From the NCBI GenBank assembly GCA_021324265.1, contig JAJPJK010000009.1, positions 802 through 64,801 of the forward strand: a stretch of DNA of 64,000 bases, written 5' to 3'. This document shows positions 1-64,000 of the stretch, piece by piece. How positions within the stretch are numbered: position 1 is the stretch's first letter; every line of letters begins with the position of its first letter. The notes under the pieces were generated by a model that searched no databases, was not told the DNA's origin, and saw only the letters and a list, made by a program, of their open reading frames with translations. Source of the stretch: Thermoproteota archaeon. Its GTDB lineage: Archaea > Thermoproteota > Thermoprotei > Gearchaeales > Gearchaeaceae. A program made the position numbers and the translations under genes.

Positions 1-438
1 CATTTCTCTATCTAAATTCCTGAATGCAGTTAAATAGCCTGACGAATCGATTATATAATCTGCGTTTTCCTCCTTGAACTTAAAAAACTTCCCCATTTCT
101 ATCTTTCCTCCTTTTTTAATTACTACATCTGCAAGATCTTGCAAAAAAGCAGCCTTGTTTATTATGATCCCCTTGTCCTTGAATGGTGAGCTTATAGTTC
201 GTAAATAAACACCCTCGAAATAAATATTCACTTGCTTGAACCTAGTGAGTATCCACTTATGGTTTTCATGAATATCAAAAGGTAATACTTCAAGCGCCTC
301 TCCATGAAGCGCTTCGCCGCAAGGCTTGAAAGCGAATACGTTCCTCCCTTCATATACCTTAACATCATGCCCTCGTTCCAATGCATGATATGCAAAGGTT
401 AAACCTGCTGGACCTGCTCCAATTATTAAGAACTTCAT
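1..438 (-). CDS. FAD-dependent oxidoreductase, geranylgeranyl-reductase family (N-terminal 146 codons; gene continues past window start)
   Basis: Not in ORF track because there is no stop in the window. Reverse-strand ATG at 436-438. Translation MKFLIIGAGPAGLTFAYHALERGHDVKVYEGRNVFAFKPCGEAL shows a GxGxxG FAD fold plus the KPCGE motif of GGR-type flavoproteins. Confidence 0.6.
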   Translation of the reverse strand, partial: MKFLIIGAGPAGLTFAYHALERGHDVKVYEGRNVFAFKPCGEALHGEALEVLPFDIHENHKWILTRFKQVNIYFEGVYLRTISSPFKDKGIIINKAAFLQDLADVVIKKGGKIEMGKFFKFKEENADYIIDSSGYLTAFRNLDREM

Positions 439-446
439 GTCATGCT

Positions 447-797
447 TCAGCTTTCCTTATATGCTATTGCCTCGATTTCAACAATTGAACCCATGGGGAG
501 AGAATTGACGAAGACCATAGATCTTGCAGGAAAACCTTCCTTGAAGTAGGATGAGTATACTTCATTGAACACCCTAGCTTGTGTTGGATCTGCAAGATAT
601 ACTGTAACTTTCGCGATATCTTCAATTCTAAGGTCATTTTGGCTCAGAACATCTTTGAGATTCTCCATTACTTGCTTAAATGCCTGTCTTGGATCAGTTT
701 CGACTACTCCTTTTTCGTTCAAAGGTATAACGCCAGAAATGAAGAAAAAGGAAGATGCTTTCTTAACCAGTGAGTAAGGCCCAATTGGCTTATACAT
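447..797 (-). CDS. ridA: RidA/YjgF/UK114-family reactive-intermediate deaminase
   Basis: 116 aa. N-terminal PIGPYS, central ISGVIPL and C-terminal VEIEAIA pattern typical of the family. Confidence 0.8.
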   Translation of the reverse strand: MYKPIGPYSLVKKASSFFFISGVIPLNEKGVVETDPRQAFKQVMENLKDVLSQNDLRIEDIAKVTVYLADPTQARVFNEVYSSYFKEGFPARSMVFVNSLPMGSIVEIEAIAYKES

Positions 798-804
798 AAC
801 TTAA

Positions 805-1089
805 CTATACTTTTTCTAGGAATAAAATGGCTTCGTCAATGCTTTTAAATATACTCTCTTCTCCTCCCTTCTCTAAAGAGATTGATTCTATATCGAAATT
901 GTTGATGAGATCTCTTAGAGTTAGATTCCCAAAAGCTTGAAACCACTTCACTTGCAATCCTGTGGTTTTATCCTCCACTTTTATTGCTTTCCCCAATACT
1001 AGTGAATATTTGACTTTTTTAAAATCTATTCTGAGTAAAAACTTTTTGTTCATAGCCAACTCTCTTAATCTATTCAATTTTGCTTCCAA
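805..1089 (-). CDS. hypothetical protein (94 aa)
   Basis: ORF tightly packed between ridA and hisS on the same strand. No motif recognised. Confidence 0.4.
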   Translation of the reverse strand: MEAKLNRLRELAMNKKFLLRIDFKKVKYSLVLGKAIKVEDKTTGLQVKWFQAFGNLTLRDLINNFDIESISLEKGGEESIFKSIDEAILFLEKV

Positions 1090-1101
1090 TGAGACTTTTT
1101 T

Positions 1102-2397
1102 CTAATCTTTTCTTTTAAATTTTAGCAAGAAATCAGCAAGATTATCTATAGCAACCTCATACTGTGTTCTCTCCTTTAGATTTCTCACTGCAACTTTTCC
1201 TTCACGCAATTCCTTTGAACCTAATATTATGAAAAGATCATAGCCAAGCTTCGAGGCCTTGGCCAATGCCTGAGCGATGTCTTTTTCTCCAGTTTCTATT
1301 ACTGCTTGGAAATCATGCTTCCTTAGAATTGCAGCTATTTCAAAAACTTTTGATACCAAAGAATCACTTTGATCAAGCGCAAATATCATTGCACTGGATA
1401 AGTTTTTTTTGAATTCCTTCTTCAGTAACAAAGCTATTCTATCTATCCCAAGCGCACATCCTGTAGCTGGCGTCTTCGGTCCACCGTAATATTCGATGAG
1501 CAAGTCATATCTTCCGCCTCCTCCTATTGAAACCTCCAGTTCCTTATGCTGGAATTCGTAGATGATGCCTGTATAATACTCTATACCCCTCGCAAAAGAT
1601 AGATCGAGAACAATTTCTTTTATGCCTATAAGTCTTAGAACATCATATATGTACTTTATATCATTTACAGTTTCTTTCAATTCTTCATTCTTCAAAAGAT
1701 GGAGAGCTTCAGAGATCTTCGCTTCAGCAGTTCCTTGGAGATTCGCAAGCTGCGATATGGATTCATATGCCTCATTACCTTTTTCATATTTATTGAGCTC
1801 TTTCTTTAGATCATCGAACTTACGCTTATCAGTCAAGTAAAGGAAATAAGGCAAAGAACCATATTCAACACCTGCATTCAAGAAAATTTTCTTTATTAGA
1901 TCCATGCTACCTAGCTTAAGGCTAACTTCTCCGAGTTCTAACGTTTCGAAAATGTCATATGCAAGCCTTATCACCTCGATATCTGCAAGCGCACTTTTAG
2001 AGCCTAGATGCTCAAAACCGGCTTGCCAGAATTCCCTGTATCTAGCTTTTTGAGGCTCATCGTATCTAAATACATTGGCAAAGTAGGAAATCCTCAATGG
2101 CTTAGGCATGACCTGTAGCTTATTTATGAATACCCTTGCAACGGAAGGAGTTAATTCAGGCCTCAACGCAATTTTTCTCCCTGAAAGGTCATCGAAAACA
2201 TACATCCTTTTGGTTATTTCATATCCAGATTTCTCAGCGAATAGCGAATAATATTCTATCGTAGGAAGTATCGCTTCTCTATAACCGTACTTGTAACTAA
2301 TCTCTCTACTTATGTCAATAATATAGAGTAATTTTTCAGCCTCATCATAGAGCAGATCGCGCATTCCTCTAACAAGCTGTGGCTTCTCCTGCTTCAT
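1102..2397 (-). CDS. hisS: histidine--tRNA ligase
   Basis: Class II aaRS. VRGMRDLL N-terminal motif, FRYDEPQKARYREFWQ (motif 2), GGGGRYD and GCALGIDR (motif 3). ATG at 2395-2397 forms an ATGA overlap with the upstream stop. The longer ORF-track start at 2418 is also possible. Confidence 0.9.
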   Translation of the reverse strand: MKQEKPQLVRGMRDLLYDEAEKLLYIIDISREISYKYGYREAILPTIEYYSLFAEKSGYEITKRMYVFDDLSGRKIALRPELTPSVARVFINKLQVMPKPLRISYFANVFRYDEPQKARYREFWQAGFEHLGSKSALADIEVIRLAYDIFETLELGEVSLKLGSMDLIKKIFLNAGVEYGSLPYFLYLTDKRKFDDLKKELNKYEKGNEAYESISQLANLQGTAEAKISEALHLLKNEELKETVNDIKYIYDVLRLIGIKEIVLDLSFARGIEYYTGIIYEFQHKELEVSIGGGGRYDLLIEYYGGPKTPATGCALGIDRIALLLKKEFKKNLSSAMIFALDQSDSLVSKVFEIAAILRKHDFQAVIETGEKDIAQALAKASKLGYDLFIILGSKELREGKVAVRNLKERTQYEVAIDNLADFLLKFKRKD

Positions 2398-3278
2398 ATC
2401 GATGCTAAGAAAAAGCATAGGAGAGATAAAAACATAGCAAATAAATATCTGTTCTTCGTTATGTATGCTTGATTTTTCTCAGGCTTTTTGAGCACTAAAT
2501 AACTATAATACATGAAGATAAAGTCTGCTAAAATTAAGAGTGGTATGAAGTAAATGTTCAAATATCCCAAAATGAATGGAGTGAAGCTGAGTGCTACAGC
2601 TATTGCTATGAACACAAAGGCAAGCTTCGATGCGAAATCAGGACCTTTCGTATTTGCTATGGTTTTTATTCCTATAGCCCTATCTCCTACAATATCTACA
2701 ATACCTTTCACGATCTCTCTGCTCAAGTTAGAAAGAAAGGATAAGATGCATAAAATCATGATGGTGAAGAAATTGTTCATGCCTACTAGACTTGCGCCAT
2801 ATATAAAGGGCAACGTTGTAGTATAGGCTACTGCGATGTTGCCAAGAAGGCCTCTTCGTTTGAGCAGAAAGTTGTAAAGATATGCAACGATGATGCCACT
2901 AAATGCTATGGCAATGGAAATGGGATTGAGCAAAGATAAGGCTATGATGATGCCCATTACTGCAAGTAAAATAGCATAATAAAATGCGAAACTCCTTGTT
3001 ATTAGGCCGGCAGGTATAGGTTTCTTGGGGAAGTTTATTGCGTCTATTTCATAATCAACATAATCATTAAGAGCCATGGAAGAAGCTGAAAGGAAGAAAC
3101 CTACTAAAAAAGGTAGCAAAAGATTTGAGACACCTAAAACTTCTCCAAACAGGCTTGATAATGGAACTGAATACCAGTTGTGATTGGATATTTGAAGGCC
3201 GACCAATACACCTATGCCCATCATTATTGAATTGGGGATCCTAATGATCTTCAACGCTCCTTTTAACTTAGTGCTCAT
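2394..3278 (-). CDS. UbiA-family prenyltransferase, probable digeranylgeranylglyceryl phosphate synthase
   Basis: Polytopic membrane protein with Asp-rich motif NDYVDYEIDAINFPKKPIPAG. Size (294 aa) and archaeal context fit DGGGP synthase. Confidence 0.7.
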   Translation of the reverse strand: MSTKLKGALKIIRIPNSIMMGIGVLVGLQISNHNWYSVPLSSLFGEVLGVSNLLLPFLVGFFLSASSMALNDYVDYEIDAINFPKKPIPAGLITRSFAFYYAILLAVMGIIIALSLLNPISIAIAFSGIIVAYLYNFLLKRRGLLGNIAVAYTTTLPFIYGASLVGMNNFFTIMILCILSFLSNLSREIVKGIVDIVGDRAIGIKTIANTKGPDFASKLAFVFIAIAVALSFTPFILGYLNIYFIPLLILADFIFMYYSYLVLKKPEKNQAYITKNRYLFAMFLSLLCFFLASI

Positions 3279-3790
3279 AAGTTGATCTTAGAGGCCTCAT
3301 AGAAAGAAACATCGCTATTCGAATCTATTACAGCGAAAACCATTGTCTTACGCATCCTTATAGCAAAGGCAAGGATTTCATTGAGCTTCTCTATTTCAAG
3401 GCTTTCGCCCTCATGCAAAATAGAAACAATGTATTTTGCAGCCTCTTCCTTTATGGAACTTCCTTTTTCATAAAGCAAGAAATCATATGGTCCTCCATAG
3501 CCCTTGCGAACCAAGTAATTCTTTTCTCTAAGTTTGAGATAAACAAGGAATTTCTCCCAAACTCGACGATCGTTCTTTAAAAAATATTTCAGTGCATCAT
3601 CGAAGCTCAAATCATTGTTATTGTATTCTATCGAGGCCTGATTCTTGAAAAGCAAATAGAGCGCTTCAAAGTTTTCCAATCTAAGATCATCACCTTCTTC
3701 AAAGCCATACCCTTGATCCATTAGCCTAGCAGCATATTTTTTAGGTATCTTTACATTGAAATTCTCATCCATGATGAGCTTGAGATTCAT
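3275..3790 (-). CDS. endA: tRNA-splicing (intron) endonuclease
   Basis: 171 aa, the archaeal EndA size. C-terminal catalytic-domain pattern RKGYGGPYDFLLYEKG...SILHEG. 4-nt overlap with the downstream gene. Confidence 0.7.
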   Translation of the reverse strand: MNLKLIMDENFNVKIPKKYAARLMDQGYGFEEGDDLRLENFEALYLLFKNQASIEYNNNDLSFDDALKYFLKNDRRVWEKFLVYLKLREKNYLVRKGYGGPYDFLLYEKGSSIKEEAAKYIVSILHEGESLEIEKLNEILAFAIRMRKTMVFAVIDSNSDVSFYEASKINL

Positions 3791-3824
3791 ATAAAGATAA
3801 TATTAGGCTATCTTTAATACATCT

Positions 3825-4841
3825 ATGCTCATAAACATTAGGTATGAAGATGGAGAGGTCAAGTTCATCGATACTACGCTATTACCAAATAAGTTCAGAA
3901 TAGTTTCTACAAAAGATCCTGATGTGATAATTGAAGCGATAAGGAAGATGAAGATTAGAGGTGCTCCTGCAATCGGTGCAGCATCTGCACTTTGCTTAGC
4001 TCTGGCTGCGAACAAAGCTCAGAAGAATAATAAAGAAGAACTGAAAAAGATCATCGATGACTATGCTAGGAAGCTCATCGAAGCAAGGCCTACTGCATAT
4101 AACATGTACTATGCTATCAAGCGAATTCAACGCGTCATTGAGGAAAATGACAATGATATAAGACAAAAGATTCTCGATGAAGCACTTAAGATATGTGAAG
4201 AAGACATAGAAGCTAATAGGAAAATAGCAGAATTGGGGGCTTCTCTAATAAAGGATGGAGACAGGATCTTAACACATTGCAACACTGGCGCGCTTGCAAC
4301 AGTGGGCATAGGAACAGCATTGGGAATAATTTCCTATGCAGCTAAAACGAAGAAAATATTTGTCTACGCAACAGAAACAAGGCCTGTGCTCCAAGGGGCT
4401 AGGCTTACTGCATGGGAATTAAGGGCCCAGAAAATACCTTATAAAATTCTTCCAGATAGCGCTGTAGGCTACTTACTGAAGAGAGGAGAAGTTGACAAGA
4501 TATTTGTGGGAGCAGATAGGATATTCTCGACAGGCCATGTCATTAACAAAATAGGCACTTTTACTATTGCAGTTTTGGCTAAACGCTTCAACATTCCTTT
4601 CTATGTTGCAGCGCCTACGAGCACGATAGATTTCAAGAATAAGGTTGAGGATGTTAAGGTTGAGGAGAGATCGAGAGAAGAAGTTATAAGGATAAAAAGA
4701 CTTTACATCGCTCCAAAGGATGCAAATGCCTTTAATCCTGCTTTCGACATCACAGATCCTGAGCTAATCGATGCGATAATAACTGAAAAAGGTATTGTAT
4801 ACAGACCTTTTGAAAGAAGTCTCAAAGAATTGATATTATAG
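3825..4841 (+). CDS. mtnA: eIF-2B alpha/beta/delta-family isomerase, methylthioribose-1-phosphate isomerase subgroup
   Basis: KIRGAPAIGAASA motif, ATETRPVLQGARLTAWEL, GADRI; 338 aa. Confidence 0.65.
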   Translation: MLINIRYEDGEVKFIDTTLLPNKFRIVSTKDPDVIIEAIRKMKIRGAPAIGAASALCLALAANKAQKNNKEELKKIIDDYARKLIEARPTAYNMYYAIKRIQRVIEENDNDIRQKILDEALKICEEDIEANRKIAELGASLIKDGDRILTHCNTGALATVGIGTALGIISYAAKTKKIFVYATETRPVLQGARLTAWELRAQKIPYKILPDSAVGYLLKRGEVDKIFVGADRIFSTGHVINKIGTFTIAVLAKRFNIPFYVAAPTSTIDFKNKVEDVKVEERSREEVIRIKRLYIAPKDANAFNPAFDITDPELIDAIITEKGIVYRPFERSLKELIL

Positions 4842-5631
4842 GTATATTCGAATCTTTGCTAACCCTGATTTCCAGTTCCTTTAAAATTTTCTTATTTTTC
4901 ACCTGTAAAAAGGCCATAGCTATTATTTTTGAATCCATCCTAGCCCTCCTCAACAACGTAACCAATGCTAGATAGTCATCCGGAACATCCAAGCTATGAC
5001 CAACGATTAATATGCGATCGTTTGGCTTTATGGAATGCTTAGGTAAAGCTATGCTTTTCCTTATCTCAGCGCCAGTGCTTGAGCTCTTTATTACATAGTT
5101 ATATTCAATTCGCTTTTCTGGAAAGAGATACCTTTCCTCATATGCCAAGATGAGCTTAGATTTCGATAACATAGCTAGAGAATAGCCCAAAAAGGCATCT
5201 TTGTAAGCGAAACAGACTACTTTGTTGAAGTTAGATGGTAGCAATGAATGGAGGATGTAAGATGAGAAAAAATAGTAAAATTGAGGATTGATTACTTGGA
5301 TGCCGGACTCTTCCTGAAGCTTGCTCATAAGTTTCATCATCAACTTCTTATCCAGACTTTTAGTTATGATCACTTCAGCCTTGCTAACACTCGGCAATAC
5401 ATGACCAGATAAATATCTAGAGAGTGTTGAAGGATCGATGTTGAATATGCTTGCAAGTTCTCTATAAGTAGAGAAGCTTTTTATTGAACGTAGAAGTTCC
5501 ACAGCGAATATCTTCATCTGATTCAAGCGTAGCTTATTTTCTTCAGACTTAGGATCTTGAGAGTTGGACGATTCATCATCCAAGAACATTTTCGCAAATA
5601 ATTTTCGAAAAAGTTTAAATACTTTTCCCAT
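4822..5631 (-). CDS. HTH-domain protein with possible phosphoribosyltransferase-like C-terminal domain (putative regulator)
   Basis: HTH-like YRELASIFNIDPSTLSRYLSG. C-terminal DRILIVGHSLDVPDDY only loosely resembles a PRTase loop. The ORF-track start at 5712 would overlap speH, so the ATG at 5631 is preferred. Start is uncertain. Confidence 0.35.
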   Translation of the reverse strand: MGKVFKLFRKLFAKMFLDDESSNSQDPKSEENKLRLNQMKIFAVELLRSIKSFSTYRELASIFNIDPSTLSRYLSGHVLPSVSKAEVIITKSLDKKLMMKLMSKLQEESGIQVINPQFYYFFSSYILHSLLPSNFNKVVCFAYKDAFLGYSLAMLSKSKLILAYEERYLFPEKRIEYNYVIKSSSTGAEIRKSIALPKHSIKPNDRILIVGHSLDVPDDYLALVTLLRRARMDSKIIAMAFLQVKNKKILKELEIRVSKDSNIPIISIL

Positions 5632-5658
5632 AACAAAGTAAAACAAGGAAAAGCGTAG

Positions 5659-6054
5659 GTGGGACAAAAACCTATTCAGGTAGGTAAGAAGGAAAAAGTC
5701 ATTGGAAAACATGTATACGGAAATCTGTACGAATGCGATTTAAACGCGATTTCTAACGAAGAATATCTCAAAGAAACAGTAATCAATGCTGCAAAAATTG
5801 CTAACATGCACCTAGTAGATATTCATTCATGGAGTTTCGAGGGGCCCAAAGGTGGAATATCTGTAATCGCCTTAATATCTGAAAGCCACATATCGATCCA
5901 TTCATGGAAAGAATACAATTATGCAAGCGTCGACGTATATACCTGTGGTTACAAGAGCAAACCAATGAAGGCCTTTAAATACATCCTCGAAAGACTAAAA
6001 CCCAAAAAATACAATCTACACAAGGTAAAAAGGCTAGGATATAAACTATACTAA
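5659..6054 (+). CDS. speH: S-adenosylmethionine decarboxylase proenzyme (pyruvoyl, small archaeal/bacterial type)
   Basis: GKHVYGNLYECD, self-processing site LISES-HISIHSWKE, VDVYTCG. The only in-frame start upstream of the conserved N-terminus is GTG 5659. Confidence 0.8.
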   Translation: MGQKPIQVGKKEKVIGKHVYGNLYECDLNAISNEEYLKETVINAAKIANMHLVDIHSWSFEGPKGGISVIALISESHISIHSWKEYNYASVDVYTCGYKSKPMKAFKYILERLKPKKYNLHKVKRLGYKLY

Positions 6055-6059
6055 ATTTT

Positions 6060-6692
6060 TTATTTTCTTGGTCTCCTTTCTCCTTTAACTATGTAGAGTA
6101 CAGCCTCAGCTATATATGAAGCATGATCAGCTATCCTTTCTAAATACCGCAATATCAGCGTTGCAGAAACTGCGCATCTCAAATCTTGTGGCTTTTCCTT
6201 TATCAGATTTGATAGATGGGATTCATAAATGTCATCGATATCATCATCCATCTTATCGACCTCTTCTGCTTTTGCGAGATCTTTATTTATGAAGGCTTCA
6301 ATGCTGAGATTAATCATTTTATGAACTATGTCATTAGCTTTAATTATCTTAGTTTGGTCGCAAGATGATAGATCGCCAAAAACTTCAAGGACTTGCATAA
6401 TGTCATAAGCGTATCTTCCAAATCTTGAAAAGCCATAAGCTATCTCCATACAAGACTTAATGTATCTTAAATCCGAAGCAACTGGCTGATATCTCGCTAT
6501 TAGCTCAACTGCAAGCTCACTAACTTCATCTTGTAATATCCTAAGCGTCTCAGAGTTATTGAATATCTTCTCAGTCAGTCTTTCATTCTTTAAATAAGCA
6601 CGCACAGCTAGTTCAACAGTTTCCCTCGATAGATTAGCCATCCTTATTATCTTGGAATTAAGCCTAGCAAGACCTTCGTCTATTAGCCTCAT
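6060..6692 (-). CDS. phoU: phosphate transport system regulator PhoU
   Basis: 210 aa, two PhoU repeats, [10 protein letters not shown] motif. 4-nt overlap with pstB. Confidence 0.85.
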
Positions 6693-7459
6693 CCAAACTT
6701 ACCTGTGATATATCTTTCAGTTAACTCGTTTTTAGGAGTTTCGAACAGTTCCTCTGTAGGTGCGAATTCGATGAGCTTACCTAGATACATAAATGCTGTG
6801 TAATCAGCGATCCTCGCAGCTTGTTGCATGTTATGTGTTACTATGACAATTGTATATTCCCTTTTAAGCTCTACGAGAAGTTGTTCAATCTTCGAAGTAG
6901 CTACTGGATCCAGTGCAGAAGTTGGCTCATCTAACAGAATTACCTCTGGATTATATGCTATCGCTCTAGCGATGCATAACCTTTGCTGCTGACCGCCAGA
7001 TAGACTTGCACCTGATTTATGCAATGCGTCCTTAACTTCATCGAGTAAATAAGCCTTCTTAAGCGAATCCATAACGATCTCGTCAATTTTCTTCTTATCC
7101 CTAATACCATTTATCTTCAGCCCGATCGCAACATTGTCATAGACTGAAAGCATAGGAAATGGGTTTGGTTTTTGGAAAACCATACCCATGTGACGCCTTA
7201 TCTCAACAGGATCTACTTTGCTATCGTAAATATTACCTTTGAAATTCTTTCCATAAAAATAGATTTCGCCTTCCACTCTATTGCCTGGTGTGAGTTCATG
7301 GAGGCGATTCAAGCAGCGAAGGAAAGTAGTTTTTCCGCATCCTGAAGGACCTATTATTGCAGTTATGTTGTATCTAGGAATTTGAAGACTCACATTATAT
7401 AGAACTTGCTTCTCTCCATACCAAGCATTGAGATTTTTGACATCGATGATGATATCCAT
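6689..7459 (-). CDS. pstB: phosphate ABC transporter ATP-binding protein
   Basis: Walker [10 protein letters not shown], signature LSGGQQQR, Walker [12 protein letters not shown]. Confidence 0.95.
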
Positions 7460-7461
7460 AT

Positions 7462-8352
7462 TTATCTTATCATCCTTCTTTCGATTAAAATTCTCAATGC
7501 TATATTAAGGATTAAAACGACAAGTATCAGCAATAGAGATGCTGCCCAAGCTTGTGCTCTATAATCTTCATACGGAGATAACCCATAGGTAAATATCGCC
7601 AAAGGTAAGGCTCCAATTCTATCATAGAAACTCGTAAACCAATAAAAACTCCCCAATACTGTAAGTAGAAGCGGTGCTGCTTCTCCAGCTATCCTCGAAA
7701 GTGCCAGTATATAAGACAATATTAGCCCTCCTCTAGCATAGCTAAGCGATATTGTTAAAACCATTCTCCAGCGTGGCATACCCATAGCCAATGCTGCTTC
7801 CTTTATAGAAGTAGGCACTAAATTAAGTGCTTCTTCAACAGATTTTGTCACTATCGGTATCATCAAAAGCGCAAGAGATATAGATCCTGCAATCGCAGAG
7901 AAACCTGTCGGGCCTATGCAAATGCTGCCTAAGCATAGAGCATTGATTCCAAATAACTTGAAAATGTCTCCTCTGACAATGATTACATAGACGAATATGC
8001 CTATAACTATTGCTGGAAATTCAGCAAAGACATCAACAAAAAACCGAACAACAGGAGCAAATTTATGCTCTCTGTATTCAGATATAAATATTCCCATTAG
8101 TAATCCTACGGGGAATCCTATTAAAGAGGCTACAGCTGAGAGAATAATTGTTCCTTGAATATAGTTGCCTATACCTCCGCCTGGAATTCCAGGTGGTGCT
8201 GGGAGATTTGTTAAAAGACTAAAAGAAATTGCAGAAATTCCGTTCGCAATAACTTCCGCCAATATCCAGATCAAGGGAACGAGAGTTATTATCAGAGCTA
8301 GAGAACAAATAGCTACAAAAAGGATGTTATAAAGTTTTATTTTCTTGATCAT
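7462..8352 (-). CDS. pstA: phosphate ABC transporter permease PstA
   Basis: Polytopic permease with EAA-type loop [13 protein letters not shown]. Position in pst operon. Confidence 0.85.
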
Positions 8353-9260
8353 ATCGCTAGCCTCATGAATCTTGTTGTCCTGTATATTATCAGCCTTGCA
8401 ACTACGATATTAGCAAGCGCTATAACGAAAAGTACAAAACCTGCAGCGATAAGAGCGCTATAATGCAAAGGGCTAGTCGCTTCTGTAAATTCATTGACGA
8501 TCAAAGATGGCAATGTATAACCAGTAGCAAAAATGCTATTTGGGAAAAGATGGCTTCCACCTATCACCATAGCTACTGCCATAGCTTCTCCGAAAGCTCT
8601 TGCAAAACCTAACATTATTGCTGCAATGATCGTTAGTTTGATATGAGTGAAAATTATTCTTGCAGACTGATAACGCATCGCTCCCAAAGCTATGGCAGCT
8701 TCCTTTATACTAGCAGGCAGAAGTTCTATAGCTTCCTTAGTTATTGAAGTGATGGTTGGTAGTATCATAATTGCTAGCAATATACCTGCAGTCAAAATAC
8801 CGTAACCTGTGATTGCCCCTCCGAAGCCTGGCAAGAAGTAAAAAGCACTTTGAAGCGGTACATATATGTTATCACGCAGAAATGGAACAAGAACCAATAT
8901 CCCCCAAAGACCATATACTACACTAGGTACTGCTGCAAGAAGTTCAACGAGAGAAGTGATATAAATTTTCAATCTTGAAGGAACTAGCTCAGAAATGAAA
9001 TACGAAGTAAGTAAAGCTACAGGTATCGCTAAAATTAAAGCTATGAAACATGTTAGGAATGAACCCAATATTACTGGTGCAATTCCGAAGACTCCTCTTA
9101 CAGGATCCCATGTGCTACTTAAAATGAAATTAAAACCGAAAATATCGAATATTGATGAAGAGCCTCTATAAAGTTCAAAACCTAAGAGAAATACGATGAC
9201 TACGAATAATGCCGAGATAAATAGAAGAATATAGAGAAAAATCTTATCTCCTCGCATCAA
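8349..9260 (-). CDS. pstC: phosphate ABC transporter permease PstC
   Basis: Polytopic permease with loop EAAIALGAMRYQS. Position in pst operon. Confidence 0.85.
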   Translation of the reverse strand: MMRGDKIFLYILLFISALFVVIVFLLGFELYRGSSSIFDIFGFNFILSSTWDPVRGVFGIAPVILGSFLTCFIALILAIPVALLTSYFISELVPSRLKIYITSLVELLAAVPSVVYGLWGILVLVPFLRDNIYVPLQSAFYFLPGFGGAITGYGILTAGILLAIMILPTITSITKEAIELLPASIKEAAIALGAMRYQSARIIFTHIKLTIIAAIMLGFARAFGEAMAVAMVIGGSHLFPNSIFATGYTLPSLIVNEFTEATSPLHYSALIAAGFVLFVIALANIVVARLIIYRTTRFMRLAI

Positions 9261-9278
9261 AGTTCTAAAAAACTATTG

Positions 9279-10439
9279 CTATAAATTCATTCCGTTGTAT
9301 GTTACCATCGATAGCGTCTGTAGATCTAGATTCTGAACAGATTGTGGCAGTGGCACATAATATAGATTTGTTGCATATTGTTGCCCATCAGTAACGAGCC
9401 ACTTTAAGAAGTTAACCAATGCTTGAGCTTTTTCTTTTGTCATGTTAGGAATCTTAGAGAGCTCTTTGTGTATAACGATATATGTGAAGGTGACAATAGG
9501 ATAAGCGCCAAACAAGGTATGATTGCTTTTGGACATTTGTATAAATGTTCTTACCATGGATACGCTTGACCAATCTTGATCCCCTCTAGGAAGGGAGAGA
9601 GCTACATAGCTAACAGTTTTCGAGATGCTTTCTATAGTTGGAGCTACGAATTCTCCAGTGGATGGATTTTCGACATAACCATAGTTTATGTTGTTTTTCA
9701 AGGCATATGTAAACTCCACGTAGCCTATGCTATATGGAGTATTTTTTACTGCGCTAGCAACGCCTTCACTGCCTTTACCTCCCAAGCTATTTGTTCCAGG
9801 CCAATTCACAGATAATCCAGAACCTACAGTTTGTGCCCATTCTTGTGATACAGAAGAAAGATAATCTGTAAATACGCCCGTAGTTCCACTTCCATCTGAT
9901 CTATGAACAGTCGTTATAGGCTGGTTTATATTAGCAAGTATTGGATTTAATTTAACCAATGCCGGATCGTTCCATTTCGTTATTTTCCCTAAATAAATAT
10001 CTGCGATTACTTCACCTGTGAAATTTAAGTGTGTATTCGGTGGCAAATCTGGTATATTGTATGTTAACACCACTCCTCCTATAGCTTCAGGTATATGCAA
10101 TGCATCACCGGCCTGCTGCCATGCCTGCGTGCTCAACGGAACATCTGTTGCGCCGAAATCCACTGCGTTGGCTAAGAATTGCTGTATACCTGCACCGCTT
10201 CCTATGGATGCATAATCTACTTCAACGCCATATTTTTGCTGGTAATAATAGGCTGCAGTTTGTAAGAAGTAAGTAACAAATGTTGAACCTGCTCCAGATA
10301 TTCTGATCGGTTGAGATCCTTGCGAACCTGAAGTTCCTGGATTGTTTGAAAGCATCCAGTAAGCTACACCTCCAATTGCAACTATAGCTACTATAACTAT
10401 ACTCAATACCAACCTGCTCATCCCAGAGCTATCCATCAC
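9279..10439 (-). CDS. pstS: phosphate ABC transporter substrate-binding protein
   Basis: N-terminal anchor helix, Gly/Ser linker, ISGAGSTF, GSGAGIQQF and DFGATDVPL motifs. Confidence 0.85.
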   Translation of the reverse strand: MMDSSGMSRLVLSIVIVAIVAIGGVAYWMLSNNPGTSGSQGSQPIRISGAGSTFVTYFLQTAAYYYQQKYGVEVDYASIGSGAGIQQFLANAVDFGATDVPLSTQAWQQAGDALHIPEAIGGVVLTYNIPDLPPNTHLNFTGEVIADIYLGKITKWNDPALVKLNPILANINQPITTVHRSDGSGTTGVFTDYLSSVSQEWAQTVGSGLSVNWPGTNSLGGKGSEGVASAVKNTPYSIGYVEFTYALKNNINYGYVENPSTGEFVAPTIESISKTVSYVALSLPRGDQDWSSVSMVRTFIQMSKSNHTLFGAYPIVTFTYIVIHKELSKIPNMTKEKAQALVNFLKWLVTDGQQYATNLYYVPLPQSVQNLDLQTLSMVTYNGMNL

Positions 10440-10543
10440 GGATTAGTGGCTATAGATAGATTTATTTATTAAGTATTTAGGTTATTTAGATATATCTTCA
10501 TCTATATAGATTTTATTTATAGTATGTAGCTTAATTTTCTTAT
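10440..10543. promoter_or_regulatory. divergent promoter region (pstS / AbrB-PhoU gene) with direct repeat ATAGATTT(T)ATTTAT
   Basis: 104-bp A/T-rich spacer. ATAGATTTATTTAT at 10456-10469 lies 17-30 nt from the pstS start. ATAGATTTTATTTAT at 10506-10520 lies 24-38 nt from ATG 10544. Confidence 0.35.
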
Positions 10544-11560
10544 ATGGTGAGAGAAATAAGAAGTCTACAGGTAACAGGAGGAGAAACCTATATAGTTTCT
10601 CTTCCAAAAAATTGGATTAAATCACTCAAGCTAAATCCACATGACAAAGTTGTAATGGTCGAGAACGAGGATTCTTCTCTAGCAATATATCCTGCAAAGC
10701 TACTAGATAAAAAAACAAAGCGTAGCGTAACGTTGATGTTTGAAGAATTGATGGATGAAAACACGCTCATAAGAGAATGTATAGGTAGCTACCTTGCAGG
10801 TTATACGAACATAAAGATAATCTTCGATAAGAAAAACATTCAGAAAAAGGCCTTTGTGAAAAATACATTGCGAGATAAGCTCATTGGAATAGAAGTAATC
10901 GAAGAGGGAATCGATAATATGACTATACAGGTATTCGCCGAAACTAAGGAGGCTGGTTTGATTAAGACATTGAACAGGCTTTTCAGCGTTGTTTTTCTCA
11001 TGCTTGAGAATTTGCTTGAAGGCATGAAGGCCAATTTAGATATACTTAAGGAAGTTTCGAAGTTAGATGATGAAGTCGATAGATTTTATCATTTCATAAC
11101 GAGGCAAATAAACCTAGCAATAGAAGATCCATACTCAATGCTCGATCTAGGCGTATCGAAGAAGACAGTTCTGATAGAATATAGACTCTTTTCTAAGACT
11201 TTGGAACGCATCGCAGATCACATTAGCCTAATATCCAAGAATTATGTCGAAGCTGAAAAGGAAATAGACAAGGATGTCATGGAAGAACTGCTTAATATAG
11301 GCAGCGAAGTTAAGGCACTTTTCATGAAGGCTTCAAATGCCTTCCTAGATAATAAAGTCAAGATGGCGAGGGAAAATGCGCTTGAGATTGAAGAATTCAT
11401 AGCTGAGATCGATGCATCTTTAGAAAAAATTACAAGGCAAATAAGGGAAAGGGATGCACTGCCGCTTGTAAGGATGATTCTAGAAAGCTTCAGGAGAATT
11501 GCAGAGTATTCAATGGATATATGTGAACTCGCAATAAACATTGAGAAGTTAAATAAGTAG
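10544..11560 (+). CDS. AbrB/SpoVT-domain plus PhoU-domain phosphate-uptake regulator
   Basis: N-terminal swapped-hairpin-like ETYIVSLPKNWIKSLKL. Two PhoU repeats (ERIADHIS, RRIAEYS). Confidence 0.7.
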   Translation: MVREIRSLQVTGGETYIVSLPKNWIKSLKLNPHDKVVMVENEDSSLAIYPAKLLDKKTKRSVTLMFEELMDENTLIRECIGSYLAGYTNIKIIFDKKNIQKKAFVKNTLRDKLIGIEVIEEGIDNMTIQVFAETKEAGLIKTLNRLFSVVFLMLENLLEGMKANLDILKEVSKLDDEVDRFYHFITRQINLAIEDPYSMLDLGVSKKTVLIEYRLFSKTLERIADHISLISKNYVEAEKEIDKDVMEELLNIGSEVKALFMKASNAFLDNKVKMARENALEIEEFIAEIDASLEKITRQIRERDALPLVRMILESFRRIAEYSMDICELAINIEKLNK

Positions 11561-11634
11561 CGGGCCCTGTGGGATTCGAACCCACGACCCCCCGGTTAAG
11601 AGCCGGGTGCTCAACCTGGCTAAGCTAAGGGCCC
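11561..11634 (-). tRNA. tRNA-Lys (CUU)
   Basis: Hand-folded cloverleaf of 74 nt. Acceptor GGGCCCT/AGGGCCC, D stem GCTT/GAGC, anticodon arm CCCGG-CTCTTAA-CCGGG, T arm GTGGG-TTCGAAT-CCCAC. Confidence 0.9.
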
Positions 11635-12075
11635 TCAGTCTTCGACTTTAATATTTAATTCACGGATCCTTTTAATTATTTTTGAAGTATCGTATAAGTC
11701 CTTATTAATCCTTTCCTTCAAACGCATGACCTCAGCTTTTATCCCATTTTCCTCTAAAAACTTATGCAGTTTCTCTTCATCAACTCGCTGATCAGGGCCT
11801 AGTAAAATTATGTCTGGCTTTATTTTCTTTATTATTTCGAAGATATTTTCGCCTTTATTGCCTAGCATTGCTTTGTAAACATATTTTATGCTTTGCACAA
11901 CTTCGAGCCTTTGTTTCTCACCTATCACAGGCTCTCTATTCTTGAATCTCCTAACATTCTCATCCCTAGCAACAACTACATATACCTTTCCCAGCTTGCT
12001 TGCTTGTTTGAATAAATAAATATGTCCAGGATGCAGGATTTCAAAGGTCCCAGTTACCATGACTTTTTTTACCAT
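11635..12075 (-). CDS. ribL: FAD synthetase (archaeal RibL, cytidylyltransferase family)
   Basis: MVKKVMVTGTFEILHPGH nucleotidyltransferase motif, VVVARDENV, ILLGPDQ. Start moved to ATG 12075; the ORF-track N-terminal extension to 12150 is low-complexity. Confidence 0.65.
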   Translation of the reverse strand: MVKKVMVTGTFEILHPGHIYLFKQASKLGKVYVVVARDENVRRFKNREPVIGEKQRLEVVQSIKYVYKAMLGNKGENIFEIIKKIKPDIILLGPDQRVDEEKLHKFLEENGIKAEVMRLKERINKDLYDTSKIIKRIRELNIKVED

Positions 12076-12112
12076 AGCTAAGAATTTAGTTGATTTTTCA
12101 AATAAATTAACG

Positions 12113-12748
12113 ATGGAAAGGGTAATAGAGGAGCTTAAAGAACTAGGCATAATTAGACGTGAAGTTGTTGAGAAGGCATTGAAAGAAGTACCGAGAGCAG
12201 AGTTCTTGCCTGAAGAAGTTAGGCAATATGCGCATCTAGATACGCCAATACCAATTGGCTATGATCAAACTACATCTGCGATCCACATGGTTAGCATGCT
12301 ATGCGAGGAAACAGAGCTTGAGGAAGGAGATGAAGTACTAGAAATAGGTACTGGCTCTGGATACATGGCATGTGTTTACAGTAAGATCACGAAAAAGGAA
12401 GTCTTTACAATAGAGATCATTCCAGAACTTGCGAAATTCGCAAAGAAGAACTTGAGGAAGCTTGGAATGGATGCTTTCATTCATGTTATCAATGCAGATG
12501 CAACGTTTTCATTGCCTTTTAGAAATGATTTCGACGTCATCATAGTTACAGCTTGCTCTAAAGATATTCCTAAGGAATACATTGAAAAGCTCAAAGATAG
12601 AGGGAGACTGATAATGCCTGTAGGCGCATACAAGTTCTCGCAAGATTTGATACTCATCAAAAAGATAGGAAAAAAGCAGGAAATGAAAAAGATAACTGAA
12701 GTGGCTTTCGTACCATTAAGGGGTATTGGAAGAATTTATAATGATTAG
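12113..12748 (+). CDS. pcm: protein-L-isoaspartate O-methyltransferase
   Basis: VPRAEFLP, SAIHMV, LEIGTGSGY (SAM motif I), VAFVPL. Start placed at ATG 12113 (MERVIEEL). Confidence 0.85.
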   Translation: MERVIEELKELGIIRREVVEKALKEVPRAEFLPEEVRQYAHLDTPIPIGYDQTTSAIHMVSMLCEETELEEGDEVLEIGTGSGYMACVYSKITKKEVFTIEIIPELAKFAKKNLRKLGMDAFIHVINADATFSLPFRNDFDVIIVTACSKDIPKEYIEKLKDRGRLIMPVGAYKFSQDLILIKKIGKKQEMKKITEVAFVPLRGIGRIYND

Positions 12749-13773
12749 CTGAACCAAGCTTCTAGCCCTGTTTGGCCCTTCTTAAAAATGCTCGCACTTC
12801 TTAGCCTTTGAATCGCATTCTTAACCCTATCTTCAGAAAAGTCCTTCTCGCTACATAAGAAATCTATTATTCCCTTCTCATCAGGATAAGTCCATTCTAT
12901 TTTATAATCCTTTCTCACTTCAGGCTCCAAAAAGAGCTTCTTTATCCTTTCATATTCTTCGCTATATTGAATGTTCAAGCTTGAAAGCGCCTTTTTGAGA
13001 TTCCCATATGTCGTTATTAGATTTAGTGCCCTCTTAGGACCTATCCCCTCAAAGCCTTCATTGTAATCTGTGCCTATCAATATTCCAAGCTCAATGAGCT
13101 GCTCTCTGTTTATATGCAAACTGTTAAAGACATCGTTCAGTTCAATCAACTCTGGAGAAATCTCTACATATGCCTCAACCCTAGGAAGCTTCCTCTTACC
13201 AGAGATCGTCAAGTTCCTTACCAATCTTGGAGCACCATAGAGTAGAGAATCATAATCTTGGCTAGCAGCAGCCCAAGCATCGCCTTTAATGGCTAGATAA
13301 GCTGCTTGCGCTTCGCCTTCTGAAGGACTTTCTACATAAGGTATGCCCATTAGGCTAAGAAGTTTTTTGCTATCTTCGACCATCTCATCGCTCAATCTTA
13401 CTGTACGCATGGCATAGGACTTAGCCTCTTTAAGCTCGCCTTTCTCATATGCCTCCTTGTACTTTTCCTCAGCTTCTTCCTTCAACTTCTTTCTCCGCTC
13501 TAATTCTTTCTGCTTTAAGCTAGGCGGCCTCCCATCAAAAACATAGACTGGCTTTATCCCTAGCTCTACTAAATTGACAGTCCTATAGAAAAGTCCAGAA
13601 ATATGGCTGGTTATCTGCCCTAACCTGTTCATAAGAGGCGTCCCATCAGCCTGCCTAATAGCAGAAAGATACTGATAAAGTGCATTATAAGCATCGATCG
13701 CAATTATTTTACCTGCTAAATCTTCGAGTTTTATGTTTTTTCGGGGAATTATGTCAGCCAGATCTACCCCCAT
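12745..13773 (-). CDS. fen: flap endonuclease 1
   Basis: MGVDL N-terminus, AIDAYNALYQ (XPG-N), SQDYDSLLYGAP (XPG-I), C-terminal PIP-like box QTGLEAWF. Confidence 0.9.
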   Translation of the reverse strand: MGVDLADIIPRKNIKLEDLAGKIIAIDAYNALYQYLSAIRQADGTPLMNRLGQITSHISGLFYRTVNLVELGIKPVYVFDGRPPSLKQKELERRKKLKEEAEEKYKEAYEKGELKEAKSYAMRTVRLSDEMVEDSKKLLSLMGIPYVESPSEGEAQAAYLAIKGDAWAAASQDYDSLLYGAPRLVRNLTISGKRKLPRVEAYVEISPELIELNDVFNSLHINREQLIELGILIGTDYNEGFEGIGPKRALNLITTYGNLKKALSSLNIQYSEEYERIKKLFLEPEVRKDYKIEWTYPDEKGIIDFLCSEKDFSEDRVKNAIQRLRSASIFKKGQTGLEAWFS

Positions 13774-14005
13774 GATCTTTCAACATGATTATTTTCGTAT
13801 CCCTTTGATTTATAACTAAAATTTTGTCCATGAGCTCAAGATACATAAGAGCCTTATAGACCTCTTTTTTTGAAGGTAGCTCAACTAGATTCTTTTTTAT
13901 TTTAAAGGCATCCTTCAATTCTTCCATGAGTTCATCCTCACTCAAATTGTTCTTCTTTTTCAAAATATCATAGATGACATTCTCGAGCGGTAGCCTGTAA
14001 TTCAT
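13754..14005 (-). CDS. hypothetical small protein (83 aa)
   Basis: ORF overlaps the cdc48 stop (ATGA) and the fen1 start by 20 nt. No motif recognised. Confidence 0.4.
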   Translation of the reverse strand: MNYRLPLENVIYDILKKKNNLSEDELMEELKDAFKIKKNLVELPSKKEVYKALMYLELMDKILVINQRDTKIIMLKDHGGRSG

Positions 14006-16185
14006 AAAAATTGAAGCGCAGAGGGTTTTGTCTGGAAGAGCTGCCTCGATTTATTATACCAGTCTAGATAGAAGTTCACGAGCGCCTCATTTGCAGAGGG
14101 CCTTACCTTCTTAAGCACTTCAAGGAAGTGCTTCATGGAAACCCTTTCATCTTTATTCCTTATCGCCAAGAGTGCAGCCTCTCTGCATATACTCTTAATA
14201 TCTGCACCAGTATACCAGTTCGTCATCTTCGCTAGCTGTAGGACATCAATGTCTTTATCTACCTTCATCTTTGATATATATAGCCTGAAGATCTCGGCTC
14301 TCTCAGTCTCATTGGGAGGAAGAATCAAGAGCACCTTATCGAATCTGCCAGTTCTAAGTATAGCGGGATCAAGAAGATCTGGCCTGTTCGTAGAGCCGAG
14401 AACGAAAACTAAATCCTTATTATCGAAGCTATCAAGCTCTGTTAAGAACTGGCTCAATACCAAATCATATACTTCGCTGCTATAATTGCCCTTCGTCGAA
14501 GCTATAGCCTCAATTTCATCGAAGAAGATTATCGCCGGAGATGCCATTTTAGCTTTCCTGAATATCTCTCTTATCGCCCTTTCAGACTCACCTACCCACT
14601 TGCTATATATTGAAGGACTGTTTACAGAGATGAAGTTTATTCCGCTTTCATTCGCTATTGCTTTTGCGAGCATTGTTTTACCAACGCCCGGAGGACCTAC
14701 GAGCAAAATCCCTCTTACAGGCTCTATCCCGAATTCCTTGTATACATTGCCCTCCTTTACAGGAAGGATCAAGGAATCGTAGAGCTCTCGCTTAGCATCT
14801 TCAAGACCCCCTATATCGCTCAGCTTAATATTAGGCTTCTCGAAATAAACCTCTCTGAGTGCACTAGGAGTTATTTCCTTCAAAGCCTTGAGGAAATCTT
14901 CATTCTTAACTTCTACCTTCTCTATTATTTCAGGTGAAAGCTTCTTATTTGAATTGAGATCGGGCAAGTATCTCCTTATTGCTATCATTGCAGCCTCTCT
15001 TACAAGCGCAGCTAGATCTGCACCTACGAAGCCATGCGTTACTTCAGCGAGATAATCTAGATTAACGTCCTGCGAAAGCGGCATATTCCTTGTATGGATT
15101 TGAAGGATTTCGAGCCTACCGCTCTTATCTGGAACTGGGAATTCGATTTCTCTATCAAATCTCCCCGGTCTTCGAAGTGCAGGATCTAGCATGTTTGGCA
15201 CATTCGTTGCTCCTATAACAACGACATTATCCCTCTGCTCCAAGCCATCCATTAATGCTAATAGCTGAGCAACGACGCGCTTCTCAACTTCACCATGTAC
15301 TTCCTCTCTCCTAGGAGCTATGGCATCGATTTCATCTATGAATATTATCGAAGGTGCATGTTGCCTTGCATCCTCGAATATCTCTCTAAGCCTAGCTTCA
15401 GATTCACCGTAATATTTGTTCATGATTTCAGGGCCGTTTACAGAAATGAAATATGCTGCACTTTCATTGGCAACAGCCCTAGCTAACAAAGTCTTACCTG
15501 AGCCAGGAGGGCCATAGAGCAATATGCCTTTAGGCGGATCGATGCCTAGCCGCTTGAAGAGCTCAGGATAGCGAAGTGGAAGTTCGATGAGCTCCCTTAC
15601 CTTTTCTATGATCCTCTTAAGGCCACCAATGTCCTCATAAGAAACTCTGTATCTCGCTAGCTCAGAGACTGGCTTCTCAAGGAGGACAAGATTTGTACTG
15701 CTATCTATTATCACAATACCATTGGGCTTCGTAGATACTACCTTGAAAATGAGACTATATTCAAGGCCTGGAACTTGGACCAAATCTCCTTCCAAAACTG
15801 GTCTATTCATGAGTTTATTCTTTATGTATAGCAGCGATGACTGATCTATGTTAATTGCATGATCTTGTGGTGCAAGTCTAACGAGCTCAGCTACACTATA
15901 ATCGGCTTTCCTAACAACAACCCTTTCTCCCAGTGAAACATTGGCATTCTTCCTAAGCAATCCATCCATCCTTATTATTTGGAGACCTTCATCTTCTGGC
16001 ATCGCAGGCAATGCTAGAGCAACAGTCTTAGATTTACCTTCAATTTCAACTACAGGAAGATCACCCAGATTTAGCTTCTCTAGCAAAGAACCATCGATCC
16101 TCACCCTTCCCTTTCCAACATCTCTTTGCTTAGCTTCCGCTACTCTTAGAACGATCTCTCGCTTCTCTTGGGAAGAAGATTTCAT
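14002..16185 (-). CDS. cdc48: CDC48/VCP-type AAA+ ATPase
   Basis: Two AAA modules. [15 protein letters not shown] with IIFIDEIDA, and [15 protein letters not shown] with [10 protein letters not shown]-terminal substrate-binding domain; 727 aa. Confidence 0.95.
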
Positions 16186-16192
16186 CTTAATT

Positions 16193-16462
16193 TTAAATTA
16201 AGGATACGAATTCGATTTCTACTTGCTCCACACCGTTTATCTGCGAAAGGAATTCCTCTATTTTTGAAGTACCTCCTTCAGTATTATCTGGGATCGCAAG
16301 ATAGAGCTTGAGTGCATTGAGGCCGAAAGCGACGGGCTCTATCTTATATCCTTTGAGCTCTACATTTTGAGGAAGCTGGTTCTTAACAGATTGATAGATC
16401 TGCTCAAGGTTTAAGTTTATATCATTCGGCAAAACCTTCGCAACGACCAATACCTTTCCCAT
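16193..16462 (-). CDS. translation elongation factor aEF-1 beta
   Basis: 89 aa. MGKVLVVAKVLP...AFGLNALKLY pattern and size typical of aEF-1beta. Confidence 0.8.
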   Translation of the reverse strand: MGKVLVVAKVLPNDINLNLEQIYQSVKNQLPQNVELKGYKIEPVAFGLNALKLYLAIPDNTEGGTSKIEEFLSQINGVEQVEIEFVSLI

Positions 16463-16463
16463 T

Positions 16464-16643
16464 TCAAGGACCCTTAAAACCGCACTTAACGCAGGTATAT
16501 GATACGACGAGCTTCCTGCATTTCTCGCACCTTACAATTATGCTGCCTCCGCAATTAGGACAAGGGAATTTTACTGCTCTTTCATATGGAGGAATGATCC
16601 TATTGCAAGAGCTACATCTGCTAAGCGTTACTCCAAGACTCAT
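16464..16643 (-). CDS. small zinc-ribbon protein (59 aa), of the kind commonly adjacent to aEF-1beta
   Basis: Below the ORF-track cutoff. Hand translation MSLGVTLSRCSSCNRIIPPYERAVKFPCPNCGGSIIVRCEKCRKLVVSYTCVKCGFKGP has four CxxC pairs. Its stop is 1 nt from the aEF-1beta start. Confidence 0.6.
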   Translation of the reverse strand: MSLGVTLSRCSSCNRIIPPYERAVKFPCPNCGGSIIVRCEKCRKLVVSYTCVKCGFKGP

Positions 16644-16675
16644 GAATAGTGATATTCGTAAACATATTAATAAAT

Positions 16676-17815
16676 CTATGCGCGACCCAAAAAAGAATTT
16701 ATAAGGCTTTTCAAACCTTTTCTCGAAAAACTTAAGTCTTTTATAAATAGTGAGATGACATTTTCATGGAAGTCTTGCATATCGATGCTTATTTCCTTGA
16801 TCGCTCCGCTATTAACTATGGAATCAAGGATTATTTCTTTCTGCCTTTGAGACATATTGAAGAAAAGCTTCGAGAAGCGCTGCATTCTGTTAATCCTTTC
16901 TACTATATACTTCTTAGTAAGTGAGTTGATTTTATAAAGCACTTTGGGATCAAAACTTTCTAAATAACTAGGGAATAAGGATCCTATTATTTTAGAGCCC
17001 AGCGTGCCGAAGAAAAGACCTCCTCCTGTAGTTGGCTTTACATGTCCTGCAGAATCGCCTATAAATGCGACTCTAGAGAAAACGTTTTCTTTCAAAGCAC
17101 CTCCTATTACAATTCTTCCGCTGTATACAGCGCTTATTTTCCCCTTTATCCTCCTTTTCTCTATGAACTTATCCAATGCGAGTTTTGGAGAAATCTTAGA
17201 ATTCGCTAAACCGACCAAAAAGCTAGAACTTGAAGTAGGTGCTAGCCATGCAAAGAAGCCCTCTGCTTCTTTAGCGAATATGATCTCAACAGCTTCTTGA
17301 TCTTCTACTTCACCCTCGATCTCGTATTGCATGCCAGGTATTGATTCAGGTGTTTTCATGAAAGGCAGCAAGCTAGGTCTAGAGCCAGCAGCATATATAA
17401 GACCTTTAGCATAATGAACATCGCCTGCATCTACGACTACTTTATCCTTCTGTATATCGATTTTCTTCACTCTCTTGCCGGTGAATATTTTGCAGCCTAA
17501 TTTAGAGGCTTCTTCATAGAGAAGCTCTTCAAATCTTATCCTATCAAGCACGAGCGTAACATCTGAAGGGAAGCTAAGATCGAAGCTTTTATTATCATAT
17601 TTAAAGACAGCCCTTTTGACTTTGTTTACAATGCTACCGAATGCTGCATTTCCTATCAACTTCGCTGCATCATTGCTTATTATACCTGTGCAGTGCCTAG
17701 GTATTCCTATCTTCCTATCTTCTTCCAGAACAATGACTTCATTACCATTTTTAGCGAGTTCAATTGCTGAATAAAGACCTGATGGACCAGCGCCAACTAT
17801 GATGAAATCGAGCAT
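16676..17815 (-). CDS. geranylgeranyl reductase-family flavoprotein (digeranylgeranylglycerophospholipid reductase-like)
   Basis: IIVGAGPSGL FAD motif, PRHCTGII, GDSAGHVKPTTGGG; 379 aa. Confidence 0.7.
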   Translation of the reverse strand: MLDFIIVGAGPSGLYSAIELAKNGNEVIVLEEDRKIGIPRHCTGIISNDAAKLIGNAAFGSIVNKVKRAVFKYDNKSFDLSFPSDVTLVLDRIRFEELLYEEASKLGCKIFTGKRVKKIDIQKDKVVVDAGDVHYAKGLIYAAGSRPSLLPFMKTPESIPGMQYEIEGEVEDQEAVEIIFAKEAEGFFAWLAPTSSSSFLVGLANSKISPKLALDKFIEKRRIKGKISAVYSGRIVIGGALKENVFSRVAFIGDSAGHVKPTTGGGLFFGTLGSKIIGSLFPSYLESFDPKVLYKINSLTKKYIVERINRMQRFSKLFFNMSQRQKEIILDSIVNSGAIKEISIDMQDFHENVISLFIKDLSFSRKGLKSLINSFLGRA

Positions 17816-17849
17816 GTTTTATATTACATACAACTTCGATAAATAGGGC

Positions 17850-18197
17850 ATGAAGCAAGCCATTGTTGTGAGGACAGATATAAAGATGGGGAAAGGTAAG
17901 CTAGCTGCACAGGTTGCACATGCATCGTTAGCAGCTTTCTTAGAATCAATGGAGAAGAATAGAGCTAAAGTAGAAGCATGGCTTTCCGAAGGCCAGAAAA
18001 AAATTGTACTCAAGGCAGAGAGCTTGGAAAAACTCATGGATTTATATAAGAAAGCAAAGGAAAAAGGCCTAGTTGCAGTTTTAATAGAGGACAAAGGGCT
18101 AACTCAGCTTGAACCGGGAACAATAACATGCATCGCTATTGGACCAGATGAAGATAGAAGCATAGATGAAATAACATCGAAGCTCAAGCTTCTTTAG
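17850..18197 (+). CDS. pth2: peptidyl-tRNA hydrolase, archaeal Pth2 type
   Basis: 115 aa. KQAIVVRTDIKMGKGKLAAQVAHAS signature. Confidence 0.85.
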   Translation: MKQAIVVRTDIKMGKGKLAAQVAHASLAAFLESMEKNRAKVEAWLSEGQKKIVLKAESLEKLMDLYKKAKEKGLVAVLIEDKGLTQLEPGTITCIAIGPDEDRSIDEITSKLKLL

Positions 18198-19480
18198 GGC
18201 ACTAATCTATCCACATCTCTTGGGAAAAGTACTGCTTCTCTTATGTTCTTCTTCGCTGTAAGCATCATTAGTAGCCTTGAAATCCCAAGCCCAAAGCCTG
18301 CATGCGGAGGCGATGCAACATCTAGTGCTTTTATGAATATATCGAAGTTCTCAACATTTAGGTTATTTCGCTTAAGCTTCTCTATGAGGACTTCACTTTT
18401 ATTTACCCTCTCTCCACCTGAAGCTATTTCAAGGAAGCCAAAATTCAGATCAAAAGACCTCGTTATTCTCGGATCATTTTCATGTTCCTTTGTATAGAAA
18501 GGCCTTAGCGAAGAAGGCCAGTCCTTTATGAAGTAAAATCTTTGCCCTATTTTTTCGCTGAGCAGGCTTAGTGCTAACTGAGGAATATCATCACCCCATT
18601 TATAGCCCTTATCTTTAAGATGATCAATCGCTTCATCATAACTCATCCTTTCGAATTTATAGTTCAAATCCAAAGCATTCAAGCCAAGCTTATCGAAATA
18701 TTCTTTCGCTTCTTCATACGTCCTATTTATAGCATACTTGAGTAGTTCTTCAAGTAAATCCATTATATCTTCATAACTATAAAAGGCACACTCAACGTCA
18801 AAAGATATGAACTCGGCTAAATGGTAATTCGTCCTAGATTTCTCAGCCCTATAATACTGAGCTATTTCAAAGACCTTCTCGAATACACCTGCACACATTT
18901 CTTTGTAAATTTGCGGACTTTGTGCAAGATATGCATCCTTTCCGAAATAGTCTACCTTGAAAAGCTCAGCACCTCCTTCCGTTGCGAATCTAATTATCTT
19001 TGGAGTGAAGATTTCTACGAATCCTCTGCTGTACAAAAAATCTCTTATGTTCTTTACAAGTACGCTCTGGATTTTGAAAGTGTAGAAGTATTCCTCTCGC
19101 CTTAATGAGATATATCTCGCATCTAAGATCTTAGGAAGCTCGGCATCTATTTTACCGCTAACATCAATGGGCAGTGGATGCTTCGCCTTGGCTAGTATCT
19201 CGATATCCTCAGGTATTATCTCATAGCCCAGCTTAGCGATTTGTGAACGAATGACTTTACCGCGAATTCTTATGACATCTTCATGGTGCAGCTTACTCAC
19301 CTTTTCTAGTAATTCTTGCTTATGTTCACTTTTCTTTACCGTTACCTGTGCTTTTCCTGTCGAATCTCTAAGGATGATGAAAATAATAGGCTTCGTTTCC
19401 CTGATCTCATGTACCCAGCCATAGAAATCTGCGCTTGTATTTTCTAGACTAGCAATATCTTTTATATAGTACTTTTTCAT
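18194..19480 (-). CDS. aspS: aspartate--tRNA ligase (archaeal type)
   Basis: Class IIb. Motif 2 YRAEKSRTNYHLAEF, motif 3 GFGLGISRL, C-terminal FPRDVDRLVP typical of archaeal AspRS rather than AsnRS. Confidence 0.8.
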   Translation of the reverse strand: MKKYYIKDIASLENTSADFYGWVHEIRETKPIIFIILRDSTGKAQVTVKKSEHKQELLEKVSKLHHEDVIRIRGKVIRSQIAKLGYEIIPEDIEILAKAKHPLPIDVSGKIDAELPKILDARYISLRREEYFYTFKIQSVLVKNIRDFLYSRGFVEIFTPKIIRFATEGGAELFKVDYFGKDAYLAQSPQIYKEMCAGVFEKVFEIAQYYRAEKSRTNYHLAEFISFDVECAFYSYEDIMDLLEELLKYAINRTYEEAKEYFDKLGLNALDLNYKFERMSYDEAIDHLKDKGYKWGDDIPQLALSLLSEKIGQRFYFIKDWPSSLRPFYTKEHENDPRITRSFDLNFGFLEIASGGERVNKSEVLIEKLKRNNLNVENFDIFIKALDVASPPHAGFGLGISRLLMMLTAKKNIREAVLFPRDVDRLVP

Positions 19481-19481
19481 T

Positions 19482-19988
19482 TCATTCCAAAATTATCCTA
19501 ACCTTTGAAGATAATAAATCACTAAGTAGGTGTTCTAGCTCTAAGATGTCTTCGCCCAACCTCTTTGCATCCCCTCCACTTAATCTAATAGCATATTCAT
19601 GCGTGCCATCAGGTGCCCAGACCTCATTGACGCTAAGTACTCTTGCAGGATACATGACCTGATTCACCAATCTTTTAACATCATTACTTTTCTCAACTAT
19701 CCTAACATTCTTGGATATCTTATTTGAAAGTAGCTTGGATATACTTGAAAGAAAAGCTGGATTGAAGAAATCATTTGATGAAAGCACAACTATTAGGGTA
19801 TTTTTGCCTATTTCTCCTACGAAATCGAGGCTAGCATTCTGAAGTTCTCTAAATCTAGGCTCAGCTTCATAGAGGAATCTAGCAATGTTAATCTCGACGG
19901 GCGAAACTATAGAATTCTTTATCTTATACTCACATTGCTCGCAATATACTCCACTCGTAGCACAAACCTTACAAATTCTAGCCTTCAT
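19482..19988 (-). CDS. zinc-ribbon plus KH/NusA-like RNA-binding protein (tentative)
   Basis: N-terminal CKVC...CEQC. C-terminal YPARVLSVNEVWAPDG...IRLSGGDAKRLG resembles a NusA-type KH segment. Confidence 0.4.
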   Translation of the reverse strand: MKARICKVCATSGVYCEQCEYKIKNSIVSPVEINIARFLYEAEPRFRELQNASLDFVGEIGKNTLIVVLSSNDFFNPAFLSSISKLLSNKISKNVRIVEKSNDVKRLVNQVMYPARVLSVNEVWAPDGTHEYAIRLSGGDAKRLGEDILELEHLLSDLLSSKVRIILE

Positions 19989-20057
19989 TTTTAATACAAC
20001 TAATTATTGATGAGAATTCGTTAAATATTTAAATCTCTGCTTTTTCAACTTTAATGT

Positions 20058-20222
20058 ATGCCAGTTACGGATCCTGAAAAGATACAGCTTGCTCAAAGAT
20101 ATTTGCTATTCGTTAAGATATGCAGAGAATGTGGTGCTAGGAACTCTATAAAAGCTGAAAGATGCAGGAAGTGTAGAAAGAAGAATTTGAGGCTCAAGAG
20201 AAGAGAAATAGCTAAGAGGTAA
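20058..20222 (+). CDS. rpl40e: 50S ribosomal protein L40e
   Basis: 54-aa ORF below the track cutoff: MPVTDPEKIQLAQRYLLFVKICRECGARNSIKAERCRKCRKKNLRLKRREIAKR. C4 zinc ribbon and basic tail, similar to crenarchaeal L40e as I recall it. TATA-like TTAAATATTTAAAT lies 24-37 nt upstream. Confidence 0.75.
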   Translation: MPVTDPEKIQLAQRYLLFVKICRECGARNSIKAERCRKCRKKNLRLKRREIAKR

Positions 20223-20241
20223 TCAGCACATTATTTTTTCA

Positions 20242-20316
20242 GGGCTGGTGGTCGAGCCTGGTTAAGATGCCTGCCTCACACGCAGGAGGACCCCGGTTCG
20301 AATCCGGGCCAGCCCA
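20242..20316 (+). tRNA. tRNA-Val (CAC)
   Basis: 75 nt. Acceptor GGGCTGG/CCAGCCC, anticodon arm CCTGC-CTCACAC-GCAGG, T arm CCCGG-TTCGAAT-CCGGG. Confidence 0.9.
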
Positions 20317-21066
20317 TCAAGCTGGTGAAGAAGTTTCCCAAAGATACATGAAGTAATTCTTAGCAAAGCTTGCAAGACCTATGTGATCAGACCATAGTGC
20401 AGCAGGCTCTCCTCCTTCCTCTGGCAATAATAGCAGGACTTCCTTTGAGTCTGCGATCATTCCGCCACCAAACATCTTCCCAGCAATCCTGACTTGAGCA
20501 ATTGTCTTCAAAGAATCGACATAGGTCCTTGAGAGATCATTGCTTACTATGATGAAGGCCTTGACGTTTTTAAGGCTTAGTCCTCCTAATATCGCAGAAA
20601 CTGAGAGTAAACTTTCTGAAATCTTAGGTATGGAGGCGAATATCTCAAGTCTACAGCGAGTTATCATGTCCTTGAGCTTTGCGATGATCTCATCTTTTCC
20701 CCTCATCAGCCAAACATCAGACTTCTCTTTCACGCCTTTCTTCTCAAAGAAATAAGATAATTCTGAAAGTGCAGCTTCTATATTACTTTGAATCTTCTCT
20801 TCCATTTCCTTTCTTAGCTTTTCGAAAGCAGTCTTAGGCTCAACTGGATGATAAATAGCGGGCCTTTTGTCCTCGATCTTTATAAACCCCTTCTTTTCCA
20901 AACTGGAAACAACTTCGTATATCTTGTTATATGGCACATGTGAAATCCTGCTAAGCTCAACAGCATTAAGGCCGCCATAGGATACTAGCGTAGAATATAC
21001 TTTTACTTCATAGGATGAAAGGCCTAGATCGAGCAAAGCCTTCTTTGCCTTATCGGATAATATCAT
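20317..21066 (-). CDS. TrmB-family transcriptional regulator
   Basis: N-terminal TrmB wHTH (LSSYEVKVYSTLVSYGGLNAVELSRISHVPYNKIYEVVSSLEKKGF) plus a C-terminal effector-type domain. Confidence 0.7.
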   Translation of the reverse strand: MILSDKAKKALLDLGLSSYEVKVYSTLVSYGGLNAVELSRISHVPYNKIYEVVSSLEKKGFIKIEDKRPAIYHPVEPKTAFEKLRKEMEEKIQSNIEAALSELSYFFEKKGVKEKSDVWLMRGKDEIIAKLKDMITRCRLEIFASIPKISESLLSVSAILGGLSLKNVKAFIIVSNDLSRTYVDSLKTIAQVRIAGKMFGGGMIADSKEVLLLLPEEGGEPAALWSDHIGLASFAKNYFMYLWETSSPA

Positions 21067-21096
21067 TATTCAGAAATTATTGAATTTACTTTTATA

Positions 21097-21510
21097 TTAA
21101 TGTAAAATCTCAATTTCTTTATTTATGTACTTATTGACCCTAAAAACTCTATGCCATGTTTCACCTGTCTTGAAGACTTCTTCCTCTTTCTCTAGTTCTA
21201 TTTCTCTATTCCCATCGAAGCATTCATGAATGACCTTAGAGCCGAGCTTGCCTTGTACTAGGTTTATCTTGTGCTCATCGCCCTTAATGCATATCAATAG
21301 CAACCATTCATTATCTCCTTCAAGTTCTTCGAAGCCTAGCTTTGCTGGAAGCGTAACGAAGACACCTACTCTTCTCAAATCTGCGAACAATGCCTTGCAC
21401 TTCCTGCAATGATAAACATCTATAACACCTTCAACAGTTTGGCCTGCGAGGACGTTTATTGCTCCATAATACTTTATTATGTGACTGCAGCCTTTATTGC
21501 TCATAGACAT
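21097..21510 (-). CDS. hypothetical Cys/His-containing protein (137 aa)
   Basis: ORF overlaps the upstream wHTH gene by 17 nt. CSH...HCRKC...HEC residues; no family recognised. Confidence 0.45.
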   Translation of the reverse strand: MSMSNKGCSHIIKYYGAINVLAGQTVEGVIDVYHCRKCKALFADLRRVGVFVTLPAKLGFEELEGDNEWLLLICIKGDEHKINLVQGKLGSKVIHECFDGNREIELEKEEEVFKTGETWHRVFRVNKYINKEIEILH

Positions 21511-21859
21511 TTGAGAGCATTCTTACTAATAGCTCTATCTTAGCCCTCTTCTTCCTGTATTCAGCAGGACCAATGTTTTTGTCTCTTAAGGCTTTCTGTT
21601 CCCATATTTTGTATATGTTCGTAAGGCCCATCCTAGGATGCAGGCACTTGAATCTATTTTTCGCTGATGAAGCTATGACTAGCCCTTTTTCTAAGAAAGC
21701 GTTTATTATTCTCGAAGCTATCTCTTCATCGATATTCAGCGCTTTAGCTATATCCTTGGCATCGAAGTCCTTCTTCTTGAGGAGATAAAGATAGACCTCG
21801 ATTTCCTGATCATCGAAGTCTTCTCTTAATAACTTTCTAGCTTCTTCTATGCTCATCAT
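21494..21859 (-). CDS. winged-helix (TrmB/MarR-like) DNA-binding protein (121 aa)
   Basis: EIEVYLYLLKKKDFDAKDIAKALNIDEEIASRIINAFLEKGLV wHTH pattern. Confidence 0.5.
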   Translation of the reverse strand: MMSIEEARKLLREDFDDQEIEVYLYLLKKKDFDAKDIAKALNIDEEIASRIINAFLEKGLVIASSAKNRFKCLHPRMGLTNIYKIWEQKALRDKNIGPAEYRKKRAKIELLVRMLSNVYEQ

Positions 21860-21955
21860 GGAATCTTATGCAAGGTATTATAAAACGGGAACCAACCATT
21901 TTACCGGTGAAAAGGTGGAAAATCTTTTTAAATTCTCCTGAGAAAACTCGCTTAC

Positions 21956-23695
21956 ATGGCTCAATTACTTCAAATAGAATCAAAGAAAGTAAAGAAGAAG
22001 GAGGAAAAAGATCTTCACATACTGAGGCATACTCAGAGCATTTGCCCTGAGTGCAATAGGCTCATCTCAGCGATCGTATACGAGAAAGATGGAAAGGTTT
22101 ACATGACAAAGACATGTCCTGTTCATGGCGAAACTGAAGAACTTTACTTCGGAGATTATGAAATGTATCAGAGATTCAGCACATACTGGAAGGATGGAAA
22201 GGGGACGTTAGCTCCGAACGTTCCTCTAGAGAGGTGTATGTGCCCATACAACTGTGGCCTTTGTAGCAACCATATAAGTCATACAGCATTAGCTAACGTT
22301 ATAATTACGAATAGATGTGACTTAACATGCTGGTATTGCTTCTTCTACGTTAAGAAGGGGCTTGAAGGTGCATATGTATATGAACCGAGCCTCGAGGATA
22401 TCGTAGAAATGGTCCGCATGCTGAGAAGTGAAAGACCAGTCCCAGGAAATTCAGTACAAATAACAGGAGGAGAACCTACACTTAGAGAGGATCTAATAGA
22501 TATAGTTAAAGCGATAAAGGCAGAAGGTGTTGACCATATACAACTAAATACAAACGGAATAAACATAGCACTACGAGGCCCAGAATATGCGATTGCATTG
22601 AGAAAGGCAGGTGTATCGAATCTATACTTGAGCTTCGATGGGGTTACTCCAAGGACAAATCCAAAGAATCACTGGGAAGTACCATATGTCTTGGATGCAT
22701 GTAGGAAAGCAAACTTGGGCGTAGTACTAGTACCCACTGTAATAAAGAGCGTTAATGATCATGAACTTGGTCTAATAATAAGATTTGCTCAAAGGAACAT
22801 GGATGTAGTAAGAGCAGTCAACTTCCAGCCTGTTTCCTTAACTGGAAGGCTTACTAAGAGTGAAAGGGAGAAATATAGGATAACAATACCAGATTGCATT
22901 CATAGGATCGAAGAACAAACTAATGGTGAAGTAACTGCTGATGATTGGTTCCCAGTTCCTTCATGTACGCCTCTTAGCGATTTCATACAATTCTTAACAA
23001 GGAAGCCAAAGTATGAGCTTTCAATACACTTCGCATGCGGAGCAGGAACATATGTATTCGTTGACAAAGAAACAAACAAGCTTGTTCCTGTAACGAGGTT
23101 TGTGGATATAAAGGGACTCATAGAATTCTTCGATGAAGAGATCGATGAGATAAAGAGCGGCAAGCCAACAGCTTTAACATTAGCAAAATTCCTTTACAGA
23201 TTCAATAGCTTCATAGATAAGAGTAAGGAACCAAAGGGACTTAATTTCGGAAAGCTAATAAGCGATATCATACTCTACAACAGCTACGAAGCAGTAGGTC
23301 AGTTGCAGCTCAAGACGCTCTTCTTAGGCATGATGCACTTCCAAGATAAGTACAATCAAGATGAGGAAAGGCTACAGAGATGCGATATTCACTACTTGAC
23401 TCCAGACCTTAGGATAATACCTTTCTGCTCATTCAATGTGATACCAGAGTTTTATAGAGATAGAATTCAGCAAAAGTACGGCATCCCTGTTCCTGATTGG
23501 GAGAAAACTGCTGGCAGAAGACTTGAGGACGGGCTCTATAGAGGCGTGCTGAGAAGAGGTAAGCATCATCCAAACTGTGGTTGCGATTTAGCAAAGCAGA
23601 AGGGTGAAGGAAGCGAAAACCTTCAAATCCAAGGCTGCGGTTGCTCAGTAATACATGCTTCAAAAGCTGGATTGGCAACTGTTTCTCCAAACTAA
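21956..23695 (+). CDS. tes: radical-SAM enzyme, probable tetraether lipid synthase (Tes / GDGT-MAS family)
   Basis: N-terminal zinc-ribbon-like CPECN...CPVHGE, radical-SAM cluster motif CDLTCWYC (Cx3Cx2C), SVQITGGEPTL; about 580 aa. Confidence 0.55.
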   Translation: MAQLLQIESKKVKKKEEKDLHILRHTQSICPECNRLISAIVYEKDGKVYMTKTCPVHGETEELYFGDYEMYQRFSTYWKDGKGTLAPNVPLERCMCPYNCGLCSNHISHTALANVIITNRCDLTCWYCFFYVKKGLEGAYVYEPSLEDIVEMVRMLRSERPVPGNSVQITGGEPTLREDLIDIVKAIKAEGVDHIQLNTNGINIALRGPEYAIALRKAGVSNLYLSFDGVTPRTNPKNHWEVPYVLDACRKANLGVVLVPTVIKSVNDHELGLIIRFAQRNMDVVRAVNFQPVSLTGRLTKSEREKYRITIPDCIHRIEEQTNGEVTADDWFPVPSCTPLSDFIQFLTRKPKYELSIHFACGAGTYVFVDKETNKLVPVTRFVDIKGLIEFFDEEIDEIKSGKPTALTLAKFLYRFNSFIDKSKEPKGLNFGKLISDIILYNSYEAVGQLQLKTLFLGMMHFQDKYNQDEERLQRCDIHYLTPDLRIIPFCSFNVIPEFYRDRIQQKYGIPVPDWEKTAGRRLEDGLYRGVLRRGKHHPNCGCDLAKQKGEGSENLQIQGCGCSVIHASKAGLATVSPN

Positions 23696-23732
23696 ATTTA
23701 CAGTCTTTTTTACCTTCTTTCGAATTTCTTTC

Positions 23733-24803
23733 GTGCTTAGATTAGGTATTGTTAAGAATAGCGGAGATTTGTTCATGCTCGATCCTGAAGACTTCAGGAA
23801 GCATGCATGTATATTCGGAATGACTGGAAGCGGGAAGTCAACAACGCTAGCGATCATAGCTTATGAAATGCAGAAAAGCGGCATACCATCGCTCATCTTA
23901 GATAGGACAGGTGAGTTCAAAAATAAATTCATAAAGGTACCGGGCGTCCATTATTATCTGCCCGGCTACAATCTCAATATCTCACCATTCAAAATCTGGG
24001 AAGAAGAAGCTGAGGAAGAAAGGATACATAGATATCTATGGCTTTTAGAAGAATTCTGCAGAATAACTTGGAAAGAGAGTTTTTCTCCATTGCAGACAAG
24101 GCTAATAGCACAATCTCTAGAAAGGCTCATCGGAAGAGATGATATGGATTTCTCAATGCTCATCGAAGAATGTAGGAAGATCGCAAAGGATGAATTGAAG
24201 ATTTGGTTCGAAGCTGCGGAAGCGATAGCTTCTAGATTCAGCATATTTACTGTAGGGAAATTCAGGAAGGCATTCAATGAAACAAGCAATTCTACGATAA
24301 GTGAGGTATTTCAGGAAGGAATACATGTAATCGATCTTTCGAATCTTGAATATGATGCCCCAAAGAATCTCTTCTCGCTCATAATTGCGAACTTAGTCAT
24401 GCTGAAGATTAAGAAAAATAGCTTCAGCAGGAAGTTGAATCTAGCATTCATGATTGATGAGGCCCATAATATTGCGGGTAAAGAAATTAAATATAGCTTG
24501 ATGGAAAAGATCTCGATGGAGCTTAGGAAATATGGCTTAAGCTTGATCATAGCTTCTCCCAATCCTTCAGAGATAAATCCCAATATACTCGCGAATTCCG
24601 GTGTGCTAATAGCACATCAAATGCTAAGCATAGAAGAAGCTGAGACAATAAAGAAGTATAGCTATCCTTCAAGTTATTTCAGCACCTTCGAGGACGTAGT
24701 ATGCAACCTAAAAACTGGCGAAGCCTTCATAAGAGCACCGAGCAGATTGGAAGGAGAAGTTGTTAAAATAGGTGTAAAAGAACATAGCATATTGACGATA
24801 TGA
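23733..24803 (+). CDS. HerA/FtsK-like P-loop ATPase (DUF87 type), short form lacking the N-terminal barrel
   Basis: Walker A FGMTGSGKST, Walker B LAFMIDEAHNI, LRKYGLSLIIASPNPSEI. Start is ambiguous: ATG 23655, GTG 23733 or ATG 23775. Confidence 0.7.
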   Translation: MLRLGIVKNSGDLFMLDPEDFRKHACIFGMTGSGKSTTLAIIAYEMQKSGIPSLILDRTGEFKNKFIKVPGVHYYLPGYNLNISPFKIWEEEAEEERIHRYLWLLEEFCRITWKESFSPLQTRLIAQSLERLIGRDDMDFSMLIEECRKIAKDELKIWFEAAEAIASRFSIFTVGKFRKAFNETSNSTISEVFQEGIHVIDLSNLEYDAPKNLFSLIIANLVMLKIKKNSFSRKLNLAFMIDEAHNIAGKEIKYSLMEKISMELRKYGLSLIIASPNPSEINPNILANSGVLIAHQMLSIEEAETIKKYSYPSSYFSTFEDVVCNLKTGEAFIRAPSRLEGEVVKIGVKEHSILTI

Positions 24804-25327
24804 CTACTAGTATAGAGGAATTTAAGTTAACTGCAAGCAGCGAGCGAATCAAGCTAGGAGAGAAGATAAAGATAAACCTTAGCATGAGCATTAAGGGTGA
24901 TTTGGTCAATAACTTCACGCCAGATAACTGGGAAAAGGCATACAAAGAAGGCGAGAGGAAATTCATGCTCAGATATTTCATTAAGATTAAAAACCTAAAG
25001 GGTTTCCTATCATCGAATGATCTCATAAAGGAGAAAATTGTTAGGAGAGCAGTATTCTTCTGGACGAGGAATCCAACGATCGATAGGACATATTGGGTAG
25101 AGCTCGTGCTTGAGGATAAAAAGCCATATTTGATAAGGGAAATCGATGGGATATATGAAAAGCTCTTCAACCTTGAAAGAAGCTATGAGATAGATTCTAA
25201 TTTGCTAGGAGATGGGAAGCATAAGATAAGAGCTGAAGTTAAGGTTAAGTGGGCAAATTATGTATTCATCGATGCCTCAACCTTAAAAGCTAAGAGCAAC
25301 GTTATAGCAATCGAGTGTTTGAAATGA
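24800..25327 (+). CDS. hypothetical soluble protein (175 aa), operon partner of the HerA-like ATPase
   Basis: ATGA overlap with the ATPase stop. No TM segment. Alternating-polarity stretches suggest a beta-rich fold. Confidence 0.5.
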   Translation: MTTSIEEFKLTASSERIKLGEKIKINLSMSIKGDLVNNFTPDNWEKAYKEGERKFMLRYFIKIKNLKGFLSSNDLIKEKIVRRAVFFWTRNPTIDRTYWVELVLEDKKPYLIREIDGIYEKLFNLERSYEIDSNLLGDGKHKIRAEVKVKWANYVFIDASTLKAKSNVIAIECLK

Positions 25328-25593
25328 AGAAGGTTGAAGCTACCTTTGGAAGCGATTTCGCAATAGAAAGAGCTGAGGAAAGGCTGAGCAAGAATGGATA
25401 CAAGTTCGAGAGGAAGCCTCCAATTAAACTTGTAATATACGTTAGGAATAATGATGATATAGAAATCATTAAGAAGATAATTTCAGAAAGCCACGGTTAT
25501 CTAGAACCTCAAGAAACGATGAGAGAGAAGATTACTGGGAAAATAATATCGTTACTTTCCAATTTAATAAGAGGAGGTAAAAAGAAGGACTAG
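25315..25593 (+). CDS. hypothetical protein (92 aa)
   Basis: 13-nt overlap with the upstream ORF. No motif recognised. Confidence 0.45.
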   Translation: MFEMKKVEATFGSDFAIERAEERLSKNGYKFERKPPIKLVIYVRNNDDIEIIKKIISESHGYLEPQETMREKITGKIISLLSNLIRGGKKKD

Positions 25594-25733
25594 CTAGCTT
25601 CGTTCATTTCATCTTCATCAGGCTCAACTTCTACAATACTATTGCAATTTGTGCAGAAGGGATATTCGTTGAAGTGAAGTACAGGATCCTTTACGAATAC
25701 CCTGATCTCAGAATGGCAATATTTACAGCGCAT
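25590..25733 (-). CDS. possible small zinc-ribbon protein (47 aa)
   Basis: Below the track cutoff. Hand translation MRCKYCHSEIRVFVKDPVLHFNEYPFCTNCNSIVEVEPDEDEMNEAS (CxxC...CxxC, acidic tail). Lies 12 nt downstream of thiL on the same strand. Confidence 0.3.
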   Translation of the reverse strand: MRCKYCHSEIRVFVKDPVLHFNEYPFCTNCNSIVEVEPDEDEMNEAS

Positions 25734-25745
25734 ATCTTGAAAATC

Positions 25746-26732
25746 TCACTTCCAATATTTAAAGTGCTCCCATCCGCGTTTTTCTATCTCGAACTTTTTA
25801 TCCTTTCCTTTGTAATAAACTCCCTTCCTTTTAGTCGTGAATCTTCCTATATTCGTGAACCAGCAACCCATTCTGAGACATAGCCTCCTTATCATATCCT
25901 CCCACTCGAGCGTATAGGCGAATAATATCTCATATTCCTCACCGCCCTCATATAGCACGAGATTATAGGGATCTATACCATGATTTCTACAATAATCTAG
26001 AACCTCTTCGTCAATGGGTATTTTGTACAGCTCTATGCCCATGTTATTTGCTTCTGCAAAGAGATGAAGAGAAGTTGCAAGACCATCGCTTATGTCCATG
26101 CAGTTATTTATGAAATCGCTTAAGTAAAGTGCTTCTTTAATCCTTCCTTTAGGCTTGAACACACTCTCAAGTGCTCTTTGCCTCAAAGGCTCTGGGACAT
26201 CCCACTTTTCATTGAGTATCTTGTAAGCTAGAGAAGTGAGACCGAACTTTCCAGTTAGGCCTATTAAATAGTATTCTTGTGCACCAGCTCTGGGAAGTAT
26301 CTTGTGACCCTTGCCATATACAAAGCCTGCAATCGAGAGTTCTTTGCCAGCTGAAAGATCTCCGCCCATATACTTGCAGCGATGGGTTTTGAGCGCATCC
26401 ATTATACCTCTCATCATTTCATTGAAGTCATCGAACTCCATATCTTCAGGAAGTGTTATAGAGAAGAGCATCCCTGTTGGATCAGCTCCCTTACAAGCTA
26501 CATCCGAGAGATTGCATATCACAGCTTTCCAACCAAAATTGTAATAGCCCATTCCATCGATATAATCAGTTGAAAAATTCAAAACATCCGTATGAAATAC
26601 GAAATGTGTTGAATAATCTACCCAGAAGTAGTAAGCATCATCATATATAGGCTTAGAACCCCATCTTTCTGCAACCATATTATGGATATGCTCAATAAGT
26701 TTCCTCTCCCCGAGATCTTTAACTTTTACCAT
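25746..26732 (-). CDS. thiL: thiamine-monophosphate kinase (AIR-synthase-related family)
   Basis: DDAYYF, NLSDVACKGADP, MDISDGLATS motifs; 328 aa. Confidence 0.7.
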   Translation of the reverse strand: MVKVKDLGERKLIEHIHNMVAERWGSKPIYDDAYYFWVDYSTHFVFHTDVLNFSTDYIDGMGYYNFGWKAVICNLSDVACKGADPTGMLFSITLPEDMEFDDFNEMMRGIMDALKTHRCKYMGGDLSAGKELSIAGFVYGKGHKILPRAGAQEYYLIGLTGKFGLTSLAYKILNEKWDVPEPLRQRALESVFKPKGRIKEALYLSDFINNCMDISDGLATSLHLFAEANNMGIELYKIPIDEEVLDYCRNHGIDPYNLVLYEGGEEYEILFAYTLEWEDMIRRLCLRMGCWFTNIGRFTTKRKGVYYKGKDKKFEIEKRGWEHFKYWK

Positions 26733-26774
26733 ATAATAAAAATATTTAACTTATTTGGCGAATAAATTTGTTTA

Positions 26775-26848
26775 GCCCCAGTAGCATAGTCAGGTAATGC
26801 GCCTGCCTCGTAAGCAGGAGACCGTGGGTTCAAATCCCACCTGGGGCT
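26775..26848 (+). tRNA. tRNA-Thr (CGU)
   Basis: 74 nt. Acceptor GCCCCAG/CTGGGGC, D stem GCAT/ATGC, anticodon arm CCTGC-CTCGTAA-GCAGG, T arm GTGGG-TTCAAAT-CCCAC. Confidence 0.9.
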
Positions 26849-26997
26849 TAGATAATCTTGCTCCCTTAACTTCAAAAGGAATTCTTGATACAAAAGTATT
26901 CATAGCATTCCTCGCTCTTATTTCAAAAAGAAATTAAGACTGGAGATAGAATTCTTGGGAAGTTTCCATATTGAATTCAAGTAAACGATCGAGAAAG

Positions 26998-27825
26998 TTA
27001 TTTGGAAGATGCTAAAACTTTATTCAACCAGCTCAATGCTTCTAGAATAAAGCTAGGTCCATGATGGGCCAAGAAGTCATAAGGCCTAGGTGTGATGAAA
27101 TATCTCTTTTCTCTCAAGGCTCTTAGATCAGCTAGCCCGCGCTTGGAAAATTTCTCGATGAATTCTTCTTCACCTTCTTCCTTGAACATTTTTGGCTCAT
27201 ATATTATTACATCGGGATCTTTTTCTCTCAGCAAATTGGAATCAGGCTCGAGCCATTCCCTGTGGAAATCCTGGAATATGTTCTTATGTCCAACTAGATT
27301 GATGGCATCGGTGATATAACTATAAGCCCCAAAAGTTACTGGCATTCCGAAATCGATCTCGACATAGACCTTCAAGGATTTATTGCTGGGCTCTAGAGAA
27401 TTCAAAGCCTTGAGAAGTTTTTTCTGCAAATCTCTAGCTTGGTCATAATATCCTGCAGCGAGACCAACTTCGGTGCATGTTGCGATGATCGCAGAAACTG
27501 TGCTAGGTAAAGCTATAGCGTATACATTGAAGTGCTTAGATAGCTTAGATGCGAAATCCCTTTGGTAGCCTGTCGTTGTGAATATGAGATCAGGCTTCAG
27601 CGAGAGCAGTCTATCGATGTTCACATTCGTATAGCTTCCCAATATAGGCTTCTTCCTAGCTTCAGGAGGCCTAACGCAAAATGCGCTCACGCCTATGATC
27701 TTTTCTCCTAAACCCATCATGAAGAGTGCTTCTGTTACAGCTGGACTGAAGCTTATAATTCTTTCACATCTTTCTGGAAGTATGAGCTCTTTTTCAAGGA
27801 CTTCACAGTAAATTTTCCTAGACAC
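26998..27825 (-). CDS. TroA/BtuF-like (class III) substrate-binding protein, no obvious signal peptide
   Basis: ERIISFSPAVTEALFMMGLGEKIIGVS and LKPDLIFTT motifs typical of cobalamin/iron-siderophore binding proteins. Confidence 0.65.
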   Translation of the reverse strand: MSRKIYCEVLEKELILPERCERIISFSPAVTEALFMMGLGEKIIGVSAFCVRPPEARKKPILGSYTNVNIDRLLSLKPDLIFTTTGYQRDFASKLSKHFNVYAIALPSTVSAIIATCTEVGLAAGYYDQARDLQKKLLKALNSLEPSNKSLKVYVEIDFGMPVTFGAYSYITDAINLVGHKNIFQDFHREWLEPDSNLLREKDPDVIIYEPKMFKEEGEEEFIEKFSKRGLADLRALREKRYFITPRPYDFLAHHGPSFILEALSWLNKVLASSK

Positions 27826-27879
27826 GCTATAACAATGTTATATTTATATTTAAGTTGGAATAAGAGAGAGTATTGAAAC

Positions 27880-28647
27880 ATGGTCGACGTATTAACCATT
27901 GAGCATTTGTATGTTGAAGTTGAAGGGAAAGAAATACTCAAGGACATAAATCTCGAAGTGAAGAGCAACGAGATTCATGCCATCATGGGTCCTAATGGAG
28001 CTGGTAAGAGTTCGCTTGCACAAGCTATAATGGGCCATCCTAGATACAAAATAACAAAAGGAGATGTCAAGATAAATGGTGAAAGCATTTTAGGCTTGAG
28101 CACTGATAAGAGGGCTCAGAAAGGGCTCTTCATATCCTTGCAATATCCTATAGGCTTGCAGGGTATTACGCTCTTCACTCTAGTTAGGGCCTCGCTTACA
28201 GCCTTGAAATATAAACCAACTGATCCTTCTCAAAAGCCAAATCTACCATTGCCTCAAATAAGGAAGGATCTCGAATTCTATCTTAAGAAGCTAGGGCTTG
28301 ATGATAGCTTCATAAACAGGTATGTGAACGAAGGATTCTCAGGTGGTGAGAAGAAAAAGAGTGAAATCGTACAAATGGCGATGATAAAGCCGAAGTTCGC
28401 GATATTAGATGAAACAGATTCAGGTCTCGATATAGATGGAATAAAGATCGTAGCAAGCGCGATAATGGATATAAGCAGGAGAGAGACAGGGTTAATACTC
28501 ATAACGCACTACAACAGGCTACTTCAGTTCATAAGGCCGGATTATGTTCACATTCTCATGGATGGGAGGATAGTAGAAACAGGCCCAGCAGAGCTCGCTG
28601 ATTTGCTCGAACAAAAAGGATATGACTGGTTCAAGAAGGGGCTATAA
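27880..28647 (+). CDS. sufC: Fe-S cluster assembly ATPase SufC
   Basis: Walker A GPNGAGKSS, FSGGEKKK signature, ILDETDSGLD; SufC-type sequence throughout. Confidence 0.95.
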   Translation: MVDVLTIEHLYVEVEGKEILKDINLEVKSNEIHAIMGPNGAGKSSLAQAIMGHPRYKITKGDVKINGESILGLSTDKRAQKGLFISLQYPIGLQGITLFTLVRASLTALKYKPTDPSQKPNLPLPQIRKDLEFYLKKLGLDDSFINRYVNEGFSGGEKKKSEIVQMAMIKPKFAILDETDSGLDIDGIKIVASAIMDISRRETGLILITHYNRLLQFIRPDYVHILMDGRIVETGPAELADLLEQKGYDWFKKGL

Positions 28648-28689
28648 CATGGTTATATTTATATTAAATGTAGATCATGGAGAAGTAGT

Positions 28690-30087
28690 ATGACAAAAGT
28701 AGAGCTCAGTTTTGATTATAGTAAGTACAATTTCAGAGACTATGTAGAATATGAGGTCAAATTCCCTAAAGGCTTAACAGAAGAGATTGTAAGGGAGATT
28801 TCGAGGATAAAGGACGAGCCTTCATGGATGGAGGAATTCAGAGTTAAGGCTTATAGGATCTTCGCAGAAAAGCCCATGCCAACATGGGGTGTAGATCTAT
28901 CTTCGATAAACTTCGATGAGTTTTGCTACTATGCAAGACCTACGAGCAAGAAGGGTAGGAGCTGGGAAGAAGTACCAGATTACATAAAGAGGACGTTCGA
29001 AGCTTTAGGTATACCAGAAGCTGAGAGGAAATTCCTAGCAGGCGTTGGTGCACAATACGAGTCAGAGGTTGTATATCACAACATAAAGAAAGAGCTAGAA
29101 AAACTAGGAGTTGTGTTCTTAGATACGGATACTGCACTTAAGGAGTATCCTGAAATCTTCAAGAAGTACTTCGGGACTGTTGTACCGCCTAATGATAATA
29201 AGTTCGCAGCACTAAACTCAGCGGTATGGAGTGGAGGTTCTTTCATATATGTCCCAGAGGGAGTAAAAGTAGATTTGCCTTTACAGGCATATTTCAGGAT
29301 AAATGCCCAAAACATGGGGCAGTTCGAGAGGACGCTAATCATAGCTGAGCCTTATAGCGAGGTTCACTACATTGAGGGCTGCACTGCTCCAATTTATGCG
29401 AGCAATTCTCTTCATTCAGCTGTAGTTGAGATCATCGCAAAGAAAGGAGCGAAAGTTCGCTATACTACAATCCAAAACTGGTCTGTAGATGTTTATAACC
29501 TAGTAACGAAGAGGGCTCATGCCTATGAGGCAGCTACGGTTGAATGGGTAGACGCCAATATAGGGAGCAAGGCTACGATGAAGTATCCATCAGTTTATTT
29601 ATTGGGTAAGTATGCAAGAGGTGAAGTATTATCTGTAGCCTTCGCAGGAAGAGGACAGCACCAAGATACAGGTTCAAAGATGTTCCATCTTGCTCCATAT
29701 ACATCTTCAAGAATTACTGCGAAATCTGTTTCAAAAGATGGAGGTAGGACTTCTTATAGAGGACTCGTACATGTTGCAAAAGGAGCAAGGGGTGTGAAGT
29801 CCAGTGTGAGATGCGATGCACTCTTGCTGGATGAGAAGTCCAAGACTGATACATATCCTTATAACGAAATCCTCGAAGACGATGCGACTGTTACCCATGA
29901 AGCTACAGTTGGAAAAATAAGCGATGACCAGCTTTTCTATCTCATGTCTAGAGGTATCTCAGAGACTGAAGCATTGAACATGATCGTACTCGGATTCTTC
30001 GAACCCTTCATAAAGGAATTGCCAATGGAATATGCTGTTGAGATGAACAGACTTCTAAGACTTGAGATGACAGGAGCAGTAGGCTAG
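28690..30087 (+). CDS. sufB: Fe-S cluster assembly protein SufB
   Basis: 465 aa. [37 protein letters not shown] motifs. Confidence 0.95.
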
Positions 30088-30094
30088 ATTTTTT

Positions 30095-31492
30095 ATGAGC
30101 CTAAATTTCGATTCTAATATCCTAAAGGAGATAAGCTACTATACTAGCGAGCCATCATGGCTAAGAGAAGAGCGCTATAGAGCATGGGAGATATACAACA
30201 AACTACCTATAGAGATTTCTCCTCTTTATGTAAAGCACCATGATATTACTAAAGTTAATCTAGAACAAGCAAGATTTGAGCTTAAGACAGAGCTTAATAA
30301 AAGCGAAGAAATCGATGCACTCTTGGATCAAATATCCTCATTGCCCTTCATTTCATTAAAGGATGGAGAAGTATACAAGATAAATATACCCCAGCCATTG
30401 AAGGAGAAGGGACTTGAGATACATAGCATAAGAGATTTGCTCAATGATGAAGATAACGCTAAGAAGCTTTTGAGTCTTAAGAGTCTAAAACCTGAAGAAG
30501 ATAAATTTCAGGCATTCAATGATGCATTCTTCAGCTCAGGCTTTTATATAAGCGTCCCAAGCGGACTCATCCTAAAGCTCCCGCTAAGAATAATAAATTT
30601 CCAGAGTGAGGAAGGAAGGATTAAGGCAATAAAGAACTTCATAAATGTTGGAGCGGATAGCAGAATAACGATACTTGAAGAGAACTATTCCTTAAAGGAA
30701 GATTTGAAACAATCGCTTTACAGCCTTAATCTCAATCTTAACTTGGGAGAAGCAGCTGAGGTTGAATATATACTTATAAACGATTTCAACAAACAAACTA
30801 ACTATTTCGTGAATAGAAGAGCAGCATGCAATAAAGATGCAAGGATAACATGGGTTATATTGAACTTTGGAACGCTTACAACTAGGGCTAAAACTGATAA
30901 TGCGATGAATGAGCAAGGAGTGATATCCAACATGAACGAAATCGTCGTTGGCGATGCTCAACAGGTATTCGATCTCACGACATACCTATCTCACAATGCA
31001 CCTTTCACAAAAGGTGTATCTATGACAAAAGGTGTGCTTAAAGATGAATCTAGAGCATTATTCAAAGGCCTCATAATCATCGAAGAGAATGCTAAGAATG
31101 CAGATGCCTATCTAGCTGAGCATGCGATGATACTCAACAGAGGAGCGAGAGCAGATTCGATACCAGGATTGGAGATAAAGAACAATGAAGTTAGAGCTAC
31201 GCACAGCGCATCTGTAGCGCAAGTGGATGAAGAGCAGATATTTTATCTCATGAGCCGAGGTCTTAGCGAAGATGAAGCCAAAAAATTCCTTACGATAGCT
31301 TTCTTCCAACCGCTCATAGATCAAATCCCTGCTGAGCTCATAAAAGAAGAGATAGCCAATCTCATAGAGAACAAACTCGAAAACAAGAAAAGGAGTATAA
31401 AGGAGAAGTTCATCATTACTGAGGAGCTTAAAGAAGTAAAGACTGTTTCACCTGAGAAGCTCTTCGAAACGCATTATAAATATAGGAAGTAA
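30095..31492 (+). CDS. sufD: Fe-S cluster assembly protein SufD
   Basis: SufB/D-family paralog immediately after sufB. ATHSASVAQVDEEQIFYLMSRGL. Confidence 0.85.
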   Translation: MSLNFDSNILKEISYYTSEPSWLREERYRAWEIYNKLPIEISPLYVKHHDITKVNLEQARFELKTELNKSEEIDALLDQISSLPFISLKDGEVYKINIPQPLKEKGLEIHSIRDLLNDEDNAKKLLSLKSLKPEEDKFQAFNDAFFSSGFYISVPSGLILKLPLRIINFQSEEGRIKAIKNFINVGADSRITILEENYSLKEDLKQSLYSLNLNLNLGEAAEVEYILINDFNKQTNYFVNRRAACNKDARITWVILNFGTLTTRAKTDNAMNEQGVISNMNEIVVGDAQQVFDLTTYLSHNAPFTKGVSMTKGVLKDESRALFKGLIIIEENAKNADAYLAEHAMILNRGARADSIPGLEIKNNEVRATHSASVAQVDEEQIFYLMSRGLSEDEAKKFLTIAFFQPLIDQIPAELIKEEIANLIENKLENKKRSIKEKFIITEELKEVKTVSPEKLFETHYKYRK

Positions 31493-31794
31493 TGCAGCTA
31501 AGACTTTGCAAGCTCAGCGATCTAAAGGATGAAGAAATTAAAGGCTTCGATTTGCAAGGAAAGCATTTAATAGCGATAAGGAAAGGGAATGAAGTCTTTG
31601 TTCTGGATGGTATTTGCACACATGAAGAATATGATTTAGCAAATGGCTTTTTGCTTGAGGATAGGGTAATATGCCCTCTACACTTATCACAGTTTGATAT
31701 AAGGACAGGAAAAGTAGTTAATCCACCTGCAGAAAAACCGCTGAGAACATATAGCGTGAAGATCGTTGAAGGAGAAGTTTACATTGAGTTATAG
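31492..31794 (+). CDS. Rieske [2Fe-2S] ferredoxin-like protein
   Basis: CTHEEYDL (CxH) and CPLHLSQF (CxxH) ligand boxes; 100 aa. ATG overlaps the sufD stop by 1 nt. Confidence 0.8.
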   Translation: MQLRLCKLSDLKDEEIKGFDLQGKHLIAIRKGNEVFVLDGICTHEEYDLANGFLLEDRVICPLHLSQFDIRTGKVVNPPAEKPLRTYSVKIVEGEVYIEL

Positions 31795-31823
31795 ATATAT
31801 TCAAGTTCTTCCTTTTTAATGAC

Positions 31824-32225
31824 ATGAACGAATATTACTACGAGCTCATCCTCGATCATTGGAGATATCCTAGGAACAAAGGCAAGATGAAGGATCCAGA
31901 TGCATATGCCTTCGATTCCAATCCTTTATGTGGCGATGAAGTAGAGTATGCACTGAAACTTGATGATAACAAAAGGGTCATCGATATTAAATTCGATGGC
32001 CACGGATGTGCACTTAGCCAAGCTTCAGCTTCAATACTTAGCGAGCTCGTTAAAGGTAAGACAATCGAGGAAATAAAGAACATGACGAAGGAGGAATTGT
32101 TGCGGGAGCTTGGAAATCCCAATTTGGGGCCTACAAGGATAAAGTGTGCTTTGCTCTCATATAAAACGCTTAAGCTCGCGGTATATTCCTATCTAGGAAA
32201 GAAGCTCCAAGAGGAAATATACTGA
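31824..32225 (+). CDS. sufU: SufU/IscU-type Fe-S scaffold protein
   Basis: NPLCGDEV, GHGCALSQASAS, IKCALL conserved Cys motifs. Confidence 0.8.
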   Translation: MNEYYYELILDHWRYPRNKGKMKDPDAYAFDSNPLCGDEVEYALKLDDNKRVIDIKFDGHGCALSQASASILSELVKGKTIEEIKNMTKEELLRELGNPNLGPTRIKCALLSYKTLKLAVYSYLGKKLQEEIY

Positions 32226-32260
32226 AAGTTTAAAAGTTTTCTAATTGCCATATTTATTGG

Positions 32261-32361
32261 GCAGGGGTTCCCTAGCCTGGTCAAAGGGGCGGGGCTTAGG
32301 ATGCTATGCATAAGACACCCCGTGGCTTAGGCCTTCGTGGGTTCAAATCCCACCCCCTGCA
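32261..32361 (+). tRNA. tRNA-Leu (UAG) with 16-nt intron at canonical 37/38 position
   Basis: 101 nt. Acceptor GCAGGGG/CCCCTGC, D stem CCCT/AGGG, anticodon stem CGGGG/CCCCG interrupted after CTTAGG(A) by about 32301-32316, long variable arm TGGCTTAGGCCTTC, T arm GTGGG-TTCAAAT-CCCAC. Confidence 0.85.
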
Positions 32362-32396
32362 TAAGTTTATAATTTTATAAACTATTTTTCTCTCTC

Positions 32397-34217
32397 ATGT
32401 GCAGAATATGCGCAGCTGTATTTCAGGCTGATAACGTTGCTCCTTTATTACATGCTGGACTTAAGCGCCTCGAATACGGTGGCTACGACAGCGCAGGCAT
32501 CGCAACGCTTCATGGCGGAAAGCTCTATATTAAGAAGGATAAGGGCAAGATAGATGAAATACATCAAGCACTAAATCTCGATGATTTGCCAGGAAGCATA
32601 GGGATCGCACATACTAGATGGGCTACACATGGAGCACCTAGTAAGGTAAATGCACATCCGCATACTGATTGCAAGGGAGAAATAGCAGTTGTGCACAATG
32701 GCATTATAGAGAATTTTTTGGAGCTCAAACAAGAGCTCGAGAATCTAAGGCATGTATTCATTTCTCGAACAGATACTGAAGTAATTCCTCATCTCATAGA
32801 GGAATATTATAAAAGGACGAACAATTTCAGGGAAGCATGCTTCCAAGCGCTCAGGAGGCTTCAGGGAACATTTGCAATAGCAATACTTTCAAGATATGCC
32901 AAGGATATGATCGTTGTAGCGAGGAAAGGTTCACCGCTCTTATTGGGCATAGGTAATGGTTTTAACTTCGCAGCTTCCGATGCTATTGCTTTCCTAGATA
33001 AGACGAAGACGAGCATACCTCTTGAAGATGGAGATATCGCTTTTTTGAGTTCTAGCTCTTATGAGATATACAGGATCGAAGATGCTACGCCAGTCAAGAG
33101 GAAAACAATAACGATTGACTGGGATCTGCAACAAGCAAGCAAGGAGGGATATGAGCACTTCATGCTCAAGGAAATCATGGAGCAGCCATATACTATGAGG
33201 CTCTCTTTAGGTGCACAGAAACAATACGTAGATTTGCTCGCAGAATTCATGGAAAAATCTTCCAAGAACTTTTTAGTTGCCGCTGGGACATCTTACCACT
33301 CATGCGTAGCAGCTTCATATCTCTATTCAAGGCTTGCAAATCTAGCAACGATACCTGTAATTGCTTCAGAATTCATTGAGCAATATGGCAATGCCATAGA
33401 TGTCAATACAACAATTTTGTTCGTTTCCCAATCAGGAGAAACATATGATGTCATAAATGCAGCTGATTTCGCTAGGAAAAAGGCATGTACAGTGCTGGGA
33501 ATATGTAATGTAATAGGATCCACCCTAACGAGGATGGTAAGAGCGTATGTGCATCAGCAATCCGGCCCTGAGATAGGCGTAGCTGCAACGAAAACATATA
33601 CTTCGCAGCTCATAATACATCTCTTACTTTCTATAAGCCTAGCTAAAAAAAGAGGTAAGATATCGCAGAGCGAAATGGATGACATAAAGGAAACGATAAA
33701 TGAGCTGCCAAGCTTGGCTGAGCAAATCTTGATATCCAAACAGAAAGAAATGCTTGAGGTATCGAAGTTGATAATGAATAAAAATCATGTATTCTTCCTT
33801 GCAAGAGGAATGAACTATGCTACGGCGCTAGAAGGAAGGCTGAAGCTATTGGAAATAGCATACATACCGAGTACAGCATATCCTGCTGGCGAATCAAAGC
33901 ACGGGCCAATAAGCTTGATAGAAGAAGGAGTCCCAGTGATTTTCATCGCGCCAAATGATGAAACGCGAAAACTTTTGATAGGCAATATAATGGAAATGAA
34001 GGCGAGAAAAGCTACGATAATTACACTGGGCGAGGAAGGAGATAGCGAGCTAATGCAGCTAAGCGATCACTACATTGCTATGCCAAGAATGCTGCCCATC
34101 ATAACGCCTATACTTTACATCATGCCTCTTCAATTATTGGCATATTATACAGCAGTAAACAAAGGATTAGATCCAGATAAGCCAAGAAATCTCGCGAAAT
34201 CTGTAACTGTGCTCTAA
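32397..34217 (+). CDS. glmS: glutamine--fructose-6-phosphate aminotransferase
   Basis: Cys2 Ntn amidotransferase, HTRWATHG, two SIS domains, conserved C-terminus DKPRNLAKSVTV. Confidence 0.95.
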   Translation: MCRICAAVFQADNVAPLLHAGLKRLEYGGYDSAGIATLHGGKLYIKKDKGKIDEIHQALNLDDLPGSIGIAHTRWATHGAPSKVNAHPHTDCKGEIAVVHNGIIENFLELKQELENLRHVFISRTDTEVIPHLIEEYYKRTNNFREACFQALRRLQGTFAIAILSRYAKDMIVVARKGSPLLLGIGNGFNFAASDAIAFLDKTKTSIPLEDGDIAFLSSSSYEIYRIEDATPVKRKTITIDWDLQQASKEGYEHFMLKEIMEQPYTMRLSLGAQKQYVDLLAEFMEKSSKNFLVAAGTSYHSCVAASYLYSRLANLATIPVIASEFIEQYGNAIDVNTTILFVSQSGETYDVINAADFARKKACTVLGICNVIGSTLTRMVRAYVHQQSGPEIGVAATKTYTSQLIIHLLLSISLAKKRGKISQSEMDDIKETINELPSLAEQILISKQKEMLEVSKLIMNKNHVFFLARGMNYATALEGRLKLLEIAYIPSTAYPAGESKHGPISLIEEGVPVIFIAPNDETRKLLIGNIMEMKARKATIITLGEEGDSELMQLSDHYIAMPRMLPIITPILYIMPLQLLAYYTAVNKGLDPDKPRNLAKSVTVL

Positions 34218-34442
34218 ATCCTTTCCATCCAAAAGTTATTGTATCTTGAACCATTTGTTTGTCTTTCAATAAGCATTGCAATGAATTATCTTCTATTTGA
34301 TTATTTAAATTTTTGAAAAACTAGCGAGCGAGCCTAAGGAGTTTGGCCTGATTTTCCTTAAAAAATTGTTACATTGGATCTCAAGAGACCATATGAGCAT
34401 GAATGAATCATTGAACTATGAAAAAAGTTTTATATTTTGAAA

Positions 34443-34499
34443 TGAGCACTGGGAATAAATAGTAAAGGATTAGCTTTAGATGAAGCTGGCCAGTGCTCA
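34443..34499. repeat. perfect 10-bp inverted repeat (TGAGCACTGG / CCAGTGCTCA) with 37-nt loop containing a nested 5-bp hairpin
   Basis: Read directly. Arms at 34443-34452 and 34490-34499. Inner AGCTT..AAGCT. Located in the 357-bp spacer between glmS and the accessory cluster. Confidence 0.6.
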
Positions 34500-34574
34500 A
34501 TAAATGAAGCTAAAGGCCACTATCTTTAAATATAGTTAGATTTATATCCTCCAGCCGAATAATATAAAAGGATC

Positions 34575-34901
34575 ATGCTCACGTACCTCGATATATATTC
34601 AACTTATAAAAATTTGATTCGTAAAAAGTTGTGGAATAGATTAGATAAATTTGATAAAGCTTTTGTGTTATCATGTTTGAAACTAAGTAAAATTAAAAAG
34701 ATTTTCAATTTTGAGATCATAAATACATTTAAAAATATAATAAGTAAAATAGCTAACTTCAGAAGCCGCATGACAGAAAAGGGTAGGAAAATAGCAGAGA
34801 ATGCAATGACAGGAAGCGTAGCGATGATACTTGGAAAGCTCAGAGATTGGTATCACGACTCGAATTACCAATTTTGGCTAGGTCTAGCGCTTACAAAATA
34901 A
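34575..34901 (+). CDS. hypothetical protein (108 aa)
   Basis: First ORF of the all-plus-strand cluster; basic, Lys-rich. No motif recognised. Confidence 0.35.
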   Translation: MLTYLDIYSTYKNLIRKKLWNRLDKFDKAFVLSCLKLSKIKKIFNFEIINTFKNIISKIANFRSRMTEKGRKIAENAMTGSVAMILGKLRDWYHDSNYQFWLGLALTK

Positions 34902-34923
34902 CACTTGTATAGAGGAATTTAAA

Positions 34924-35388
34924 TTGAAAAGAAAATTTATATTGTTATCAATATTTTTATTATTCATTATATTAAGTATAAATATTAAAATATTAAATGC
35001 TCAAAACGATAACTTTTTAGATCAATTCGAAAAAGCTTATACAGCGCTATACAATGCAGAGCTCAATGGAGGAAATATAACGGAGCTTTACTACAAATTG
35101 AACCAATCCTTAGCTATCTATGAAGAAGCTCAGCAATATAAGCAAAGAAATAGCACGCTTTACAACGAGCTCATCGATAATGCTACAAAGATATTGAATG
35201 AGGTAATGAGCAATGTTGCAAATGTTGAAGCACAAGGAATTGCTACTACCAATAATAGAATACTAGATTTTTCGCTAGAAATGGTTTCCTTAGTAATAGC
35301 GGGAATATTAGTCTACATCTACATGCCAAGGATAACGCTCTACATATGGTTAAAGATCCATTCGAAGTGGAAGGTTGTTAAGAAATGA
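34924..35388 (+). CDS. secreted, C-terminally anchored helical protein (154 aa)
   Basis: TTG start. Signal peptide MKRKFILLSIFLLFIILSINIKILNA-Q. 4 N-x-S/T sequons. C-terminal TM SLVIAGILVYIYM. Confidence 0.5.
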   Translation: MKRKFILLSIFLLFIILSINIKILNAQNDNFLDQFEKAYTALYNAELNGGNITELYYKLNQSLAIYEEAQQYKQRNSTLYNELIDNATKILNEVMSNVANVEAQGIATTNNRILDFSLEMVSLVIAGILVYIYMPRITLYIWLKIHSKWKVVKK

Positions 35389-35873
35389 TAGAAGAGAAGA
35401 TCACTTTAGCAACGCTAGCAATAATAGCGTTAATAGCCTTGGCGCTCATATTTCAGTTCGTCAATCCAAGCTTTTCCGAGCCCTTTTCTGAGCTCGCCAT
35501 ACTAGGCCCTGACATGAAGCTAACAGGCTACCCCCACGAAGTATCTGTAGGAGAGAACTTCACGCTTTATTTATTTGTTGGCAACCATGAAGGACATACG
35601 ATGTTCTATGAAGTTATGGTAAAGTTGGTAAACAACCAAACAACGCTTAGCACATCGAGCCCACTAAATGCTAGCGTGCTAGCTACTTATTACTTCATAA
35701 TCATGAACAACCAGAACGCAACCAAAAAGATTGTGCTTTCAATACCATATGAAGGAACGAATTTGAGGCTCGTCTTCGAACTCTGGGCCTTCTCAGCATC
35801 GAGCAACTCATTCTATTATAAAGGCATCTCGACGTATATCTGGCTTAACGTAACAGCTAGTAAGAGTGTCTGA
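35385..35873 (+). CDS. membrane-anchored protein matching the extracellular half of DUF1616
   Basis: N-terminal TM, then FSELAILGPDMKLTGYPHEVSVGENFTLYLFVGNHEGHTMFYEVMVKL. This resembles the TEFYILG...YP...GNHE... block of DUF1616 as I recall it. 5 sequons. Confidence 0.5.
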   Translation: MIEEKITLATLAIIALIALALIFQFVNPSFSEPFSELAILGPDMKLTGYPHEVSVGENFTLYLFVGNHEGHTMFYEVMVKLVNNQTTLSTSSPLNASVLATYYFIIMNNQNATKKIVLSIPYEGTNLRLVFELWAFSASSNSFYYKGISTYIWLNVTASKSV

Positions 35874-36444
35874 AAAGGAAATAGAAAACTATATCCTGAA
35901 AGCTTCAAGTAAGGTAGCCACGCTTGTTGATCTCGTAGAAGAAACTTCTAGGGCATTTTCTATACCTAAGTACAAAGTCCTGAGAGTTCTGAGCAGGCTA
36001 GTGGACGAAGAGAAGATATACATTCAGAATCCAAAAATTCCAAATTCTTTTATGCAATATCTCCTATCCTCATATTCGCAATGGTTTTTACTAGTTGTTT
36101 TAGCAGATTTCATGACATTGGCATCGATATACCTATTGCCTCAGACCTTTCCTGTAATACTAATAAGATATTTTTTCTCAGGGCTTTTCCTGCTCTACCT
36201 CCCAGGCTACACTCTCATAGAGGCTCTTTTCCCAAAGAAGGAAGATATGGGAAGCATAGAGAGATTCGCGCTTTCCGTGAGTTTAAGCCTCGCCATTGCA
36301 CCGCTAATAGGATATATTTTCAATTTCACAGTATGGGGCATAAGGCTAGAACCTATAGCTACAGCACTGACCATATGGATAATGTGCTTTGCTATACTAG
36401 CGCTGATGAGAAAATATTATTACTTCAGACTCGCTAATATTTAG
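35866..36444 (+). CDS. wHTH-like N-terminus plus membrane half of DUF1616
   Basis: GTG start. LPGYTLIEALFPKKEDMGSIERFALSVSLSLAIAPLIGYIFNFTVWGIRLEP matches the DUF1616 PGY...ALFP...IER...TPWGIRL membrane block. Confidence 0.55.
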   Translation: MSEKEIENYILKASSKVATLVDLVEETSRAFSIPKYKVLRVLSRLVDEEKIYIQNPKIPNSFMQYLLSSYSQWFLLVVLADFMTLASIYLLPQTFPVILIRYFFSGLFLLYLPGYTLIEALFPKKEDMGSIERFALSVSLSLAIAPLIGYIFNFTVWGIRLEPIATALTIWIMCFAILALMRKYYYFRLANI

Positions 36445-36447
36445 CGC

Positions 36448-37155
36448 ATGCGCAGTATAAACTCCATATTGGGCTTATCATTTTCAGTATTCGGTGCATT
36501 ATTCGCAATTTTCAATTACTTTATAACTTACAGTGCACCGCTTATTTCGACAGGCCTAGCCATCATGATCATAGGAATAGCTCTAAGCCTAATTCCTGAT
36601 TCTTCTATAACCCAAAGAACTCTCAAGAGCATGCTTCACAGCTCAATGTTAAATATTGAGGCCATACTGGAACACTTCGATATCAAGAATAGCGCAGTTT
36701 ATGTCCCCACAAAAGATAAAAATGTTGTAGCGTACATACCTATCTATACTAACCCTCATACTCCTAGCATTGAATCATATTATAATGCACCTAAGTCAAT
36801 ACTCACAAGGCTAGGTGATACACCTGCAATCATGATATTACCTCCGGCCTCCGAAATTACTCAGTCAGAGGAAATTTCTAGAGAGGCCAGCCTAGAGGAA
36901 AGTTTGAATTATATCATATGTGAATTATGCGAATTGAGCGACTCCGTAAAATTGGTAGAAAAAGGAGATGAGATCATTCTGGAATTTAAAAATATAAAAT
37001 TCATGCCAGAAGCTGCGAGATTTAAGCTCTGTTTAGGATCTTTGCATAGCAGCATCGCAGCATGCGTGATTGCCATTGAAAAAGAAAGAGCAGTTTCAAT
37101 AATTGAAGATAATGGAGATTTGAGAAAAAACATCGTTAAAATGAAACTATACTGA
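36448..37155 (+). CDS. membrane protein (2 N-terminal TM helices plus about 170-aa soluble domain), unknown function
   Basis: Hydrophobic N-terminus LGLSFSVFGALFAIF / LISTGLAIMIIGIALSLI. 3-nt gap from the upstream gene. Confidence 0.45.
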   Translation: MRSINSILGLSFSVFGALFAIFNYFITYSAPLISTGLAIMIIGIALSLIPDSSITQRTLKSMLHSSMLNIEAILEHFDIKNSAVYVPTKDKNVVAYIPIYTNPHTPSIESYYNAPKSILTRLGDTPAIMILPPASEITQSEEISREASLEESLNYIICELCELSDSVKLVEKGDEIILEFKNIKFMPEAARFKLCLGSLHSSIAACVIAIEKERAVSIIEDNGDLRKNIVKMKLY

Positions 37156-37394
37156 TGGAAAGAAGTTATCAGTTCATATTCGCCTTAATGGTCTTGATGT
37201 TTGCGAGCATTGTAGTTCTAGAGCTAGAAAACGTTACGGACCTGGGAGTGTATCTTACAGTTTTCGCTTTTGAGTACATAGTCCTAGATGAAATGTTTAA
37301 AGTCAGAAAAATAGCCTTTGATTTCCTTAAATTAGCACTATTTGTTATTTTTGTATACATCGTCGCTATTAGAATTATTAACATATTAGTTTGA
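37155..37394 (+). CDS. small membrane protein (79 aa)
   Basis: Hydrophobic segments FIFALMVLMFASIVVL, YLTVFAFEYIVL and LALFVIFVYIVAI. 1-nt overlap upstream and 4-nt overlap downstream. Confidence 0.4.
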   Translation: MERSYQFIFALMVLMFASIVVLELENVTDLGVYLTVFAFEYIVLDEMFKVRKIAFDFLKLALFVIFVYIVAIRIINILV

Positions 37395-39274
37395 AAATTA
37401 GAAAAGTAGTTATATCTTTTTTTGTGATTATATTAATTTTATTATCTTTATTCATGTTCAACAATCCTATCCAACAAGTATACATAAGCATTCAGACATC
37501 CCTAAATCCTTCTACGGCCAATGAGAGCATTCCTTCCTCTATCGCACTTCTTCAAATTTATAATGGTATTTTCTCTTCGATAAACGAAGAAAATTTTACA
37601 AAAGCTAAAGATTCAATAAGCAGTTTAAATTTTGCTTACTTTCCTTCCAAATTTAAATTTATAGTAAATAGATTTAATTCTCTATTGAATATGACAATTG
37701 ATGATCTATCATTAATAAAGAATTACATTGAAAAAGCTAATAAGGCTTTAAAAATTGGAAATCTCACAAAGGCAAAAGAAATAATTGATGAGGCTAACAA
37801 GACCTATGAGGACGCAAATGCAACAATAAACGAACTTTTTTTGGCATTAAACAGTTTTTCATCCTCTATCAATGTGCCTTTAGCAACGATGCAGAGTAAT
37901 CTGGAGAATTTAAAACAGAAACTCGATTCCTATCTTCAAGAGATTTTAGAGCTCAGCGAAGAAATAATGGCATATTCAATGCTCAAGCCAGTGAGCCTGA
38001 TCATTGAAACAACGGTAACAAGCGTATGGACAGGCGGAACAATTGATATCTACGGCAATCTTACGAGTAATGGAACTGCTCTGGCTGGCAAAAAAATAAG
38101 CATATTTATAGATACGAAGAATGTCACGAGCATAAATACTGATGCCGAAGGCAGGTTTGTGTTCACGTATAGCCTACCATACATTTACAGAGAAAAATTA
38201 GAGATCTTCGCCTCCTATATTCCTAGTGGACAGGATGCGAATGTCTATGCCCCTGCAATTTCGAACACGTTGTTCATTAACATCCAGTATTATAAACCGA
38301 GCATAGAGATAACATACCCCCAAGTTGTGCTACCATCAAAAATCTACACTTTTGAAGGCTACGTATTGCTAAATGAAACCTATTTGGATAATATCAAGGT
38401 ATTGCTTAAGTTTCAGAATCAAACGTGTTTAGCGCAAACCAATAAGGGCTATTTCAGCTGCGAACTTGAGATACCTTCAAATGTGCAAGAAGGAAATTAC
38501 ACCTTTCACGTCTCTACCTATCCTAATGGAACGATAGGCCCGTTTAGCAATGATTACATGATCGAAGTCAAGAAACTAGATTTGGACATAAACCTTAATT
38601 ATTCAGGAATAACCATTGCCGGCTTAAATGTTGTCATAGATGGTTCAGTTTCATTAAATAATACACCTGTGTCCAATGCGCAGATACTCTTACTAAATTA
38701 CCTATCAGCCAATTCCACATACACTGATTCTCAAGGTAGGTTCAAAATCAGTGTACCCATAAGTGCGCTCTACTTCGGTTGGGACTACGAGATACTAATA
38801 AAGATATCACCTGCATTGCCATACGCGAAGGATAAAACTGTAATTGCGAGGGTTTACGTCTTTAATGGATTCACCATGGCATCTCTGATAATACTAACAT
38901 CGGTTTCTTCATACATGATTTATTCATACAGCCGTAAGAAGAAGCCTGAAAGGAAGGAAGAAAAGGAGATTGTAAAGGAAGAGCCTGAGGAGACCGTTGT
39001 GGTCCATGAAAAAGCCTACAGCGGAATATTGAAGATATATTATTTAGCTACTTCTTTAGCGGAGAAAGTTTCTGGTATAAAACTCCTTAAGCACTATACA
39101 ATTAGAGAATACTGCAATATGATTGAAAATAAGATCAGAGCCTTTCCTTCTTTTCTTGAGATTTCCATGCTTACAGAGAAACATCTTTACTCTGGAGAGG
39201 CTGAAGATGAGAAAGACATAAAGAAGGCAGAAGAGGAATACAGAAGGCTAGAAGAAGAGAATGGTGGACTTTAG
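37391..39274 (+). CDS. large sequon-rich surface protein: N-terminal anchor, helical region, three beta-sandwich-like modules, TM helix, cytoplasmic DUF4129-like tail
   Basis: TTG start. 16 N-x-S/T sequons. Repeated DAEGRFVFTYSLP / DSQGRFKISVP (CarboxypepD_reg-like) modules. TM MASLIILTSVSSYMIY followed by a KKKPERKEEKE stop-transfer. Tail HYTIREYCNMIE...EKHLYSGE resembles DUF4129. Confidence 0.55.
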   Translation: MKIRKVVISFFVIILILLSLFMFNNPIQQVYISIQTSLNPSTANESIPSSIALLQIYNGIFSSINEENFTKAKDSISSLNFAYFPSKFKFIVNRFNSLLNMTIDDLSLIKNYIEKANKALKIGNLTKAKEIIDEANKTYEDANATINELFLALNSFSSSINVPLATMQSNLENLKQKLDSYLQEILELSEEIMAYSMLKPVSLIIETTVTSVWTGGTIDIYGNLTSNGTALAGKKISIFIDTKNVTSINTDAEGRFVFTYSLPYIYREKLEIFASYIPSGQDANVYAPAISNTLFINIQYYKPSIEITYPQVVLPSKIYTFEGYVLLNETYLDNIKVLLKFQNQTCLAQTNKGYFSCELEIPSNVQEGNYTFHVSTYPNGTIGPFSNDYMIEVKKLDLDINLNYSGITIAGLNVVIDGSVSLNNTPVSNAQILLLNYLSANSTYTDSQGRFKISVPISALYFGWDYEILIKISPALPYAKDKTVIARVYVFNGFTMASLIILTSVSSYMIYSYSRKKKPERKEEKEIVKEEPEETVVVHEKAYSGILKIYYLATSLAEKVSGIKLLKHYTIREYCNMIENKIRAFPSFLEISMLTEKHLYSGEAEDEKDIKKAEEEYRRLEEENGGL

Positions 39275-40220
39275 GATAGTTATCTTGAGCGGTGTCGCAT
39301 CATTATTGCTTTCTCTAACGATGGTTTATTATTATCCGTATATATCCGCAATTCCGCAGCCTGATTTTTATCCCCAAAATAACTCATGGAACGGACTGAT
39401 GGACTTCGTTAGAACCTACAATGCCTCGATAATCACAGACCTCAATGACCTACCGATCAAGGGTAGCGGCTTTGATCTATTCATAGTTGGACCGTATTAC
39501 AATTTCACTGTCGATGAAACGAATAGAATAAAAGATTTCTTAGCGAGCGGAGGAAAACTGATCATTGCTGACAATTTCGGTAGCGGAAACTCTCTTCTAA
39601 CATATCTTGGGCTTGATAGTAAATTTTCAAAGAAAACTGTCAATGATGCCGTATTCTATGTAAGAAACAGCATGATAATCGAATCATTGAATTCCTCCAT
39701 TCCCAATGTCAAGGTACTTGCCTTTGGGCCTGCAAGCTATGTAGAGGTAAATGACACAAGTGCAAAGGTCCTGGCATGGTCTAGCTCCTTCAGCTATGTT
39801 GAAGAAGGAAATTCTGAAAAGACCGGCCCTTTCCCCTTAATTGTAAGTATAGAATATTTGAATGGATCCATCATTCTTGTATCAAGTCCTACAATCTTCA
39901 CCAACTATTTCCTCACGCTCTATGACAACGCTTATGCAGTTAAATTCTTAGCAAATGGGAAGGTAATACTATTTACCTCAAAGCTCAAATATAGCATGCT
40001 TTACAACTTCTGGTATGCCGAAAATGAGTTCATAATCTCCATGAAGAGCGCTGGTGTTGACTTCATAGTCTTTTCTCTTTTATCCTTGGGGGTATTCATT
40101 ACACTAATTTATGAACCTAGAAGAGAGAAAATCGTTGATAAACTGACTGCTTTAATAAACGAGCACCCGGATTGGGATATAAATATCTTAAAGAGATTAA
40201 AAGAGGATATTGAGAAATGA
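39261..40220 (+). CDS. DUF4350-like membrane-anchored extracellular protein
   Basis: N- and C-terminal TM helices. GGKLIIADNFGSGNSLLTYLGL block. 6 sequons. Sits upstream of moxR as in DUF4350-MoxR-DUF58 clusters. Confidence 0.5.
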   Translation: MVDFRIVILSGVASLLLSLTMVYYYPYISAIPQPDFYPQNNSWNGLMDFVRTYNASIITDLNDLPIKGSGFDLFIVGPYYNFTVDETNRIKDFLASGGKLIIADNFGSGNSLLTYLGLDSKFSKKTVNDAVFYVRNSMIIESLNSSIPNVKVLAFGPASYVEVNDTSAKVLAWSSSFSYVEEGNSEKTGPFPLIVSIEYLNGSIILVSSPTIFTNYFLTLYDNAYAVKFLANGKVILFTSKLKYSMLYNFWYAENEFIISMKSAGVDFIVFSLLSLGVFITLIYEPRREKIVDKLTALINEHPDWDINILKRLKEDIEK

Positions 40221-41146
40221 ACAGGCAGATCGTTAAGAACTTGCTGGAAAGTATCAGCTCAGTAATTATCGGACAGGAAGAAACGATACAAAAACTACTT
40301 GCATGCACACTTGCTGAAGGCCATGCGTTACTTGAAGGGCCTCCGGGTGTGGGTAAGACAACACTGGCAAAAGTGCTCTCTATTTGCTTAGGGGGAGCTT
40401 TTAGGAGAATACAGATGACTCCAGACCTTCTTCCGAGCGATATAATAGGCTCAAGCTATTTTGACGTAAAGGAAGGGGTATTCAAAATAAGACAAGGGCC
40501 AATATTCGCGAATGTACTGCTAATAGATGAGCTCAATAGGGCATCACCCAGGACTCAATCTGCTTTACTCGAAGCTATGCAAGAAAGGCAGGCAACGATT
40601 GAAGGAAATACATTCTCATTACCAAGGCCCTTCATAATAATAGCCACACAAGGTCCAAGCGCAATAGCAGGGACTTTTCCTCTAACAGAAGTACAGCTAG
40701 ATAGGTTTGCAATGAAGTTGATAAGTGGAATACCTTCAAGAGAAATAGAGAAGAAAATAGTCGCAAATATAGATGAAATAGAGCAATTAAAGATAAAACC
40801 TGTACTTACTTTAAGTGATGCCATAAGGTTAATTGATGAAGCAAAAGGAATTAAGATTTCTGAAAGAATACTTGACTATATATTGAATATAATAGAGCAA
40901 ATCCGTAATGATAAAAGAATAAGACTCCCTCCAAGCCCTAGAGCTTCGATATGGCTTTATAAAATAGGCAGGGTCTTCGCTTACTTAGATGGAAGAAACT
41001 ACATGATACCTGATGATGTGAAACGCATAGCGCATGAGGTCCTGAGACATAGAATATATTTGAAGACAGAATGGGAACTTGAGGGGATTGAACCAGATAC
41101 GATAATAAGGGAGACACTAGAAAGCGTCGCAGTTCCACGTGAATGA
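40217..41146 (+). CDS. moxR: MoxR-family AAA+ ATPase
   Basis: Walker [10 protein letters not shown], Walker B LLIDELNRA, TQSALLEAMQERQ; 309 aa. Confidence 0.9.
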   Translation: MNRQIVKNLLESISSVIIGQEETIQKLLACTLAEGHALLEGPPGVGKTTLAKVLSICLGGAFRRIQMTPDLLPSDIIGSSYFDVKEGVFKIRQGPIFANVLLIDELNRASPRTQSALLEAMQERQATIEGNTFSLPRPFIIIATQGPSAIAGTFPLTEVQLDRFAMKLISGIPSREIEKKIVANIDEIEQLKIKPVLTLSDAIRLIDEAKGIKISERILDYILNIIEQIRNDKRIRLPPSPRASIWLYKIGRVFAYLDGRNYMIPDDVKRIAHEVLRHRIYLKTEWELEGIEPDTIIRETLESVAVPRE

Positions 41147-42441
41147 TTAACTTTACAAAGCTAGGAAAATTACTTTTTTCAATAGATCTATCCTCGATAT
41201 TAATATCTTTATTTTTTTCAAATTACTATCTTTTAGCGATCTTTATAATTTCTTTTTTTATATTAATTTATGACTATCTCGATGCAAGAAAAATCTTGAC
41301 AAAGCCTCCCATAGAAATCATGCCAAATCGACTTTCGAAGAGCGTTATAAGAGGAGAAGTGCTACATATGGACCTCAAGTTCAAATCTAAAAGAAATTTT
41401 GAACCAGTTAATACCAAAGAATTCAAAATAGAAAAGAAAAACGATACGCTAAGCATTCAACTAAATGCCGACAGGATTGGCACGAAAGTTTTGAATGAAA
41501 TAAAAATCAAAATGCCCAGTAAGCTAAAACTATTCAACATAGAAACTAGTGCAAAACTTGAGCTGGAAATACGCATAAAACCAAAAATCGTGGCCATAGC
41601 TATGGAGATCTTGGGTATTCTTGAGGGCTTGAGAAAAGGCAGAGGAGGCATGATGATGGGGGAGACGGTTTCTAGGTTCATCGGTCATGGCTTTGAATAT
41701 CTGGGTTCAAGGGAATATCACCCCGGAGATGATTTGAGAAGAATAGATTGGAAGGCAACTGCTAGGAGGTTTCAGTTAATGATTAAGGAATTCCATCGAG
41801 AAATGGGAGGAAGGATAGGTTTGATATATTCAAATTACAACATAGGTCCGAATACGAATGACGATATGGTTTCAGATTTTTTGCTCATTTTACTGAATGC
41901 AGCAAAAGAAGATATACCTGTAAAGGTAACGATGATAGAAAACGGACAAATTATAGATATTCCTGTTTCCGATCCTACGGAGATACTTGCAATCTGTCTA
42001 GATAGATTACTTAAATACAGTGGAGTATCCTATGAGGAAATTTATCAGATAATTGAGGAAGACCCTTACTTCAGAGATTTTAAGCTCATGAATCTTGAAA
42101 GATTCCAAGAATTCGTTAAGCTCTCAAAAGAAAAAGTAATGAGAGATGCCAAAATAGGAAAAAATTTCATGTCATTTTTTGAACCCGAAAATAGCAATGA
42201 AACTGAAGCAATTATTATATTTTCAAGTCTTATCAAGGATTCAAGACTGATCTCTAGCTCTGCTCTAATGATGAGATTTCCGAACGTAAGGCTCTACATA
42301 GCATATCATTCCAAACCATGGCTTGATGCAAAGAATCTTGAGGAGGCCTATTTGATGTACAAAAAGATGAACAGCGTGCTAAATTATTTAACCAAAATAG
42401 GTTGCGAAACACTAGCTGTACCAATACTCAAACCCAAATAG
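41143..42441 (+). CDS. DUF58-domain protein (MoxR partner, vWA-related)
   Basis: Two N-terminal TM helices. Signature GSREYHPGDDLRRIDWKATAR. ATGA overlap with moxR. Confidence 0.8.
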   Translation: MINFTKLGKLLFSIDLSSILISLFFSNYYLLAIFIISFFILIYDYLDARKILTKPPIEIMPNRLSKSVIRGEVLHMDLKFKSKRNFEPVNTKEFKIEKKNDTLSIQLNADRIGTKVLNEIKIKMPSKLKLFNIETSAKLELEIRIKPKIVAIAMEILGILEGLRKGRGGMMMGETVSRFIGHGFEYLGSREYHPGDDLRRIDWKATARRFQLMIKEFHREMGGRIGLIYSNYNIGPNTNDDMVSDFLLILLNAAKEDIPVKVTMIENGQIIDIPVSDPTEILAICLDRLLKYSGVSYEEIYQIIEEDPYFRDFKLMNLERFQEFVKLSKEKVMRDAKIGKNFMSFFEPENSNETEAIIIFSSLIKDSRLISSSALMMRFPNVRLYIAYHSKPWLDAKNLEEAYLMYKKMNSVLNYLTKIGCETLAVPILKPK

Positions 42442-42442
42442 C

Positions 42443-43333
42443 TTGGAGAAGTTCAACATAGTAGCGATCCTTCCAGCTTATAACGAGGAAGGAAAGATAG
42501 CGAAGGTTTTGGTAAAGACTCTCAAGCATGTATCGAAGGTAATCGTTGTAGATGATGGTTCAAATGACTATACAGCGGAGATAGCTGAAAGGATGGGAGC
42601 AATTGTTTACCGCCATGGAGAGCGCTTGGGAAAAGGAGAAGCTCTTAAAACAGGCTTCGAAATCGCTAAAAAACTGGGCGCAGATATCATCGTTACGCTC
42701 GATGCAGACGGCCAGCATGATCCGGATGAGATACCTCTTGTAATTGAGCCTATAATGAAAGGTGAGGCGGATATCGTGATAGGATCTAGGACTCTATCCA
42801 ATTCCAAAATACCTACAATAAGGAAGATTGGGAATGATGTATTGAACAAGGTAACGAACATAGCTTCAGGGCTGAAGCTAACCGATACGCAGAGTGGCTT
42901 CAGGGCTTTTACTAGGAAGGCTATCGAGATGATCGAGGTCAAGGATCATGGCATGGGAGTAGAATCGCAGATCCTTATTGATGCAGCAGATAAAAAGCTA
43001 AGGATAAAGGAGGTGCCTATAAGCGTTAAGTATGGCAAGGATACCTCTACATATAACTTCCTAAAGCACGGCTCGTATGTCTTCATCGTCATATTGAGGA
43101 CGATTATAGAGAGAAGCCCATTGCTCTATCTAGGGCTTCCTGGCATAGCTGTTGGAGCCGTTGGCCTCGCGCTCACGATATGGTTGCTCGCTCTTTACAA
43201 TACCGAGCGATACTTCAGCATACCTCTCGCTATTCTAGCTCTTGGAGGCATACTGCTAGGCGTAATACTAGTAGTTACTGCACTTCTTTTATATGCGATA
43301 AACAACCTGCATGCAAGGCTAAGAAGAGTATGA
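42443..43333 (+). CDS. family-2 glycosyltransferase, dolichyl-phosphate hexose synthase-like
   Basis: TTG start 1 nt after the DUF58 stop. ILPAYNEE, VVDDGSNDYT, LDADGQHD (DxD). Two C-terminal TM helices as in GtrB/DPM1-type enzymes. Confidence 0.85.
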   Translation: MEKFNIVAILPAYNEEGKIAKVLVKTLKHVSKVIVVDDGSNDYTAEIAERMGAIVYRHGERLGKGEALKTGFEIAKKLGADIIVTLDADGQHDPDEIPLVIEPIMKGEADIVIGSRTLSNSKIPTIRKIGNDVLNKVTNIASGLKLTDTQSGFRAFTRKAIEMIEVKDHGMGVESQILIDAADKKLRIKEVPISVKYGKDTSTYNFLKHGSYVFIVILRTIIERSPLLYLGLPGIAVGAVGLALTIWLLALYNTERYFSIPLAILALGGILLGVILVVTALLLYAINNLHARLRRV

Positions 43334-44505
43334 AGAAAATAACGATTATATCGCAGTACTGGGAGCCAGATATGAATGGAGATGTAGTCAGGCTGAAGAA
43401 TTACATTGGATTGCTGCTAAAGCTTGGATTCGAGATAACGCTCATAACTGCGATACCCAACTATCTAACATATAAAAGGAAAGAAGCCAAGGTTGGGATC
43501 GAAAAAAGAGAAAGGCTCAAGATAATAAGGTTATGGATGCCCAAGCTTGTGCACAAAGGATTGGCTAGTAGGCTAATTCTATATTTGAGCTTCATGATAT
43601 TCGCTTCGCTACCTACATTGATCTATGCTAGGAAAAGCTATATTTGGGCATTCTCTCAGAGGGTCTTCTCAACACTCGCCGCATTGCCTGCGAAGCTGCT
43701 ATTCAGAGTTAAGCTTTATTCGGATATAACAGATATTTGGCCTGAAGCGTTGATCAATACGGATTATGCCAGTGAGGATTCATTATTCTATAAAATGGGT
43801 AGATTCATAGCAAAGATAGCCTATAGATCCAGCGATAAGATCCTTGTGCTAAGCGAAGATATGAAGAAGCAAATCGCCAATCGATATGGTTTAGATCCAA
43901 AGAGGGTATTTGTATTGGAGAACTTCATGCCGAGCAGAGAAATAGATTTACCAAACATGAACGGAGAGCTCAGAGTGCTTTATTATGGGAATCTTGGAAA
44001 GAACTACGATTTCGATGCGATAATTGAGCTGGCAAAGGAACTTAAGCGAGAAAAGATCAAGTTCATCATCATAGGATCTGGGGAGATGGAATATGAAATC
44101 ATTGAGAACATAAAAAGGAACGGGCTCACAAATGTTGAATTCATCAACAGGATGCTTGAAGAAGCAAAGCTAAAAGCCTTTGTTAAGGATGCACAAGTTT
44201 TAATTTTGCCTATGCGTCATCAAGTCATAGAGGACGTCTCATTCCCAACGAAATTAATAGACTATCTCCATTCAGGCAGGGTAATACTTTACATAGGGAA
44301 TGGATATTGCTTAAGGCTAATTAATGGCCATAAGGCAGGAATTGGACTAGATAAGTTCGAGAAGGAAAAGCTTGTTGATTTCCTAAGAACGTTAAGTAAT
44401 AACGCTGAGATGATAAAGGAATATGCAACGAATGCAAAAAGACTTGCGGAAGAGATGTTTTCTGAAATGAACGCCACTGCGAAAATTAAAATCCTCTTTC
44501 AGTGA
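43330..44505 (+). CDS. family-4 (GT-B) glycosyltransferase
   Basis: Start at ATG 43330 (MKKITIISQYWEP), ATGA overlap with the GT2 stop. C-terminal GT-B pattern LILPMR...FPTKLIDYLHSGRVIL. Confidence 0.8.
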   Translation: MKKITIISQYWEPDMNGDVVRLKNYIGLLLKLGFEITLITAIPNYLTYKRKEAKVGIEKRERLKIIRLWMPKLVHKGLASRLILYLSFMIFASLPTLIYARKSYIWAFSQRVFSTLAALPAKLLFRVKLYSDITDIWPEALINTDYASEDSLFYKMGRFIAKIAYRSSDKILVLSEDMKKQIANRYGLDPKRVFVLENFMPSREIDLPNMNGELRVLYYGNLGKNYDFDAIIELAKELKREKIKFIIIGSGEMEYEIIENIKRNGLTNVEFINRMLEEAKLKAFVKDAQVLILPMRHQVIEDVSFPTKLIDYLHSGRVILYIGNGYCLRLINGHKAGIGLDKFEKEKLVDFLRTLSNNAEMIKEYATNAKRLAEEMFSEMNATAKIKILFQ

Positions 44506-46208
44506 TGGCGAATAACATAACAGTCCTAGGAATCAACGACGGCCACGATTGCGGTGCAGCGCTCATAAGAAACGGAAAGATATTGGCGGCCGTTCAAGAG
44601 GAGAGGCTATCGAACATAAAGCATCACAGCGGAACACCGAAGTTAGCGATAAGGGAGGTATACAAGATAGCTGGCATAGATCCAAAGGAAACGAATGCAA
44701 TAGCGATCGTTAGCCTGAATAGAGTTTACTCTCCACTTGAGGAATACCCTCTTAAAGTTAGGATTTTCGAAAAGGCTTCAAGATTCTTTCACGGCAAGAG
44801 CTTCGCTAAACTATATGTTTCTATACTTCACAAGTTCAGACCAATAAAGGAGTTGATGGAAATATTTAGCGAGCTTGGCATAGAGGATAAAGAAGTTAGA
44901 TTTGTTGAGCACCACTTAGCGCATGCTTCATGCGCTTATAGAACAAGCCCTTGGGGCTATGATAAGCCAGTCTTAGTTATGACCTCAGATGGCGCAGGAG
45001 ATGGAGTTTCAGCCACTGTCAATATTGCAGAGAAAGGCGAGATAACTAGGATAGCATGGTCAACGTTCTACAATTCGCTAGGCAACGCTTTCTATAGCGA
45101 GATAACTCGCTATCTTGGCATGAAGCCCTGGGATCACGAATACAAGGTCATGGGTCTTGCGCCATATGGCAAGCCTGAACTTTGCTTGGAAAAGATGAAG
45201 AAGATCATAAGGATAAATCCGAAGAACAAGCTAGAATTCGAGAATACATTCGGTTCTTATCTCAAATCGATGCAGCCAAAGCTTAGGAAGCTCCTAGCAT
45301 ATGAGAGATTTGATAACATCGCAGCAGCATGCCAGCTATATTTCGAGATGCTCGTATGTGAATGGGTAGAGAATGCCATAAAGAAAACGGGAATAAGTCA
45401 TGTTGCCTTCGCAGGAGGTAACTTCTTGAATGTCAAAGCAAACAAGAGGATTTTGGAGCTAGAAAGCGTTGAAGATGCCTTTTTCTATCCAGCATGCGGA
45501 GATGATGGAACACCTGTTGGCGCAGCTTTGCAGGCCTATTATGAAATATGCAAAGAAGAAGGCATAAAGCCTGAGTTCCATCCACTTGAAGATCTTTACT
45601 ATGGACCTAGTTATGATGACGAGGAAATAAGAGAGGTGCTTAAGAAAGAGGGAATGCTTGAAAAAGCTGAGAAATATAGCGATATAAATGGCGTTGTAGG
45701 CGAAATGCTCACCAAAGGGAAAATAGTGGCGAGATTTGATGGGAGGGTTGAATGGGGACCAAGGGCACTGGGCAATAGAAGTATACTTGCAGATGCAAGG
45801 GATTTCAGAGTGATTAGGAAATTGAACAGCGCGATAAAACAAAGAGATTTCTGGATGCCCTTCGCTCCTACGATACTCGAGGAAAGGATTGATGAATACC
45901 TTATCGATGCGAGGCCAGCTAGATATATGATACTCGCTTTCGATACCACTGAAAAGCGAGATGAGATCATCGCTGCAATACATCCCCAAGATTTCACTGC
46001 AAGGCCACAAACGTTAAATGATTGGAACGAAGGATATAGGAAGATATTAAAGGAATTCGAAAATATAACAGGTGTTGGAGGGATTCTCAATACCAGCTTC
46101 AATCTCCACGGCTATCCCATCGTAGGTACACCTGAGCTAGCAATATGGACACTTAAGAACTCTGGACTTGAGTATTTAGCAATTGGAAGCTACTTGGTAA
46201 GGAAGTAA
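44502..46208 (+). CDS. NodU/CmcH-family carbamoyltransferase
   Basis: LGINDGHDCGAALI, QEERLSNIKH, EHHLAHA, GPRALGNRSILAD, NTSFNLHGYPIV. Start is GTG 44502 or ATG 44505. Confidence 0.9.
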   Translation: MMANNITVLGINDGHDCGAALIRNGKILAAVQEERLSNIKHHSGTPKLAIREVYKIAGIDPKETNAIAIVSLNRVYSPLEEYPLKVRIFEKASRFFHGKSFAKLYVSILHKFRPIKELMEIFSELGIEDKEVRFVEHHLAHASCAYRTSPWGYDKPVLVMTSDGAGDGVSATVNIAEKGEITRIAWSTFYNSLGNAFYSEITRYLGMKPWDHEYKVMGLAPYGKPELCLEKMKKIIRINPKNKLEFENTFGSYLKSMQPKLRKLLAYERFDNIAAACQLYFEMLVCEWVENAIKKTGISHVAFAGGNFLNVKANKRILELESVEDAFFYPACGDDGTPVGAALQAYYEICKEEGIKPEFHPLEDLYYGPSYDDEEIREVLKKEGMLEKAEKYSDINGVVGEMLTKGKIVARFDGRVEWGPRALGNRSILADARDFRVIRKLNSAIKQRDFWMPFAPTILEERIDEYLIDARPARYMILAFDTTEKRDEIIAAIHPQDFTARPQTLNDWNEGYRKILKEFENITGVGGILNTSFNLHGYPIVGTPELAIWTLKNSGLEYLAIGSYLVRK

Positions 46209-48070
46209 TGCAGATAGAAGTATTTGAAAGGAGAGTAAGAGAGCTATTGGATAAAATACTTGTTAGGAAGTTTGCTTTCTATGCACTTGGCCTTGTAACT
46301 GCGCTGAACATAGCAATGGCGCTATTTTTGCTGAGTAGATTCGTAATCACGTTTTACTTCTATTTCTTGAACCTCCTTGGATTGAACATTGGCCTAGTAG
46401 CATATCTAGGCTTGGATAGAATAAAGGTGCTTAAGGAGATAAAAATGGGTAGTAAAGTCAATGCTGCATTACTTTTACTTTTCATTTCTTTTATGTTCAT
46501 TTCTTATTTATCAATACTTTATAGCGTAAACTACAGATCTATTTACTACTATATTTTCACGACGCTAGCATTCTTCACTATACTTCCAAGAATTTTCTTC
46601 GATGAAATGAAGAAGAGAAATGCAATGATCATACTCATGCAACTCATGGCACTGAGCTTTCTTGAAAGGATAAGCCTTTTCATCATGCACGACTTTCCAC
46701 CTTGGTGGGATCCATATTTTCATTACGCAACAAGCTTAACTGTATATAATAATGCCCACATTCCTAATCTAGCTGGCTATACGTATTTTCCGCTCTATTA
46801 TATTTTCAACAGCGAGATATGGCTCATGATCTTTGGTGATACTAGCATGAATTATATTGTTATAAATGCGCTCATACTAGTTATATCTTTGATTTTACCT
46901 TATTTGATCGCTGAAAGGATCACAAAAAGCGAACGAGCTGGGGTATTCGCAAGCACTTTGATTATGATAGTATATAATTTCTTCGGCATGACTAACTTCC
47001 AGACCCCCCATCCTTTCTCGTTTACCTTAGCAATGCTCTCGATTTATTTGCTTTACAGGATAATCTTTGAAGGAATTAATTACAGGCTCATAGGTATTTT
47101 CTTAATCTCATCGATAGGGTCCTTCATATTCCACCCAAGTGGAGGCCTTTTCTTGAGTTATCTTAGCATAGGCTTAATTATATTCAGGATGCTTTTCAAT
47201 GTTAGGAGATACTTGGTGTTTTTAATATTCCCTTTATTCGTATTTTTATACTTAATTAACCTAGCTCAGAATCAATTAGGCTATTATATATCACTTTCAT
47301 TTGGTGCGCAAGGCCTTAGCGTAGAAAACCCCGTATATCCTGGCTTCAGTTCAACTTTCGCACAGATAACATTTTACACACTTTCGCATTTCTGGTATTT
47401 CGCAGTTGCATTCTTTACTGCGTTGGGACTATTTACCCTCATATTGAGCAATAAGAAAAACTATTTTTTACCCGTGCTAGCTGTTATCGCAGTACTTCCT
47501 ACAACTACATTGTTCTTCACAGGGAGAGCTGTGGCAGAAACAATTGGAACAGGATTCATAGTACTTGCAGAGGTATTGTTGGGAGGAATTGCGCTTAGAA
47601 GCACTTTCAAAAAAACAATAGCTATATTCTTCATAATTCTATTAACCTTTTCCTTCTTTTCTTCTACGTTACTAAGCGATGATGCTCCGTATTTCGGCAA
47701 AGCAATTAATGGAAATTATACTTATTACATCCAACAAACTTATTACACGAATGAACAAAGCATAAGTGCAGCAAGCTTGCTTGTGAATAACATGCAAGGA
47801 AACATATTAGTCAACTCCACAGATGATAGAGCTTTTGCTGCATGTTGCTCAATATCAGTGAAAGGATATGTTCACTTAGATCCTTCGATTTATGTGGTCA
47901 GTAACAATACATACTATTTCATTAGCTACTACATAACCTCTCGATGGCCAGCTCTTCCTCCACAGGCATATGAAAATTTCGCAAGAAATATGACAGCAAA
48001 TCCTAATGTTAATTTGATTTATTCAAATGGAGATACTATAATCTTCTTCTCGAGCATTCATAAGAAGTGA
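46208..48070 (+). CDS. large polytopic membrane protein with C-terminal extracellular domain (candidate GT-C-type transferase or glycan polymerase)
   Basis: 620 aa. More than 10 hydrophobic segments, then a C-terminal domain of about 110 aa with sequons. ATG overlaps the upstream stop by 1 nt. Confidence 0.45.
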   Translation: MQIEVFERRVRELLDKILVRKFAFYALGLVTALNIAMALFLLSRFVITFYFYFLNLLGLNIGLVAYLGLDRIKVLKEIKMGSKVNAALLLLFISFMFISYLSILYSVNYRSIYYYIFTTLAFFTILPRIFFDEMKKRNAMIILMQLMALSFLERISLFIMHDFPPWWDPYFHYATSLTVYNNAHIPNLAGYTYFPLYYIFNSEIWLMIFGDTSMNYIVINALILVISLILPYLIAERITKSERAGVFASTLIMIVYNFFGMTNFQTPHPFSFTLAMLSIYLLYRIIFEGINYRLIGIFLISSIGSFIFHPSGGLFLSYLSIGLIIFRMLFNVRRYLVFLIFPLFVFLYLINLAQNQLGYYISLSFGAQGLSVENPVYPGFSSTFAQITFYTLSHFWYFAVAFFTALGLFTLILSNKKNYFLPVLAVIAVLPTTTLFFTGRAVAETIGTGFIVLAEVLLGGIALRSTFKKTIAIFFIILLTFSFFSSTLLSDDAPYFGKAINGNYTYYIQQTYYTNEQSISAASLLVNNMQGNILVNSTDDRAFAACCSISVKGYVHLDPSIYVVSNNTYYFISYYITSRWPALPPQAYENFARNMTANPNVNLIYSNGDTIIFFSSIHKK

Positions 48071-48120
48071 TAATTAATATTGCTTGAGAGGATCATCCAA
48101 AATTATAAATTGCAAAAAAT

Positions 48121-48825
48121 ATGATTGTTCCTTTAGAGTATTTAAATAAAAAGTATTTTAAAGCTATGATTAAGAATCCATACCAAATAAGATTTTTTAT
48201 AGATTTGGTTCAAAGAGAACAAAAATTATACAGAATTCTAGAAGCAAGTACCAAGGAAATAAAATACAACTTGAGCAAGGCAGAGGAAATAAGGAGAGAA
48301 ATTTATGAAAAAATGAAAAACTATTCATATCATGGTGCAATGGTCTCTCCTCTGGAAGGCCCAATCATTTATTGCATAGTTAGAATTTTAAAGCCAGAGA
48401 TCGTTATCGAAACAGGCGTAGCTAATGGTGCATCATCCACATTCATCTTAAATGCTTTAGAAGAAAACAATAAAGGTAGGCTATACAGCATAGATCTTCT
48501 TTCAAAAGAGTTGCAAGTGAAAGAAAAAGAAATAGGATGGTTGATACCGAAAGAATTGAGGCATAGATGGAATTTACATCTTGGAGACAGCAAAGAATTG
48601 CTACCAAAGTTTTTGCAACAATTAGGATACGTTGATATATTTTTACACGATAGCTTGCATACTCTTGAACATGTATTATTCGAGCTTAGAATTGCCTCAG
48701 CTTATATTAAAAGCGGTATCTTAATAGCTGATGATGTACATCCAAGCTGGATAAATAAAATATGCAATGCTCTAAATATCGAAAAACATGAATTGTTCAA
48801 TGATTTATTAGTATTGAAGAAATGA
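48121..48825 (+). CDS. class I SAM-dependent methyltransferase (Methyltransf_24/CmcI-like)
   Basis: VIETGVANGASS motif I region, LYSIDL, DIFLHDSLHT. Confidence 0.65.
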   Translation: MIVPLEYLNKKYFKAMIKNPYQIRFFIDLVQREQKLYRILEASTKEIKYNLSKAEEIRREIYEKMKNYSYHGAMVSPLEGPIIYCIVRILKPEIVIETGVANGASSTFILNALEENNKGRLYSIDLLSKELQVKEKEIGWLIPKELRHRWNLHLGDSKELLPKFLQQLGYVDIFLHDSLHTLEHVLFELRIASAYIKSGILIADDVHPSWINKICNALNIEKHELFNDLLVLKK

Positions 48826-49169
48826 AGTATCTATCCAAATATCATCACGAGCTTAATGAAAAGGCATATACGAGACTCAACATAGAAGATAGTGATTTCA
48901 AAAAAAGACAAATAATATATCCTAAATATTATTTTAAGAGAACTAATAATAATATGGAAGGCTTGGCAAATTTTTTATTATATATGTATCAAAAAATCAG
49001 ATAAAAAATTAAAAATAGGCATATTTTAAATCTAGGTGCAGGAACAGGTTATCGAGATACAAACTTACTTTTAAAATTGCAAAATAAAGTCAAAGCATTA
49101 GATCTCTCCTACGAAAAAAGCGTTCAAATAAAATATTTTTATACTATAGATATTTACTTTAATTATTAA
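48822..49169 (+). pseudogene. decayed class I methyltransferase (in-frame TAA at 49002-49004 and 3' truncation)
   Basis: The 60-aa ORF is followed in the same frame, after the TAA, by KIKNRHILNLGAGTGYRD...VKALDLS (SAM motif I and post-I). The reading frame then ends at 49167-49169, far short of a full MTase. Confidence 0.55.
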
Positions 49170-49185
49170 TTTAATATTCAAAAAA

Positions 49186-50361
49186 ATGAAGATCTTACTT
49201 GTTTGTGAACAACCTCTGCCTTCTAAGAAGAGGGCAGGAAGACCGAATTATACGGTAAGGTATCTTGCAAAGAAAGGTCACGATATTACGGTTTTATGTC
49301 CAAGGACCCATGAAGAAGATGATGGTTTAGCTAGATATGAGTATATTAATATCGAGTTCAGGCAGTTCTCAATTATAAATAGAATAAAGATATTGAGAGA
49401 GTTTCAAAAAAAGATAAAAAAATTAATGTATTCAGAAAAGTTTGATATTATAAGAACAATAAATATTATACCGACGTATTCTTCATTAAATACTAAGATA
49501 CCTATATATTCAGAGATAAATGATTTTTTGAGCGATTTATATTTGCAATTCAATATGCCATTAAAGAATATTATTTCAAATTTTATCAAAATGATGGAGA
49601 ACAAAATTGCTAAAAAAATGTGTTATGCAAATGTGGAAACAGATGTTGGAAGGAGATTTTGGAAAGAGCTAGGGGCAAATGAGAAAAAGATCGCAGCAAT
49701 CCCGAATGGTGTGGATACAAAGCATTTCGATCCTTATAAAGCAAATGCAGAAGAAATTAGAGAGAAATATAAGCTTAATCATGCGAAGGTATTATTCTAT
49801 CATGGAGACATAGGATATTATGATGGTTTACATTTCCTTTTAAATATAATGGATAGAATAGACGCAAAATTCATGATTGTTGGTGATGGACCAAATGGCT
49901 ACTTGGATGAGCTTAGAAAGATCGCTTTGAAAAACAAGGTTGAAGACAAAATAATTTTCACAGGTTGGATTGACTATGGAATACTACCAAGTTATATCGC
50001 ATGCGCAGACTTATGTGCATTACCTTTGATACCTAAAACTAGGGAAAATAGAGCCGTTATACATTCAAAAATAAAGGAATATTTGAGCATGGGTAAGAAA
50101 TTTGTTGTAACTAGACTAGAAGGAATAGAATCAAGCTTGGGTAGTTTGCCATTTTATGTCAATGAACCATGGAATCGAGAAGAACTGTTAAATGTAATAA
50201 AAAGAGCATTTGAAGAAGAAAGAGATGTTGAAAAAATGAGGAGTATTGCTAAAATTCTGGACTGGGAAAACATAATAAATCAAGATGAAAAAGTAATGAA
50301 GGCAATTTTGGATGGAGAAGAAGACATAAGGAAATTCGATCTAAAGCTTGAGAATACTTAG
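49186..50361 (+). CDS. family-4 glycosyltransferase
   Basis: MKILLVCEQP N-terminus. C-terminal GT-B block MIVGDGP...LPSYIACADLCALP...SKIKEYLSMGKKFV. Confidence 0.8.
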   Translation: MKILLVCEQPLPSKKRAGRPNYTVRYLAKKGHDITVLCPRTHEEDDGLARYEYINIEFRQFSIINRIKILREFQKKIKKLMYSEKFDIIRTINIIPTYSSLNTKIPIYSEINDFLSDLYLQFNMPLKNIISNFIKMMENKIAKKMCYANVETDVGRRFWKELGANEKKIAAIPNGVDTKHFDPYKANAEEIREKYKLNHAKVLFYHGDIGYYDGLHFLLNIMDRIDAKFMIVGDGPNGYLDELRKIALKNKVEDKIIFTGWIDYGILPSYIACADLCALPLIPKTRENRAVIHSKIKEYLSMGKKFVVTRLEGIESSLGSLPFYVNEPWNREELLNVIKRAFEEERDVEKMRSIAKILDWENIINQDEKVMKAILDGEEDIRKFDLKLENT

Positions 50362-51481
50362 GACAATTGGCGAATTCGGACCTTCAATTGGGCCTTCGAA
50401 GCAAGCATACTTGCTTACTAAGGGATTGAGCAAGCAGGGAATATTTTCCATAATCTATACTTATGAAGTTTATGTTAACGAAAAAATTGAAAATGCGAAA
50501 ATAAAGAAGTTTGAGCCTTTTATTAAATTTGGCCATTACAAGATTTCCTTTAAAATGATTCAAGAAGTAATGAGAGAAAATGTAGATTTGGTTCATGTTC
50601 ATGGATATAGGAATTTCCAAACTGATTTGGGAGCATTAGTTTCATTGGAGAAAAAAATACCCTTAGTCATTACAGCGCATGGAACTGTAAAGGGTTATGA
50701 ATATTTGAATCTTGGCTTAAGATCTAGATTGCCAAATATAATTTACGATGCTTTGACCTTTAAGTTAACTTTGAGATTGGCAAAGAAGATAATTGCAACA
50801 TCTAAAAGTGAGGCAAATGAGCTTTTAAGCTTTGGAATACCTGAAAGTAAGATTGCGATCATTCATAACGGTATAGAATTCCCTAACATAGAAGTTAAGA
50901 AGGATTTCGATGATAAAGATACTCTTAACATATTAACAGTTTCTAGGATAACTTATAAAAACAACTTAGAAATGGGAATTAAAGCCTTTGCTGAAGCATA
51001 CAAAAGGAATAAAAAGCTTCGTTATATAATCGTAGGTGATGCTAAGCCTAGTAGATATGATGCGATGGAAAGAGGATATAAAGAAAAAATATTAAAGCTT
51101 TGTAAACAGCTTGGAATAAAAGATAAAGTAATCTTCACTGGCTGGCTAAGCGGTGAAGCATTGTGGGAAGCATATTTAAAAGGAGATATCTTTATTTGGA
51201 CTTCACGCTATGATAATTTTGCCCATGCTTTAGTAGAGGCAGCTTATTTTAAATTACCAATTATTAGTACTCCTGTTGGCATTGCAGGAGATTTGCTTGA
51301 TAAAGAATTCTTAGTTGAACATGAAGATTACAAAGAGCTTAGCGAGAAAATCCTAGAAATTTGCGAAAATCCTAAACTAATGAAAGAGATTGGAGAAGAG
51401 AATCATAAAAGATCGCTGAGATATAGTTATGAAAAAATGGTGAGGGAATATTACAAGCTATATTCAGAATTGGCAAGCTAG
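50348..51481 (+). CDS. family-4 glycosyltransferase
   Basis: VSRITYKNNLEMGIKAF, IVGDAKPS, FAHALVEAAYFKLPIIST (E-x7-E region). Confidence 0.85.
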   Translation: MRILRTIGEFGPSIGPSKQAYLLTKGLSKQGIFSIIYTYEVYVNEKIENAKIKKFEPFIKFGHYKISFKMIQEVMRENVDLVHVHGYRNFQTDLGALVSLEKKIPLVITAHGTVKGYEYLNLGLRSRLPNIIYDALTFKLTLRLAKKIIATSKSEANELLSFGIPESKIAIIHNGIEFPNIEVKKDFDDKDTLNILTVSRITYKNNLEMGIKAFAEAYKRNKKLRYIIVGDAKPSRYDAMERGYKEKILKLCKQLGIKDKVIFTGWLSGEALWEAYLKGDIFIWTSRYDNFAHALVEAAYFKLPIISTPVGIAGDLLDKEFLVEHEDYKELSEKILEICENPKLMKEIGEENHKRSLRYSYEKMVREYYKLYSELAS

Positions 51482-51506
51482 ACCGAGCTTGAACTGCTAA
51501 CTTGTT

Positions 51507-53330
51507 ATGTGCGGAATTTGCGGTATAATAGGAGAACCGAATAGCTATTTGCTTAAGCTTATTTGCAATAATTTAGTTCATAGAGGCCCAGATAGCGAAG
51601 GCTATTATATCGATGATAAAGTTGCTCTAGGAGTGAGGAGATTGAGGATCATAGATCTCGTAACTGGAGATCAGCCAATTCATAACGAAGATTCAACGAT
51701 TTGGGTAGTTTTCAACGGTGAAATATATAACTTCTTGGAACTTAAATCAAAGCTTCAAGCTAAGCACAGGTTCTACACAAGCACAGATACAGAAGTGCTC
51801 GTTCATCTTTGGGAAGATTACAAGGAAAATATGCTCGGATATCTAAAAGGCATGTTCGCGTTTGCAATTTATGATGCGAAAGAAAATAAGGTTTTCATAG
51901 CAAGAGATAGATTTGGTGAAAAGCCCCTTTATTATACAATCATAGATAATAGCTTTATTTTCGCTTCTGAGCTTAAAGCTCTAATAAAGGTTTTGGAGAG
52001 GATCGAAATAAATACCAATGCTTTAGCGAGTTATTTCGCTTTCTTTTATAACCATTTAGAAGAGAGCTTTATAAAGAATGTTTTTAGATTAAATCCCTCA
52101 AGTTATATATTATATGATATTAAGAATAGAAAGTTTGAAATTAAAAAATATTGGGATTTGAATATCGATGAAAATATTGAAATAAGCATAGAAGATGCAT
52201 TGAAGCTTCTTGATAGATACTTAAGCAATTCAGTTAAGAATTGCTTGATAAGCGATGTTCCGTTAGGGATTTTATTGAGCGGAGGCGTAGATTCAAGTAT
52301 TATTGCTAGCTTAGCCTCGAAGAATGCAAGAATAAAAACTTTCCATATCACAAGTGAAGAAGAAGAAGAAGTTAAATTCGCAGAAGAAATTGCTAACTTA
52401 ATAGGTAGCGAACATAAAACAATATATATTGATAAGAACTTCATGAAGAACTTCGATGATATTGCTTACTCAATCGATGAACCTGTAGCAGATCCTTCAA
52501 TCCTATTATCATATTATATATGCGAAACAACAAGGAAGCATGTTACTGTTGCACTCACTGGTGAAGGGGGAGATGAGTTATTTTGGGGCTATCCTTGGAT
52601 TTCCTTAAATGATGGACTTGATAAATGGTTTGACTTGCCAAGCTTCATAAGGAAAAATGCTTTGAAAATGAGATACATCACTAAACACATAAATTCGAGC
52701 TATGCAGGTATTTTGCAAGATATTGCGAGATACGAGAAAATAGGCTATCATTCATTAGATAGTGTTGGAAAAAGGATTGCAAGGCTTTCGCATTTTTCGC
52801 TTGAAGAAATAAAGAATCTTTTAGCTACGAGGTTCGAGGATCCTTATAAGGAATATGAAGAGATCTTACGAAAAAGAAACTCCTTAAGAGGCTCAGCTTA
52901 TTTAACGATAAAGAAAGTTTTGCCGAATGATTTCCTTCATAAAGATGATAGGATGAGCATGAAGCATTCACTTGAGCTCAGGGCACCATTCTTAGATCAT
53001 GAGCTTTTCCAAGCAATGTATAGAATTAGCGATAGCTATAAATTGAATTCTTCGACTCAAAAATACTTACTTAAACTTTATGCTGTGAAGTATCTAAAAA
53101 TGCCAAAGGAAGCAATCTTCAGAAAGAAAGTGGGTTTTAGTATGCCATTAAATAGATATCATAAGGATTTTATATATAAAACAGAAGAATTAAAATATCT
53201 AACAAAAGAATTAAGAATTAATTATAATGTTATCATGAGATTGTATGAATTTTATCCTTCATATGAATATACAAATAGATTATTTGCTTTATCCTTACTT
53301 TTAGATTGGTATAAGAATATGGTTAAATGA
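51507..53330 (+). CDS. asnB: asparagine synthase (glutamine-hydrolysing) family amidotransferase
   Basis: MCGICGI Ntn nucleophile, RGPDSEG, PP-loop LSGGVDSS; 607 aa. Confidence 0.9.
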   Translation: MCGICGIIGEPNSYLLKLICNNLVHRGPDSEGYYIDDKVALGVRRLRIIDLVTGDQPIHNEDSTIWVVFNGEIYNFLELKSKLQAKHRFYTSTDTEVLVHLWEDYKENMLGYLKGMFAFAIYDAKENKVFIARDRFGEKPLYYTIIDNSFIFASELKALIKVLERIEINTNALASYFAFFYNHLEESFIKNVFRLNPSSYILYDIKNRKFEIKKYWDLNIDENIEISIEDALKLLDRYLSNSVKNCLISDVPLGILLSGGVDSSIIASLASKNARIKTFHITSEEEEEVKFAEEIANLIGSEHKTIYIDKNFMKNFDDIAYSIDEPVADPSILLSYYICETTRKHVTVALTGEGGDELFWGYPWISLNDGLDKWFDLPSFIRKNALKMRYITKHINSSYAGILQDIARYEKIGYHSLDSVGKRIARLSHFSLEEIKNLLATRFEDPYKEYEEILRKRNSLRGSAYLTIKKVLPNDFLHKDDRMSMKHSLELRAPFLDHELFQAMYRISDSYKLNSSTQKYLLKLYAVKYLKMPKEAIFRKKVGFSMPLNRYHKDFIYKTEELKYLTKELRINYNVIMRLYEFYPSYEYTNRLFALSLLLDWYKNMVK

Positions 53331-53914
53331 TTAAGGTTGCTTTCCTAGGTAGAAGTTTTTCGCAAAGAAGGCAAAGTCATCTATTGAATGAATTATGTAA
53401 GAATTTCGCTGTCTTTGCACTCGTTCCTGCTTGGAACGAAAAATTGAGATATAGAGAACCCCCAAAGAAATCTTGATAAATGAAAAGGATGTCAAATTCA
53501 AGGTTATATGGCATCAGACAATTTTTTTTCTGAAAAAACCTTAATCAGCTTTTACCCAAGCGCCCTAATTTCATTAACAAAGATTAAGCCTAACTTAGTG
53601 GTTTTGAATTTATATCATTCTATAAGACGAAAAATTGGGAGTAACAATCCGGTTACTCAGTAATAGAAGCAATGAGCTATGGCATGCCTGTCATAGTATC
53701 GAATTGTGGTTCTTTGACTGAAATAGTCAATTGTTCAGGCATCATAGTTCAGCAAAATAATATCGATGAACTTGCAAAGGCAATGGAATATGTTATCGAT
53801 GAAGTAATTTTGATGGATTTAAGTGAGAGGAGCATGGAAATAGCAAAAGAGTTCTCCTTAGATTTTGTAGCTGAGAAGTGGAGAATATTAATAGAAAAAA
53901 CAAAGAAAAGATAG
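53327..53914 (+). pseudogene. internally deleted, frameshifted family-4 glycosyltransferase remnant
   Basis: ATG 53327 (ATGA overlap with the asnB stop) gives MIKVAFLGRS... then a stop after 49 codons. Stops and frame changes follow. The C-terminal piece GYSVIEAMSYGMPVIVSNCGSLTEIV (ORF 53672-53914) is the GT4 E-x7-E region. Total length is about half of a GT4 gene. Confidence 0.6.
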
Positions 53915-55092
53915 GAATAATTATAATCGGAAGTAGTTTATTCGAGGTTCCTTACTTAAGAAATATCCCGTCAGGTTTTTCGGAGATAATTTATAAAACA
54001 AGTAATTATGTTTCGAAAAAATATGACGTAATAATTATTAGTCCATTCTATTATAAATATAAAAATGATGTCATCATCAATAAGAATCTTAAAATTTATT
54101 ATGTCTATCATCCTGCAATACATAGACAAAAAATAAGCATTATTAATATTGTTATGGAATTATTAAGCAGTATACTTTCTTTTTCAACTCAATCTGCTTT
54201 AAAGATACTTAGTTTTAGAAGTCAGCAAAATAAAGTAGTTATAATTTATGATAAAATATCAGGTATTTTTCCATTAATTATAGCAAAAATCATAGGATTT
54301 AAAGTAATATATTCTGAAGGAAATCCCTTTCCTTGGTATTTACCTTATTTAAATAAAAAATACAATAAAATTAGCTGGGGCATAAATATTTTTCTTGGTA
54401 AAATAATGTGCAAGAATGCAGATATTATTAGAGCACAAAGTATTTGTATAAAAGAAGGTATGATACATCAGGGCATAGAAAAAGAAAAAATATTCGTAAT
54501 TCCAGTAGGCGTGGATCCTATATTTTTTAAGCCCAGTTACAATAAGGATAAAAGCTCATTCATCGTTGGTTATTTAGGCAGATTGACTGAAGAAAAAGGT
54601 GGCCCATTATTATACGAAATAGTAAAAGAAAGTAGCTTAAAGCTTCCTCAAGTGAAATTTTTAATTATAGGCCTGGGTCCTTACAAAGATAAGCTTGAAA
54701 AACTTAACAATGTAATTTTCATAGGTAATGTTCAAAGGAAAGAACTTCCTCAATTCATTAACATGGCCGATATTTTTATAAGTACATACTATGATTTTGC
54801 GCTTGCAGATCTTGAAATTTTATCTTGCGGAAAGCCTCTAATAAAACTCGATAGTCCTGAAATAAATTATATTTTTAAGAATAAAGAAGAGATATTGTAT
54901 GCAAAAAATGATATAAATTCTTTTTTAAAAATTATCACAGAAGTAATGAATGACCAAAAGTTAATAGAAAAAATATCACATAGTGCAAGAGATAAGATTT
55001 TAAAAGATTTTACATGGGAAAAAATATCGGAAAAATGGATTGAACTCATCGATATATTGCTTAAGAGAAATAATAAAAAAACAGAATTTTAA
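53878..55092 (+). CDS. family-4 glycosyltransferase
   Basis: VGYLGRLTEEKGG, IIGLGPYK, DLEILSCGKPLI. Confidence 0.75.
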   Translation: MENINRKNKEKIGIIIIGSSLFEVPYLRNIPSGFSEIIYKTSNYVSKKYDVIIISPFYYKYKNDVIINKNLKIYYVYHPAIHRQKISIINIVMELLSSILSFSTQSALKILSFRSQQNKVVIIYDKISGIFPLIIAKIIGFKVIYSEGNPFPWYLPYLNKKYNKISWGINIFLGKIMCKNADIIRAQSICIKEGMIHQGIEKEKIFVIPVGVDPIFFKPSYNKDKSSFIVGYLGRLTEEKGGPLLYEIVKESSLKLPQVKFLIIGLGPYKDKLEKLNNVIFIGNVQRKELPQFINMADIFISTYYDFALADLEILSCGKPLIKLDSPEINYIFKNKEEILYAKNDINSFLKIITEVMNDQKLIEKISHSARDKILKDFTWEKISEKWIELIDILLKRNNKKTEF

Positions 55093-55142
55093 CATCTTAA
55101 GTTTAAAGAGAGTCCTTAAAATGTTTTTTAGAATGGATTTAA

Positions 55143-55403
55143 ACGACAGAACTTGAGATTTTAGCCTGCGGAAGACCTTTAATAACGCTGGATTCCAAGG
55201 TGAATAGAGAAGTAATGAAGGACTATTATAATGGTTTCTTGTGCAAACCAAACGCGAAAGACTATTTTGAGAAAATGAGACTAATTTTTGAGGATGAAGA
55301 GTTATATACAAAGATGCAGGCGAATGTGAGATGCACAGCCGTGAACTGTTTCTCTATTGAATAAGTAGCTAAGAAGTGGCTAGAAACAATAACTTATTGT
55401 TAA
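55143..55403 (+). pseudogene. remnant duplicating the 3' part of the preceding GT4 gene
   Basis: No start codon. ELEILACGRPLITLDS...NGFL aligns with DLEILSCGKPLIKLDS of 53878-55092. In-frame TAA at 55362-55364 precedes VAKKWLETI (compare EKISEKWIELI). Confidence 0.55.
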
Positions 55404-55413
55404 CATTAAGATC

Positions 55414-55713
55414 ATGAGACCAAAAGTAAGAATCATACACTTATATAAGCGGTATGAAATTATCTGAATATCTAGCTGCAGGACTACCTGTAATCTTACC
55501 CCCTTTAAAGGGGTCTTTAAAATTAATTAAGATAATGGGTTCATTTTCAATTTCAACGATGACGAAAGCTTAAGAAAAGCAATTGAAACTGCTCTTAGTT
55601 CACAGCTTATTGAGATGAGTAAGAAATCCAAAGAAATTGTTAAAAAATTTTTATCGCTTGAAGCTGCTAAAAATGAGATTGATAAGCTTATTAATTTTAT
55701 ATATCAATATTAA
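55414..55713 (+). pseudogene. collapsed glycosyltransferase remnant (N-terminal codons joined to frameshifted C-terminal region)
   Basis: MRPKVRIIHLYK then a stop. MKLSEYLAAGLPVILPP in a second frame. NGFIFNFNDDESLRKAIETAL...EIVKKFLSLE in a third frame. These are typical GT-B C-terminal motifs. Confidence 0.5.
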
Positions 55714-55803
55714 TTTAGCAAAGCAATTAAGAACTATATTAAGTCAATTTTTTATTACTTTAAAAATACTAGAATAAAAACTTTATAAAGTTAATATATC
55801 GAA

Positions 55804-56874
55804 ATGAATCAAATATTAAGAATTGCATTTCTCGCAACTGATTATGATAATCTTCTAGGTCAGCATACTGTTAAAGGTTTATCAGAATATTTAGCTGAAA
55901 AAGGTGTTGAAAATTACGCAATTGGATTAAGAAATATCTTTTTAGCACGAAGGATGACAGCAAATACAACTACAAGCATTATTAGAGATTTATTTGCTAA
56001 AATCTATTTTATTAGGATATTAAATAAGCCTAGAATATTTTATGAAAAAACTCTATTAAGAAATGTATTAACTAACTTGAAAATTAATTTTATAATCGTT
56101 AGTTTCCTTGATTCCCAAAACTCATTTTCAATAATAGATGCTGCTAAATATACAAATTCTAAATTAATTTTACTAGATATAGAAAGCCCTTATTGGACAG
56201 GTGGAGAAGATTGGGCAAACATAGCTAGGAATTCTAATCTAGTTCTTACAGCTGCAAAATATGGTGATCTATATTGGAAAAAAAGAGGAGCCAAGAATAT
56301 AATTTTCTTTCCACTTTTCTGCGATACTCGATATTTCAAGCCTCTTAATTTGGATAAAAGATATGACATATTATTCCTCGGTTCATATTATAAGGCTAGA
56401 GCAAAAGATTTGGATTCATTTTTAATACCGCTAATTAATAAATACAACAATAAGGTATCATTGGTCGGCTCTGGTTGGGAAATAAATCCTAATTTTAAAA
56501 AAGCTACTATATTACCTCCTGTGAATTGGAGGCTCACATCATATTTTTACAATTCTGCAAAGATTTGCTTGAACGTTCATCCTAAAGGAGTAAAAGAGCT
56601 AGGAGGCTTGAATTCAAGAAATTTTGAAGTCCTTGGGTGCAAATCTTTTTTGCTTTCAGATTACAATAAAGGTTTTGATGGCTTATTTGAAAATAAGAAG
56701 CACTTGGTCATTGCAGATAGCCCAAAGGAAATGATTGAACTTGCTGAATATTATTTAGATAACGAGGAAGAACTGGAAAAGATCGCTCAGCAAGGATATG
56801 AAGAAGTAATGCGCGCCCATACAATTGAGCATAGAGCAAAACAACTCTTGGGTATAATCAGCAAATTATATTAG
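55804..56874 (+). CDS. CgeB-like / Glyco_trans_1_2-type glycosyltransferase
   Basis: YDILFLGSYY, VSLVGSGW, LNSRNFEVLGCKSFLLSDY, AHTIEHRAKQL pattern of CgeB-family proteins. Confidence 0.55.
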   Translation: MNQILRIAFLATDYDNLLGQHTVKGLSEYLAEKGVENYAIGLRNIFLARRMTANTTTSIIRDLFAKIYFIRILNKPRIFYEKTLLRNVLTNLKINFIIVSFLDSQNSFSIIDAAKYTNSKLILLDIESPYWTGGEDWANIARNSNLVLTAAKYGDLYWKKRGAKNIIFFPLFCDTRYFKPLNLDKRYDILFLGSYYKARAKDLDSFLIPLINKYNNKVSLVGSGWEINPNFKKATILPPVNWRLTSYFYNSAKICLNVHPKGVKELGGLNSRNFEVLGCKSFLLSDYNKGFDGLFENKKHLVIADSPKEMIELAEYYLDNEEELEKIAQQGYEEVMRAHTIEHRAKQLLGIISKLY

Positions 56875-56876
56875 GT

Positions 56877-57227
56877 TTGTTGTTCGACCGAACTATTCTT
56901 GAAATTTTTCGATGTACAATGATAACTGTATATCTCGATGGTTATCCTTTAGATTGGAAACATGGACTAGCTACGGTCAGAAGATTGCGGTTAGAATACA
57001 GACCTAAAAATGTTTCATATTTGATCGATGTAAGAAAGATAGGTTATAATTTATCTCTTCTATACTCAAGACCGTCTAGAAGCATTCTCGAAAGATTAGC
57101 GTCAGGGATTTCATTGTCTTATCTATCAGGAAAAGGAGCTTATTATAGAATACTTACGAAAGCAGATCTTGAGCACATAATTAGAATTTATAGTTGTAAT
57201 CTACCTTCAATATATGAAGTAGATTGA
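56877..57227 (+). CDS. hypothetical protein (116 aa), doubtful
   Basis: TTG start 2 nt after the upstream stop. No motif. Arg-rich composition atypical for neighbours. Followed by a gene-fragment scar. Confidence 0.25.
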   Translation: MLFDRTILEIFRCTMITVYLDGYPLDWKHGLATVRRLRLEYRPKNVSYLIDVRKIGYNLSLLYSRPSRSILERLASGISLSYLSGKGAYYRILTKADLEHIIRIYSCNLPSIYEVD

Positions 57228-57271
57228 TTACCTATAGAATATTACCGTTATTATTAAAACATACCATTAAA

Positions 57272-57366
57272 TTTACATTAGTAAGGCCTGTACAATATCT
57301 ATATGTTTATGGTCCGAGGAGATTGCTTGGCGAAAATAATGTTAAGCTTACAAATAAAATAAACAT
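57272..57366 (+). repeat. 95-nt copy of codons about 18-49 of the gene at 60992 (second copy 61043-61137)
   Basis: Hand alignment shows 6 mismatches in 95 nt. The copy at 57272 has no start codon and ends in a stop (…KINIDGKN*). Confidence 0.8.
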
Positions 57367-57450
57367 TGATGGTAAAAATTAGGATTAACTAAGAATATTT
57401 TATGTAAGTATAAAATAATATATAAAAATTATACTATAAAATTAAGTAAA

Positions 57451-58554
57451 ATGAAACCAAAAGTAACTATCATTATTGTTGCATATAATGTCAGTAAAAT
57501 TAAAAATATTTTTAAAAAGTGTCTAGATAGTAGCCTAAATCTAAAGTATGATAATTACGAAGTAGTCGTAGTTAATAATGGTTCGACAGATGAAACAAAA
57601 GATATACTAATGGATTATGAAAATGATATTAAGATAATAAATTTAAAACATAACGTGGGTTATGCGCAAGGAAATAACATCGCATATAATATGACAAAAT
57701 CAGATTTTGTTCTTTTACTCAATAGTGATGCTATCCCAGAGCAGGATTCATTACAAGAAGTTGTTAAAGAAGGAATGAAGCCAGATATCGGAGCCGTTGG
57801 TGGGATCCAAATGGATTATAACAAAAAAAGAATAACAGCGCTTGGTCGCCTCTTCGATATTTACATGAGAACCATTGTTCCTAAAGAAGAGATAAGCATT
57901 AATGAAGTAAAAGCCTCATATTATACTTACATACCTGCATCTTTCTTATTAATAAAAAGAAGCACGATTAATACATTGTTTCCAAAAGAATTTTTTACGT
58001 ATTGGGAAGATGTCGAGCTTTGTATGCGGTTATGGAGTAGAGGTTATAAGGTTCTTTTAATTCCTCAAATAGTATGCGCTCATGAATTCGGAACAAGCGC
58101 AAGAGCTGCTACTAAACATAACGTAAAAACAAATGTAACCTTAAAACTCTCTTATACTAAGAATGGTACATTATTGTTATCAATTTTTAAAAAATATTTA
58201 ATAGATTCATATTTGATACAAGTTCTAAATATGTTAACATATTCAACAACAACGGAAATGTTACAATTACCAAGATATTTTTTCAAAAAACAGTTATACG
58301 ACTTTACTGGAGGGTATTTTCCTGGTCGAAGTTTAATAAGAATATGTTATCTATCTAAACCCCTTTCTACATTACAAGAATTTGGCCGGTATTATCCACT
58401 ATTAGCTAAGCTAAATAATACAAACAAAATAAGAATTATATTCGATATAAAAATTAAATCCTTCCCACCCGTAATACAATTATGTTATGATAATATAATT
58501 ATAACTGAAAAAGATATAGAAAAATCAAACAAAAAATTTATTATAGATAAATAA
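57451..58554 (+). CDS. family-2 glycosyltransferase
   Basis: VTIIIVAYN, VVVVNNGSTDET, LLLNSDA, YWEDVELCMR. Confidence 0.8.
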   Translation: MKPKVTIIIVAYNVSKIKNIFKKCLDSSLNLKYDNYEVVVVNNGSTDETKDILMDYENDIKIINLKHNVGYAQGNNIAYNMTKSDFVLLLNSDAIPEQDSLQEVVKEGMKPDIGAVGGIQMDYNKKRITALGRLFDIYMRTIVPKEEISINEVKASYYTYIPASFLLIKRSTINTLFPKEFFTYWEDVELCMRLWSRGYKVLLIPQIVCAHEFGTSARAATKHNVKTNVTLKLSYTKNGTLLLSIFKKYLIDSYLIQVLNMLTYSTTTEMLQLPRYFFKKQLYDFTGGYFPGRSLIRICYLSKPLSTLQEFGRYYPLLAKLNNTNKIRIIFDIKIKSFPPVIQLCYDNIIITEKDIEKSNKKFIIDK

Positions 58555-58861
58555 TAGCTTAAAGAATGTATGATTTGAAAACTTGTATAAAGATATCGCC
58601 ATATTTGAATATGATACAACAAAAATATTTTAAAAGTAAACTTGAATTAATATAGTTTTCACTATTATCGTTTTAATAACACATAAACAATATAAACTTA
58701 ATAAAGATGTATGTTCAGGACGCCGAAAATTTGGTATTGGCTGATGCAGAAAAGACATTAAAGGAAACAAGTCTTGAAGCAGAATGGTTTTAGATTCATT
58801 AGAAAACTTGATCAAAATGCATTGTTCATTAAATAAAAAATTTTAAAAAATTAAATAATTT

Positions 58862-59563
58862 ATGCTAAAAATGTTGACAATTAAATATATTCAAATGTTA
58901 TTATCCAGACTTAGAATATATCAAATTATGTACGTAATTATTGATATAATTATTTTAAAGCTTTTTACTCAGCTTATCAAATCTTCAAACAGGAAAATAG
59001 ACTTCGTTTTTTCACCTTTAGCTAGGAATCTCAGTATACAACAATCCAAATACGAGATAAATATGCTCAAGAATTTTTTGACTTTAATAGATTTAAAAAC
59101 GTTAATGGAAATAGGAACAGGGTTTGGAGGCACACTATACATACTTTGTCACCTCGCTCATGATGATGCGTTAATAATAAGCATTGATCAAGAACAAAAG
59201 CTATGGAGAATACCCGTGTATAAAGCTTTTAAAAAGAAGAAGCAAAAACTAGTAATGTTAAAAGGAAACTCTCATGATCCTTTAACTCTGGGAAAAGTAA
59301 AGTCAATACTTGGGAATAGGAAACTGGATTTCCTTTTCATAGATGGAGATCACTCATATGAAGGAGTGAAGAAGGATTTTGAAATGTATGGACCATTGGT
59401 TAAAGAAGGAGGAATTATAGCATTCCATGATATTAAACTTATCATAAGTGGAGTTCCAAAGTTCTGGAACGAAATAAAATCTAGCTTTAATAAAAATAAC
59501 ATAATAGAAATCATAGAGAATAATAATCAAGAATGGGCCGGAATAGGCATAATCTTAAAATAG
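58862..59563 (+). CDS. class I SAM-dependent methyltransferase (Methyltransf_24-like)
   Basis: LMEIGTGFGGT motif I, LDFLFIDGDHSYEGV, GGIIAFHDI. Confidence 0.7.
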   Translation: MLKMLTIKYIQMLLSRLRIYQIMYVIIDIIILKLFTQLIKSSNRKIDFVFSPLARNLSIQQSKYEINMLKNFLTLIDLKTLMEIGTGFGGTLYILCHLAHDDALIISIDQEQKLWRIPVYKAFKKKKQKLVMLKGNSHDPLTLGKVKSILGNRKLDFLFIDGDHSYEGVKKDFEMYGPLVKEGGIIAFHDIKLIISGVPKFWNEIKSSFNKNNIIEIIENNNQEWAGIGIILK

Positions 59564-59866
59564 ATTATGCAAATAATAATATAACATCTATAAGTAAACT
59601 TTCAAAAATTTAATCTTATTATAATAAAACTTTCATTTATTATGTTATTTTTTTATAGGATTTATTTTGTTATAAAATTGCCATTAAAAAATAGAAAAGA
59701 CATTTTAAATCCTGTGTTTCTTTAAACTTTTCGTAGATAAAATGCAACAAAATGCTTCTATATTTTAAAAAATGTTTTAAAAGACTGTCTTAAAGTTGTC
59801 ACGTCCCCAAACGGTTTATAGTAGTTTTATATTAATATATGGAATAATGTTTTTAAGTAAATTAAG

Positions 59867-60991
59867 ATGAAAGTCTTGTTAATAAATGATCAATTCGACA
59901 TTTATAGCTCAGGAGGTCATTGGAGAACATTAAATCTTGCAAAAGGTTTATATAACTTAGGTTTAAATGTATTTCTTGGTACTCCTTTTATTAAATTTAG
60001 TTTCGATGAACTTAGAAAAATTGATGCGAGTAAATTAAAACCTAAATTAATTAAGAATAATTACTTATATCATTTAATAAATGGGATATTTCCATTAAAA
60101 TATGGGTTCTCAAAAGAAAATTACAGCTTTATATATATACAACTACCTATGCCGATAACTAAAGGTCTATGCGATATTTTATTCAAATTCAGAAAAATAC
60201 CCACTATAATAGATTTTGGAGACTTATGGGGATTTAAAAATCAAAAAAGCTATTCTTCTATTATCCACGATAGTTTTCTAAAAATTATATTAAATAATTC
60301 TTCATTTATAACTGTTGCATCTAATGATTTAAAAAATTATATAAAAAATAGTACTCATAAAAATATATTCATATTAAATAATAGTGTTGATTGTATAAAT
60401 GAATTTAATCCAGATCTATATCCTAAAGAAAATGAGTTATATAAAAAGTATAGAGATAAGCTTATTATAACTTACTCAGGGACAGTTTCGAAATCAAAAA
60501 ATGTAGATTTAATTGTTGAGTTAGCAAGGAATTTATCTAGAGACATATTGAAAAATATAATTTTTCTTATAATAGGAGATGGACCATATCTAAATGAAAT
60601 GAAGAGCTCAGTTAAGAAACTAGGGCTTCAAGAATCTTTTCACTTTACTGGATTTTTATATAGAGAACAAATTCCATATTATTTAAGGATTTCGAATTTG
60701 GGAATCGTATCCTTGACAAAAATAAAAGGTGGGCTAATCAAACTAGCTGAATATATGGCTATGGGAGTTACTCCTATCGTTCCAGCAGAATCATGGCCTT
60801 CAGAACATATTAAGCATGGTTCAAATGGAATTGTAGTTGACAAATTTGAGGACATATTAAAATATATTGAAATATTTTACTTAAAACAAGAAATGCTAAC
60901 AAAAATATCGCAAGAAGCGAGGAATTACGCGCTTTTAAATTTCGATATAAGAGTAGTTTCAAAGGAATTACTACAATTAATTATTAAATAA
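59867..60991 (+). CDS. family-4 glycosyltransferase
   Basis: MKVLLINDQF N-terminus. YSGTVSKSKNVDLIVELA, IIGDGPYLNEMK, KLAEYMAMGVTPIV. Confidence 0.8.
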   Translation: MKVLLINDQFDIYSSGGHWRTLNLAKGLYNLGLNVFLGTPFIKFSFDELRKIDASKLKPKLIKNNYLYHLINGIFPLKYGFSKENYSFIYIQLPMPITKGLCDILFKFRKIPTIIDFGDLWGFKNQKSYSSIIHDSFLKIILNNSSFITVASNDLKNYIKNSTHKNIFILNNSVDCINEFNPDLYPKENELYKKYRDKLIITYSGTVSKSKNVDLIVELARNLSRDILKNIIFLIIGDGPYLNEMKSSVKKLGLQESFHFTGFLYREQIPYYLRISNLGIVSLTKIKGGLIKLAEYMAMGVTPIVPAESWPSEHIKHGSNGIVVDKFEDILKYIEIFYLKQEMLTKISQEARNYALLNFDIRVVSKELLQLIIK

Positions 60992-62014
60992 ATGGGTATA
61001 AAATCAATTTTATACATAACTAATTCTGTTTCAGCAAAAGACTTTACATTAGTAGGGCCTGTACAATATCTATATGTTTATGGTCTGAGGAGATTGCTTG
61101 GCGAGAATAATGTTAAGTTAACAAATAAAATAAATATCAAAGATATTGAAAATTATGATGCTATATTAATAGGAAGGGATTTATTAGATAATCTTACTAC
61201 AAGAAATATTACAAATAGTATTATAAATAAGTATAGTTGCAGGAAAGTTTTATCAATACTTGATACCGAAGAAGATTTATTAGTAGATAAAATCATATAC
61301 AATAATAATATTAAATGCTATATCAAAAGAGAAATCCCTAATTTTTTTATTAATAAAAAAATTTTAAAAAGATATCTAATGAGCTTTTTAAACCGAAAAT
61401 TTAATGTAGTTTTTTTAAGTGAGTATATAAAGTTTTACAATAAGGATCTGCTAATTCCATGTCCTTTAACATATCATCTGCTTAATAAGGAACTAATTGA
61501 GAAAACATTTTCAACAAAGAAATACCTAGTAAGTTACATTACCAATTTGCATCCTGCAACTGGGAATTTGTTTGGTAGGTTATACAGGTATGAAATACAT
61601 AAGGAAAGAATAAAATTGGCGGCTATTGCAAGAAGCGTGCCAAATTCTTTCGTGAGATTAGGCTACGGCTTGCCTGGAAGTGGACTCCCTTTTGAACAAT
61701 ATTGTAAAATTATTAGTGAGTCATACTCTTCATTGAACACTACAGCTTACGATAATTATCGAAGATACGAGATAACTTATTTAGGTTCTGTTCTCATTTC
61801 AGAAAGGCCCCTAGATATAACACCAAATGATTTTATTGAAGGAAAACATGCCTTTTTCTACGATAATATCAAAGAATTAAAGTCAATTTTAAAGGATTTA
61901 AAGGGTAGAGAAGATGAGCTAATAAAAATGGGCAGAGAAGCGAGAGAGCATGCAATTAAATATCATAGCCCTGAAGCAAGAGCTAAAACAATTCTTGAAG
62001 CGCTTAATAAATAA
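60992..62014 (+). CDS. CgeB-like / Glyco_trans_1_2-type protein
   Basis: C-terminal RRYEITYLGSVLISE...FIEGKHAFFYDNIKELKSIL...AREHAIKYHSPEARAK matches the CgeB-type C-terminal domain. Confidence 0.5.
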   Translation: MGIKSILYITNSVSAKDFTLVGPVQYLYVYGLRRLLGENNVKLTNKINIKDIENYDAILIGRDLLDNLTTRNITNSIINKYSCRKVLSILDTEEDLLVDKIIYNNNIKCYIKREIPNFFINKKILKRYLMSFLNRKFNVVFLSEYIKFYNKDLLIPCPLTYHLLNKELIEKTFSTKKYLVSYITNLHPATGNLFGRLYRYEIHKERIKLAAIARSVPNSFVRLGYGLPGSGLPFEQYCKIISESYSSLNTTAYDNYRRYEITYLGSVLISERPLDITPNDFIEGKHAFFYDNIKELKSILKDLKGREDELIKMGREAREHAIKYHSPEARAKTILEALNK

Positions 62015-63015
62015 TGCTAAAATTAGCTCTAATCGGTTTGGGATACTGGGGTAGGAATTATCTCAGAGTGCTTAAGCAAATTCCTGATGTAAATTTAGCA
62101 TATGTCTACGATACCGATCAGAATAAATTATTGAGAAGCAAAGATGTTATTGCAAGGAGTTTAGAGGAAATCATCGAAGATAAGGAGATAAACGCAGTGA
62201 TAATAGCTACCCCGGCTTCAACGCATTATGAAATAGGAAAGAAGCTCATCGAGAGCAATAAGCATGTTTTAATCGAAAAACCTTTAACGATGAAATATGA
62301 GGAAGCGTTGGAACTTGCTAAGCTGGCTAAAATTAAGAATAGAGTGCTCATGGTTGGTCATATTTATTGCTATAATAGCGCAATTAATTACATGAAAGAA
62401 ATCATTAAGGAAGAAAGGTTAGGAAAGCTTTACTATGGTTTTGGCTTGAGATGCGGATTCGGACCTATTAGGTATGATGCAAGCTGTACTTGGGATTTGG
62501 CTACGCATGATCTTGCAATGCTTGATTATTTGCTTGAAGACTTCCCAATAGAAATACAGGCGAGCGCGACATATTTTCTGAGAAAGGGAGTTTATGACTA
62601 TGCTAATATAAACCTTAGTTATGAGAATGGCTTTATTTTTAATCTAACCGTTAGCTGGTATGCAGCAGAAAAGATACGTAGCTGGTATCTTATAGGTTCT
62701 GAAAGAATGCTAAAGTTCGATGACACAAACAAAAACAATCCAATAGTTATCTATAATAAAAGAGTTAAAGAAGAGAAGCTAGGCGAATATAGCGAGATAA
62801 AGATGCTCGAAAGCGAAGCAGTAATTCCTTACATAAATTATGAAGAGCCTCTTTTGCTCCAAGTAATGCATTTCCTAGAATGTATAAAAGAAAACAAAAA
62901 GCCATTAAGCGACGCTCGACAAGGAGCAAGAATAGTTAAATTGCTAGAGCTCATCGATGAAGCAATTTTAAAAGGAGAGAGAATAAAGATTAGTAAAGAT
63001 AATGTTGAACAATAG
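62014..63015 (+). CDS. Gfo/Idh/MocA-family NAD-dependent sugar dehydrogenase (WbpB-like)
   Basis: LALIGLGYWGRNY Rossmann N-terminus, VLIEKPLT motif. ATG overlaps the upstream stop by 1 nt. Confidence 0.8.
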   Translation: MLKLALIGLGYWGRNYLRVLKQIPDVNLAYVYDTDQNKLLRSKDVIARSLEEIIEDKEINAVIIATPASTHYEIGKKLIESNKHVLIEKPLTMKYEEALELAKLAKIKNRVLMVGHIYCYNSAINYMKEIIKEERLGKLYYGFGLRCGFGPIRYDASCTWDLATHDLAMLDYLLEDFPIEIQASATYFLRKGVYDYANINLSYENGFIFNLTVSWYAAEKIRSWYLIGSERMLKFDDTNKNNPIVIYNKRVKEEKLGEYSEIKMLESEAVIPYINYEEPLLLQVMHFLECIKENKKPLSDARQGARIVKLLELIDEAILKGERIKISKDNVEQ

Positions 63016-63613
63016 ATTTGTAAGATTAGGAAAGAACTGTATTATCGACAAAAATGCACTCATAGGTTATATGCCCTCAAGGAATATTGGTGAACTCTAT
63101 TTGAATATTGGCGATAATGCTAGAATTCGCTCAGGCTCTGTGATTTATTTAGGATCGAGGATAGGAAATGATTTTGAAACAGGCCATAATGTTATAGTTA
63201 GGGAAGAGAACGAGATAGGTAATGAGGTAAAAATTTGGAGCAACAGTGTTATAGATTACGGTTGCAAAATAGGCAACAGTGTTAAGATTCATTGCAATTG
63301 TTACATTGCTCAACTAACAATCATAGAGGATGATGTATTCATTGCGCCTGGTGTAATGGTAGCAAATGAAAAATATCCAACAGGAAGATTCGATCCTAAA
63401 AGAATTAAAGGACCTAGAATAAAGAAAGGATCAAGAATTGGAATTGGTTCAATAATTATGCCCGGGATTACTATAGGAGAGAATTGCATCATAGGCGCCG
63501 GTGCTGTTGTGACCAAAGATGTTCCGCCTAATAGCATAGCTTATGGCGTACCTGCAAGAGTTGTTGAGAATATCGATAGCTTATTGAAAAGGAATGACAT
63601 CAGCTTAGAATGA
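63002..63613 (+). CDS. left-handed beta-helix (hexapeptide) sugar N-acetyltransferase (WbpD-like)
   Basis: Hexapeptide repeats IGDNARIRSGSVI, IGNEVKIWSNSVI, IGNSVKIHCNCYI, IGENCIIGAGAVV. Confidence 0.8.
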   Translation: MLNNRFVRLGKNCIIDKNALIGYMPSRNIGELYLNIGDNARIRSGSVIYLGSRIGNDFETGHNVIVREENEIGNEVKIWSNSVIDYGCKIGNSVKIHCNCYIAQLTIIEDDVFIAPGVMVANEKYPTGRFDPKRIKGPRIKKGSRIGIGSIIMPGITIGENCIIGAGAVVTKDVPPNSIAYGVPARVVENIDSLLKRNDISLE

Positions 63614-63713
63614 GTATACTCATAAATTTGTTAAATGGCCAAATCACCGAAATCACAAATTTACCTATATCTTTCTAAAGTATATTCAAAATCAAAATTA
63701 TTAAAGAGAAAAA

Positions 63714-64000
63714 ATGTCGAAATTGAAACCTAAAATACTACACGTCTATTTTTCTCATAGCGCTAGTGGATACCGACCAGGCTGGGCTAGATTTGACATA
63801 TTGACTGAAATGTTTAGGAGAAAAGGATACGAAGCATGGATTTTAGGTTACAAAATGAAATGGTCAAGTTTAAAACAGAAGTTATTTGGAGGGATTGAAA
63901 TAGATAAAAACAGTAAAGTTATCAATTTAATAATACCACACTGGTTATCTACAATAGATGTATTTCTAAATAACTTATTCTTAATTGGAGGATTTGGATG
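63714..64000 (+). CDS. probable glycosyltransferase, N-terminal fragment (runs off window end)
   Basis: Not in ORF track. ATG 63714. MSKLKPKILHVYFSHSASGYRPGWARFDILTEMFRRKGYEAWILG resembles a GT4 N-terminal domain. Confidence 0.4.
   Translation, partial: MSKLKPKILHVYFSHSASGYRPGWARFDILTEMFRRKGYEAWILGYKMKWSSLKQKLFGGIEIDKNSKVINLIIPHWLSTIDVFLNNLFLIGGFG

Follow-up and report, generated by a model that had tools for sequence, protein, structure and literature searches.

Ten consecutive plus-strand open reading frames (ORFs) at positions 34575–42441 of the window (the whole stretch of DNA analysed, 64 000 nucleotides) form one operon, which is a conserved unit and not a chance neighbourhood. The block comprises a cytoplasmic MoxR ATPase, a DUF58 partner and eight membrane or surface proteins. 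The system had been recognised before: as the arCOG01314/arCOG02884 system it was described in 2015 by Makarova, Galperin and Koonin as a 'putative novel secretion system' predicted by comparative genomics (Biochimie 2015; PMC5898192, section 3.2, Table 2). Our explanation as a whole, held with moderate confidence, is that the ten-ORF operon is this system and that MoxR/DUF58 remodels a surface glycoprotein complex.

Layout and components of the locus

The ten ORFs were found to be co-directional and tightly packed as claimed. From 34924 on, neighbouring genes overlap by 1–14 nt or lie no more than 3 nt apart, and the genes are translationally coupled; the only larger gap inside the block (22 nt, between ORFs 1 and 2) contains a GAGG motif. 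The intergenic region before ORF 1 is the only gap longer than 22 nt before position 48070. It contains A/T-rich TATA-like boxes (e.g. TTTATAT at 34541–34547, ∼28–34 nt before the ATG) and is the probable promoter region. The block was also confirmed to be physically continuous with glycan-synthesis genes, in a 14-gene run with gaps of at most 3 nt apart from the 22 nt after ORF 1; the junctions from DUF58 through the PMT_2-like gene are +1, −4, −4 and −1 nt, and the glycan genes (42443–48070) are probably co-transcribed with the module. The features are as follows.

34218–34574, +: intergenic region of 357 nt, probable promoter region
34575–34901, +: a108 (108 aa), small basic helical soluble protein with neither TM helix nor sequon
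34924–35388, +: b154, helical ectodomain (4 sequons) between a signal peptide and a C-terminal TM helix
35385–35873, +: DUF1616 C-terminal part, one TM helix and an Ig-like extracellular domain (5 sequons)
35866–36444, +: DUF1616 N-terminal part, ∼70-aa winged-helix-like cytoplasmic domain, then membrane domain
36448–37155, +: X235 (235 aa), N-terminal two-helix membrane hairpin, then a conserved globular domain of ∼180 aa
37155–37394, +: Y79 (79 aa), small membrane protein with two TM helices
37391–39274, +: Z627 (627 aa), signal anchor, extracellular three-helix region, Ig-like beta domains
39261–40220, +: DUF4350 protein, GIFT/flavodoxin-like extracellular domain (6 sequons) between a signal anchor and a TM helix
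40217–41146, +: cytoplasmic MoxR-type AAA+ ATPase, Walker A GPPGVGKTT, Walker B LLIDELNRA
41143–42441, +: DUF58 protein, N-terminal two-helix hairpin anchor, DUF58 signature, divergent vWA-like region
42443–43333, +: GT2 with C-terminal membrane domain (Pfam)
43330–44505, +: GT4 (Pfam)
44502–46208, +: carbamoyltransferase (Pfam)
46208–48070, +: PMT_2-like polytopic protein (Pfam)

Pfam backed the assignments of DUF1616 (as two pieces), DUF4350, MoxR and DUF58. The ORFs at 35385 and 35866 match DUF1616 (PF07760) at profile positions 157–287 (E = 1.3e-18) and 7–117 (E = 5.4e-26), respectively. The proposed split pair therefore stood as two pieces but not as a simple in-place fission, because the C-part is encoded first and the N-part second. 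Orthologues of the C-part were found at 2e-45 to 6e-34. A hydropathy scan of the N-part gave three hydrophobic regions (residues 72–113, 133–156 and 159–183); two or four TMs have been reported for the family (PMC5898192, Table 2). The N-part has acquired a winged-helix-like domain in addition, and this head, which resembles the winged-helix families TrmB, MarR_2 and MCM_C below every Pfam threshold, is absent from the unsplit DUF1616 of Thermoplasmata and Methanoperedens.

Z627 carries its 16 sequons on CarboxypepD_reg-type Ig-like domains, followed by a TM helix at 484–502 and a cytoplasmic DUF4129-type tail (T570-x-R572-E573, E596, Y600); its TTG start is backed by P0122, which aligns 1–625 to 1–625. 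The DUF4129 assignment held for the family but not for Z627 itself, in which no Pfam match to DUF4129 was obtained even when the tail alone was scanned at E ≤ 10. Within the family (675 representatives at E ≤ 1e-3), 34 of 61 members match DUF4129, 34 of 61 match CarboxypepD_reg and the tail motif T-x-RE...E...Y is conserved. The DUF4350 protein matches PF14258 (4e-16) and, weakly, ABC_transp_aux, and the profile of its family matches, among PDB entries, the GIFT domain of IFT52 with marginal sequence similarity (E of 5e-4 to 1e-3). It ends in a cytoplasmic tail with a conserved HPDWD...L..LK motif, in which H302, W305 and D306 are invariant in four sequences (alignment A3) and only W305 is nearly invariant (≥90%) over 24 sequences (alignment A7).

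MoxR matches AAA_3 (7e-54, 181.6 bits) and AAA_lid_2 (3e-18), and 2R44 (3.8e-63) is its nearest relative among solved structures. DUF58 matches PF01882 (2e-9) over profile positions 2–33 only. The motifs given for both proteins were found in the translations (GPPGVGKTT and LLIDELNRA in MoxR, GSREYHPGDDLRRIDWKATAR in DUF58). In this DUF58 protein the MIDAS DxSxS motif is absent and YSNYN stands in its place; the DUF58 of its clade likewise lacks MIDAS (alignment A6).

Among the smaller components, a108 gave no match in Pfam or NCBIfam; homologues are found upstream at the corresponding place in L009 (1.8e-28) and L026 (2.5e-6), and it is a probable accessory component. At its C-terminus b154 has a short basic stretch in which W residues are conserved. 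Its homologues directly precede the gene for the DUF1616 C-part in L012, L016, L022, L026 and L023, and in L009 the two are a fusion protein. X235 has orthologues at E of 1e-42 to 1e-24 (family alignment A4), with no Pfam match and no relative in the PDB; a single-sequence AF2 model of it (pLDDT 37) was unusable. Orthologues of Y79 (80–83 aa) are found at the same position in 13 loci.

Topology and glycosylation

The membrane and surface-glycoprotein character ascribed to the block was upheld by hydrophobic helices and by sequon enrichment across orthologues. N-terminal hydrophobic helices were found in the products of the ORFs at 34924, 35385, 36448 (two), 37391 and 39261, and the sequon counts given for 34924, 35385, 37391 and 39261 are exact (4, 5, 16 and 6). 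Against composition-preserving shuffles these counts gave P = 0.04, 0.04, 0.001 and 0.10, respectively. All 16 sequons of Z627 lie between its hydrophobic helices at residues 1–30 and 484–502, and all six of the DUF4350 protein between its two helices. In orthologues of other lineages sequons are enriched 2.4-fold in the Z627 family (z = 21), 3.9-fold in the DUF1616 C-part (z = 14.6) and 1.3-fold in DUF4350 (z = 3.6), with 1.0-fold in MoxR; across orthologues of X235 they are depleted (0.6-fold), and DUF58 has a density of 0.35 per 100 aa, near that of MoxR. The DUF58 hairpin has positive charges at both ends.

On the basis of sequon density across orthologues and of hydrophobic helices, the sequon-rich predicted ectodomains of Z627 (Ig-like/helical), DUF4350 (GIFT-like), the DUF1616 C-part (Ig-like) and b154 (helical) are placed outside the cell. 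MoxR, the X235 domain of ∼180 aa, the DUF4129 tail, the HPxWD tail and the DUF1616 N-part head are sequon-poor and are predicted on the cytoplasmic side, as is the bulk of DUF58 from its sequon density and hairpin charges. The DUF1616 protein HVO_2173 of Haloferax volcanii is an experimentally identified N-glycoprotein (PMC8241124).

Conservation and related systems

The order DUF4129-tailed protein, DUF4350, MoxR, DUF58 recurs as predicted, with adjacencies in 33/35, 29/33 and 27/29 cases among 40 non-redundant loci. The split DUF1616, the two membrane proteins and the helical protein had been taken for a local expansion, which proved incorrect: the same nine-gene order (helical protein, DUF1616 C-part, DUF1616 N-part, X235, Y79, DUF4129-tailed Z627, DUF4350, MoxR, DUF58) occurs in several archaeal phyla. 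It is complete in Nitrososphaeria/Thaumarchaeota MAGs (L012, L016, L022), Methanosuratincola (L026) and Thermoproteota (L009), and Bathyarchaeia (L023) have the nine-gene set in permuted blocks. The six-gene core X235-Y79-Z627-DUF4350-MoxR-DUF58, which extends to further phyla, is kept in order in L003, L005, L006, L013 (Hadarchaeota), L015 and L017 (Sulfolobales MAG). In Thermoplasmata, Z627-DUF4350-MoxR is accompanied by DUF58 and by a DUF1616 that is not split, and Asgard MAGs have Long-Z627-DUF4350-MoxR-DUF58. Chance juxtaposition beside a MoxR-DUF58 pair is refuted by this synteny and is barely conceivable, given the same order in at least six archaeal lineages at 20–35% protein identity, the overlapping genes and the fusion in L009. 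The glycan-gene link is real at 42443–48070 and recurrent elsewhere, but not universal: a GT2 homologue is no more than 10 kb away in 8 of the 19 loci having full flanks, a count that has no background rate for comparison, sugar-nucleotide genes follow DUF58 in L005, and glycan genes are missing from the vicinity of approximately half of the loci.

Both the locus and the arCOG01314/arCOG02884 system combine, in one predicted operon, a DUF4350 protein that has a membrane anchor and a flavodoxin-like domain outside the cell, an ATPase of the MoxR/GvpN family, a DUF58/vWA protein, a cell-surface protein of Ig-like type, DUF1616 (pfam07760) and small proteins with 2–3 TMs. The locus differs in its split DUF1616, of which the C-part gene comes first (as in its TACK relatives), the winged-helix-like head of the N-part, the added helical b154 and small a108, and the loss of the MIDAS motif from DUF58. 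Neither the text nor the available supplement text of PMC5898192 mentions that the Z627 tail is of DUF4129 type, and DUF58, described there as 'likely secreted', is placed on the cytoplasmic side by the topology evidence.

In bacteria, the Bat/cmd operons (Bacteroides fragilis, Rhizobium leguminosarum, Leptospira, Borrelia) similarly encode MoxR (AAA_3) followed by DUF58 and membrane proteins. Vwa membrane proteins of the BatA/BatB type are missing from the archaeal block, as are TPR and SH3 proteins; MoxR and DUF58 are accompanied there by DUF4350, the Ig-like protein with the DUF4129 tail, DUF1616, X235 and Y79. Bat/cmd mutants have envelope, morphology or aerotolerance defects (PMC5700661 and its references 24 and 25). 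The statement that no phenotype had been assigned stands for the module itself, for which no experimental follow-up was found in the literature, but not for these related operons. Mycobacterial Rv3689–Rv3695 has the order DUF4350 (Rv3691), MoxR (Rv3692), DUF58 (Rv3693) with membrane-protein neighbours, and a table in PMC8191103 reports co-regulation of the cluster as a block in M. chelonae; its neighbours, however, are SpoIIM-like and RDD-family proteins, without DUF1616, X235 or Y79. The GIFT proteins (GldG of gliding-motility ABC transporters; IFT52) resemble the DUF4350 ectodomain, which matches the IFT52 N-terminal domain and for which HHpred similarity to GldG has been reported (PMC5898192), although the operon has no ABC transporter and the sequence similarity is marginal.

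Alternative readings and proposed mechanism

A true protein secretion system, in which MoxR would power the export of large surface proteins (adhesins or S-layer proteins, for example) through a conduit built of the membrane subunits, was the original published prediction and model (PMC5898192, section 3.2, Fig. 2) and is considered unlikely. The relation of DUF4350 to GldG and IFT52 GIFT domains, the ∼14–17 TM helices per subunit set (counted from hydrophobic segments) that could oligomerise, and the large secreted proteins near some loci (1166 aa in L003; a 1235-aa protease in L006) are consistent with it, yet no subunit is like a known translocon, a polytopic channel-like protein is absent, no candidate cargo gene is conserved across loci and the ectodomain proteins are themselves anchored in the membrane at both ends. 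Characterised MoxR ATPases are moreover maturation/assembly chaperones and not translocation motors (PMC3893208). It is rather improbable that the complex is a glycan or polysaccharide accessory that scaffolds, exports or attaches the glycan of the neighbouring glycosyltransferases and is not directed at proteins. The contiguous GT2, GT4, carbamoyltransferase and PMT_2-like genes, the recurrence of glycan genes at other loci and the membership of GldG, an ABC-transporter auxiliary protein, in the GIFT family would fit such a role; the many loci without glycan genes and a conserved core without flippase, ABC transporter or polymerase would not, and in archaea glycan clusters commonly adjoin any surface-protein gene.

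Transmembrane signalling, with Ig-like and GIFT ectodomains sensing the envelope and acting through MoxR and the DUF1616 N-part head on gene expression, is very unlikely. The conserved short cytoplasmic tails and the consistent likeness of the split-clade head to winged-helix DNA-binding families would agree with it, but that likeness is sub-threshold, the rest of the system persists where the head is missing, and signalling domains such as kinase or receiver are absent. Membership in the MoxR-vWA class of anti-virus or conflict systems (e.g. the MoxR-vWA-beta-propeller ternary systems) is disfavoured to the point of being scarcely credible: MoxR does exceed the threshold of Pfam bpMoxR (39.5 bits), but AAA_3 scores far higher, beta-propeller, effector and NTPase partner are all absent, PADLOC models yield generic AAA+ matches only, and the partners are membrane glycoproteins in a locus syntenic across phyla in a housekeeping context.

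The mechanism preferred here, remodelling of a surface glycoprotein complex by MoxR/DUF58, is the most likely one and is drawn by analogy with RavA–ViaA, CbbQ–CbbO and NorQ–NorD, in which an AAA+ MoxR hexamer and a vWA-type adaptor encoded by the adjacent gene have chaperone-like roles in maturing dedicated complexes (PMC3893208, PMC9976466). Their targets are soluble or respiratory enzymes and their adaptor uses a MIDAS site, whereas the presumed clients here are surface glycoproteins; since MIDAS is the site of target binding in characterised vWA adaptors, the analogy may fail in detail for the DUF58 of this clade. Were DUF58 secreted, as Makarova et al. thought likely, it could not contact MoxR directly. 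Single-sequence AlphaFold models (pLDDT 44 and 37) were unusable, so structural support for the mechanism was unobtainable.

In the proposed mechanism, DUF58, anchored in the membrane by its hairpin, would act as an adaptor recruiting the MoxR hexamer to the cytoplasmic face, where ATP hydrolysis by MoxR would remodel the conserved tails and domains that the bitopic subunits expose there. Such remodelling would drive a glycosylated cell-surface complex of several subunits to assemble, insert or switch conformation; the complex may be associated with the envelope or S-layer, and the adjoining glycosyltransferase genes would probably supply or modify glycans on these or neighbouring surface proteins. 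The function originally proposed, in which the system would mature, anchor or remodel a surface structure that is glycosylated, comes near to this explanation and is plausible.

Operon layout and protein families

The ten + strand ORFs of the original prediction were all present in the window and encode the proteins listed here.

Proteins of the block (34575–42441, + strand), in gene order
a108, 108 aa, + strand, first protein of the block
b154, 154 aa, + strand, helical protein
DUF1616-C, 162 aa, + strand, C-part of DUF1616
DUF1616-N, 192 aa, + strand, N-part of DUF1616
X235, 235 aa, + strand, membrane protein with two TM helices
Y79, 79 aa, + strand, membrane protein with two TM helices
Z627, 627 aa, + strand, sequon-rich surface protein
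DUF4350, 319 aa, + strand, DUF4350 protein
MoxR, 309 aa, + strand, AAA+ ATPase
DUF58, 432 aa, + strand, DUF58 protein

From b154 on, the junctions consist of overlaps of 1–14 nt or gaps of at most 3 nt; MoxR and DUF58 lie directly 3' of DUF4350, each with a 4 nt overlap. This tight packing extends via GT2, GT4, a carbamoyltransferase and a PMT_2-like membrane protein to 48070, giving 14 consecutive genes. The sole sizeable upstream gap is the glmS–a108 spacer (357 nt), which is A/T-rich with TATA-like boxes, and the 22 nt spacer 5' of b154 holds GAGG. Neither tandem repeats nor Rfam RNA families were found within the block. At 32261–32361, between the suf/nifU genes and glmS, Rfam detected a tRNA of ∼100 nt (42 bits) that was missed by ARAGORN and is probably an archaeal, intron-containing tRNA. 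A 3.5 kb contig (DATGKQ010000120.1, locus L044) of MAG GCA_035294585.1 is 100% identical to window 37247–40725.

Pfam supported the assignments of DUF4350, MoxR and DUF58, and the motifs that had been quoted for the latter two were found in the translations. DUF4350 matched PF14258 (4e-16) and, weakly, ABC_transp_aux; its family profile retrieved the IFT52 GIFT domain from the PDB (5e-4 to 1e-3), in agreement with the HHpred link to GldG in PMC5898192. MoxR matched AAA_3 over profile positions 1–131 of 131 (7e-54) and AAA_lid_2 over 3–73 of 74, with Walker A and B present, and its nearest solved structure is the structural-genomics MoxR 2R44 (3.8e-63). Beyond the identical contig the closest MoxR shares 67% identity and the remainder ≤55%, the named relatives in this range belonging to Nezhaarchaeales, Thermofilum, Desulfurococcaceae and Thaumarchaeota MAGs. 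The match of DUF58 to PF01882 (2e-9) is limited to profile positions 2–33 of 216 and is thus not full-length. Its signature G-x-x-E-Y-x-x-S-R-E-Y-x-P-G-D-x-x-R-x-I-D-W-K-A-T-A-R (residues 183–210) is kept in 18 orthologues, with W203 invariant.

At the MIDAS site of DUF58 (∼residues 226–232) the vWA-domain motif DxSxS is replaced by YSNYN, and by Y/F-D-x-R-x-x-G/D in relatives; the DUF58 family profile retrieved no vWA structure from the PDB. In family alignment A6 the loci with X235 and Y79 have a degenerate MIDAS, whereas the motif persists in copies from Asgard (L040, partly L037) and Thermoplasmata (L020), the loci of which are without X235/Y79. In this sample, which is small and phylogenetically non-independent, X235/Y79 and the MIDAS may thus represent alternative ways to engage the client.

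The DUF4129 assignment had been made for the Z627 tail. PF13559 was matched neither by the whole protein at E ≤ 0.1 nor by the isolated tail at E ≤ 10, the Pfam matches of Z627 being CarboxypepD_reg-type beta-sandwich models only, near threshold. DUF4129 was nevertheless matched by 34 of 61 Z627-family members (best 1e-10), the L003 orthologue reaching 27.4 bits against a cut-off of 24.8 over profile positions 2–69 of 69. In the tail, T570, R572, E573, E596 and Y600 show no or almost no variation. Profile matches and tail conservation thus indicate that the assignment is correct at the family level. A word-indexed search with the single sequence and a five-sequence profile had returned Z627 alone; the reading that it is without relatives was rejected, and the seeming absence was attributed to an index artefact because an exhaustive search gave 675 cluster representatives (169 at E ≤ 1e-30), nearly all of 600–650 aa and matching end to end. 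The TTG start at 37391, which gives 627 aa and overlaps the Y79 stop by 4 nt, is supported because relatives align over the full length. The public gene call (L044; window 37391–37690) is 527 aa long and is without the signal anchor.

As had been proposed, both parts of the split DUF1616 pair match PF07760: the upstream ORF covers profile positions 157–287 and the downstream ORF 7–117, so that two genes in reversed order, C-part before N-part, stand in place of a single polypeptide. The same split occurs in related loci L003, L009, L012, L016, L022, L023 and L026; DUF1616 is unsplit in L015, L019, L020, L024, L025, L028, L029, L030 and L032. The split was seen in several TACK lineages, in L003 with the parts on opposite strands, and an unsplit gene of 290–340 aa in Thermoplasmata, Methanoperedens and some other loci. 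Residues 1–72 of DUF1616-N (window 35866–36080) form an extra N-terminal domain of ∼70 aa that is found in the orthologues from L009, L022, L003 and L006 and is absent from the unsplit proteins; it has consistent sub-threshold similarity to the winged helices of TrmB, MarR_2 and MCM_C (best 4e-4). In the Thermoproteota MAG locus L009 (5562–6575) b154 and DUF1616-C are fused in one ORF of 337 aa and are therefore functionally linked.

No Pfam or NCBIfam family was matched by a108, b154, X235 or Y79; precomputed annotations of related contigs give weak matches to two recent families, DUF7982 (X235) and DUF8044 (Y79). PDB searches with profiles of the X235, Z627, DUF58 and DUF1616 family alignments returned no real relative, the matches being designed helical or armadillo proteins apart from a single, marginal Ig-repeat adhesin. 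A paralogy of b154 with the N-terminal helical region of Z627 was rejected (hhalign probability 6%). BLASTP of b154 against a 173-aa protein of L003 was not significant (E = 20); in alignment A9 this protein lines up with b154 at conserved positions (A-E-x-x-G, tail W), and it is a possible distant counterpart.

Recurrence of the module in other genomes

Related loci (43) were collected from MoxR homologues and by scanning 185,579 species genomes with a DUF4350 profile; their ORFs were classed with family HMMs built on the window proteins and counts were made over 40 non-redundant loci. The best DUF4350 match among the 185,579 species representatives, a set from which the genome of the window is absent, shares 35% identity. 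The module order recurs among the 40 loci, as the original prediction had anticipated. A Z627-family gene lies directly 5' of DUF4350 in 33 of the 35 loci with sequence there, MoxR lies 3' of DUF4350 in 29 of 33 and DUF58 is present in 27 of 29, while X235 was found in 17/30, Y79 in 14/30 and DUF1616 in 12/19 full-flank loci. The recurrent synteny and the end-to-end Z627 family therefore identify the block as a conserved system.

The full order from b154 to DUF58 is found in three Nitrososphaeria/Thaumarchaeota MAGs (L012, L016, L022), in a Methanosuratincola MAG (L026) and in the Thermoproteota MAG of L009, which also has an a108 homologue (1.8e-28). The split DUF1616, the membrane proteins and the helical protein had been regarded as a local expansion; they instead belong to the regular set of TACK-type archaea. 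In a Bathyarchaeia MAG (L023) the operon halves are swapped, and Hadarchaeota and Sulfolobales MAGs have a six-gene core. Thermoplasmata carry Z627–DUF4350–MoxR with DUF58 and the unsplit DUF1616 on the opposite strand, and Asgard MAGs a far longer Z627 followed by DUF4350–MoxR–DUF58. Two Desulfurococcaceae MAGs (L007, L008) encode, in order, MoxR, a 366-aa DUF4129 protein, proteins of 381 and 77 aa, a 509-aa weak-DUF4350 protein and DUF58; here the parts of the system stay together despite the changed order.

Contigs binned as bacterial (L010, L011 and L019, Candidatus Aerophobetes; L015, Clostridia) carry an archaeal-type module with 28–35% identity to the window, arranged X235–Y79–Z627–DUF4350–MoxR–DUF58–DUF1616; these copies reflect either horizontal transfer or binning contamination. 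DUF4350 or MoxR is split into two ORFs at L004 7641–8669, L015 6405–7354 and L014 3775–4595, the breaks being either real frameshifts or assembly errors.

Topology, sequons and glycan genes

Hydrophobic helices, the charges beside them and the density of sequons (N-x-S/T) were the basis for predicting topology. The predicted extracellular parts are the Z627 ectodomain (a three-helix segment, then Ig-like domains rich in beta structure), the GIFT-like domain of DUF4350, the Ig-like domain of DUF1616-C and the helical domain of b154. MoxR, the X235 globular domain behind its two-helix hairpin, the DUF4129 tail of Z627, the DUF4350 tail (conserved HPxWD...L..LK), the conserved, basic and W-rich b154 tail and the N-terminal domain of DUF1616-N are predicted to be cytoplasmic. 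The bulk of DUF58 also looks cytoplasmic; two N-terminal helices form the hairpin that anchors it, and positive charges lie on either side of this hairpin. AF2 models computed without alignments had a pLDDT of 44 for Z627, confident only in the three-helix segment (∼residues 86–196), and of 37 for X235.

The sequon counts given originally for b154, DUF1616-C, Z627 and DUF4350 (4, 5, 16 and 6) are exact. All 16 sequons of Z627 lie between its two hydrophobic helices, with none in the 125-aa tail, and all six of DUF4350 lie between the helices at residues 1–25 and 257–286. Compared with shuffles of the same protein, Z627 has a significant excess (P = 0.001), b154 and DUF1616-C have a modest one (P = 0.04 each) and DUF4350 has a weak one (P = 0.10). 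In pooled orthologues of other lineages the enrichment is 2.4-fold for the Z627 family (z = 21), 3.9-fold for DUF1616-C (z = 14.6) and 1.3-fold for DUF4350 (z = 3.6), against 1.0-fold for MoxR and 0.6-fold for X235; DUF58 reaches 1.45-fold at a low density of 0.35 per 100 aa, compared with 1.7–2.5 in the ectodomain proteins. As in archaeal N-glycoproteins, sequon enrichment is thus restricted to predicted ectodomains. The DUF1616 protein HVO_2173 of Haloferax volcanii is N-glycosylated at four sites (PMC8241124), the only indirect precedent for glycan attachment on module proteins.

The proposed physical fusion to a glycan operon holds in the window, where the module runs unbroken into four glycan-related genes; across loci the link is recurrent but neither universal nor system-defining. 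GT2 homologues occur within 10 kb in 8/19 full-flank loci, a count with no matched background rate, and sugar-nucleotide genes lie 3' of DUF58 in L005. The genes for the carbamoyltransferase and the 620-aa PMT_2-like polytopic protein (44502–48070) are translationally coupled to GT2, GT4 and the module and hint at a carbamoylated glycan and an extracellular lipid-linked glycosyltransferase step. Window 48000–62000 has a low GC content (27–34% versus 37–42% elsewhere) and is crowded with glycosyltransferase genes (GT4 and GT2), along with two genes for CmcI-like methyltransferases and one for an asparagine synthase; this island is probably a surface-glycan cluster that is variable or was gained horizontally.

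Relation to described systems and possible mode of action

The arCOG01314/arCOG02884 system was predicted computationally by Makarova, Galperin & Koonin (2015; PMC5898192, section 3.2, Table 2), with a DUF4350 protein that has an extracellular flavodoxin-like domain (arCOG01314), a MoxR/GvpN ATPase, an Ig-plus-vWA protein, Ig-like cell-surface proteins, DUF1616 (arCOG02884) and small membrane proteins. The window shares with it a membrane-anchored DUF4350 protein in which a large extracellular domain lies between a signal peptide and a C-terminal TM helix, an adjoining MoxR/GvpN-family AAA+ ATPase and DUF58/vWA protein, DUF1616 (here as two ORFs), an Ig-like surface protein (Z627, with CarboxypepD_reg-type beta domains) and small proteins with 2–3 TM helices (X235, Y79). 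The published Ig-plus-vWA protein was equated with DUF58 because it is adjacent to MoxR; it was described as likely secreted, whereas the DUF58 bulk appears cytoplasmic here, and the MIDAS is lost in the clade of the window. The locus is a new, divergent copy of this computationally defined, functionally uncharacterised system; the original observation is confirmed and its interpretation is supported in part. A 2019 review keeps arCOG02884 (HVO_2173) among archaeal 'dark matter' (PMC6393860), and no experimental work on function turned up in literature searches by arCOG numbers, type genes, DUF names and Haloferax locus tags; the N-glycosylation of HVO_2173 was the one experimental result. As far as was found, the Z627 family with its DUF4129 tail, the conserved split of DUF1616 in reversed order with a gained winged-helix-like head, the b154–DUF1616-C fusion, the DUF58 MIDAS loss and the predicted cytoplasmic placement of DUF58 and X235 are apparently new to the searchable literature.

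Bacterial MoxR–DUF58–vWA Bat/cmd operons have envelope, morphology and aerotolerance phenotypes (PMC5700661). They contain BatA/BatB vWA membrane proteins and TPR-containing BatC–E, whereas VWA/TPR models matched none of the ten window proteins. The mycobacterial Rv3689–Rv3695 cluster contains DUF4350–MoxR–DUF58, which is co-regulated there (PMC8191103).

By analogy with characterised MoxR–vWA pairs, the most economical model is that DUF58 would dock the MoxR hexamer at the membrane, where ATP-driven remodelling of cytoplasmic tails and domains would control the assembly or conformation of a glycosylated ectodomain complex. The published reading, a true secretion system, is unlikely, since neither a channel-like subunit nor conserved cargo accompanies the genes. 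A glycan-handling role fits the context in the window but is incompatible with the roughly half of the loci that are without glycan genes, and is quite improbable. For a signalling role the whole of the evidence is the sub-threshold winged-helix similarity of DUF1616-N, which makes it very improbable indeed. A defence function as a MoxR–vWA–beta-propeller conflict system was rejected, there being no beta-propeller or effector partner and only generic AAA+ matches in PADLOC, and chance juxtaposition is ruled out by the synteny across loci.

A bolder form of the remodelling model is speculative and decidedly unlikely. A MoxR ring, docked by the MIDAS-less DUF58 and X235, would take hold of the HPxWD and DUF4129 tails and, as an inside-out force transducer, drive the mechanical switching or extrusion of an Ig-like/GIFT glycoprotein lattice in the archaeal envelope. 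If this were true, DUF4129 would be the long-sought client handle of MoxR in archaea and actinobacteria, and the machine of a kind previously unrecognised.

The window adds comparative detail to a real and broad question but makes it no easier to test. Its source is an uncultured archaeon known only as a metagenome-assembled genome. The function of the system, once established, would account for a part of the archaeal cell envelope that is widespread, and could give a role to DUF4129, DUF4350 and DUF58, the companions of MoxR in actinobacteria, including mycobacteria.

Follow-up and report, generated by a model that had tools for sequence, protein, structure and literature searches.

The window, a 64,000-nucleotide stretch of archaeal (Thermoproteota) DNA, carries on its plus strand a long, densely packed gene array that we read, with a probability of roughly 0.6, as two independently conserved units joined end to end, which would be transcribed as one message from a promoter ahead of a leader gene at 34575 and translated in a coupled manner. 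Judged by its sequence, unit A (34924-42441, g01-g09) is headed by that conserved 108-aa leader and comprises three genes that jointly correspond to one DUF1616 protein, two small membrane proteins, a 627-aa Ig-like surface protein, and DUF4350, MoxR and DUF58 proteins. Unit B (42443-48070, and onward to 63.6 kb or beyond) has the predicted gene content of the head of a glycan island. The features of the locus are as follows.

34218..34574, plus strand: intergenic region of 357 nt after glmS, likely the array promoter region
34575..34901, plus strand: g00, conserved 108-aa basic helical protein
34924..48070, plus strand: the array as first listed, 13 ORFs with 12 junctions
34924..35388, plus strand: g01, 154 aa, predicted signal anchor, helical ectodomain and C-terminal transmembrane (TM) helix, 4 N-glycosylation sequons
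35385..35873, plus strand: g02, 162 aa, predicted N-terminal TM helix and beta-rich ectodomain, 5 sequons, Pfam DUF1616 (E 1.3e-18)
35866..36444, plus strand: g03, 192 aa, predicted cytoplasmic N-terminal domain of ~65 aa and 4 TM helices, Pfam DUF1616 (E 5.4e-26)
36448..37155, plus strand: g04, 235-aa membrane protein, 27-34% identical to its orthologues at four loci
37155..37394, plus strand: g05, 79 aa, two TM helices
37391..39274, plus strand: g06, 627-aa surface protein with predicted signal anchor, coiled-coil and Ig-like (CarboxypepD_reg-like) ectodomain
39261..40220, plus strand: g07, DUF4350 (arCOG01314-type) membrane-anchored ectodomain protein, 6 sequons
40217..41146, plus strand: g08, MoxR-type AAA+ ATPase, AAA_3 (E 7e-54) and AAA_lid_2 (E 3e-18)
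41143..42441, plus strand: g09, DUF58 protein with TM hairpin, Ig-like beta-sandwich and alpha/beta domain
42443..43333, plus strand: g10, GT2 polyprenyl/dolichyl-phosphate sugar transferase, AglJ/DPMS/ArnC-like, Pfam GT2 (E 5e-29)
43330..44505, plus strand: g11, GT4 glycosyltransferase, Pfam Glycos_transf_1 and Glyco_transf_4
44502..46208, plus strand: g12, O-carbamoyltransferase of the NodU/CmcH/TobZ/NovN type
46208..48070, plus strand: g13, 620-aa membrane protein with ~12 predicted TM helices
48121..63613, plus strand: continuation of the glycan island, every gene on this strand, assigned by Pfam matches

The first-pass annotation of this DNA had described 13 genes without real intergenic space, and all 13 ORFs and 12 junctions proved exact, although the array probably has 14 members, the first being g00 (34575-34901), which ends 22 nt before g01. 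Overlaps of 4 nt join g01/g02 (ATGA, 35385), g05/g06 (TTGA, 37391), g07/g08, g08/g09 and g10/g11 (ATGA at 40217, 41143 and 43330, respectively), so that the MoxR gene overlaps both its neighbors, and g11/g12 (GTGA at 44502, or a 1-nt overlap if translation starts at the ATG at 44505). The g02/g03 and g06/g07 overlaps measure 8 nt (35866) and 14 nt (39261), those of g04/g05 and g12/g13 a single nucleotide (37155 and 46208); g03 and g04 are separated by 3 nt (36445-36447), and the DUF58/GT2 junction (g09/g10) consists of 1 nt followed by a TTG at 42443. Tight packing as such is ordinary in the window: junctions of 3 nt or less account for 12 of 12 in the array and for 20 of the 41 same-strand junctions elsewhere. 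The run length is out of the ordinary, as the longest other run of tight junctions is three and 12 in succession have p ~2e-4 under independence.

A promoter of the array is likely to lie within 34218..34574, the only sizeable non-coding gap ahead of it, where a TATA-like TTTATAT (34541-34547) precedes the ATG at 34575 by ~30 nt. A second TATA-like element, TATTTAA, is shared by the window and its closest relative (locus L017); it sits inside DUF58, 52-58 nt ahead of the GT2 start, and makes an internal promoter possible. Runs of T6-T7 occur just inside g06 and g09. Bacterial-type scanners, which are uninformative for an archaeon, returned neither a hairpin nor an oligo-T terminator at any array junction; they predicted 59 promoter-like sites, with 52 expected, and 5 terminator-like ones, with 10 expected. 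Overlaps of 4 and 1 nt have been shown experimentally to support termination–reinitiation coupling in archaea, and are enriched among genes for subunits of complexes (PMC6728339, PMC10666635). Co-transcription of the array is plausible from its layout, and the same strand continues past the array, after a 50-nt gap, with more glycan genes.

Within unit A, DUF1616 is spread over three genes. g03 covers positions 7-117 of the Pfam profile (91.9 bits against a cut-off of 31.6; 39-43% identity to its orthologues) and g02 covers positions 157-287 (67.7 bits against the same cut-off; 36-39% identity, aligned from residue 1), and these two halves are fused at loci L010 and L108. g01, with orthologues at L002, L003 and L006, corresponds to the middle third of the fused proteins, matching residues 174-285 of the 497-aa L010 protein. 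Of the small membrane proteins, g04 has no Pfam match of its own, its orthologues matching DUF7982 weakly, and g05 has an orthologue of 79-82 aa in the same position at six loci (L002, L003, L006, L010, L013 and L018). The large surface protein g06, with 16 sequons in its ectodomain, a TM helix at 484-502 and a predicted cytoplasmic tail, has colinear orthologues of 607-630 aa at 25-28% identity; its Pfam matches fall just under cut-off, and the orthologues match DUF4129 weakly. g07 matches DUF4350 (E 4e-16, 60.3 bits against a cut-off of 30.4) and carries TM helices at 1-19 and 265-283, while g08 (AAA_3, 181.6 bits; AAA_lid_2, 65.9 bits) is 48-51% identical to its orthologues. g09 matches DUF58 with 37.3 bits against a cut-off of 23.4 and contains an invariant REY..GD..IDWKATAR motif. 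Its AF2 model (pLDDT 73.5) has an Ig-like sandwich at 57-146, with titin-type matches at a probability of 1.0, and an alpha/beta C-terminal domain; the Ig-like domain alone was recovered by the fold search, among whose top matches the vWA fold is absent. NCBIfam yielded no match for g01, g04, g05, g07 or g09, and none at cut-off for g06. The ectodomains of unit A are the most sequon-rich proteins of the window, with 1.9-3.1 sequons per 100 aa in g01, g02, g06 and g07, as compared to ~0.4 for most other proteins. The leader g00 matches nothing in Pfam or NCBIfam; its relatives, at 43-48% identity, are 111-113-aa genes standing first in sub-clusters at L018, L108 (two copies) and L105-L114.

Downstream of DUF58 the first-pass annotation had recognized a Dol-P-hexose-synthase-like GT2, a GT4, a carbamoyltransferase and a 620-aa membrane protein, assignments that Pfam (GT2, GT4 and both carbamoyltransferase domains) and topology prediction bear out. 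g10 (GT2, 101.7 bits; C-terminal TM helices at 228-246 and 264-282) finds its best PDB matches in the Dol-P-Man synthase of P. furiosus (5mlz, E 3e-15) and in ArnC (E 4e-13); it scores 170 bits over its full length against the AglJ model (NCBIfam TIGR04182), below the equivalog cut-off of 325, and is not assigned as AglJ. g12 has both Carbam_trans_N (E 2e-41, 143 bits) and Carbam_trans_C (E 5e-54, 182.9 bits) and full-length PDB matches to NovN, GdmN and TobZ (E 1e-50 to 1e-59). g13 is probably a GT-C (PMT_2-like) glycosyltransferase: its own PMT_2 score of 20.7 bits lies below the cut-off of 26.1, but the L017 orthologue reaches 27.5 bits, 8 of 40 relatives match PMT_2 (best E 3e-8), and D168 is invariant. 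A PDB sequence search with g13 gave no match, and its AF2 model, built from a four-sequence alignment, is unusable (pLDDT 39). The continuation at 48121..63613, in which GC3 drops to 0.2-0.3, encodes predicted methyltransferases, GT4s, an AsnB-like amidotransferase, a GT2, a GFO/IDH/MocA oxidoreductase and a hexapeptide acyltransferase; no AglB/STT3 gene was found in the window region examined.

That the two units are separable is evident from their relatives. The nine genes of unit A recur in the same order and sizes at L001-L003, L006-L010, L013, L018 (from the g04 orthologue on), L021 and L022, and unit A is colinear in ~10 distant archaeal loci, where it stops at DUF58 and gives way to a MacB/FtsX ABC cassette, without glycosyltransferases, wherever the flank is long enough to read. 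Conversely, unit B is syntenic without unit A (g12-g18) at L014, L015 and L105-L113. The ABC cassette, whose 527-aa protein has no NCBIfam match, is absent from the window, which holds only an unrelated ABC ATPase (29% identity). Other arrangements exist: L018 has 4.6 kb of ABC-cassette genes between unit A and the glycan genes, in L108 this same glycan cluster encloses DUF1616 and the ABC cassette, and L003 and L021 have a Polysacc_synt flippase directly upstream of the module, while in L022 (Bathyarchaeota) no glycan gene lies near it. The direct junction is kept in L017, where the order DUF58-ATGA-GT2-TTGA-GT4 persists with 49% identity in DUF58 and 79% in GT2. The DUF58–GT2 fusion, found only in the organisms of the window and L017, is probably shared by descent and would thus represent one evolutionary event.

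These arrangements recast the proposed tie between MoxR/DUF58 and glycosylation. Adjacency of the MoxR module to glycosyltransferases is not confined to the window, as L017 attests. As to whether such genes follow DUF58 in related genomes, they do so there and not in L018 or the ~10 distant loci, where the ABC cassette intervenes or takes their place. Nor do they in 80 generic DUF58 loci, none of which has a glycosyltransferase-type match within 3 kb downstream; these came from a genome scan with the IDWKATAR pattern, which is generic and therefore retrieved mostly bacterial loci, and they serve as a baseline only. A scan with the single DUF58 protein found no relative. Since distant and generic DUF58 loci lack glycosyltransferases next to DUF58 and the glycan island is conserved separately, the link is recurrent yet lineage-specific rather than a general property of MoxR/DUF58. 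MoxR and DUF58, treated as a pair in the first-pass annotation, are not free-standing but form the 3′ end of a nine-gene module predicted in 2015. The supposition that the link was undescribed accords with the literature, in which we found no paper describing it. As the direct join is common to one known relative only, a functional link is hinted at, not proven.

The strongest competing explanation, which we consider unlikely on balance though deserving of real weight, is that unit A and the glycan island are unrelated neighbors in a variable cell-envelope region, brought together by loss of the ABC cassette and genome compaction with no selected coupling. About half of the other same-strand junctions in the window are equally tight, the arrangement differs among L018, L108 and L105-L113, neither distant relatives nor generic loci have a glycosyltransferase beside DUF58, and GC3 is unequal across the joint (0.35 in g09, 0.46 in g10). 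Against mere juxtaposition, the ATGA overlap was kept in L017 despite the divergence of DUF58, the same glycan island contains or borders parts of the module in three different layouts, in another lineage the module adjoins a glycan flippase, and the module's ectodomains are those richest in sequons.

Considerably less probable is that the 13 genes constitute a single dedicated pathway, with MoxR and DUF58 as a chaperone pair that directly matures or regulates the glycosyltransferases. MoxR ATPases are generally seen as chaperones or maturases of specific partner proteins, and both the 12 unbroken tight junctions and the junction kept in L017 would fit such a role. But MoxR and DUF58 always occur within the nine-gene membrane module, with or without glycosyltransferases; the glycan cluster exists without them at L105-L113, L014 and L015; the ABC-cassette genes split the units in L018; and the generic loci offer no parallel. 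Least credible of all, and rejected on orthologue N-termini, is a gene-calling artefact whereby the ORF listing, which gives longest ORFs and includes five TTG or GTG starts in the array, created overlaps while the true starts lie downstream behind normal spacers: alignments with orthologues at L002, L003, L006, L010 and L017 begin at residues 1-7 for g02, g04, g05 and g07-g10, the junctions of the orthologous loci are equally tight with the same overlaps, the signal anchors of g01, g06 and g07 must be included, and the catalytic motif of the GT2 begins at residue 9. For g11, the ATG at 43330 was taken as the start, with which its L017 and L018 orthologues align from residue 1, leaving the longest ORF (from 43180) unused.

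Under the preferred reading of two conserved units joined end to end, the cytoplasmic MoxR AAA+ ring and its membrane-tethered DUF58 adaptor would assemble or remodel a membrane complex, whose ectodomains (g01, g02, g06 and g07) would be exposed at the cell surface and probably heavily N-glycosylated. Unit B would build a lipid-linked glycan: the AglJ/DPMS-like GT2 would put a sugar on dolichyl phosphate, the GT4s would lengthen the glycan, the TobZ/NodU-type enzyme would O-carbamoylate a sugar, and the PMT_2-like GT-C may take the Dol-P-sugar at the outer membrane face. The ancestral order would have been unit A followed by the MacB/FtsX cassette; in the lineage of the window and L017 the cassette is missing from the locus, and DUF58 abuts GT2 through an overlapping or 1-nt junction. 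Surface complex and glycan enzymes would then be produced from one message with coupled translation, and may be functionally dependent on each other.

The DUF4350/MoxR/DUF58/DUF1616 module is widespread in Archaea, with its core also in Actinobacteria, and is projected to be ancient; a consistent genomic partner would provide a lead to its function. The locus and its relatives offer three such partners, namely the glycan island, the MacB/FtsX ABC cassette and the small conserved leader protein, and the hypothesis they suggest is that glycoproteins or glycoconjugates are assembled at the cell surface. A more ambitious and decidedly speculative version holds that the module is a cell-envelope machine acting on glycoconjugates, which assembles, anchors or exports a glycosylated surface structure needing a dedicated Dol-P-sugar pathway. 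If true, this would account for the varied surroundings of the module in several Thermoproteota lineages, where glycosyltransferase clusters, a glycan flippase and a MacB-type ABC exporter variously adjoin it, enclose it or are fused with it, and for the g00-family protein at sub-operon heads as a shared regulator or adaptor. Surface-protein and glycan genes may also cluster merely as co-residents of a variable cell-envelope island; even then, the locus would be a clear case of operon-like arrays built by module fusion.

Comparison with known systems places both units more precisely. Membership in an anti-phage defence system was rejected, as PADLOC (including the MoxR–vWA conflict systems) returned weak, generic AAA+ matches for g08 and none for DUF58, DUF4350 or DUF1616. 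In the Bat-type operons of Bacteroides and Borrelia, a MoxR ATPase is directly followed by a DUF58 protein, as in the array. Those operons also have BatA/BatB vWA-TM and TPR proteins, whereas g00-g13 contain no Pfam match to VWA, VWA_2 or BatA and a GT2 follows DUF58 instead; membership was rejected because the vWA-TM proteins are absent. The mycobacterial Rv3689-Rv3695 cluster shares the core order DUF4350 (Rv3691), MoxR2 (Rv3692) and DUF58 (Rv3693), but it is bacterial, has different accessory membrane proteins (SpoIIM-like, RDD), and lacks DUF1616 and adjacent glycan genes; in M. chelonae the genes of the cluster are regulated together, as one block (PMC8191103).

By its gene content, unit A matches the arCOG01314 (DUF4350)-associated archaeal system, predicted to be a "putative secretion/membrane-remodelling system" (Makarova, Galperin & Koonin 2015, PMC5898192, section 3.2 and Table 2) and still listed as uncharacterised (PMC6393860). 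As described in those parts of the 2015 paper, the two have in common a DUF4350 protein anchored in the membrane, a MoxR/COG0714 ATPase, membrane proteins of the pfam07760 (DUF1616) family that carry ectodomains, surface proteins with Ig-like domains and small proteins of 2-5 TM helices. The system also has a protein that combines Ig-like and vWA/DUF58 domains; its putative counterpart g09 has the DUF58 signature and the Ig-like domain, with no vWA structure among the top fold matches. The window locus departs from that system in its three-gene DUF1616, its 108-aa leader and its fusion to a glycan island, and its relatives in their MacB/FtsX ABC cassette, none of which is mentioned in section 3.2 or Table 2. 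Unit B, for its part, recalls the two-step dolichyl- and undecaprenyl-phosphate sugar systems, AglJ with AglD/AglS (Haloferax), ArnC/ArnT and GtrB/GtrC. It differs in that g10, which resembles DPMS, ArnC and AglJ, scores under the AglJ equivalog cut-off and the GT-C fold of g13 is putative; yet g10 lies three genes ahead of a multi-TM, PMT_2-like protein, and lipid-phosphate sugar synthases are classically paired with GT-C enzymes in this way.

First, the tight packing of the array is confirmed. An ORF listing together with direct reading of each junction reproduced all coordinates of the first-pass annotation, namely 13 + strand ORFs between 34924 and 48070 that are spaced, in order from g01 to g13, by -4, -8, +3, -1, -4, -14, -4, -4, +1, -4, -4 and -1 nt, the g11/g12 junction being -4, or -1 nt if the ATG at 44505 is the start. 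Pfam likewise backs the family names proposed there: DUF1616 (two adjacent genes), DUF4350, MoxR (AAA_3, E 7e-54), DUF58, GT2, GT4 and both carbamoyltransferase domains. The genes are as follows.

Features of the array (window positions)
34575-34901, + strand: g00, 108 aa, basic and helical, without a Pfam or NCBIfam match
34924-36444, + strand: g01, g02 and g03 (unit A), DUF1616 as three overlapping genes, comprising a 154-aa signal-anchored protein and two DUF1616 halves
g04 to g09, + strand (unit A): a 235-aa membrane protein, a 79-aa membrane protein, a ~620-aa Ig-like surface protein, DUF4350, MoxR and DUF58
g10 to g13, to 48070, + strand (unit B): GT2, GT4, O-carbamoyltransferase and a PMT_2-like membrane protein

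Since the ORF listing gives the longest ORFs, starts were compared with those of orthologues. For most array genes the alignments start at residues 1-7, and the orthologous loci have overlaps of the same kind, which excludes a gene-calling artefact as their source. The longest GT4 (g11) ORF, from 43180, carries an extension (43180-43329) that would give a 154-nt overlap with GT2; orthologue alignments back the ATG at 43330 that had been assumed as its start. Tight junctions are frequent in the window: of the 41 same-strand junctions that lie outside the array, 20 measure <=3 nt. The longest tight run among them comprises 3 junctions, and 12 consecutive ones have a probability of ~2e-4, assuming independence. 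The window sequence is also present in the MAG assembly GCA_035294585.1, and its DUF58 gene recurs on a contig built from the run SRR5579875.

The array begins one gene sooner than had been proposed, as g00, 22 nt ahead of g01, is a real conserved gene. It has 43-48 % identity to 111-113-aa genes of L018 (on a 1.36-Mb hot-spring scaffold), of the metagenome locus L108, which has two copies, and of the other relatives' loci L105-L114; members of this 108-113-aa family lie at 9650-9985 in L018 and at 11764-12102 and 18895-19236 in L108. They head differing sub-clusters of one envelope/glycan island, standing before DUF1616, before GT2 or before GT4s, and may act as a regulator or adaptor, or mark a recombination landmark. 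The 357-nt gap after glmS, with TATA-like elements ~30 nt ahead of the g00 ATG, is the likeliest candidate for the promoter region of the array. Further upstream, between a NifU-like gene and glmS, lies a 101-nt tRNA gene (32261-32361) with an Rfam match and none by ARAGORN, in which an intron is presumed and which marks the window as archaeal. A few kb ahead of the MoxR module stands a NifU-type Fe-S scaffold gene, in the window (31824-32225, with SufB/SufD at 28690-31492) as well as in the distant relative L003 (294-839); it may be left over from an ancestral location in the genome.

Second, the two units have distinct conservation histories. All nine genes of unit A keep their order and sizes in the relatives' loci L001-L003, L006-L010, L013, L021 and L022, in all of which DUF58 is the last gene of the unit. 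In each of these relatives whose sequence extends far enough past DUF58, that gene is followed, convergently or co-directionally, by a MacB/FtsX-type ABC cassette of four genes, encoding two permeases, an uncharacterised protein of 518-536 aa (~527) and an ATPase. This cassette lies downstream of DUF58 in L001-L003, L006-L010, L012, L018, L021 and L022, occurs also in L108 (13775-18334), and, of all neighbours of the MoxR module, is the one most consistently seen in distant archaea; a search of the window for it found none. The DUF1616 protein is single and fused in L010 (258-1751) and L108 (12125-13606), with 493-497 aa in the order g02-g01-g03, and both the split and the fused forms show a circular permutation of the Pfam profile, positions 157-287 preceding 7-117. 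The DUF58 protein itself has relatives at only ~25-29 % identity in a set of 5.8 billion proteins, from Nitrososphaerota and other archaeal MAGs. Its AF2 model (pLDDT 73.5) comprises a TM hairpin, an Ig-like sandwich and an alpha/beta domain, of which Foldseek confirms the Ig-like part only. By simple hydropathy, most of each of g01, g02, g06 and g07 is predicted to lie outside the cell, and no other window proteins are as rich in N-X-S/T sequons: these have 1.9-3.1 per 100 aa, compared with ~0.4 in most of the rest. Ectodomains that are heavily N-glycosylated would fit this density. In Haloferax, the DUF1616 protein HVO_2173 is known to be glycosylated in an AglB-dependent manner (PMC8241124).

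Unit B belongs to a separately conserved glycan island, which in the window reaches at least 63.6 kb. Its enzymes are ordinary. GT2 (g10), with two C-terminal TM helices, is nearest to P. furiosus Dol-P-Man synthase, ArnC and AglJ, its 170 bits against AglJ falling under the equivalog cut-off, and g12 is a full-length O-carbamoyltransferase of the TobZ/NovN type. The 620-aa g13 matches PMT_2 weakly, and its L017 orthologue and 8 of 40 relatives qualify as PMT_2; it belongs to a family of ~190 representatives in which Asp168 is invariant. The series carbamoyltransferase, GT-C-like protein, methyltransferase, GT4, GT4, AsnB, GT4 is syntenic in the relatives' loci L014, L015 and L016, and the metagenome loci L105-L113 run glmS ... 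GT2-GT4-epimerases-carbamoyltransferase-111aa-GT4-GT4-AsnB, with unit A wholly absent from them. GC3 falls sharply from ~0.40-0.46 (g10-g12) to 0.29 (g14-g17) and ~0.2 (g18-g24), and by its composition the distal island (48121-62014) seems to be foreign or to evolve fast, which is common in clusters for variable surface glycans. As a separate observation, mobile-looking genes break up relatives' glycan clusters: an HTH_23 gene cuts the AsnB homologue of L014 into two ORFs (4804-7469), and MNT/HEPN (Polbeta/HepT) toxin-antitoxin-like genes sit among GT genes in L015 (5239-5744), L018 (14114-14935 and 19455-19988) and L108 (19283-20104).

Third, does the MoxR-GT adjacency recur in relatives? Glycosyltransferase genes do follow DUF58 in a relative, if narrowly: the closest one found, L017 (identity 49 % for DUF58, 79 % for GT2, 88 % for carbamoyltransferase and 54 % for GT-C), reads DUF58-ATGA-GT2-TTGA-GT4, then an inserted epimerase, carbamoyltransferase and GT-C, tightly packed throughout. 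In L018, unit A, the ABC cassette (4.6 kb), a 111-aa gene and GT2-GT4-...-carbamoyltransferase follow on one strand. In L108 the fused DUF1616 and the ABC cassette are lodged within the glycan cluster, flanked by the two g00-family copies, and no match to g04-g09 (MoxR/DUF58/DUF4350) was found. A Polysacc_synt-type flippase stands immediately upstream of unit A in L003 and L021, and L022 has no glycan gene near unit A. Among 80 generic DUF58 loci, mostly bacterial, MoxR adjoins in 67, and none has a GT-type match within 3 kb downstream of DUF58. Judged by the relatives' arrangements and the generic loci, the link to glycosylation that the first-pass annotation drew for MoxR/DUF58 is one of a whole surface module with glycan or export genes, recurrent and lineage-restricted, and no property of MoxR/DUF58. 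A serious alternative, though less likely than not, is that unit A and the glycan genes lie side by side by accident in a variable envelope island. That MoxR/DUF58 serve the glycosyltransferases directly is unlikely, set beside the 80 generic loci.

On the reading favoured here, the array consists of modules fused end to end and is probably co-transcribed. In archaea, overlaps of -4/-1 nt have been shown to couple translation by termination-reinitiation, and genes for subunits of heteromeric complexes are enriched in them (PMC6728339, PMC10666635), an enrichment that fits unit A as a complex. The DUF58|GT2 junction (+1 nt in the window, ATGA in L017) would carry coupling on into the glycan genes, so that a glycosylated surface complex and the enzymes building its glycan would be co-expressed. 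In both organisms a TATTTAA precedes the GT2 start by 52-58 nt (window 42383-42391; L017 about 1130-1140), within conserved DUF58 coding sequence at Y-L-x-K codons. It may have arisen by chance from the codons there or may serve as an archaeal TATA box inside the array; the scanners used are of bacterial type and uninformative for this archaeal array.

Finally, unit A falls within a system that has been predicted before. Makarova, Galperin and Koonin described an arCOG01314-centred "putative novel secretion or membrane remodeling complex" (PMC5898192), still uncharacterised according to a 2019 review (PMC6393860). As set out in section 3.2 and Table 2 of that paper, its members are DUF4350, a MoxR ATPase, an Ig-like and vWA protein, pfam07760, Ig-like surface proteins and small membrane proteins, which unit A matches, its DUF58 protein by the Pfam signature and the Ig-like part; among tractable hosts the module is present in Haloferax volcanii (the HVO_2173 locus) and in Thermococcus (a TON_1832-type locus). 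Neither glycan clusters nor the ABC cassette are named for the system in that section or table. Against the searchable literature, three features look new: the fusion of unit A with a glycan island, common to the window and L017; the recurrent presence of unit A, whole or in part, next to genes for glycans and MacB-type export; and the g00 leader family. Without amounting to a demonstrated new mechanism, the locus is a useful starting point for working out what this old "dark matter" system does.
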